NCBI GenBank assembly: GCA_050178385.1 | Contig: JBFXGD010000084.1 | Location: forward strand, 1 to 14,343 | Source of the DNA: Calditrichaceae bacterium | GTDB taxonomy: Bacteria; Calditrichota; Calditrichia; Calditrichales; JBFXGD01 | DNA length: 14,343 nucleotides | Direction: 5' to 3' | Shown: positions 1 to 14,343 of the stretch, in pieces | Layout of the letters: each line of letters opens with the position of its first letter | Position numbering within the stretch: position 1 is the stretch's first letter | Position numbers and translations under genes: made by a program | Notes under the pieces: generated by a model | Told to the model about the DNA's origin: nothing | What the model saw: the letters and a program-made list of their open reading frames with translations, nothing else | Databases searched by the model: none

Positions 1-438
1 GCGTCCCTGCTTGGAATCAAGATTGATAAGCGCATCCAGACTGGAGCGCAGCATGCTTTTTGCTATTTCACCCATTTCTCTGAAATTAAATTCAAAATCA
101 ACGGACGGATAGTCGTGCAGATCAATCGCGCGCTGGGCGATGTTCGAAGCAAGATCTCCCACTCTTTCCAGTTCACTGTTTATCTTGAGCACGGCGACCA
201 CATAGCGAAGATCGATGGCGACCGGCTGGTGCAAAGCCAGAATTTTCAGACATTCCTCTTCCACTTCAACTTCCATATCGTCTATTTTTGTATCATTCCT
301 GATAATTTCCCTGGCCAGTTCCGCATCATCACTGTCCAGAGCCAGAACCGCGTTCTGCACAGTCTCTTCAACCATGGCGCCAAGTGTGAGAATTTTTTTC
401 TTCAAATTCTCAATGGCCTTGTGTAAATGGATCGTCAT
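1..438 (-). CDS. phoU: Phosphate signalling/transport regulator PhoU (N-terminal 146 codons; continues off the left edge)
   Basis: Not in the ORF track; translated by hand from ATG at 438: MTIHLHKAIENLKKKILTLGAMVEETVQNAVLALDSDDAELAREIIRNDTKIDDMEVEVEEECLKILALHQPVAIDLRYVVAVLKINSELERVGDLASNIAQRA... Has the PhoU motifs QPVAxDLR and LERVGD. AAGGGAG RBS; lies directly after pstB. Confidence 0.96.
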   Translation of the reverse strand, partial: MTIHLHKAIENLKKKILTLGAMVEETVQNAVLALDSDDAELAREIIRNDTKIDDMEVEVEEECLKILALHQPVAIDLRYVVAVLKINSELERVGDLASNIAQRAIDLHDYPSVDFEFNFREMGEIAKSMLRSSLDALINLDSKQGR

Positions 439-455
439 AATAATGCTCCCTTAAA

Positions 456-1274
456 TCAACCAAATCGACCGGTAATATAATTTTCTGTCTGTTTTTCTTT
501 TGGGTTTGTGAATAGCTGATCGGTCACTCCGTATTCAACAATATGCCCTTCGTAGAAGAACGCAGTATAATCAGATATACGCGCCGCCTGCTGCATATTG
601 TGCGTTACGATAGTAATGGTATATTTTTCCCTGAGTGATAAAATCAGTTCTTCAATTTTTGCTGTCGCCACAGGATCGATGGCCGATGTCGGCTCATCCA
701 TCAAAAGAACTTCCGGTTCAACCGCGATGGCTCTGGCGATGCAAAGCCGCTGCTGCTGTCCTCCGGAAAGAGCCGTTCCCGGACTGCTTAACTTATCCTT
801 GACCTCTTTCCATAAGGCGGCCTGCTGAAGCGCCGCTTCCACTTTGGAAGCAATCTCCCCTTTACTGAGTTTGTAATGCAGACGCAATCCGTAGGCAACG
901 TTATCAAACACTGTCATCGGAAACGGAGTCGGTTTCTGGAAAATCATCCCCACGCGTTTACGAAGATCGATTAGGTCCTGATCCTCCGACAAAATATTCA
1001 CCCCGTCAAGCAGAACTTCACCTTCGGCGCGCTGATCCCTGTACAGCTCATATATCCTGTTATAAACACGCAGATGGGTTGATTTTCCGCATCCGGATGG
1101 TCCAATCACCGCCGTCACTTTTCCCGGCTTTATTTCTATGGTGTTATTAAAAAGCGCCTGGTGATTGCCATAGAAAAAATTCAGGTTCTTAACGGAGATA
1201 TGACCCCTCATTTTTTCAGGGACGGTCTCTGTCAGTTTTGGCATCTGTTTTACGGTATCGGCTATCTGGTTCAA
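456..1274 (-). CDS. pstB: Phosphate ABC transporter ATP-binding protein
   Basis: Walker A GPSGCGKS, signature [14 protein letters not shown], Walker [13 protein letters not shown], PstB-typical FQKPTPFPM and C-terminal YITGRFG. TTG start with a purine-rich RBS; a slightly downstream ATG (MPKL) is an alternative start. Confidence 0.97.
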
Positions 1275-1275
1275 A

Positions 1276-2121
1276 CTATTGCTTCCTTTCCTTTAACACA
1301 AATCTCGTCAGTAACGTCACAAATAAAACCGCGAGGGTTATCAGCAAAGACGCTCCCCAGGCCATCTGCTGCCAGTCGGGATAAGGCGACATGGCGTAAT
1401 TAAATATCGTGACCGTCAAATTCGCGGTTGAATCGTTTAGCATACCCGGCCAGTAGGGACTGTTTAAGGCGGTGAATAAAAGCGGGGCGGTCTCACCGCT
1501 GACACGGGCAATGGCTAATAACACGCCAGTGATCATACCGGTTTTGGCTCCGCGAAAAACGATGGTCAGTGTAACTTTCCATCTAGGTGAACCGAGCGCC
1601 AGAGCGGATTCCCTTAAAGCGTTCGGAACCATTTGCAGCATATCTTCAGTGGTTCTCGCCACCACGGGAAGCATAATGACCGCCAGCGCGACGCTTCCTG
1701 AATAACCGGAAAAATGTCCCACCGGCACAACCAAAATGGTGTAAACAAAAACTCCAATAATAATTGAGGGAGTACCCATCAGAATATTGGAAAAAAATCT
1801 CACCCATTCCGAAAATTTTGACTGGTATCCGAACTCGCTTAAATAGATACCCGCCAGAAGCCCCATCGGCACACCAAGAATGGTGGCCAGGAAGGTAATC
1901 AGCAAGGTCCCGATCATCGCGTTGGCCAATCCCCCGCCTTCCATCCCCGGCGGAGTGGGCAATTCAGTAAAAAACGGGATATTTATCGCGCTGAAACCCC
2001 TTATTATGATCTCAAAGATAATCCAGACAAGGATAAACAATCCAAGGACCGCGGAAATCCCAGACAGAATGCTGACGAGAGCATTCTTAAATTTCCGGTA
2101 TCTGTGGGAGCGTCCGTTCAT
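1276..2121 (-). CDS. pstA: Phosphate ABC transporter permease PstA
   Basis: Multiple TM helices, [13 protein letters not shown]-like loop [26 protein letters not shown]. Start placed at ATG 2121 (ATGA overlap with the pstC stop) rather than the track start at 2157. Confidence 0.95.
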
Positions 2122-3065
2122 TGTACCCCCATGGATTTTTTGACTTTCCGCAGCCATAGCTGAGAAATCACCTGGATGATAAACGTGATCAGAAAAAGCA
2201 CCAATCCCAATTCAATCAGAGAACTCATATACATGGGCTCCGACGCCTCTGCAAATTCATTCGCCAGCGTTGCGGTGATACTGTTGGCCGGCGCGAACAG
2301 GGATGGTGAAATATGATGGCTGTTCCCGATAACAAATGTGACCGCCATGGTCTCACCGATAGCTCTTCCAAGCCCCAGAAAGGTCGCGCCGATGATTCCC
2401 TGAATTCCGTACCTGATGGTCACCTTTTTTGTCACTTCCCAGGTCGTCGATCCCATTCCATAGGATGATTCCTTCACAACAGCAGGGACCATGACAAATA
2501 CATCCCTTATTACGGAACTGATAAAAGGCAGGATCATAATCGCCAGGATAATCCCGGCGGTGAACATCCCGATTCCTATTGGAGGGCCTTCCAGAAATAT
2601 ATTATTTCCAAAAACAGTCTTCAGAGCGGGATGAATATATTTTGAAATAAAGGGCGCGAATACAAACAGCCCCCACATGCCGTATATGATACTGGGAATG
2701 GCAGCGAGCAATTCGATCGCGGCTCCGAAAAACTTACTGACCGCCGGGTGTGCGAGTTCAACCAGAAACAGCGCGATGGCAATGCTTAAGGGAACGGCGA
2801 TGATCATCGCGATCAGTGTTGAGACAATTGTTCCGTAAATACTGCTCGCTGCACCGAATATACCTTTAACGGGATCCCAGACGTTGGTGTACAGAAATCC
2901 CGCGCCAAACTTTTGAATGGATGGCCATGAGTTTACAAGAAGCTGCAAAAATATGGCCGCCATTATCAGCAGAATAAACGCAGCGCCGATGATCGTGATG
3001 ACCTTAAAGATGGCATCTGTCCTGTTTTGAGTGCTTCTTTCCTGAATGAGTTTGCTAAAATCCAT
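2118..3065 (-). CDS. pstC: Phosphate ABC transporter permease PstC
   Basis: ELLAAIPSIIYGMWGLF, GLGRAIGETMAVTFVIGN and LANEFAEA motifs; located between pstS and pstA. Confidence 0.96.
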   Translation of the reverse strand: MDFSKLIQERSTQNRTDAIFKVITIIGAAFILLIMAAIFLQLLVNSWPSIQKFGAGFLYTNVWDPVKGIFGAASSIYGTIVSTLIAMIIAVPLSIAIALFLVELAHPAVSKFFGAAIELLAAIPSIIYGMWGLFVFAPFISKYIHPALKTVFGNNIFLEGPPIGIGMFTAGIILAIMILPFISSVIRDVFVMVPAVVKESSYGMGSTTWEVTKKVTIRYGIQGIIGATFLGLGRAIGETMAVTFVIGNSHHISPSLFAPANSITATLANEFAEASEPMYMSSLIELGLVLFLITFIIQVISQLWLRKVKKSMGVQ

Positions 3066-3083
3066 TATTTCCTGTCATTCCTT

Positions 3084-3119
3084 AAAAAGGAAAGAGGGCG
3101 CATTAAACGCCTCTCTTCC
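3084..3119 (-). terminator. Imperfect stem-loop with U-tract between pstS and pstC (partial terminator or mRNA stabiliser)
   Basis: Minus strand reads GGAAGAGAGGCG-TTTAATG-CGCCCTCTTTCC-TTTTT, an 11-bp stem with two single-base bulges followed by T5. Confidence 0.6.
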
Positions 3120-3145
3120 GGTCAGTTTAAGTATTCCCCCGGCCG

Positions 3146-4225
3146 TTACTGCCAGATACTTTTACCTTCGGATTTAATTTCACTCTTCCATGTTTCCTCT
3201 ACGAGCGCGATGACATTCTCGGGTATCGGGACATAGTGCAGGTTTACCGCCAGACTCTGACCGTGGCGGTAACTCCACTCAAAGAATTCGAGTACCCGTT
3301 TCGCGGTCGTCGGGCTGCTTTGTTCCTTATGCATCAAAATGAACGACGCTCCGGTTATGGGCCATGACGTTTCACCGGGCTGATCGGTCAGAACCAGGTA
3401 ATATCCCGGGGCGTTCTGCCAATCGGCATTTGCGGCGGCCGCCTGAAATGATTCAATGGTTGGGCCGACATAATTTCCCGCTTTATTTTGAAGAAGTACA
3501 TAGTTCATTTTATTCTGTAACGCATAGGCATATTCAACATAACCAATGGCGCCATCCGTTTTTTTAACAAAAGCAGCGACACCTTCATTGCCTTTACCCG
3601 CCAGGCCCGCGGCATCCGGCCATGCCGGAGCTTTCCCGAATCCGACTTTCTCTTCCCATTCCTTTGATACCTTTGCAAGATAGTTTGTAAAAATCCATGT
3701 AGTACCTGAACCATCGGCCCGGCGTACAGTGGTGATCGCTTTATCCGGCAGCGTCATGTCGGGATTGTTTTGCTTAATTTGAGGATCATTCCATTTTTTA
3801 ATTTTTCCAAGATAGATATCGGCCAGATTCTGAGCGGTAACTTTTAGAGTTCCTTCAGCGATTCCCGGCACATTAATCACCGGTACAACACCGCCGATGA
3901 CCATCGGAAACTGAATCAGACCGCCTTCATTAAGTTCATCGACCTGTAGCGGCGCGTCAGACGCCCCAAAATCAACGGTATTGGCTTTGATCTGCGCGAT
4001 ACCGCCGCCGGATCCGATGGACTGATAATTGAGCCTGGCGCCATATAATTTTTCGTATTTATAAGCCCACTGAGAATAGATCGGATACGGGAATGATGCT
4101 CCGGCTCCGTTAATAACAGCGGTTTCCGCTTTTTCTTCAGATGTTTTGGATGTGCAGTTTGTCAGTGAAAAGGACATAAACACAAGTATAAGCAAAGTTG
4201 ATGTAAGGCTTAAAAATTTCTTCAT
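3146..4225 (-). CDS. pstS: Phosphate ABC transporter substrate-binding protein, probably a lipoprotein
   Basis: GAGASFPYP, YQSIGSGGG, DFGASDAPL, RADGSGTT and GAIGYVEYAY motifs. Signal peptide ends in lipobox-like LTN-C. AGGAG RBS at 4232-4236. Confidence 0.97.
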   Translation of the reverse strand: MKKFLSLTSTLLILVFMSFSLTNCTSKTSEEKAETAVINGAGASFPYPIYSQWAYKYEKLYGARLNYQSIGSGGGIAQIKANTVDFGASDAPLQVDELNEGGLIQFPMVIGGVVPVINVPGIAEGTLKVTAQNLADIYLGKIKKWNDPQIKQNNPDMTLPDKAITTVRRADGSGTTWIFTNYLAKVSKEWEEKVGFGKAPAWPDAAGLAGKGNEGVAAFVKKTDGAIGYVEYAYALQNKMNYVLLQNKAGNYVGPTIESFQAAAANADWQNAPGYYLVLTDQPGETSWPITGASFILMHKEQSSPTTAKRVLEFFEWSYRHGQSLAVNLHYVPIPENVIALVEETWKSEIKSEGKSIWQ

Positions 4226-4273
4226 GAGATACTCCTATAATTAGATTTTATAAGCCTGATATTAGCTTGCGAT

Positions 4274-4301
4274 TATTAGATTATTGTTAGGATTGTGTTA
4301 A
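4274..4301 (-). promoter_or_regulatory. Putative Pho box (PhoB/PhoP-type direct repeats) upstream of pstS
   Basis: Minus strand TTAACA-caatc-CTAACA-ataat-CTAATA: three hexamers at an exact 11-bp period, about 50-75 bp upstream of the pstS ATG. Resembles the TT(A/T)ACA-N5 PhoP box. Confidence 0.7.
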
Positions 4302-4427
4302 TTTTGAGATTCGTAGCGAAATTTAATATAAATGAATGCGGATGTATAAGGAAAGATGAAAAAAGATTTAAATGTGTAAACTCTACTTTTTATCCAGATG
4401 TTCTAAGGGTGAAGTATCATTACCGGG

Positions 4428-5741
4428 TCAGACCGGTTCCTTCATTTCCCCTCCAAACTTGATTCCTATTTGCTTCATCAGCTTAAAGGGCGGTTCGCCC
4501 CCGGCAAAAATAAAAACATAAGAGTTGGATATCTCAGTCTCTTTCCCGCCCTCCTTTATAATGACAGTCGTTTCATCAATACGGGTAATTTCGGAGTTAA
4601 ATTTAACATTGATTTTCCCGCTCTCCGTCATTTGCTGAATACGTTCCTCATTGCGCTTTTTTATCCTGAAAAATTTATCTTTTCTGTAGGATAAGGTGAC
4701 CGTGTTGCCTTCCTGCCTGGCCAATCCGATTGCCGCCTCAATGGCGCTGTCACCTCCGCCTATAACAAGCAAATTTTCTTTTGTGTAGGCTTCCGCGTCG
4801 ATTAATTTATACATAACCTTTGGAAGATTTTCACCGGGGATATTTAATTTTCGTGGTGTGCCTCTTCTCCCGAGGGCGAGTATCACATAACGTGAACGGT
4901 AATTGTTGCCGGATGTTTTAATCTTAAAACCGCTGCCGTTTTTTTCGATGTGTTCGAGCTTCTCCTTTATATGAAGATTCAGATCAAATTTTGTTTCTAT
5001 CTCTTCCCAAATATCCAGAAGCTCTTCCTTGGTGTACTCAGGATGTTTTAACCAGCCGTACATGGGTAGTTCCACCGGTTTGGTCATCACTAATTTTTTA
5101 CGTGGATAATGGAGTATCGTCCCGCCCGCGCCCTGCTGATCGATAACAAGAAAGGATAAATTGTGTTTTTTAGCGGTCAGTGCCGCGCTCAGTCCGGCCG
5201 GTCCCGCGCCAACAATTATTAAGTCATGCGTGGAAGCATCCTGTCCGGGATGATTCACTTTTGACGCGATATGTTCGGCCACTTTTCGTCCCTGATTAAT
5301 CGCGTTTCTTATCAGAGCCAGGCCACCAAGCTCGCCGGCGATGTAAAGCCCTTCTATATTTGTTTCATTGAATTCGGTCATCACAGGGATGTCGTCACGG
5401 GATTTGATATCTCCAAGACCAACCTTGATCGCGCCAACCGGGCAGGCTTCCTCACACAAGCCATGACCAACACATTTCAGACCGTTTATGATGGTCGCTT
5501 TGCCGCCGACGATACCCAGGACACTGCCTTCGGGACAGGCCGCGACACAAGATCCGCAGCCGATACATTGCCACTGGTCAATCTGCGGATACTGGGCGAC
5601 CGGTTTATCGGCCCCCAGGCGTACCGCCTCCTTTTTTCGGTACAAATCTTTCTTTTGCGTCTTCCTGAATCGGAGATAATATGGTAAGAATATTGCCAGA
5701 CCAACGACAAGAGTAATAGTATATATAAAGATTGTTTCCAT
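4428..5741 (-). CDS. Membrane-anchored dicluster ferredoxin / FAD-dependent NAD(P)H oxidoreductase (TrxR/FNR-like fold, no CxxC)
   Basis: N-terminal TM helix followed by basic residues; CIGCGSCVAACP and CVGHGLCEEACP Fe-S motifs; FAD motif IIVGAGPAG; LALGRRG; NADPH-type motif VIGGGDSA followed by SYRKDKFFR. Confidence 0.88.
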   Translation of the reverse strand: METIFIYTITLVVGLAIFLPYYLRFRKTQKKDLYRKKEAVRLGADKPVAQYPQIDQWQCIGCGSCVAACPEGSVLGIVGGKATIINGLKCVGHGLCEEACPVGAIKVGLGDIKSRDDIPVMTEFNETNIEGLYIAGELGGLALIRNAINQGRKVAEHIASKVNHPGQDASTHDLIIVGAGPAGLSAALTAKKHNLSFLVIDQQGAGGTILHYPRKKLVMTKPVELPMYGWLKHPEYTKEELLDIWEEIETKFDLNLHIKEKLEHIEKNGSGFKIKTSGNNYRSRYVILALGRRGTPRKLNIPGENLPKVMYKLIDAEAYTKENLLVIGGGDSAIEAAIGLARQEGNTVTLSYRKDKFFRIKKRNEERIQQMTESGKINVKFNSEITRIDETTVIIKEGGKETEISNSYVFIFAGGEPPFKLMKQIGIKFGGEMKEPV

Positions 5742-5795
5742 TTATTGAATTTCCTGAGATGGACAGTTTAAAACGACCGCTTTGTTTTATCGATC

Positions 5796-7403
5796 TTAAA
5801 ACCTGAAACCGGCTTCGGCGGTTATACGATGTCCTTTTGTATCATCTCCCCAATCATACTCATACTGGGAAGATATAAAAAAATGTCTGCTTAATTCTAT
5901 TTGTCCGTTGAATCTGAACCATTGATTTAGGTAATTGTTGTCAGTTGCTTTCAGATTGTAATAATAATTCCCGTATGTGATACCAAAAATATGTCCGTCA
6001 TTGAATGTTTTACTAATCCGGATTGAGGGATTATACCCGGCTGTATAATAATTTGAAAAACCGGACACACTAAACTGAAGCAGCATCCCCTGACGGAAAA
6101 AATTCATCTTATTCAGTCCGGCCGAATATGAGTATGTGTTTTCTGAGTCATTCTCCCGGTTTCGGATGCCGAATCCGGCAGATAACCGGTAATCATCTAA
6201 AAGTTTGATATAAATATTTGTTCTTATCCCCTGTCTGAAAGCGTCGTCAAAAAGACTGTCCGCCATAGTGCGCAGGTCATAGGTATAATAATTTTTGCGA
6301 TTGTCATAGGATAAAGAGGCATTCACGCCGTCCGAGAACCGGTACCGGCCCGATAAATATAATCCCGACAATGAGATATTTTCGTTTGTACGGTCTTTGC
6401 GCCAGTCGCGATTCAGATCAATTTCGGCGCTTTGATAGAAGGACCATTTTTTCCCGGAAACATAATTATTCTGCAGGTAAAGGAATTCCCGGCTGACGGT
6501 GCTTCCATGATATTCACCCGCCAGGGCCAGTGTCGATTCAAGTCGCTCTGCGCCGTAATCTCCGTTCAGATAAGTGAGATACGCGCCGTATTTTTGAATA
6601 GATGTTTGAAAATCCGAATACTGCCATTCCGGTTGAGTTCCGGCGAATACACCGAGACTAAGTTGTTTTAGCATATTGTACTGCAGAAGCAGACCGTCAA
6701 TATAACCCACACCACTGAATTTATTTGAGATGATGCGTCCTAATTTATAATTGAAAAGGGCAGTTTGATCATCGTAGGAAAAAGACAGTTCATAAATCCG
6801 GTTTCGCCATTCATCAGACGGTACATGACTGTTGTAGCTTCTTTCTCTTTTATCGTAACGGGTTCTGGTTTTAAGAATAAAATTGTAGCTTTTACCCCAG
6901 AGTTGTCGCGCCTTCAAATTTACGCGGAATGTCGGTTGGCTGAAGTTCAGTCCGGCATCGGTCAAATCTTCAAAATGGTACAATTGCATCGAAATGCTGC
7001 CGTGTACATTCGATTTGGAGCGTTTGATGCTTTTGGCTGGCTTTTCCGACCAGACGCGCTGCCGGGATTGCAGTGAATCTTTTGATACTTCTGATGTTTC
7101 GCTCAGGACCGGCAGCTTAACGATGTCTCCGGGTTTTACATCCGCGGATGATTCAATCACCCTGCATGAAGATGAATGGCCTGCCACAAATACGATTTCC
7201 ATTTCCGCGATAATTTTGTCCCCCCTGCTGACAGACAAACGCATTCCTGCGGAAAGACCGTCTGTCTCACCGGCATCAATATAAACATGGTCGGCAGACA
7301 GATATTTTACCTTTGCGGTCCGCTCTCCGGTTTGGGAAAACCCCATCCCGATCATCAGCAATATGACGATCAATATTAAATATTTCATACATTCAACTTT
7401 CAT
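5796..7403 (-). CDS. Outer-membrane beta-barrel (porin-like) protein with a small N-terminal beta domain
   Basis: Sec signal peptide (alternative start ATG 7388, MKYLIL); about 400 aa of alternating amphipathic, aromatic-rich strands; C-terminal beta-signal AEAGFRF ending in Phe; adjacent to multiheme cytochromes. Confidence 0.85.
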   Translation of the reverse strand: MKVECMKYLILIVILLMIGMGFSQTGERTAKVKYLSADHVYIDAGETDGLSAGMRLSVSRGDKIIAEMEIVFVAGHSSSCRVIESSADVKPGDIVKLPVLSETSEVSKDSLQSRQRVWSEKPAKSIKRSKSNVHGSISMQLYHFEDLTDAGLNFSQPTFRVNLKARQLWGKSYNFILKTRTRYDKRERSYNSHVPSDEWRNRIYELSFSYDDQTALFNYKLGRIISNKFSGVGYIDGLLLQYNMLKQLSLGVFAGTQPEWQYSDFQTSIQKYGAYLTYLNGDYGAERLESTLALAGEYHGSTVSREFLYLQNNYVSGKKWSFYQSAEIDLNRDWRKDRTNENISLSGLYLSGRYRFSDGVNASLSYDNRKNYYTYDLRTMADSLFDDAFRQGIRTNIYIKLLDDYRLSAGFGIRNRENDSENTYSYSAGLNKMNFFRQGMLLQFSVSGFSNYYTAGYNPSIRISKTFNDGHIFGITYGNYYYNLKATDNNYLNQWFRFNGQIELSRHFFISSQYEYDWGDDTKGHRITAEAGFRF

Positions 7404-7411
7404 ACAATTTC

Positions 7412-9100
7412 TTAATCCTCAGCACGGCCCGTCGGATGACAATTATAACAGGCGTTGCTTTCATAGGCATAATTCGTCACTTCTTTGTGTTTATCATTCA
7501 GATCGGCCTGATTGCTGTGCTCGTGACAGGTGATGCATTCAAAATGGGTATAATCATTGGCACTAACATGACAATCCGCGCAAGTATTCCATTCATCCTG
7601 ATGTTTCCCGCTATAAATGGGGAAATACTGGCCGTCATGATCCCAGTTTGCAGGCTGCCACGCGCTCATCGAATGACAATCTTCACAGGTTGACGGGAAT
7701 TGCGCCGCGGCATGATTTGGATCCGTTGTACTGTTATAAGCGCTCTCATGGCAAGGGAAGCAATCTGTCGGTGTATTTGTATAACCGGTGGAATGACATT
7801 CCGCGCAATTTACACTCACATGCGCACCAACCAACGGAAAATCGGTCTGATTGTGATCAAATGAAGAAGGCGTCCAGGCCGTTGTTGAATGGCAGACCGT
7901 GCAATCATGATCAAAATTAGCGGCAACATGGTCCGGATCGTTGACACTATTAAAATCGTTTTCATGGCAAGAGAAGCAATCTGTAGGGGTATTTGCATAA
8001 CCGGTGGAATGGCAATCTGAGCAATTAACGGTCGTATGTGCCCCGGTCAATGGGAAATTCGTCTGATTATGATCAAATGAAGAAGGTGTCCAGGCCGTTG
8101 TTGAATGACAGACCGTGCAGTCATGATCAAAATTAGCGGCGAGATGATCAGGATCTTTTACACCATTAAAATCCGCTTCGTGACAGGAAAAACAGTCAGT
8201 GGGCAACATGGAATACTGTCCGTCAATGTGACAGTCTGTGCAGGCCACATTTTTATGAGCGCCGGTTAATGGAAATCCGCTTGAGGCATGATCGAAATAA
8301 GCCGGAATCCACGCGGACTCTGTATGACAAATGCTGCACTCGGTGGAAAATTGTCCCTGAGTATGATCCGGCTCTCTCGTTGCATAGTAATCCGTTTCAT
8401 GACAGGCAAAACAGGTATTATCTATCCCGCTGAACTGTGTCTGATGGCAGCTGTTACAATCCGCTTTCAGGTGCGCTCCCCGCAGAGGAAATTCAGATGT
8501 ATGCTGATAATTTGTCCGTTCCCATGTGGATGAATTGAGCAAATGGCACTCGTCACACCGGTCGTCAAACTGAGCTTTTCGATGATCCGGATTCAGGGTT
8601 GTTTTGAAGAGCTCGCCATGACAATTTTCACATTCAATCGGCGTATTGGAAAATTCATTTCGCTGTTCGGTAAAATGACACGCCCTGCAATCCACTATGG
8701 AGTGAACCCCGACCAGCGGGAACCGGGTCTGATTATGCTGCTGAAAAAGCTCCTGACGGTTTTCCCAGGACTGCGGAGTATGACAGTTCTCGCAGTCAGC
8801 GCCGAATTCGTCTTTATGAATATCCTGATGACAATCGGCACAGGCGTGCCCTATGTGCGCGAATACCGGATTTTCATGACAACTCCCGCAATCGGCGAAG
8901 CGGTGCGCTCCGGTCAAGGGATATCCCGTTTGATTATGATCAAAATCTTTCCCGGGTTGAACATCAAACCAATCCGATGTGCTATGACAGGTTGTACAAT
9001 CTAATTTGATGTCCCCGTGGGGATTTTTCAGAACTTCCTGACCGTAAACATACGGCAAAATCAGTAAAGTGGTCATGACTGTAATGATGAATGCTTTCAT
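7412..9100 (-). CDS. Exported multiheme cytochrome c with 22 CxxCH motifs (acidic)
   Basis: 22 CxxCH counted by hand; repeating FDHxxTxFPLxGAH-x4-CxxCH tri-heme module; Sec signal MKAFIITVMTTLLILPYVYG|Q with no lipobox. ATG at 9100 preferred over the track's GTG at 9106. Confidence 0.95.
   Translation of the reverse strand: MKAFIITVMTTLLILPYVYGQEVLKNPHGDIKLDCTTCHSTSDWFDVQPGKDFDHNQTGYPLTGAHRFADCGSCHENPVFAHIGHACADCHQDIHKDEFGADCENCHTPQSWENRQELFQQHNQTRFPLVGVHSIVDCRACHFTEQRNEFSNTPIECENCHGELFKTTLNPDHRKAQFDDRCDECHLLNSSTWERTNYQHTSEFPLRGAHLKADCNSCHQTQFSGIDNTCFACHETDYYATREPDHTQGQFSTECSICHTESAWIPAYFDHASSGFPLTGAHKNVACTDCHIDGQYSMLPTDCFSCHEADFNGVKDPDHLAANFDHDCTVCHSTTAWTPSSFDHNQTNFPLTGAHTTVNCSDCHSTGYANTPTDCFSCHENDFNSVNDPDHVAANFDHDCTVCHSTTAWTPSSFDHNQTDFPLVGAHVSVNCAECHSTGYTNTPTDCFPCHESAYNSTTDPNHAAAQFPSTCEDCHSMSAWQPANWDHDGQYFPIYSGKHQDEWNTCADCHVSANDYTHFECITCHEHSNQADLNDKHKEVTNYAYESNACYNCHPTGRAED
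7763..8194 (-). repeat. Intragenic tandem duplication, 2 x 216 bp (72-aa tri-heme module)
   Basis: Units 8194-7979 and 7978-7763 are 61/72 identical in protein. The DNA cores 7845-7924 and 8061-8140 are 76/80 identical. Confidence 0.93.
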
Positions 9101-9108
9101 AGACACTC

Positions 9109-10788
9109 TCAGTTATTACTAATGATATTGGCGTGACAGGATTTGCATTCTGCCGACATTGGTTTGTAAACAGTGAAATTAGTCTCATTTTTAACCGCTT
9201 TTTTATGGCATTGTTCGCATCTTACCATCCGATGCGCCCCATCCAGTTTAAAAACGGAATCACGGTTATGATCAAATTTTTCAGCAAGCCAGTCCTTTGA
9301 TGTATGACAACGTTCACACCGGATTCCCGTGGTCACATCAGATTCCTGAAACTGTCCCAGATGAATATCCGTGTGACAGTCTTTACAAAGCGGAGTCATC
9401 CCGAGAAATTGAAGCCGCTCCAGCTCTGTGCCTTTCCGGATGGGCTGATGGCAGTCCCTGCATTTCGCGGAAAGGTGACGCCCTTCAAGCGGAAATTTTG
9501 TGGCCTGATGATCAAAATTAACCTGTGTCCAGCTATTGACGCTGTGACAATGTTCACACCCGTCCATATTTGTAAGAGCTGATTTTTTACTTAGAAAATT
9601 ATCAACTTCACCCTTATGGGGGTCTTTGTGACACTCTAAGCATCTGGTTGACGGATAAGCAAACCGGGTTTTGAGTTTTCCAGCGGAGAACACGCTTTTT
9701 TCATGGCAGGCCACACAAGGCACCGCCAGATGACTGCCCGTCAAAGGATAATCGGTTAAGCGATGCTGCTCGATGGTGAATTTTGAAGGGCTGAAACCAT
9801 TGACGGTATGGCATTCTTCACATGCCCCCTTCATCACTCTGCCGGCAAAATGGCCGTCATGGTAATCACTGTGACAATCGCTGCATTTTTGAAAACGAGC
9901 AATACGGACAGAGCGCCCGGGAAGATGACACTGGCTGCATTGAACCGCCGCATGTTTTCCGAGAAGAGGATAAGCAGTTTTATTATGATCAAATCCGGCA
10001 AGTTCTGTGCTTTTCCACCCGCCTGTATTATGACATTGCGCGCAGTTCTGCCCGAATTTATTCTGATGAATATCCGCGTGACAGTCCGTACAGGTATTAA
10101 ATGTCAACGGAGTGAATTTCAAATAATCGGGATCATTCGGGTACGCGTTATCTTTGATTGTCACGTGACATTTATCGCAGGCAGTTTGCCGGTGGAGTCC
10201 TGTTAATTTATATTTTGTTTTGTCGTGGTCAAACAGCGTCGCCGGTTTCCATGATTCCATCCCGTGGCATTTGACACATGTTTCTTTGATTTGTCCACGG
10301 TGCTCGTCATGGTGACAACTTACACAATCCCGGTTTAGTCCAAGAAATGTCCGGTTGAGATCTTTGCCCTTGCTTTTTAATTTTCCGGGATTTTTAATAT
10401 GGTTTTCCCGGTGACACTCTCCGCACTTCAAAGCGGCATGTTTCCCATCAAGCGAGTAACCGGTTAATGAATGATCGAAATTCTCCTCTCCGCCTTTCCA
10501 GTAAATCAGATCGTACTCCCGTCCCTGATGCTCAATATGACAATTTTCGCATCTGCGGTAATCTTTTCCGGCATGCAGTCCTTCCCCGTTTGAGATTCTT
10601 TCTTTTAACAGTACATGGCAGTTAAGACAATAATCATCCGAAAGCTGTTGACCAATTTCATGACATTGCGTGCAATTCATCACTCCCTCCAGATGGGCAT
10701 GTGATTTATGCAAATCTCCCGGTGATAACTGAGCGAAAACCGACGTCGCCAATATGAGCGAAAACCAGAAATATAAGATTCGATACAT
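9109..10788 (-). CDS. Periplasmic multiheme cytochrome c with 20 CxxCH motifs (basic)
   Basis: 20 CxxCH counted by hand; same FDHxxTx(F/Y)xLxGxH module; N-terminal SPGDLHKSHAHLEG; Sec signal ending SVFA|Q with no lipobox. Confidence 0.95.
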   Translation of the reverse strand: MYRILYFWFSLILATSVFAQLSPGDLHKSHAHLEGVMNCTQCHEIGQQLSDDYCLNCHVLLKERISNGEGLHAGKDYRRCENCHIEHQGREYDLIYWKGGEENFDHSLTGYSLDGKHAALKCGECHRENHIKNPGKLKSKGKDLNRTFLGLNRDCVSCHHDEHRGQIKETCVKCHGMESWKPATLFDHDKTKYKLTGLHRQTACDKCHVTIKDNAYPNDPDYLKFTPLTFNTCTDCHADIHQNKFGQNCAQCHNTGGWKSTELAGFDHNKTAYPLLGKHAAVQCSQCHLPGRSVRIARFQKCSDCHSDYHDGHFAGRVMKGACEECHTVNGFSPSKFTIEQHRLTDYPLTGSHLAVPCVACHEKSVFSAGKLKTRFAYPSTRCLECHKDPHKGEVDNFLSKKSALTNMDGCEHCHSVNSWTQVNFDHQATKFPLEGRHLSAKCRDCHQPIRKGTELERLQFLGMTPLCKDCHTDIHLGQFQESDVTTGIRCERCHTSKDWLAEKFDHNRDSVFKLDGAHRMVRCEQCHKKAVKNETNFTVYKPMSAECKSCHANIISNN

Positions 10789-10826
10789 AGATTGCCTGTT
10801 TTTTTTACCATTAAATTAATTAAAAA

Positions 10827-11741
10827 TCAGAAGATCCACCGATAGCCGAGAACAACCGTTACAATGATATGAATAATCATAATCAGGTACATAATGATCG
10901 CGAATGGTTTATGAAACACATGCCAGTGATGAAACAATTTATGTGTGCTGTTCCAAAGAGTCAAACGATGTCTGATCATCGCTTTCTGCCGGGCAGCCTT
11001 TAATATGGGATTCAGCTGATCGCCGGGAATATTAAATTTTTTACGAACCGCACGCTTGATATAAAATGAGCGGACTAACCGGATCACATCACCAGTTATC
11101 ATTGAAAACAATGTTCCGATTGCAGTCTTATGTGACTTTTCCCTGCCGATGATCATAGTTTCAATCTCATCGAGAGCCACATCTTCAAGCCAAAATTCAT
11201 TTCTCAGCCGCTCCGTCAACTGCCGATCCATTTCTTCCGCTTCGCTCAGCGTCAGCTCATGTCCTCTGATATTTCTCGGGATTTGCAGATACAGATAACG
11301 TCCTACGATGCCGCTCAGAGACACCGCGATCATCGACCAGAAACTGACAGCCACAAGGCCGTTCAGCTTGAACGTGGTATGAAGGATAATAAACAAGGGT
11401 CCCATTAATCCAAAATAGATATGTATATCAAGCCAGCGGCTAAGCGAGCCCCACTTTGAAAATGTCCTGAATCGTTTGCGGACGGAATAGAGCAGCATTA
11501 ATATCATCATTGACGAGCCAAGGATACCGAAACCGTGACCGAGTAATCCGCCCGGTTTCAGAATACGGTAGTCCGCATGACGCGGTCTGTCCGTATAAGA
11601 CAATAGATAGTAATTTAATCCGTCCATTAAATAATAAATAACGACCGCAAAAGTTGCGATATAAAGAAACGCGAGAAAAATTCTGAAGGATTTGCCCTGA
11701 GTGGTATTTTTCTTAGTCTGAATTGTCATCCGCCTGCTCAT
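10827..11741 (-). CDS. Inner-membrane di-heme cytochrome b-like protein (ferric reductase-like transmembrane domain)
   Basis: About 5 TM helices; two intramembrane His pairs H107-x13-H121 (WLDIHIYFGLMGPLFIILH) and H277-x13-H291 (WHVFHKPFAIIMYLIMIIH); YSVRKR cytoplasmic loop. Alternative start ATG 11729. Confidence 0.82.
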   Translation of the reverse strand: MSRRMTIQTKKNTTQGKSFRIFLAFLYIATFAVVIYYLMDGLNYYLLSYTDRPRHADYRILKPGGLLGHGFGILGSSMMILMLLYSVRKRFRTFSKWGSLSRWLDIHIYFGLMGPLFIILHTTFKLNGLVAVSFWSMIAVSLSGIVGRYLYLQIPRNIRGHELTLSEAEEMDRQLTERLRNEFWLEDVALDEIETMIIGREKSHKTAIGTLFSMITGDVIRLVRSFYIKRAVRKKFNIPGDQLNPILKAARQKAMIRHRLTLWNSTHKLFHHWHVFHKPFAIIMYLIMIIHIIVTVVLGYRWIF

Positions 11742-11770
11742 CTGTTTAAATACAGTTTCCGTAAAATGTT

Positions 11771-11786
11771 TGCAACAACCGTGCTA
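11771..11786 (-). promoter_or_regulatory. Candidate sigma-54 (-24/-12)-like promoter for the cytochrome cluster
   Basis: Minus strand TAGCACG-GTTG-TTGCA versus consensus TGGCACG-N4-TTGCW. Spacing is correct, with one mismatch in the normally invariant GG; about 30 bp upstream of the first gene. Confidence 0.4.
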
Positions 11787-12039
11787 ATAACAAAATTGAA
11801 GTACTATTTGAAAAATATTATTCGGTTATACCCTACCGGATTGTAGAATATAATTAGTTTTCAGCATCCATACAAATGCTTCACAACACAACCAACCAAT
11901 GAACGTTTATAATTTTAAACAATTAATTCCCCTCTGCAAATAAATGTTTAAAAACCGAAACGATGTAAAAAGTGGAAAATAATTACTCAGATTTACCGGA
12001 AATACTCATGGATCGAAATGTTTCCAAATTACTATATTT

Positions 12040-12705
12040 TTACTTCCTGTTCTGTAGTGCGTCCGATGCCATTTTTCCCCATTTTGAATCGGGAGCGGTC
12101 TCTGCGGCGAGTTTAAAATAATTTTCGCTTTCTTCCTTTTTATCCTCTTTTTCAAAAGCCTGCGCGTAATGATAATAGACCAGCGCTTTTAGCTCACGCG
12201 GTCCTGATTGAAATTTTTCACCTTCGATAATGTATTGGAAGTCAATAAAACAAAATTTCCGGCGTCCCAGAAAGCCAGGCAGATTTAAGCTGTTCATTGC
12301 CCTGACGAGACGAACGTTATGATCATCAGGAGCCATGGCGACCGCACTGTCCATTATTGCCGTGCCCTTTTTGACATGTTTGATTTTATTCCACGGCATA
12401 GCGGAATCCCTTCCGTACATGGAATAAACGCTTCCAAGATAGGCCTTAGCTAAGGCATTTGAAGGATTGATATCCAGAATATCTTTCAGATACTGTTCGC
12501 TTTTTTTTACAGCCTCCTTATCACCATCCGCGCCCTGGTCATGATAGATGACGGCTAATTTCAGCATGGTCTCAGAATCACCCGGATTATTTTTTAAAAC
12601 AGCTTTCAAAGAATCTTCTTTTGTTTGACTGTAACCGGGATGATTAAACAAAACAAGAATACTGATACTCATAAATAGAATTACTGATAGTTTAGACTTA
12701 TACAT
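12040..12705 (-). CDS. Secreted TPR-like alpha-helical protein of unknown function
   Basis: Signal peptide ending PGYS|Q; TPR-type patterns LKNNPGDSETMLKLAVIY, INPSNALAKAYLGSVY, AVAMAPDD and YYHYAQAF...YFKLAAETAPDS. Confidence 0.8.
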   Translation of the reverse strand: MYKSKLSVILFMSISILVLFNHPGYSQTKEDSLKAVLKNNPGDSETMLKLAVIYHDQGADGDKEAVKKSEQYLKDILDINPSNALAKAYLGSVYSMYGRDSAMPWNKIKHVKKGTAIMDSAVAMAPDDHNVRLVRAMNSLNLPGFLGRRKFCFIDFQYIIEGEKFQSGPRELKALVYYHYAQAFEKEDKKEESENYFKLAAETAPDSKWGKMASDALQNRK

Positions 12706-12982
12706 ACTTTTTTACCCACTAAAATGTACTATAACTGAATTTATGAATATGATTTCAACAAAAAATGACCCATATTCATTCCGTTATATTTAAAATAATC
12801 CCATATTGCTAAGATTAATTTTAGACATTTATATCAATTCGTCGAATTTTGTTTTGATGATTAAAAAAATTTGTTAAGTTTGACCATATCAGGAATTATG
12901 ACCGGAATTTGTTTTTGATGATCATAAATTTGAATAAAAAATAAATATTTTAAATGATGTACTAATTTTCAGGATAAAAAAA

Positions 12983-14068
12983 ATGCCACTTGTACCTGAA
13001 CACATTAAAACCCTGGAACCGTATAAAGCGGGAAAATCAATTGATGAGCTGAAAAGTGAATTAAAGCTAAAACGCATCGTAAAACTGGCATCGAATGAAA
13101 ATCCACTTGGATCTTCCCAAAGAGCGATTCAATCGATGATCGATTCACTCAAAAACATTCACCGTTACCCCAATCCGGCCAGTTTTGAATTACGTAAGGC
13201 GCTGGCGGACCGTTTCGATGTGAAAGTTGACAACGTTATTACCGGTCATGGTTCGGAAGGAATCATGTCGGTGATTATGCGAACATTTTTTCTTGACGAT
13301 GAAGAAGCGATCAGTTCCGAAGGAACATTTATCGGTTTCCGGGTGCTCGCCCATTCACGTGGAATCAAGCTCAGGACGGTGCCGCTCAAGGATTACAAGT
13401 TCGATTTAAACGCGATCGCGGAGCAGATTACAGAAAAAACGAAGATCATTTATCTCGCGAATCCCAACAACCCCACCGGTACGATTTTCACCGTCCGTGA
13501 ATTTCTGGAATTTATAAAAAAAGTACCCGATCATGTTTTAATCATACTTGATGAAGCCTATTTTGAGTTCGCTCAGCACGATCCGGTATATCCCGATTCT
13601 ATGAAATATCGTCTCGATAACGTGATCACATTACGAACGTTTTCCAAAGCATTCGGTCTCGCGGGGATTCGAATCGGTTACGGATTTGCTCACGACCATC
13701 TTATCAGCAACCTGATGAAGGTCAAGCTGCCTTTCGAACCCAGCGTACCCGCTCAGGCGGCGGGATTAGCCGCTATGGAAGATGAAGAATTTCTTGAGAA
13801 GTATCTCAAATTAAATTATCGCGGATTACAATATTTTTATCATTTGTTTGACCGGCTTGGCCTTCGCTATATAAAATCACACGCCAATTTTGTAACGATT
13901 ATCTTGGATTCTGAAGAACAGGTCAACAAGTTAAATGAAAAACTGCTTCATCAGGGAGTGATTGTCAGACCGCTTAAAGCATTTGGATTACCAAATTGCA
14001 TCCGGGTCACCACCGGTCTTGATGATGAGAACGAGTTTTTTGCCAAAGCGCTTGAAAGAGTGTTATAA
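12983..14068 (+). CDS. hisC: Histidinol-phosphate aminotransferase (PLP-dependent)
   Basis: KLASNENPLG, RYP, YLANPNNPTG, DEAYFEF, PLP-lysine motif RTFSKAFGLAGIRIGY, IRVTTG; AGGA RBS. An aromatic amino-acid aminotransferase paralog cannot be excluded. Confidence 0.9.
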   Translation: MPLVPEHIKTLEPYKAGKSIDELKSELKLKRIVKLASNENPLGSSQRAIQSMIDSLKNIHRYPNPASFELRKALADRFDVKVDNVITGHGSEGIMSVIMRTFFLDDEEAISSEGTFIGFRVLAHSRGIKLRTVPLKDYKFDLNAIAEQITEKTKIIYLANPNNPTGTIFTVREFLEFIKKVPDHVLIILDEAYFEFAQHDPVYPDSMKYRLDNVITLRTFSKAFGLAGIRIGYGFAHDHLISNLMKVKLPFEPSVPAQAAGLAAMEDEEFLEKYLKLNYRGLQYFYHLFDRLGLRYIKSHANFVTIILDSEEQVNKLNEKLLHQGVIVRPLKAFGLPNCIRVTTGLDDENEFFAKALERVL

Positions 14069-14079
14069 GTTTAATACCG

Positions 14080-14118
14080 ACCCGGGCTATGCACCAACAT
14101 AACCCGGGTTTATTTTTT
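14080..14118 (+). terminator. Intrinsic terminator after hisC, in the gap between convergent genes
   Basis: ACCCGGGCTATG-caccaa-CATAACCCGGGT, a 12-bp stem with 1 mismatch, followed by TTATTTTTT. Confidence 0.8.
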
Positions 14119-14144
14119 ACATTCATAGGCATCACCTATCCTAA

Positions 14145-14342
14145 CTATTCATTTATCTGATTACCATGTAAAATGCGTGTATAATTTCCGGCATGCTGGA
14201 TTATAAAAACATAATCTTCTTTACACCAGATACCATTAATTGTATCATTTAAGTCGTCTCCAAAATCCAATTCTTTCCAATTATCACCATTAAAGTGATA
14301 AAATGAACTTTGAAATCCACCGGCAAACACATTGTTGGGGGA
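14145..14342 (-). CDS. C-terminal end of a gene entering from the right edge; probable beta-propeller-type repeat protein
   Basis: Frame is open to the window edge: ...SPNNVFAGGFQSSFYHFNGDNWKELDFGDDLNDTINGIWCKEDYVFIIQHAGNYTRILHGNQINE*. The SxNNVFAxG...HFNGxxW pattern resembles propeller blades. The track's GTG start at 14330 is probably internal. Confidence 0.6.
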   Translation of the reverse strand, partial: SPNNVFAGGFQSSFYHFNGDNWKELDFGDDLNDTINGIWCKEDYVFIIQHAGNYTRILHGNQINE

Positions 14343-14343
14343 G

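What the first reader, a model, noticed from the sequence alone, without database searches (positions are those of the whole stretch)
4428..11741. Self-contained NAD(P)H-to-cell-surface electron wire: flavoprotein/Fe-S, cytochrome b, 42 c-hemes and a porin in one operon
Seen: five co-oriented genes with gaps of about 55 bp or less, encoding a di-heme b membrane protein, 20- and 22-heme cytochromes, a beta-barrel and a membrane-tethered ferredoxin-FAD-NADPH enzyme. Established: characterised porin-cytochrome conduits (MtrCAB, Geobacter Pcc) connect to the quinone pool through separately encoded proteins such as CymA. NOX/ferric reductases pass electrons NADPH>FAD>heme b>heme b across a membrane. 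Inference: this cluster joins the two designs, a split NOX-like module feeding a long heme wire through the outer membrane, potentially bypassing quinones. The direction (metal/humic/partner-cell reduction versus electron uptake to make NADPH) cannot be read from sequence. The porin + two large cytochromes + His-bearing membrane protein layout recalls the computationally predicted PCC3 clusters, so part of the architecture may already be noted. I know of no biochemical characterisation.
Basis: partly seen in the sequence, partly recalled or inferred. Interest (0 to 1): 0.9.

Follow-up and report, generated by a model that had tools for sequence, protein, structure and literature searches.

The report
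Flavoprotein-fed PCC3 cytochrome conduit operon
Five adjacent genes encode what looks like a complete electron path from cytoplasmic NAD(P)H through a two-heme membrane protein and 42 c-type hemes to an outer-membrane barrel; its core is the predicted but untested "PCC3" system, and the added flavoprotein suggests the path may not need quinones.

Summary
Five co-oriented genes on the minus strand (4428-11741, gaps 2-54 bp) encode:
- a 304-aa five-helix membrane protein (IMP);
- a 20-heme and a 22-heme cytochrome c;
- a 22-strand outer-membrane barrel;
- an N-anchored ferredoxin/FAD/NAD(P)H flavoprotein.

The IMP carries the exact signature that He et al. 2017 gave for the PCC3 inner-membrane protein (two WX3HX13H motifs plus SGXXG), so the core is a PCC3-type cluster. 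The papers I read describe PCC3 as four genes and assume a link to quinones.

The flavoprotein is a genuine partner:
- It lies in the cluster in 50 of 51 informative loci from Calditrichota, Acidobacteriota, Bacteroidota, Ignavibacteriota, Zixibacteria and a KSB1-named MAG, in at least seven gene orders.
- All 21 IMP-positive genomes among 41 relatives have it.
- Of the 120 best longer homologues, 90 are flavoprotein-IMP fusions, 28 are flavoprotein-cytochrome fusions and one is a triple fusion.

Best reading (about 0.55): NAD(P)H > FAD > Fe-S > heme b > heme b > c-heme wire > outside, without quinones. Direction, nucleotide use and quinone independence are untested.

This scan has reported the same system on other genomes many times. 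I class it as a new variant of a known kind.

The parts
10827..11741 (-). Inner-membrane protein (IMP), 304 aa, five predicted helices with a roughly 115-residue helical stretch between helices 4 and 5 (cytoplasmic by my topology reading); putative di-heme b subunit of PCC3 type
   Evidence: ORF. Alignment A1 has invariant H107, H121, H277, H291, W103, W273 and S143-G144-x-x-G147. AF2 model pLDDT 79.6. Weak Ferric_reduct hit, E 0.0026, below cut-off. The signature equals He et al. 2017.
11379..11435 (-). W103-x3-H107-x13-H121 motif on helix 3 of the IMP (proposed axial ligands of two b hemes)
   Evidence: H107 is kept in 114 of 115 and H121 in 115 of 115 representatives.
10869..10925 (-). W273-x3-H277-x13-H291 motif on helix 5 of the IMP (the partner ligands)
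   Evidence: H277 and H291 are each kept in 110 of 115 representatives.
9109..10788 (-). cytA, 559 aa, 20 CxxCH, hydrophobic N-terminal signal-like segment; probable periplasm-spanning multiheme cytochrome
   Evidence: Pfam Cytochrome_C7, c3 and MtrC/MtrF II-IV domain. It has 20 hemes in every full-length orthologue of the order.
7412..9106 (-). cytB, 564 aa, 22 CxxCH, signal-like N-terminus; probable barrel-threading or extracellular multiheme cytochrome
   Evidence: Heme number varies from 16 to 31 among orthologues.
5796..7403 (-). Outer-membrane protein, 535 aa: signal peptide, N-terminal beta domain (residues 29-96), low-confidence linker, 22-strand beta-barrel (residues 132-534, bases 5802-7010), C-terminal Phe
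   Evidence: AF2 pLDDT 80.5. Foldseek matches PapC/FimD pores and OprD-type porins, E 5e-9 and weaker. VIA-align gives FyuA Z 17.5 (rmsd 5.2, 351 aligned), Cir 17.5 and BtuB 16.7. No Pfam or NCBIfam family.
4428..5741 (-). Flavoprotein, 437 aa: N-terminal membrane anchor (about residues 1-22), ferredoxin domain, FAD and NAD(P)H Rossmann domains of thioredoxin-reductase/YpdA type without redox-active Cys
   Evidence: Pfam and NCBIfam. PDB profile search: YpdA/Bdr 7a7b 2.5e-43, then TrxR and TrxR-type FNR. Alignment A3. Hydrophobic segment 1-19.
5439..5567 (-). Two iron-sulfur cluster motifs: C59xxC62xxC65xxxC69P and C90xxH93xxC96xxxC100P (His in place of the second Cys)
   Evidence: Invariant in 11 of 11 sequences. 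His is at that place in 116 of 120 longer homologues.

Best explanation
The operon encodes a PCC3-type porin-multiheme-cytochrome conduit with a fifth subunit, a membrane-anchored, cytoplasm-facing iron-sulfur flavoprotein that works with the IMP.

Proposed path: NAD(P)H reduces FAD. Electrons pass through the two Fe-S clusters of the fused ferredoxin domain; the His-ligated cluster is the likely exit. They reach a b heme near the cytoplasmic face of the IMP (H107/H277), cross to a b heme near the periplasmic face (H121/H291), enter the 20-heme periplasmic cytochrome, and leave through the 22-heme cytochrome held in or at the 22-strand barrel to an extracellular acceptor such as Fe(III)/Mn(IV) minerals, humics or a partner cell.

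Shown here: gene content, motifs, folds, conserved linkage and natural fusions.

Inferred: cofactor binding, topology (positive-inside rule), NAD(P)H as donor (invariant S351-Y352-R353-K354 after the second Rossmann strand suggests NADPH), outward direction and independence from quinones.

By established bioenergetics, outward electron flow from -320 mV is downhill and is helped by the membrane potential. It conserves no energy, so the likely role is an electron sink for redox balance.
For: 1. PCC3 identity. The IMP has W-x3-H-x13-H on helices 3 and 5 and SGxxG on helix 4, as defined by He et al. 2017 (passages read). The cluster has two large cytochromes and a barrel.

2. Linkage across phyla. 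Of 80 loci found with the IMP profile, 51 have at least 9 kb downstream. 50 of those 51 hold flavoprotein, barrel and cytA. Gene orders among the 51 were MFABP 24, MABPF 20, MAFBP 2 and five others once each. Retention through these rearrangements argues for function.

3. Linkage within the order. 11 of 18 loci hold all five genes. 4 are cut by contig ends, 2 are split by an insertion and 1 is a paralogue.

4. Phyletic pattern. 21 of 41 relatives have the IMP and all 21 have the flavoprotein. 17 have neither. 3 have the flavoprotein only; these are 72-87% complete, and two of the three flavoprotein matches are partial.

5. Fusions. Among the 120 best 'longer' homologues of the flavoprotein, 90 are flavoprotein-IMP fusions, 88 of them with two or more WX3HX13H motifs. 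28 are flavoprotein-TM-multiheme cytochrome fusions (13-37 CxxCH). 1 is a flavoprotein-IMP-20-heme triple fusion and 1 is something else. Domain order fits the predicted topology.

6. Parallel case. On 4 of the 4 proteobacterial plasmids I examined (a fifth hit was not opened), a short IMP with the same motifs sits between a multiheme (7 CxxCH) cytochrome and a 2Fe-2S/ferredoxin-annotated reductase. I scanned only the Methylophaga reductase, which is FNR-type (FAD_binding_6 + NAD_binding_1 + 2Fe-2S). A different NAD(P)H reductase appears to have been recruited to the same membrane module.

7. No disulfide chemistry. No Cys lies outside the ferredoxin domain, so the flavin's only plausible partner is Fe-S.
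Against: - No experiment bears on any step.
- The IMP does not reach the Pfam Ferric_reduct cut-off (18.3 vs 28 bits).
- Its model has no convincing solved relative. Foldseek gave no match at E <= 0.001. With VIA-align the di-heme CybB (5oc0) appears only at rank 41, Z 6.7, within the noise for helical bundles.
- The literature hypothesis is a quinone-active cytochrome b (He 2017), and nothing here excludes a quinone site.
- Some IMP relatives lack an adjacent flavoprotein. L030 is a paralogue with a 30-heme cytochrome next to efflux genes. He's Supplementary Table 6 lists 5 of 15 clusters with the 'other redox protein' absent.
- Three loci have IMP plus flavoprotein without cytochromes nearby (L045, L070, L076), so the pair may also serve other acceptors.
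- Direct outward electron export depolarises the membrane and costs energy, which is unattractive as a main respiratory route.
- This genome has 26 frames with 4 or more CxxCH, so other routes exist.
- Published four-gene proteobacterial PCC3 clusters could not be checked for the flavoprotein here.
Confidence: 0.55

Rival explanations
1. The IMP is a quinol oxidase/quinone reductase, as proposed for PCC3 in the literature. The flavoprotein is then an auxiliary or alternative input (for example a second entry under high NAD(P)H, or a redox-poising or repair enzyme), not the main electron source.
For: He et al. 2017 compare the IMP with quinone-active cytochromes b. Published proteobacterial PCC3 clusters are described as four genes without a flavoprotein. 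An IMP paralogue lacks an adjacent flavoprotein (L030).
Against: 50 of 51 loci keep the flavoprotein through several gene-order changes. 90 of the 120 best longer homologues are covalent flavoprotein-IMP fusions. No quinone-site motif has been defined or found; the fifth invariant His of the order (H69) is kept in only 70 of 115 representatives.
Confidence: 0.22
2. The same wire runs inward. Electrons taken from extracellular Fe(II), a cathode or a partner cell reduce NAD(P)+ through the flavoprotein.
For: PCC3 was first found in Fe(II) oxidisers. TrxR-type ferredoxin-NADP reductases are reversible (established knowledge of that family). In Sideroxydans sp. CL21 the IMP gene of PCC3 copy 2 was upregulated in cells that oxidised iron (passages read).
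Against: Inward flow to -320 mV against an inside-negative membrane potential needs donors far more reducing than Fe(II) minerals (inference from standard potentials). No proton-motive-force-coupling subunit is in the cluster. In S. lithotrophicus ES-1 both PCC3 clusters were downregulated on Fe(II).
Confidence: 0.1
3. The wiring is as in the best explanation, but the physiological role is detoxification or reduction of metals or oxidants at the cell surface rather than disposal of catabolic electrons.
For: At least three of the four examined proteobacterial plasmid trios lie near metal-related genes: heavy-metal ATPase and response regulator, copper resistance, or a heavy-metal-responsive regulator. 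The L030 paralogue sits next to genes I read as efflux and cation-diffusion genes (size and position only). The Emticicia copy is plasmid-borne in an organism recalled as aerobic.
Against: The window's neighbours are phosphate transport and a TPR protein, not resistance genes. A 42-heme wire with a barrel is heavy equipment for detoxification.
Confidence: 0.1
4. The five genes are neighbours by chance, or the heme motifs are fortuitous.
For: None found. The promoter and terminator scans were no better than shuffles, so co-transcription is not shown.
Against: All Cys of both cytochromes lie in CxxCH motifs. Synteny, fusions and the phyletic pattern also argue against chance.
Confidence: 0.01

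Closest known systems
PCC3 porin-cytochrome c gene cluster (He, Barco, Emerson, Roden 2017, PMC5566968; Gallionellaceae survey PMC9900912)
   Same: A roughly 300-aa IMP with five helices, two WX3HX13H motifs and SGXXG. A periplasmic cytochrome with about 20 hemes. A second, variable large cytochrome. A barrel gene. Very low residue-to-heme ratios (28 and 26 here).
   Different: The papers I read describe four genes, mostly in Proteobacteria, with the IMP assumed to exchange electrons with quinones. Here, and in five or six other phylum-level lineages, a fifth gene for an Fe-S flavoprotein is part of the cluster. PCC3 itself has never been characterised biochemically.
NADPH oxidase / ferric reductase (NOX/FRE) superfamily
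   Same: The logic is NAD(P)H > FAD > two bis-His b hemes stacked across the membrane, with ligands on helices 3 and 5. Fused single-chain relatives exist.
   Different: The membrane domain has five helices and misses the Pfam cut-off. The dehydrogenase is of the thioredoxin-reductase/YpdA type with an inserted two-cluster ferredoxin, not the FNR type. The acceptor is a multiheme cytochrome, not O2 or Fe(III) chelate. This is an analogy, not membership.
MtrCAB with CymA (Shewanella) and Geobacter porin-cytochrome conduits with ImcH/CbcL
   Same: A periplasmic multiheme cytochrome, an outer-membrane barrel and an outer cytochrome carry electrons across the envelope.
   Different: Those systems enter from the quinol pool through separately encoded quinol dehydrogenases (established knowledge). 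Here the barrel has 22 predicted strands (MtrB 26, recalled). There is no family-level match to DmsE/MtrA (43.8 bits vs cut-off 192.2), and the cytochromes have twice the hemes.
MHC + IMP + 'other redox protein' clusters without a porin (He et al. 2017, Supplementary Table 6)
   Same: A short IMP with two HX13H motifs next to a 7-10-heme cytochrome and a 412-805-aa redox protein. I found the same trio on four proteobacterial plasmids. The one reductase I scanned (Methylophaga) is FNR-type with 2Fe-2S.
   Different: Those clusters have no barrel and a different reductase family. The authors judged them unlikely to act in extracellular electron transfer and did not, in the text I read, name the redox protein.
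YpdA/Bdr bacillithiol-disulfide reductase and TrxR-type ferredoxin-NADP reductases
   Same: They are the closest solved relatives of the FAD/NAD(P)H domains (7a7b 2.5e-43; 3ab1, 3lzw).
   Different: The score is below the YpdA equivalog cut-off (195.7 vs 339.9 bits). The catalytic domains have no Cys. The protein also carries an N-terminal membrane anchor and a fused ferredoxin domain.

Membership tests
PCC3 cluster (He et al. 2017) | IMP of about 300 aa with five TM helices, SGXXG on helix 4 and WX3HX13H on helices 3 and 5 | tested here: met
   304 aa; W103x3H107x13H121, S143GxxG147, W273x3H277x13H291. Helices from the AF2 model. Definition read.
PCC3 cluster (He et al. 2017) | Two large multiheme cytochromes (periplasmic median 21 hemes; a variable extracellular one) with low residue-to-heme ratio | tested here: met
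   20 and 22 CxxCH in 559 and 564 aa. cytA is constant at 20 hemes and cytB varies from 16 to 31 in relatives.
PCC3 cluster (He et al. 2017) | Adjacent outer-membrane beta-barrel (porin) gene | tested here: met
   22-strand barrel model. Matches to solved barrels.
PCC3 cluster (He et al. 2017) | Sequence homology to the proteobacterial PCC3 proteins (for example those of Sideroxydans lithotrophicus ES-1) | not tested
   No proteobacterial PCC3 sequence could be reached. The genome-contig scan kept only the 80 best loci, and the genome search cannot be centred on Proteobacteria from this window.
NOX/FRE ferric reductase superfamily | Ferric_reduct transmembrane domain (PF01794) at family threshold | tested here: not met
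   E 0.0026, 18.3 bits against a cut-off of 28, covering residues 71-133 only. Several fused relatives carry a precomputed PF01794 label.
NOX/FRE ferric reductase superfamily | FNR-type FAD_binding and NAD_binding dehydrogenase domain | tested here: not met
   The flavoprotein is Pyr_redox_3/Pyr_redox_2. Its nearest structures are YpdA and TrxR.
MtrAB / DmsE decaheme-porin family | DmsE/MtrA-family decaheme cytochrome at family threshold | tested here: not met
   TIGR03508 scores 43.8 bits (cytA) and 21.5 bits (cytB) against a cut-off of 192.2.
MtrAB / DmsE decaheme-porin family | MtrB/PioB-type porin | tested here: inconclusive
   No Pfam or NCBIfam family for the barrel. No PDB sequence match at E <= 1. 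MtrB is not among the listed fold matches, which does not exclude it.
YpdA bacillithiol-disulfide reductase (TIGR04018) | Score above the equivalog cut-off | tested here: not met
   195.7 bits against 339.9.
Thioredoxin reductase | Redox-active CxxC in the NADPH domain | tested here: not met
   All 7 Cys lie at residues 59-100, in the ferredoxin domain.
2x[4Fe-4S] bacterial ferredoxin domain | Two CxxCxxCxxxCP motifs | tested here: inconclusive
   The first motif is canonical. The second is CxxHxxCxxxCP with an invariant His. The cluster type ([4Fe-4S] with a His ligand, or [3Fe-4S]) cannot be told from sequence.

The most novel reading that the evidence does not exclude
PCC3-type conduits, and the wider family of about 4,000 IMP representatives, are bacterial 'modular NOX' systems. 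In them a five-helix di-heme b protein takes electrons directly from interchangeable cytoplasmic NAD(P)H reductases (a TrxR-like Fe-S flavoprotein here, an FNR-like 2Fe-2S reductase in Proteobacteria) and hands them to multiheme cytochromes. If so, many uncultured fermenters in at least six phylum-level lineages can export reducing power to minerals, humics or partner cells without quinones. That would be a new inner-membrane entry route for extracellular electron transfer in diderm bacteria.
Probability: 0.45. Interest if true: 0.85.

Novelty: new variant of a known kind. Interest (0 to 1): 0.72.

Why it matters
How electrons leave the cytoplasmic membrane is the least understood step of extracellular electron transfer outside Shewanella and Geobacter. 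All characterised diderm systems start at the quinol pool.

A conserved and often fused NAD(P)H-type flavoprotein on the PCC3 membrane subunit would give this widespread, never-tested conduit a different, NOX-like entry. The family has 4,151 representatives at E <= 0.001. That entry would change how metagenomic 'EET potential' is read in sediments, soils, sludge and aquifers, because it fits fermenters dumping reducing equivalents rather than respirers.

It is directly testable. Named cultured carriers exist: Emticicia oligotrophica DSM 17448, on plasmid pEMTOL02, and Maribellus luteus XSD2, locus L080 with all five genes. The roughly 770-aa natural fusions are attractive targets for expression and cryo-EM.

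Tried and rejected
- Complex prediction of IMP + 2 hemes + flavoprotein gave no verdict (score 0.01, mark 0.32). It counts neither way.
- The look-up of sequencing runs for RNA listed no RNA holder, so read laying was not used and co-transcription is untested.
- The search for longer (fused) relatives with the IMP as query found none. The same question asked with the flavoprotein found 91 fusions holding an IMP domain among the 120 listed (90 flavoprotein-IMP, 1 triple), so one search was a sensitivity failure.
- Fold search of the IMP model: Foldseek gave nothing at E <= 0.001. VIA-align wide gave only generic helical matches, with di-heme CybB 5oc0 at rank 41, Z 6.7. No known fold can be assigned or excluded.
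- PDB sequence-profile searches for the IMP and the barrel gave nothing meaningful.
- The promoter and terminator scan was no better than shuffles: 25 vs 18.9±4.5 and 12 vs 7.9±3.3. The consensus used may not suit this phylum.
- I tried to reach proteobacterial genomes to ask whether canonical four-gene PCC3 clusters have the flavoprotein. Plasmid tblastn with the IMP and with cytA found only Emticicia at full length. Centring genome search on an E. coli locus is not possible. The question stays open.
- The representative search returned only the 150 closest IMPs, so distant members could not be sampled.
- The window's TPR protein (12040-12705) was rejected as a conserved sixth component. It has a homologue only in the same-genus locus L013.
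- 'The flavoprotein is a thiol-disulfide reductase' was rejected because the catalytic domains contain no Cys.
- Literature searches for a printed description of the flavoprotein partner and targeted reading found none. bioRxiv supplements and papers outside the library were not seen.

Full report
OBSERVATION

The window is a whole 14,343-bp contig of a 3.9-Mb, 94%-complete draft genome. On the minus strand lie five ORFs:
- IMP, 10827-11741, 304 aa
- cytA, 9109-10788, 559 aa
- cytB, 7412-9106, 564 aa
- barrel protein, 5796-7403, 535 aa
- flavoprotein, 4428-5741, 437 aa

The gaps between them are 38, 2, 8 and 54 bp. Downstream, after 202 bp, lies pstS (NCBIfam 2.2e-122), followed by frames that read like pstC, pstA and pstB. 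Upstream, after 298 bp, lies a 221-aa TPR protein.

cytA has 20 and cytB has 22 CxxCH motifs, and every cysteine of both proteins lies in such a motif. The nearest named loci are labelled Calditrichia, Caldithrix or Calditrichaeota, so the organism is probably a member of Calditrichota. The genome holds 26 open frames with four or more CxxCH; the two in this window are the richest.

THE PARTS

IMP. An alignment of 17 orthologues (A1) has these invariant residues: H107 and H121 (13 residues between them, preceded by W103), S143-G144-x-x-G147, and H277 and H291 (13 between, preceded by W273). The AF2 model (pLDDT 79.6) places them on long helices 3, 4 and 5. A helical stretch of about 115 residues lies between helices 4 and 5.

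This is exactly the signature He et al. 2017 gave for the conserved inner-membrane protein of their predicted 'PCC3' clusters: about 300 aa, five helices, SGXXG on helix 4 and WX3HX13H on helices 3 and 5. They compared it with the ferric-reductase domain and with cytochrome b (passages read).

Across 115 full-length representatives of the family, the four His are kept in 114, 115, 110 and 110 sequences. A fifth His that is invariant within the order (H69) is kept in only 70. Pfam gives only a sub-threshold Ferric_reduct hit (E 0.0026, 18.3 bits against 28). Fold and sequence searches against solved structures were uninformative.

The basic N-terminus and the R88-K89-R90 loop suggest, by the positive-inside rule, an N-in topology. 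That would put H107/H277 near the cytoplasmic face and H121/H291 near the periplasmic face. This is inference.

Cytochromes. Both have hydrophobic N-terminal segments and match Cytochrome_C7, c3 and MtrC/MtrF-domain models. They are far below the DmsE/MtrA family cut-off. In relatives cytA always has 20 hemes, while cytB varies from 16 to 31. In seven of the eleven complete loci of the order an extra 9-10-heme cytochrome precedes the barrel gene. The window lacks it, and the C-terminal third of cytB is its homologue.

Barrel. The AF2 model (pLDDT 80.5) shows a signal peptide, a small beta domain (residues 29-96), a disordered linker and 22 strands (132-534) ending in Phe. Foldseek finds usher pores and OprD-type porins. 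VIA-align ranks the 22-strand barrels of TonB-dependent transporters first: FyuA Z 17.5 (rmsd 5.2 over 351 residues), Cir 17.5, BtuB 16.7. Such barrels enclose a plug domain (size recalled as about 150 residues), so a lumen able to hold a heme wire is plausible.

Flavoprotein. It has these features:
- A hydrophobic N-terminus (residues 1-19) followed by a run of Arg and Lys. This suggests a cytoplasmic body.
- C59xxC62xxC65xxxC69P and C90xxH93xxC96xxxC100P, all invariant. The His is present in 116 of 120 longer homologues.
- Two Rossmann motifs, and an invariant S351-Y352-R353-K354 after the second. By analogy with NADPH enzymes this suggests NADPH (recalled rule, not tested).

Its nearest structures are YpdA/Bdr (2.5e-43), thioredoxin reductases and TrxR-type ferredoxin-NADP reductases. 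It is below the YpdA equivalog cut-off. It has no Cys outside the ferredoxin domain, so it cannot do disulfide chemistry.

IS THE FLAVOPROTEIN PART OF THE SYSTEM?

Four independent lines say yes.

(a) Within the order. I fetched 18 loci. Eleven hold all five genes. Four are cut by contig ends. Two, of one genus, are split by about 9 kb of unrelated genes, with the flavoprotein 16 kb away or on another contig. One is a paralogous IMP with a 30-heme cytochrome and no flavoprotein or barrel.

(b) Across phyla. The IMP profile found at least 592 relatives in the species-representative genomes, of which 80 loci were kept. Fifty-one have at least 9 kb downstream of the IMP gene. Fifty of these hold flavoprotein, barrel and cytA at tblastn E <= 1e-5. 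The remaining locus (L076) has IMP, a TPR protein and the flavoprotein only.

The labels cover Calditrichia, Acidobacteriota (Thermoanaerobaculia, Vicinamibacteria, Holophagales), Bacteroidota, Ignavibacteriota, Zixibacteria and a MAG whose name contains KSB1. Barrel matches in Bacteroidota and Ignavibacteriota are weak (80-130 bits) but collinear.

Gene orders among the 51 (M = IMP, F = flavoprotein, A = cytA, B = cytB, P = barrel) are IMP-flavo-cytA-cytB-barrel in 24 loci and IMP-cytA-cytB-barrel-flavo in 20. Six other arrangements account for the remaining 7. The 29 shorter loci are mostly truncated. Two of them (L045, L070) also show IMP plus flavoprotein without cytochromes.

(c) Phyletic pattern. 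Of 41 related genomes, 21 have the IMP and all 21 have the flavoprotein. Seventeen have neither. Three have the flavoprotein only; these genomes are 85%, 87% and 72% complete, and two of the three matches are partial. These genomes are kin, so this is not a statistical test.

(d) Fusions. A search for longer homologues of the flavoprotein gave 410 hits among 8,000 scored candidates. I classified the 120 best with profiles built from A1 and A3.
- 90 are flavoprotein-then-IMP single chains of about 770 aa. Of these, 88 have two or more WX3HX13H motifs. The sources that name them give Planctomycetota and Phycisphaeraceae.
- 28 are the flavoprotein followed by a hydrophobic segment and a cytochrome with 13-37 CxxCH. 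The three named by sources are Thermoanaerobaculia and Acidobacteria; two of these are among the 28, and the third (P0004) is the unclassified hit.
- One (P0046, 1,395 aa) joins flavoprotein, IMP and a 20-heme cytochrome.
- One is neither.

In every fusion the order fits the predicted topology.

A PARALLEL IN PROTEOBACTERIA

tblastn of the IMP against plasmids found the full five-gene set on Emticicia oligotrophica DSM 17448 plasmid pEMTOL02. There it is preceded by ccsA and annotated as 'hypothetical', 'NAD(P)-binding domain-containing' and 'cytochrome c3 family'.

It also found short IMP-like genes on plasmids of Methylophaga, Glaciecola, Acetobacter and Qipengyuania; a fifth, Salinimonas, was not opened. 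In all four, a 241-252-aa protein with five hydrophobic segments, HX13H motifs and SGxxG lies between two genes. One encodes a cytochrome with 7 CxxCH. The other encodes a 411-659-aa protein annotated as 2Fe-2S cluster-binding or ferredoxin. I scanned only the Methylophaga reductase; it has FAD_binding_6, NAD_binding_1 and a 2Fe-2S domain. At least three of the four neighbourhoods include metal-related genes.

[quoted passage not shown] The main text I read does not say what that protein is. A different NAD(P)H reductase family attached to the same kind of membrane protein supports the idea that these IMPs are fed from the cytoplasm.

MECHANISM AND ITS LIMITS

Most likely (about 0.55): NAD(P)H > FAD > two Fe-S clusters > cytoplasmic-side heme b > periplasmic-side heme b > cytA > cytB/barrel > outside.

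The linkage of the parts is shown. Every electron-transfer step is inferred.

By standard potentials and an inside-negative membrane, outward flow is favourable and inward flow to NAD(P)+ is not, unless the donor is very reducing. Direct electron export is electrogenic in the dissipative direction, so I expect a redox-balancing sink rather than an energy-conserving respiration.

The main rival (about 0.22) keeps the literature's quinone-active IMP and makes the flavoprotein auxiliary. Nothing here excludes a quinone site.

The complex prediction gave no verdict, no RNA run was listed, and the promoter and terminator scans were at chance level.

WHAT IS KNOWN, AND NOVELTY

In the papers I read, PCC3 is described as a four-gene, functionally unverified cluster:
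- He 2017: passages and supplements.
- Hoover 2023: passages.
- Zhou 2022: passages.
- Sideroxydans CL21 preprint: passages.

He 2017 holds no occurrence of 'FAD', 'flavoprotein' or 'ferredoxin' in the main text. Its held supplements do not list Caldithrix, Emticicia, Ignavibacteria or Acidobacteria. The Caldithrix abyssi genome paper does not mention the cluster in the passages found. Five full-text searches found no description of the flavoprotein partner.

I could not test whether the proteobacterial four-gene clusters have the flavoprotein nearby.

The IMP family is large: 4,151 representatives at E <= 0.001, 2,430 at <= 1e-10 and 795 at <= 1e-30.

This scan has already reported the same system on other genomes many times, with the same reading. 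Those notes gave me the lead to look for fusions and for the His-for-Cys motif, both of which I verified here.

VERDICT

This is a new variant, flavoprotein-fed and in new phyla, of a known but untested kind (PCC3). It has real interest because it proposes a quinone-independent entry to extracellular electron transfer that can be tested in named cultured strains.

Noticed in passing
window 456-4225 (-), and 1-438 (-): A phosphate ABC transporter operon lies directly downstream. pstS is confirmed (NF008171, 2.2e-122). The 456-1274 frame is 65.7% identical at DNA level to E. coli pstB. The two frames between read like pstC and pstA, and the partial frame at 1-438 could be phoU; these three were not tested.
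   Followed up: partly
window 12040-12705 (-): A 221-aa TPR protein with a hydrophobic N-terminus lies 298 bp upstream on the same strand. A homologue was found only in the same-genus locus L013 (76% identity), so it is probably not a conserved component.
   Followed up: yes
L066, L068, L073, L074, L076, L077, L081, L089, L099, L103: In these Ignavibacteriota and Bacteroidota loci a membrane-anchored TPR protein of about 200 aa is encoded next to the IMP gene. In nine of them it lies between the IMP and flavoprotein genes. It is unrelated by BLAST to the window's TPR protein. It may be a lineage-specific scaffold.
   Followed up: partly
L015-L019, L022, L029 (relatives of the same order): An extra 9-10-heme cytochrome of about 285 aa sits immediately before the barrel gene in seven of the eleven complete loci of the order. 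The window lacks it, and residues ~321-564 of cytB are its homologue. Which cytochrome threads the barrel is therefore open.
   Followed up: partly
L013-L029, cytB orthologues: The heme number of cytB orthologues varies (16, 19, 21, 22, 25, 31). In the flavoprotein-cytochrome fusions it runs 13, 16, 19, 22, 25, 31, 34, 37, in steps of three, which suggests gain and loss of a three-heme repeat unit.
   Followed up: no
L111 (Emticicia oligotrophica DSM 17448 plasmid pEMTOL02, 78197-90781): The whole five-gene set, preceded by the cytochrome c biogenesis gene ccsA and followed by a GW-domain protein, is carried on a 100-kb plasmid of a cultured Cytophagales strain. The system can therefore be mobile, and a tractable host exists.
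   Followed up: partly
L112-L115 (plasmids of Methylophaga, Glaciecola, Acetobacter, Qipengyuania): A 2Fe-2S/ferredoxin-annotated reductase (FNR-type in Methylophaga, the only one scanned), a short five-helix IMP and a cytochrome with 7 CxxCH form trios. They lie beside copper or heavy-metal genes, or in Glaciecola beside a [NiFe]-hydrogenase operon.
   Followed up: partly
L030 (G031:C2), 11256-14281: A paralogous IMP (35% identity) follows a 711-aa, 30-heme cytochrome. It sits next to large frames that I read as metal-efflux genes (not tested). No flavoprotein or barrel is in the 15-kb locus.
   Followed up: no
L021, L023 (one genus of relatives): The cluster is interrupted after the IMP gene by about 9 kb of unrelated frames, among them regulator- or kinase-like ones (read from N-terminal sequence only). 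The flavoprotein gene is 16 kb away or on another contig.
   Followed up: partly
G000 contigs C7, C4, C14, C6: The genome has 24 further frames with 4-19 CxxCH, several in clusters (for example C7 13835-22017 with 19, 11, 12 and 9 motifs). This points to additional cytochrome-based electron-transfer modules.
   Followed up: no
window 12983-14068 (+): A 361-aa frame reads like a class-II aminotransferase (histidinol-phosphate aminotransferase type, recalled from the sequence). It was not tested.
   Followed up: no

Follow-up and report, generated by a model that had tools for sequence, protein, structure and literature searches.

The 437-residue protein P0001, encoded on the minus strand of the window (i.e., the whole 14,343-nucleotide stretch of Calditrichaceae DNA analyzed here), contains a flavoprotein that is circularly permuted. 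P0001 is very likely a natural circular permutant of a YpdA/thioredoxin reductase (TrxR)-type flavoprotein with two dinucleotide-binding domains, and it would serve as the NAD(P)H-side input to the cytochrome operon in which it lies. Neither a circular permutation of the two-dinucleotide-binding-domain flavoprotein fold nor this particular permuted flavoprotein was found described in the literature.

Domain organization of P0001

The translation of P0001 reads, from the N to the C terminus, as a membrane helix, a ferredoxin domain, a relocated FAD element, and a flavoprotein core. The following features were delineated.

4428..5741, minus strand: whole ORF of P0001, 437 aa (window translation; stop codon at 4428-4430)
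5667..5741, minus strand: N-terminal membrane helix, aa ~1-22, then the basic stretch RFRKTQKKDLYRKK (hydropathy scan)
5412..5585, minus strand: two-cluster ferredoxin domain, aa 53-110 (Pfam Fer4_7 over aa 58-104; Cys positions)
5247..5405, minus strand: putative relocated C-terminal FAD-binding element, aa 113-165, a TxxxxGxYxAGE strand plus helix (homology and model)
5229..5246, minus strand: linker, aa 166-171, between the relocated helix and the first Rossmann strand (model secondary structure; alignment gaps)
4446..5228, minus strand: YpdA/TrxR-like core, aa 172-432 (Pfam, phmmer, and structural alignment)
5193-5210, minus strand: FAD Rossmann motif GAGPAG, aa 178-183 (part of the core)
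4743-4760, minus strand: NAD(P)H Rossmann motif GGGDSA, aa 328-333 (part of the core)

As the initial annotation had described, the stretch from P119 to I158 (PVMTEFNETNIEGLYIAGELGGLALIRNAINQGRKVAEHI) precedes the first Rossmann motif, DLIIVGAGPAG (D173 to G183), and the protein ends at V437, shortly past YVFIFAGGEPP (Y408 to P418). Coordinates 4428-5390 correspond to I118 through the stop codon. Pfam Pyr_redox_3 matched aa 175-428 (E = 7e-53), and the core re-enters the FAD domain at FIFAGGEPP and stops 5 residues short of the stop codon. In a canonical protein, the two ends of the chain lie at the position taken here by the linker of aa 166-171.

The ferredoxin domain scored 42.8 bits for Fer4_7 (cutoff, 27) and contains the motifs C59xxC62xxC65xxxC69P and C90xxH93xxC96xxxC100P, with His in place of the second Cys in the latter. 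P0001 accordingly has seven cysteines (59, 62, 65, 69, 90, 96, and 100) instead of the eight of two complete CxxCxxCxxxCP motifs; all of them belong to the ferredoxin domain, and none occurs in aa 101-437. His93 was kept in 209 of 217 scorable homologs. At the N terminus, the AF2 model has a helix at 2-41, and the positive-inside rule, applied to the N-terminal helix and basic stretch, would place the remainder of P0001 in the cytoplasm. We infer that P0001 is a membrane-anchored iron-sulfur flavoprotein containing FAD and Fe-S clusters, with the nucleotide preference and partner contacts proposed below.

The ORF is uninterrupted and has a clean stop codon, behind which lies an AT-rich spacer of ~200 bp. 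A promoter and terminator scan of 4150-5900 found no minus-strand terminator after the gene, and its sole minus-strand promoter-like site (4301-4272) lies before a pstS-like gene; the scan was uninformative because its counts were near the shuffled expectation.

Sequence evidence for a permuted chain order

A canonical chain runs from the FAD Rossmann part through the NAD(P)H domain and a return strand to the "GD" strand and a last helix, completing the FAD site. In P0001, this last strand-helix unit (aa 113-165) instead leads, a 6-residue linker connects it to the first Rossmann strand, and the chain stops at the point of entry into the GD unit of a canonical protein. The N terminus thus created bears the two-cluster ferredoxin domain and the membrane helix.

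In sequence comparisons, aa 112-172 resemble the C-terminal FAD (GD) element more than chance would explain. Searched alone against 177,635 distinct PDB sequences, this segment matched glutathione reductases at residues ~313-352 (E = 3.6e-4). In the window's own genome, a hidden Markov model (HMM) of the segment matched a 473-aa paralog at 303-344 (E = 1e-5), behind its core match at 12-294, and a 642-aa ORF at 410-450 (E = 0.0019), behind its core at 149-313. The pattern was clearest in relatives of canonical order. BLASTP aligned the core of P0001 with that of L045 (query 174-431 to subject 6-270; E = 2e-40) and, separately, the moved piece with the residues that follow (query 118-165 to subject 276-323; E = 1.9e-7). 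The same swapped pattern was obtained with L053, L046, L051, and L049 (moved-piece E values of 9e-7, 2.7e-4, 1e-3, and 6e-3, respectively), and in these relatives the moved-piece match always lay directly behind the core. The segment HMM matched L045 and L053 with E values of 1e-14 and 1e-12, respectively. Two noncollinear matches to canonical relatives, which the initial annotation had anticipated, were thus recovered by PDB, HMM, and BLASTP searches. Pfam coverage differed in the same sense: Pyr_redox_3 extended to 305/305 and Pyr_redox_2 to 291/291 or 287/291 in the canonical L045 and L046, whereas in P0001 they reached only 280/305 and 251/291. A second phmmer stretch to Bdr in the PDB (query 123-139 to 278-294) was insignificant alone (i-Evalue, 2e+03) and was left out of the evidence.

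The order was uniform within the family. Among 270 homologs, the segment stood before the core in 268 and after it in none, the other 2 being core-only fragments; the median tail behind the core was 8 aa, and a second copy of the moved element at its old place was found in 0 of the 270. The replacement of GD by GE, which had been noticed in P0001, was confirmed: of 310 aligned family members, 298 have E at position 137, 8 have D, and 1 has S (3 gaps). G136 was kept in 307 of the 310 and L143 in 302.

Predicted packing of the relocated element

The AF2 model of P0001 (mean pLDDT, 89.2; pTM, 0.77) has a strand at 132-134 and a helix at 144-161. Its best solved match was Bdr/YpdA chain 7a76_D (Z, 23.0; rmsd, 4.2 Å; 261 aligned residues), in which model residues 170..432 were paired with residues 2..277 of 324. 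The model range began at 166-171 in all 50 matches listed in the first structural comparison. Among the matches listed, solved TrxR-like chains paired with model residues 170..433 only, leaving their last ~50 residues unpaired, and the ranges matched by these collinear aligners finished near residues 255-277 of 305-345; a collinear full-length alignment to a solved TrxR-like chain was absent from them. Matches starting at model residues 70-123 (1ps9, 9n5v, 8oh5, 3k30, 4ylf, and 8acs) aligned 227 to 263 residues, no more than the others. No solved structure with the same permuted order was seen among two sets of 50 listed structural matches.

The moved piece is predicted to pack as an integral part of the FAD domain, and covariation agrees. 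When the core (169-437), FAD, and the segment (112-168) were modeled by ESMFold2 as separate chains, the score was 0.86, and the best of 3 controls scored 0.03. In the calibration, 116 of the 157 solved complexes and 2 of the 215 mismatched pairs attained that mark; the present run differed from the calibration in its custom alignment and riding ligand. At least 94% of contacts agreed among the split-chain runs, with a partner pLDDT of at least 83. In the prediction, strand 131-135 lies alongside core strand 284-292 (least-error contacts at 285-288), helix 147-156 packs on the first Rossmann helix (180-193; least-error contacts between 147-155 and 181-189), and residues 114-120 touch 417-432. 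The ESMFold2 pass may reflect memory of solved TrxR-like structures; it demonstrates likeness rather than an independent fact. In the covariation alignment (285 sequences; Neff, 223.5), both residues lay in the predicted interface for 8 of the top 10 segment-by-core couplings (p = 6.5e-6) and for 10 of the top 12 (p = 2e-7; binomial p values at an interface chance rate of 0.144). These predicted contacts, taken with the general picture of the fold, point to a three-dimensional equivalence of aa 113-165 with the canonical last strand-helix unit. The initial inference of a C-terminal FAD element shifted to the N terminus is therefore supported by swapped matches, predicted packing, and covariation alike; aa 119-158 were not placed outside the FAD domain by the split-chain model. 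As that inference also proposed, the move may bring the ferredoxin domain close to the flavin. Couplings of the ferredoxin domain to the rest of P0001 were weak (best rank, 34 of 68,657 pairs), and the best nonlocal ones (88-427, 84-205, and 78-341) ranked 38 to 55 of 68,657 without clustering.

It might be argued that no permutation took place and that aa 113-165, as a linker or as additional ferredoxin-domain sequence, bear a chance likeness to the GD element, in a C-terminally truncated ("atrophied") YpdA-like protein. Glycine-rich strand-helix motifs do recur in Rossmann proteins, the segment is only weakly matched to Bdr itself, and it also matches the first GxGxxG region of glutathione reductase with a subthreshold score of 2.8 to 2.9. 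However, chance would also have to account for the BLASTP and HMM matches of the segment to the postcore element of canonical-order relatives, for the conservation of G136, E137, and L143 across the family, and for contacts and couplings that put the segment on the FAD domain; we regard this alternative as very improbable. The source is a 320-contig draft genome, in which a false order could arise from a frameshift, contig chimerism, or a misassigned start. The chance of such an assembly or gene-calling artifact is practically negligible given the uninterrupted ORF with its clean stop and AT-rich spacer, the same order in 268 of 270 homologs from many sources, and matches at E values of ≤1e-60 in 53 of 86 genomes from the phylum, one of these matches being a 91%-identical copy from another genome of the same genus.

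Distribution and phylogeny of the permuted family

The permuted family is large, occurring in those 53 of 86 genomes and, judging from record titles, in at least a dozen phyla. The best 150 representative clusters at 50% identity all belonged to it, with two fragments counted. The nearest relatives were from Caldithrix/Calditrichaceae-type genomes, and others were found in Rubrivivax, Ideonella, Hyphomicrobium, and Nitrospirota genomes. Cultured carriers include Caldithrix abyssi (P0097), Ideonella sp. YS5 (L014), and Thermobacterium salinum (L015).

In the core tree, one split (SH-aLRT, 95) parted P0001 from the YpdA/TrxR-like sequences. Canonical-order relatives fell on the same side of this split as all permuted forms, and the tree does not order the backbone among the 46 sequences on that side. 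In the quick best tree, the 39 permuted sequences made up one side of a branch with an SH-aLRT of only 67.8, which neither establishes nor rejects a single origin of the permutation. The tree omits eight loci (L017, L029, L031, L037, L038, L044, L069, and L081) whose core was short, masked, or ambiguous. L028 was labeled "seg-core" because its ferredoxin region was masked, and its position is inside the window's type.

The canonical-order relatives include L045 (a Steroidobacteraceae metagenome-assembled genome [MAG]), L053 (a Rubrimonas MAG), L046, L047, L049, and L051. Unlike P0001, they have the GD element behind the core, as in textbook enzymes. L045 and L053 consist of a core, the GD element, two cNMP-binding domains, and a polyferredoxin, such that their Fe-S domains are C terminal, behind the cNMP-binding domains, and not N terminal as in P0001. 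In a second permuted subtype (L035, L036, L039, L041, and L042), the YpdA-like flavoprotein is fused to a NapH-type membrane polyferredoxin. These proteins share the cut point with P0001, are collinear with its aa 119-433 (E = 8e-63 for L035 and 3.5e-55 for L036), and group with the window's type in the best tree. They differ in having the segment at the extreme N terminus with no ferredoxin ahead, in keeping GD where P0001 has GE, and in carrying, behind the core, a multihelix membrane domain that includes Fer4_5, together with a 2x[4Fe-4S] domain at the C terminus.

A broader evolutionary scenario is possible but doubtful. A single ancient permutation may have moved both chain ends of a YpdA-like NAD(P)H flavoprotein to one membrane-facing hairpin, creating a cytoplasmic dehydrogenase of plug-in type that redox proteins of the membrane could acquire by tethering or fusion. 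Its later spread may have produced two classes of quinone-independent NAD(P)H:membrane oxidoreductases, both undescribed. Members of the first, the class seen in the window, would supply dihaem proteins of the PCC3 type and giant cytochrome wires, and those of the second are fusions with NapH-type polyferredoxins. Electrons would leave for the membrane hemes from the conserved second cluster, either His-ligated or of the 3Fe type.

Operon context and proposed function

The Fe-S flavoprotein gene is the fifth gene of an operon whose other members are as follows.

10827..11741, minus strand: 304-aa inner-membrane protein, probably the dihaem-b partner of P0001 (HX13H motifs at aa 107-121 and 277-291)
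9109..10788, minus strand: multiheme cytochrome c, 559 aa, 20 CxxCH (motif count, Pfam)
7412..9106, minus strand: multiheme cytochrome c, 564 aa, 22 CxxCH (motif count, Pfam)
5796..7403, minus strand: 535-aa protein, probable outer-membrane barrel (signal-like N terminus; end ...GFRF with C-terminal Phe)

The two cytochromes contain Cytochrome_C7 and MtrC/MtrF-type Pfam domains; the 535-aa protein had no Pfam match. Fusions link the same components elsewhere, with 43 of the 270 homologs fused to a homolog of the 304-aa membrane protein and 7 fused to multiheme cytochromes like those of the window; the 743-aa ORF of L008 is one natural fusion. At 32 other loci of the window's type, the membrane protein was nearby in 27, a cytochrome with at least four hemes in 27, and both in 24; the 5 loci lacking the membrane protein in the DNA examined include some cut by contig ends. 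The expectation that permuted homologs track with this gene cluster was borne out for the window's subtype, but the association is not exclusive to the permuted order. L045 and L053, of canonical order, lie 11 and 2 bases, respectively, from a homolog of the dihaem membrane protein, and all five NapH-fused permutants have neither the membrane protein nor the cytochromes nearby; the link between permutation and function is therefore loose.

The operon resembles PCC3 porin-cytochrome clusters, which comprise an outer-membrane protein, two large multiheme cytochromes, and an inner-membrane protein of ~300 aa (He et al. 2017, PMC5566968; Hoover et al. 2023, PMC10734462). In the parts of these papers that were available, the inner-membrane protein is defined by a pair of HX13H motifs located in its membrane helices (PMC5566968) and is modeled as exchanging electrons with quinones (PMC5566968; PMC10734462). 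The window offers counterparts in its 304-aa protein with two HX13H motifs, its 20- and 22-CxxCH cytochromes, and its putative barrel. It differs in the Fe-S flavoprotein as a fifth gene, which the available text of the PCC3 papers does not mention ("flavoprotein" and "FAD" occur 0 and 0 times in that of PMC5566968 and 0 and 1 times in that of PMC10734462). A 2026 FEMS review of iron-oxidation proteins (PMC13741234) mentions none of PCC3, flavoprotein, FAD, or ferric reductase.

We infer that the operon is of the PCC3 porin-cytochrome type and that P0001 is its input module on the NAD(P)H side, probably delivering NAD(P)H electrons to an envelope-spanning multiheme cytochrome "wire." FAD would be reduced by NAD(P)H at the cytoplasmic face and would pass single electrons through the two Fe-S clusters to the two b-hemes of the 304-aa membrane protein. 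From there, electrons would move on to the 20- and 22-heme periplasmic and extracellular cytochromes and to the outer-membrane barrel, and the cell surface would be reached without quinones. The basic SYRK motif behind the second Rossmann strand suggests NADPH as the donor. A dedicated, often fused NAD(P)H Fe-S flavoprotein provides a testable alternative to the quinone assumption made for PCC3 in the available text of those papers, namely, that cytoplasmic reducing power is discharged directly to the cell surface. Such a route would bear on "fermentative" metal reduction and on the redox balance of uncultured sediment and soil phyla.

The names given by the JGI pipeline, "thioredoxin reductase (NADPH)" and "putative YpdA family bacillithiol system oxidoreductase," imply an ordinary low-molecular-weight thiol or thioredoxin disulfide reductase with an extra ferredoxin domain. 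YpdA/Bdr (TIGR04018; PDB 7A76, 7A7B, and 7APR) is indeed the top match of aa 170-433 in both sequence (phmmer E = 5.8e-31) and fold (Foldseek E = 1.3e-23), with the same FAD and NAD(P)H Rossmann motifs, and the GxGxxG (G178AGPAG183) and GxGxxA (G328GGDSA333) motifs are shared with TrxB (TIGR01292). The curated cutoffs, however, were far from reached (195.7 versus 339.9 bits for TIGR04018 and 106.2 versus 343.45 bits for TIGR01292). P0001 also departs from YpdA/Bdr in its permuted chain, which leaves the last ~50 residues of Bdr without a collinear partner, and in its added membrane helix, ferredoxin domain, and cytochrome-operon setting; its GD-like element, at aa 113-165, is not C terminal as in TrxB. 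YpdA/Bdr carries a conserved active-site cysteine near the N terminus, and low-Mr thioredoxin reductase carries a redox-active CxxC in the NADPH domain. Since P0001 has no cysteine between residue 101 and its end, the flavoprotein part lacks both, with no CxxC outside the ferredoxin domain. On its sequence, P0001 is not a disulfide reductase, the pipeline names are wrong on the chemistry, and the thiol-based explanation is hardly credible.

A reversed flow through a genuinely permuted protein deserves more weight but is still rather unlikely. P0001 would then be the cytoplasmic end of an electron uptake conduit in which extracellular Fe(II) or a cathode supplies the electrons for NAD(P)+ reduction, or it would act reversibly as a redox valve. 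Chains of flavin and Fe-S clusters are in principle reversible, and the relatives in Rubrivivax, Ideonella, Hyphomicrobium, and Nitrospirota genomes would fit such a role. PCC3 clusters, moreover, were first proposed in neutrophilic Fe(II) oxidizers and modeled as inward conduits, according to the available text of PMC5566968 and PMC10734462. Against this, reduction of NAD(P)+ from heme-level potentials would be uphill, and no energy-coupling part was seen in the operon. The nearest relatives are of the Caldithrix/Calditrichaceae type, a group regarded as anaerobic heterotrophs.

Two further systems are comparable with the preferred arrangement of NAD(P)H-driven outward transfer. As in NOX/FRE enzymes, a cytoplasmic NAD(P)H flavin dehydrogenase would feed a membrane domain with two bis-His hemes, and fusions of dehydrogenase and membrane protein exist (the 43 homologs described above). 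The NOX dehydrogenase has the plant-type FNR fold, whereas that of P0001 has the TrxR/YpdA fold and two Fe-S clusters, and the 304-aa membrane protein reached Pfam Ferric_reduct only below the cutoff (18.3 bits versus 28; E = 0.0026). NfnB/GltD-type proteins (4YLF_B, 9N5V_A, and 8OH5_C), weaker structural neighbors of P0001 (Z, 13.4 to 15.6; 227 to 232 aligned residues), also place an N-terminal Fe-S domain before the FAD and NAD(P)H domains, but they have the canonical order and a different Fe-S domain and belong to soluble bifurcating complexes.

Domain order of P0001

P0001 is the 437-aa product of an unbroken ORF that closes with a clean TGA stop, beyond which lies an AT-rich spacer of ~200 bp up to the next gene. 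The sequence strings and positions quoted for it in the initial annotation proved exact upon translation, with sub-ranges retranslated. Its parts are as follows.

4428..5741, minus strand: P0001 ORF, 437 aa (translation)
aa 1-22: hydrophobic helix, then a basic stretch (hydropathy scan)
aa 53-110: two-cluster ferredoxin domain (Pfam Fer4_7, 42.8 bits)
aa 113-165: segment indicated by the initial annotation
aa 166-171: six-residue linker
aa 172-432: pyridine-nucleotide-disulfide-oxidoreductase core (Pyr_redox_3, E 7e-53)

The core carries the Rossmann motifs GAGPAG (aa 178-183) and GGGDSA (aa 328-333), and 19 residues separate FIFAGGEPP from the C terminus. According to the initial annotation, the segment is the C-terminal FAD-binding element of thioredoxin reductase (TrxR)-like enzymes moved ahead of the core, so that canonical proteins should give two noncollinear matches. 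Pairwise BLASTP against relatives with the canonical order (segment behind core) returned these two matches and displays the swap directly.

BLASTP matches of P0001 to canonical-order relatives
L045: core q174-431 to s6-270, E 2e-40; segment q118-165 to s276-323, E 1.9e-7
L053: core E 1e-29; segment E 9e-7
L046: core E 3e-33; segment E 2.7e-4
L051: core E 7e-28; segment E 1e-3
L049: core E 1e-38; segment E 6e-3

Coverage of Pyr_redox_3 extends to 305/305 in canonical L045 and L046 and ends at 280/305 in P0001 and at 281/305 in L035, a permuted relative of a second type that is collinear with P0001 (q119-433 to s23-338, E 8e-63, BLASTP). Separate segment and core HMMs, built from a 58-sequence family alignment (A2), were run on every ORF of the window's genome. 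In P0001, the segment (113-164) precedes the core (170-431); in a 473-aa paralogue, the core (12-294) is followed by the segment (303-344, E 1e-5), as it is in a 642-aa ORF (149-313, then 410-450, E 0.0019). When aa 112-172 (61 residues) were searched alone against 177,635 distinct PDB sequences, they matched the second FAD motif of glutathione reductases (residues ~313-352, E 3.6e-4). By these sequence comparisons, the likeness of the segment to the canonical FAD element exceeds chance. Whole P0001 matched the bacillithiol-disulfide reductase Bdr/YpdA in the PDB (phmmer, 7a7b_A, q174-429 to 6-264 of 328, E 5.8e-31); a further match, q123-139 to 278-294, was nonsignificant on its own.

Predicted packing of the relocated segment

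An AlphaFold2 model of P0001 based on alignment A2 (mean pLDDT 89.2, pTM 0.77) places a strand (132-134) and a helix (144-161) immediately ahead of the first Rossmann strand (172-177). The top structural match was again Bdr/YpdA (Foldseek E 1.3e-23; VIA-align 7a76_D, Z 23.0, rmsd 4.2 A, 261 aligned residues). All of the best 50 structural alignments begin at model residue 166-171 and end at about chain residue 255-277 of chains 305-345 residues long, and a search over 48,161 representative chains gave the same picture among the matches listed. Neither search yielded, among the matches listed, a collinear full-length alignment to a solved chain, the outcome that would have spoken against permutation, or a solved chain with the permuted order.

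Packing was evaluated by submitting the core (169-437), FAD, and the segment (112-168) as separate chains to the complex predictor (ESMFold2). The score was 0.86 (runs 0.85, 0.86, and 0.86) versus 0.03 for the best of three controls; this pass may stem from the predictor's memory of solved relatives, such likeness being the point under test. Of 157 solved complexes, 116 attained this mark, as did 2 of 215 mismatched pairs; these counts apply only approximately to a run with its own alignment and a riding ligand. The runs shared at least 94% of contacts, with a partner pLDDT of at least 83. The contacts with the least expected error joined 131-135 to 285-288 and 147-155 to 181-189, and aa 114-120 touched the C-terminal stretch 417-432. 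In the glutathione reductase/TrxR fold, the GD strand neighbours the "ATG" strand, and the final helix packs on the first Rossmann helix; the predicted segment-core contacts correspond to this arrangement.

Mean-field direct-coupling analysis of 285 family sequences (Neff 223.5) served as an independent check. Twelve segment-by-core pairs ranked within the top 59 of 68,657 pairs. Eight of the ten strongest segment-by-core couplings, and 10 of the strongest 12, had both residues in the predicted interface lists (chance 0.144; binomial p 6.5e-6 and 2e-7, respectively), and the coupled pair 155-186 recurs among the predictor's least-error contacts.

Relatives in both chain orders and the cut point

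A one-genome-per-species scan gave 80 loci, which were sorted with the segment and core HMMs, with phyla taken from record titles; 8 were too short, masked, or ambiguous for classification. The window's order (helix, ferredoxin, segment, core) was found at 32 loci from Calditrichota, Acidobacteriota, Gemmatimonadota, Planctomycetota, Bacteroidota, Ignavibacteriota, Nitrospirota, Myxococcota, several Pseudomonadota, and others. At five loci of the second permuted type (L035:9935-12208, L036:672-2813, L039:1028-3763, L041:1275-3473, and L042:9920-11455), an N-terminal segment that retains GD leads into the core and then a multihelix, NapH-like membrane polyferredoxin domain, with a NapH-type Fer4_5 match in L035 and a C-terminal ferredoxin in four of the five. 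This NapH-fused type also occurs in the window's phylum (six matches, in G048, G049, G061, G063, G067, and G085). Eight loci showed the canonical order, most strongly L045 (segment E 1e-14) and L053 (1e-12), and 26 loci were YpdA/TrxR-like, with no match to the segment HMM.

A core tree (IQ-TREE "quick") was computed from 73 rows, i.e., 72 loci and the window, leaving aside L017, L029, L031, L037, L038, L044, L069, and L081, whose cores were short, masked, or ambiguous. It separated 27 YpdA/TrxR-like rows from 46 others (SH-aLRT 95), the latter made up of every permuted row (39) and 7 rows in canonical order (L045, L053, L047, L049, L050, L052, and L051). The best tree has all permuted rows on one side of a branch, with a support of only 67.8. 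The common cut point is compatible with a single origin of the permutation.

In canonical-order relatives, the segment starts within ~5 residues of the end of the core (in L045, s270 to s276). The P0001 chain terminates ...GIKFGGEMKEPV and its segment starts ...DIPVM; these ends are in contact in the predicted complex, and aa 166-171 now bridge the canonical N and C termini. Since the ends touch in the prediction and a dihaem membrane protein directly follows the core in 39 of 43 flavoprotein fusions, both chain ends of the flavoprotein module share a single spot, from which one continues through the ferredoxin to the membrane helix and the other into the membrane protein. We infer from these two connections that this spot faces the membrane.

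Conservation in the family

In a pooled set of 270 proteins (P0001, 119 other near homologues, and 150 best representatives), the segment lay ahead of the core in 268 and behind it in none; the remaining 2 were core-only fragments. The tail behind the core had a median of 8 residues, was at most 30 residues long in 189 of 259 proteins, and exceeded 100 in 67, all fusions. Conserved positions among 310 aligned members were G136 (307), E137 (298, with D in 8), L143 (302), and A147 (295). The GE noted in place of GD in the initial annotation is thus the rule in the aligned family, whereas GD persists in the NapH-fused type. A copy at E <= 1e-60 was present in 53 of 86 genomes of the window's phylum (36 of 55 genera). 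Two phylum homologues (G018:C395:723-2021 and G001:C10:43096-44388) contain a lone in-frame TAA within the match, which could reflect sequencing errors or defective gene copies.

Gene context and fusions

The P0001 gene is the last of a tight codirectional block, with gaps of 38, 2, 8, and 54 bases.

10827..11741, minus strand: membrane protein, 304 aa, HX13H at 107-121 and 277-291
9109..10788 and 7412..9106, minus strand: two cytochromes, 20 and 22 CxxCH
5796..7403, minus strand: 535-aa protein, signal-like start, C-terminal Phe (...GFRF)

The 535-aa protein, encoded between the cytochromes and the flavoprotein, gave no Pfam match at E <= 0.01 and presumably forms the conduit's outer-membrane barrel. 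This gene content agrees with that of the predicted porin-cytochrome cluster PCC3 of He et al. 2017 (PMC5566968), where the membrane protein is modelled as quinone linked; Hoover et al. 2023 (PMC10734462) treat the same cluster. The window's cluster differs in having a flavoprotein, which neither paper mentions.

Homologues of the 304-aa protein were fused to 43 of the 270 flavoprotein homologues (39 C-terminally and 4 N-terminally; P0127, P0168, P0215, and 40 others), and window-like multihaem cytochromes to 7 (including P0122, P0123, P0186, P0199, and P0212). These fusions argue for a physical coupling of the flavoprotein with the membrane protein and cytochromes. Where a single polypeptide combines a flavoprotein in the cytoplasm with a cytochrome in the periplasm, it is implied to cross the membrane between the two. 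Some homologues combine FHA domains at the N terminus with cytochrome domains (P0227 and P0259), others have long C-terminal TPR regions (P0147 and P0157), and a separate 221-aa TPR protein lies just upstream of the operon (window 12040-12705, minus strand); these additions may represent a regulatory or assembly link.

The proposal that permuted homologues track with the gene cluster held for the window's subtype: of 32 other such loci, the membrane protein occurred at 27, a cytochrome carrying four or more haems at 27, and both at 24. It did not extend to the NapH-fused permuted type, in which neither was nearby (0/5), as in YpdA-like loci (0/26), and the membrane protein was adjacent in 2 of 8 canonical-order relatives, L045 and L053. 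Partnering with the dihaem protein is not bound to the permuted order as such. In L045 (573-2972, plus strand) and L053 (3236-5662, plus strand; judged by eye), the ORF encodes the core, GD element, two cyclic-nucleotide-binding (cNMP) domains, and a polyferredoxin, and lies 11 and 2 bases, respectively, from the homologue of the dihaem protein. These proteins look like a cNMP-regulated version of a P0001-type input module.

Putative electron route

Source databases name P0001 homologues as thioredoxin or bacillithiol reductase-type proteins. All seven cysteines of P0001 lie inside the ferredoxin domain, with none in the flavoprotein part, and family scores fall far below curated cutoffs; both assignments were therefore rejected for P0001. 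On the basis of composition, fusions, and synteny, P0001 most likely serves an electron route from NAD(P)H to the cell surface, in which electrons would pass from NAD(P)H to FAD, from FAD to the two Fe-S clusters of the ferredoxin domain, from these to the two b-haems of the 304-aa membrane protein, and then onward along the cytochromes to the surface. A conserved basic SYRK, located behind the second Rossmann strand, is a hint that the nucleotide is NADPH.

The second Fe-S motif of P0001 is CxxHxxCxxxCP (aa 90-101, window 5439-5474, minus strand), in which His93 (5463-5465, minus strand) occupies the position of the second Cys of ferredoxins. Among 217 homologues with a scorable motif, 209 retain this residue. 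The substitution suggests a His-ligated [4Fe-4S] or a [3Fe-4S] second cluster, which may be the exit cluster toward the membrane haems.

We found no description of a permuted TrxR/YpdA-type flavoprotein in the literature, a 2026 review of iron-oxidation proteins mentions neither PCC3 nor a flavoprotein, and none of the Pfam and NCBIfam matches was a model specific to the P0001 architecture. Directly downstream on the same strand lies a phosphate ABC transporter block (window 456-4225, minus strand) encoding a pstS-like binding protein (PBP_like_2, E 1.7e-39), two permeases, and an ATPase, the last three judged from their translations.
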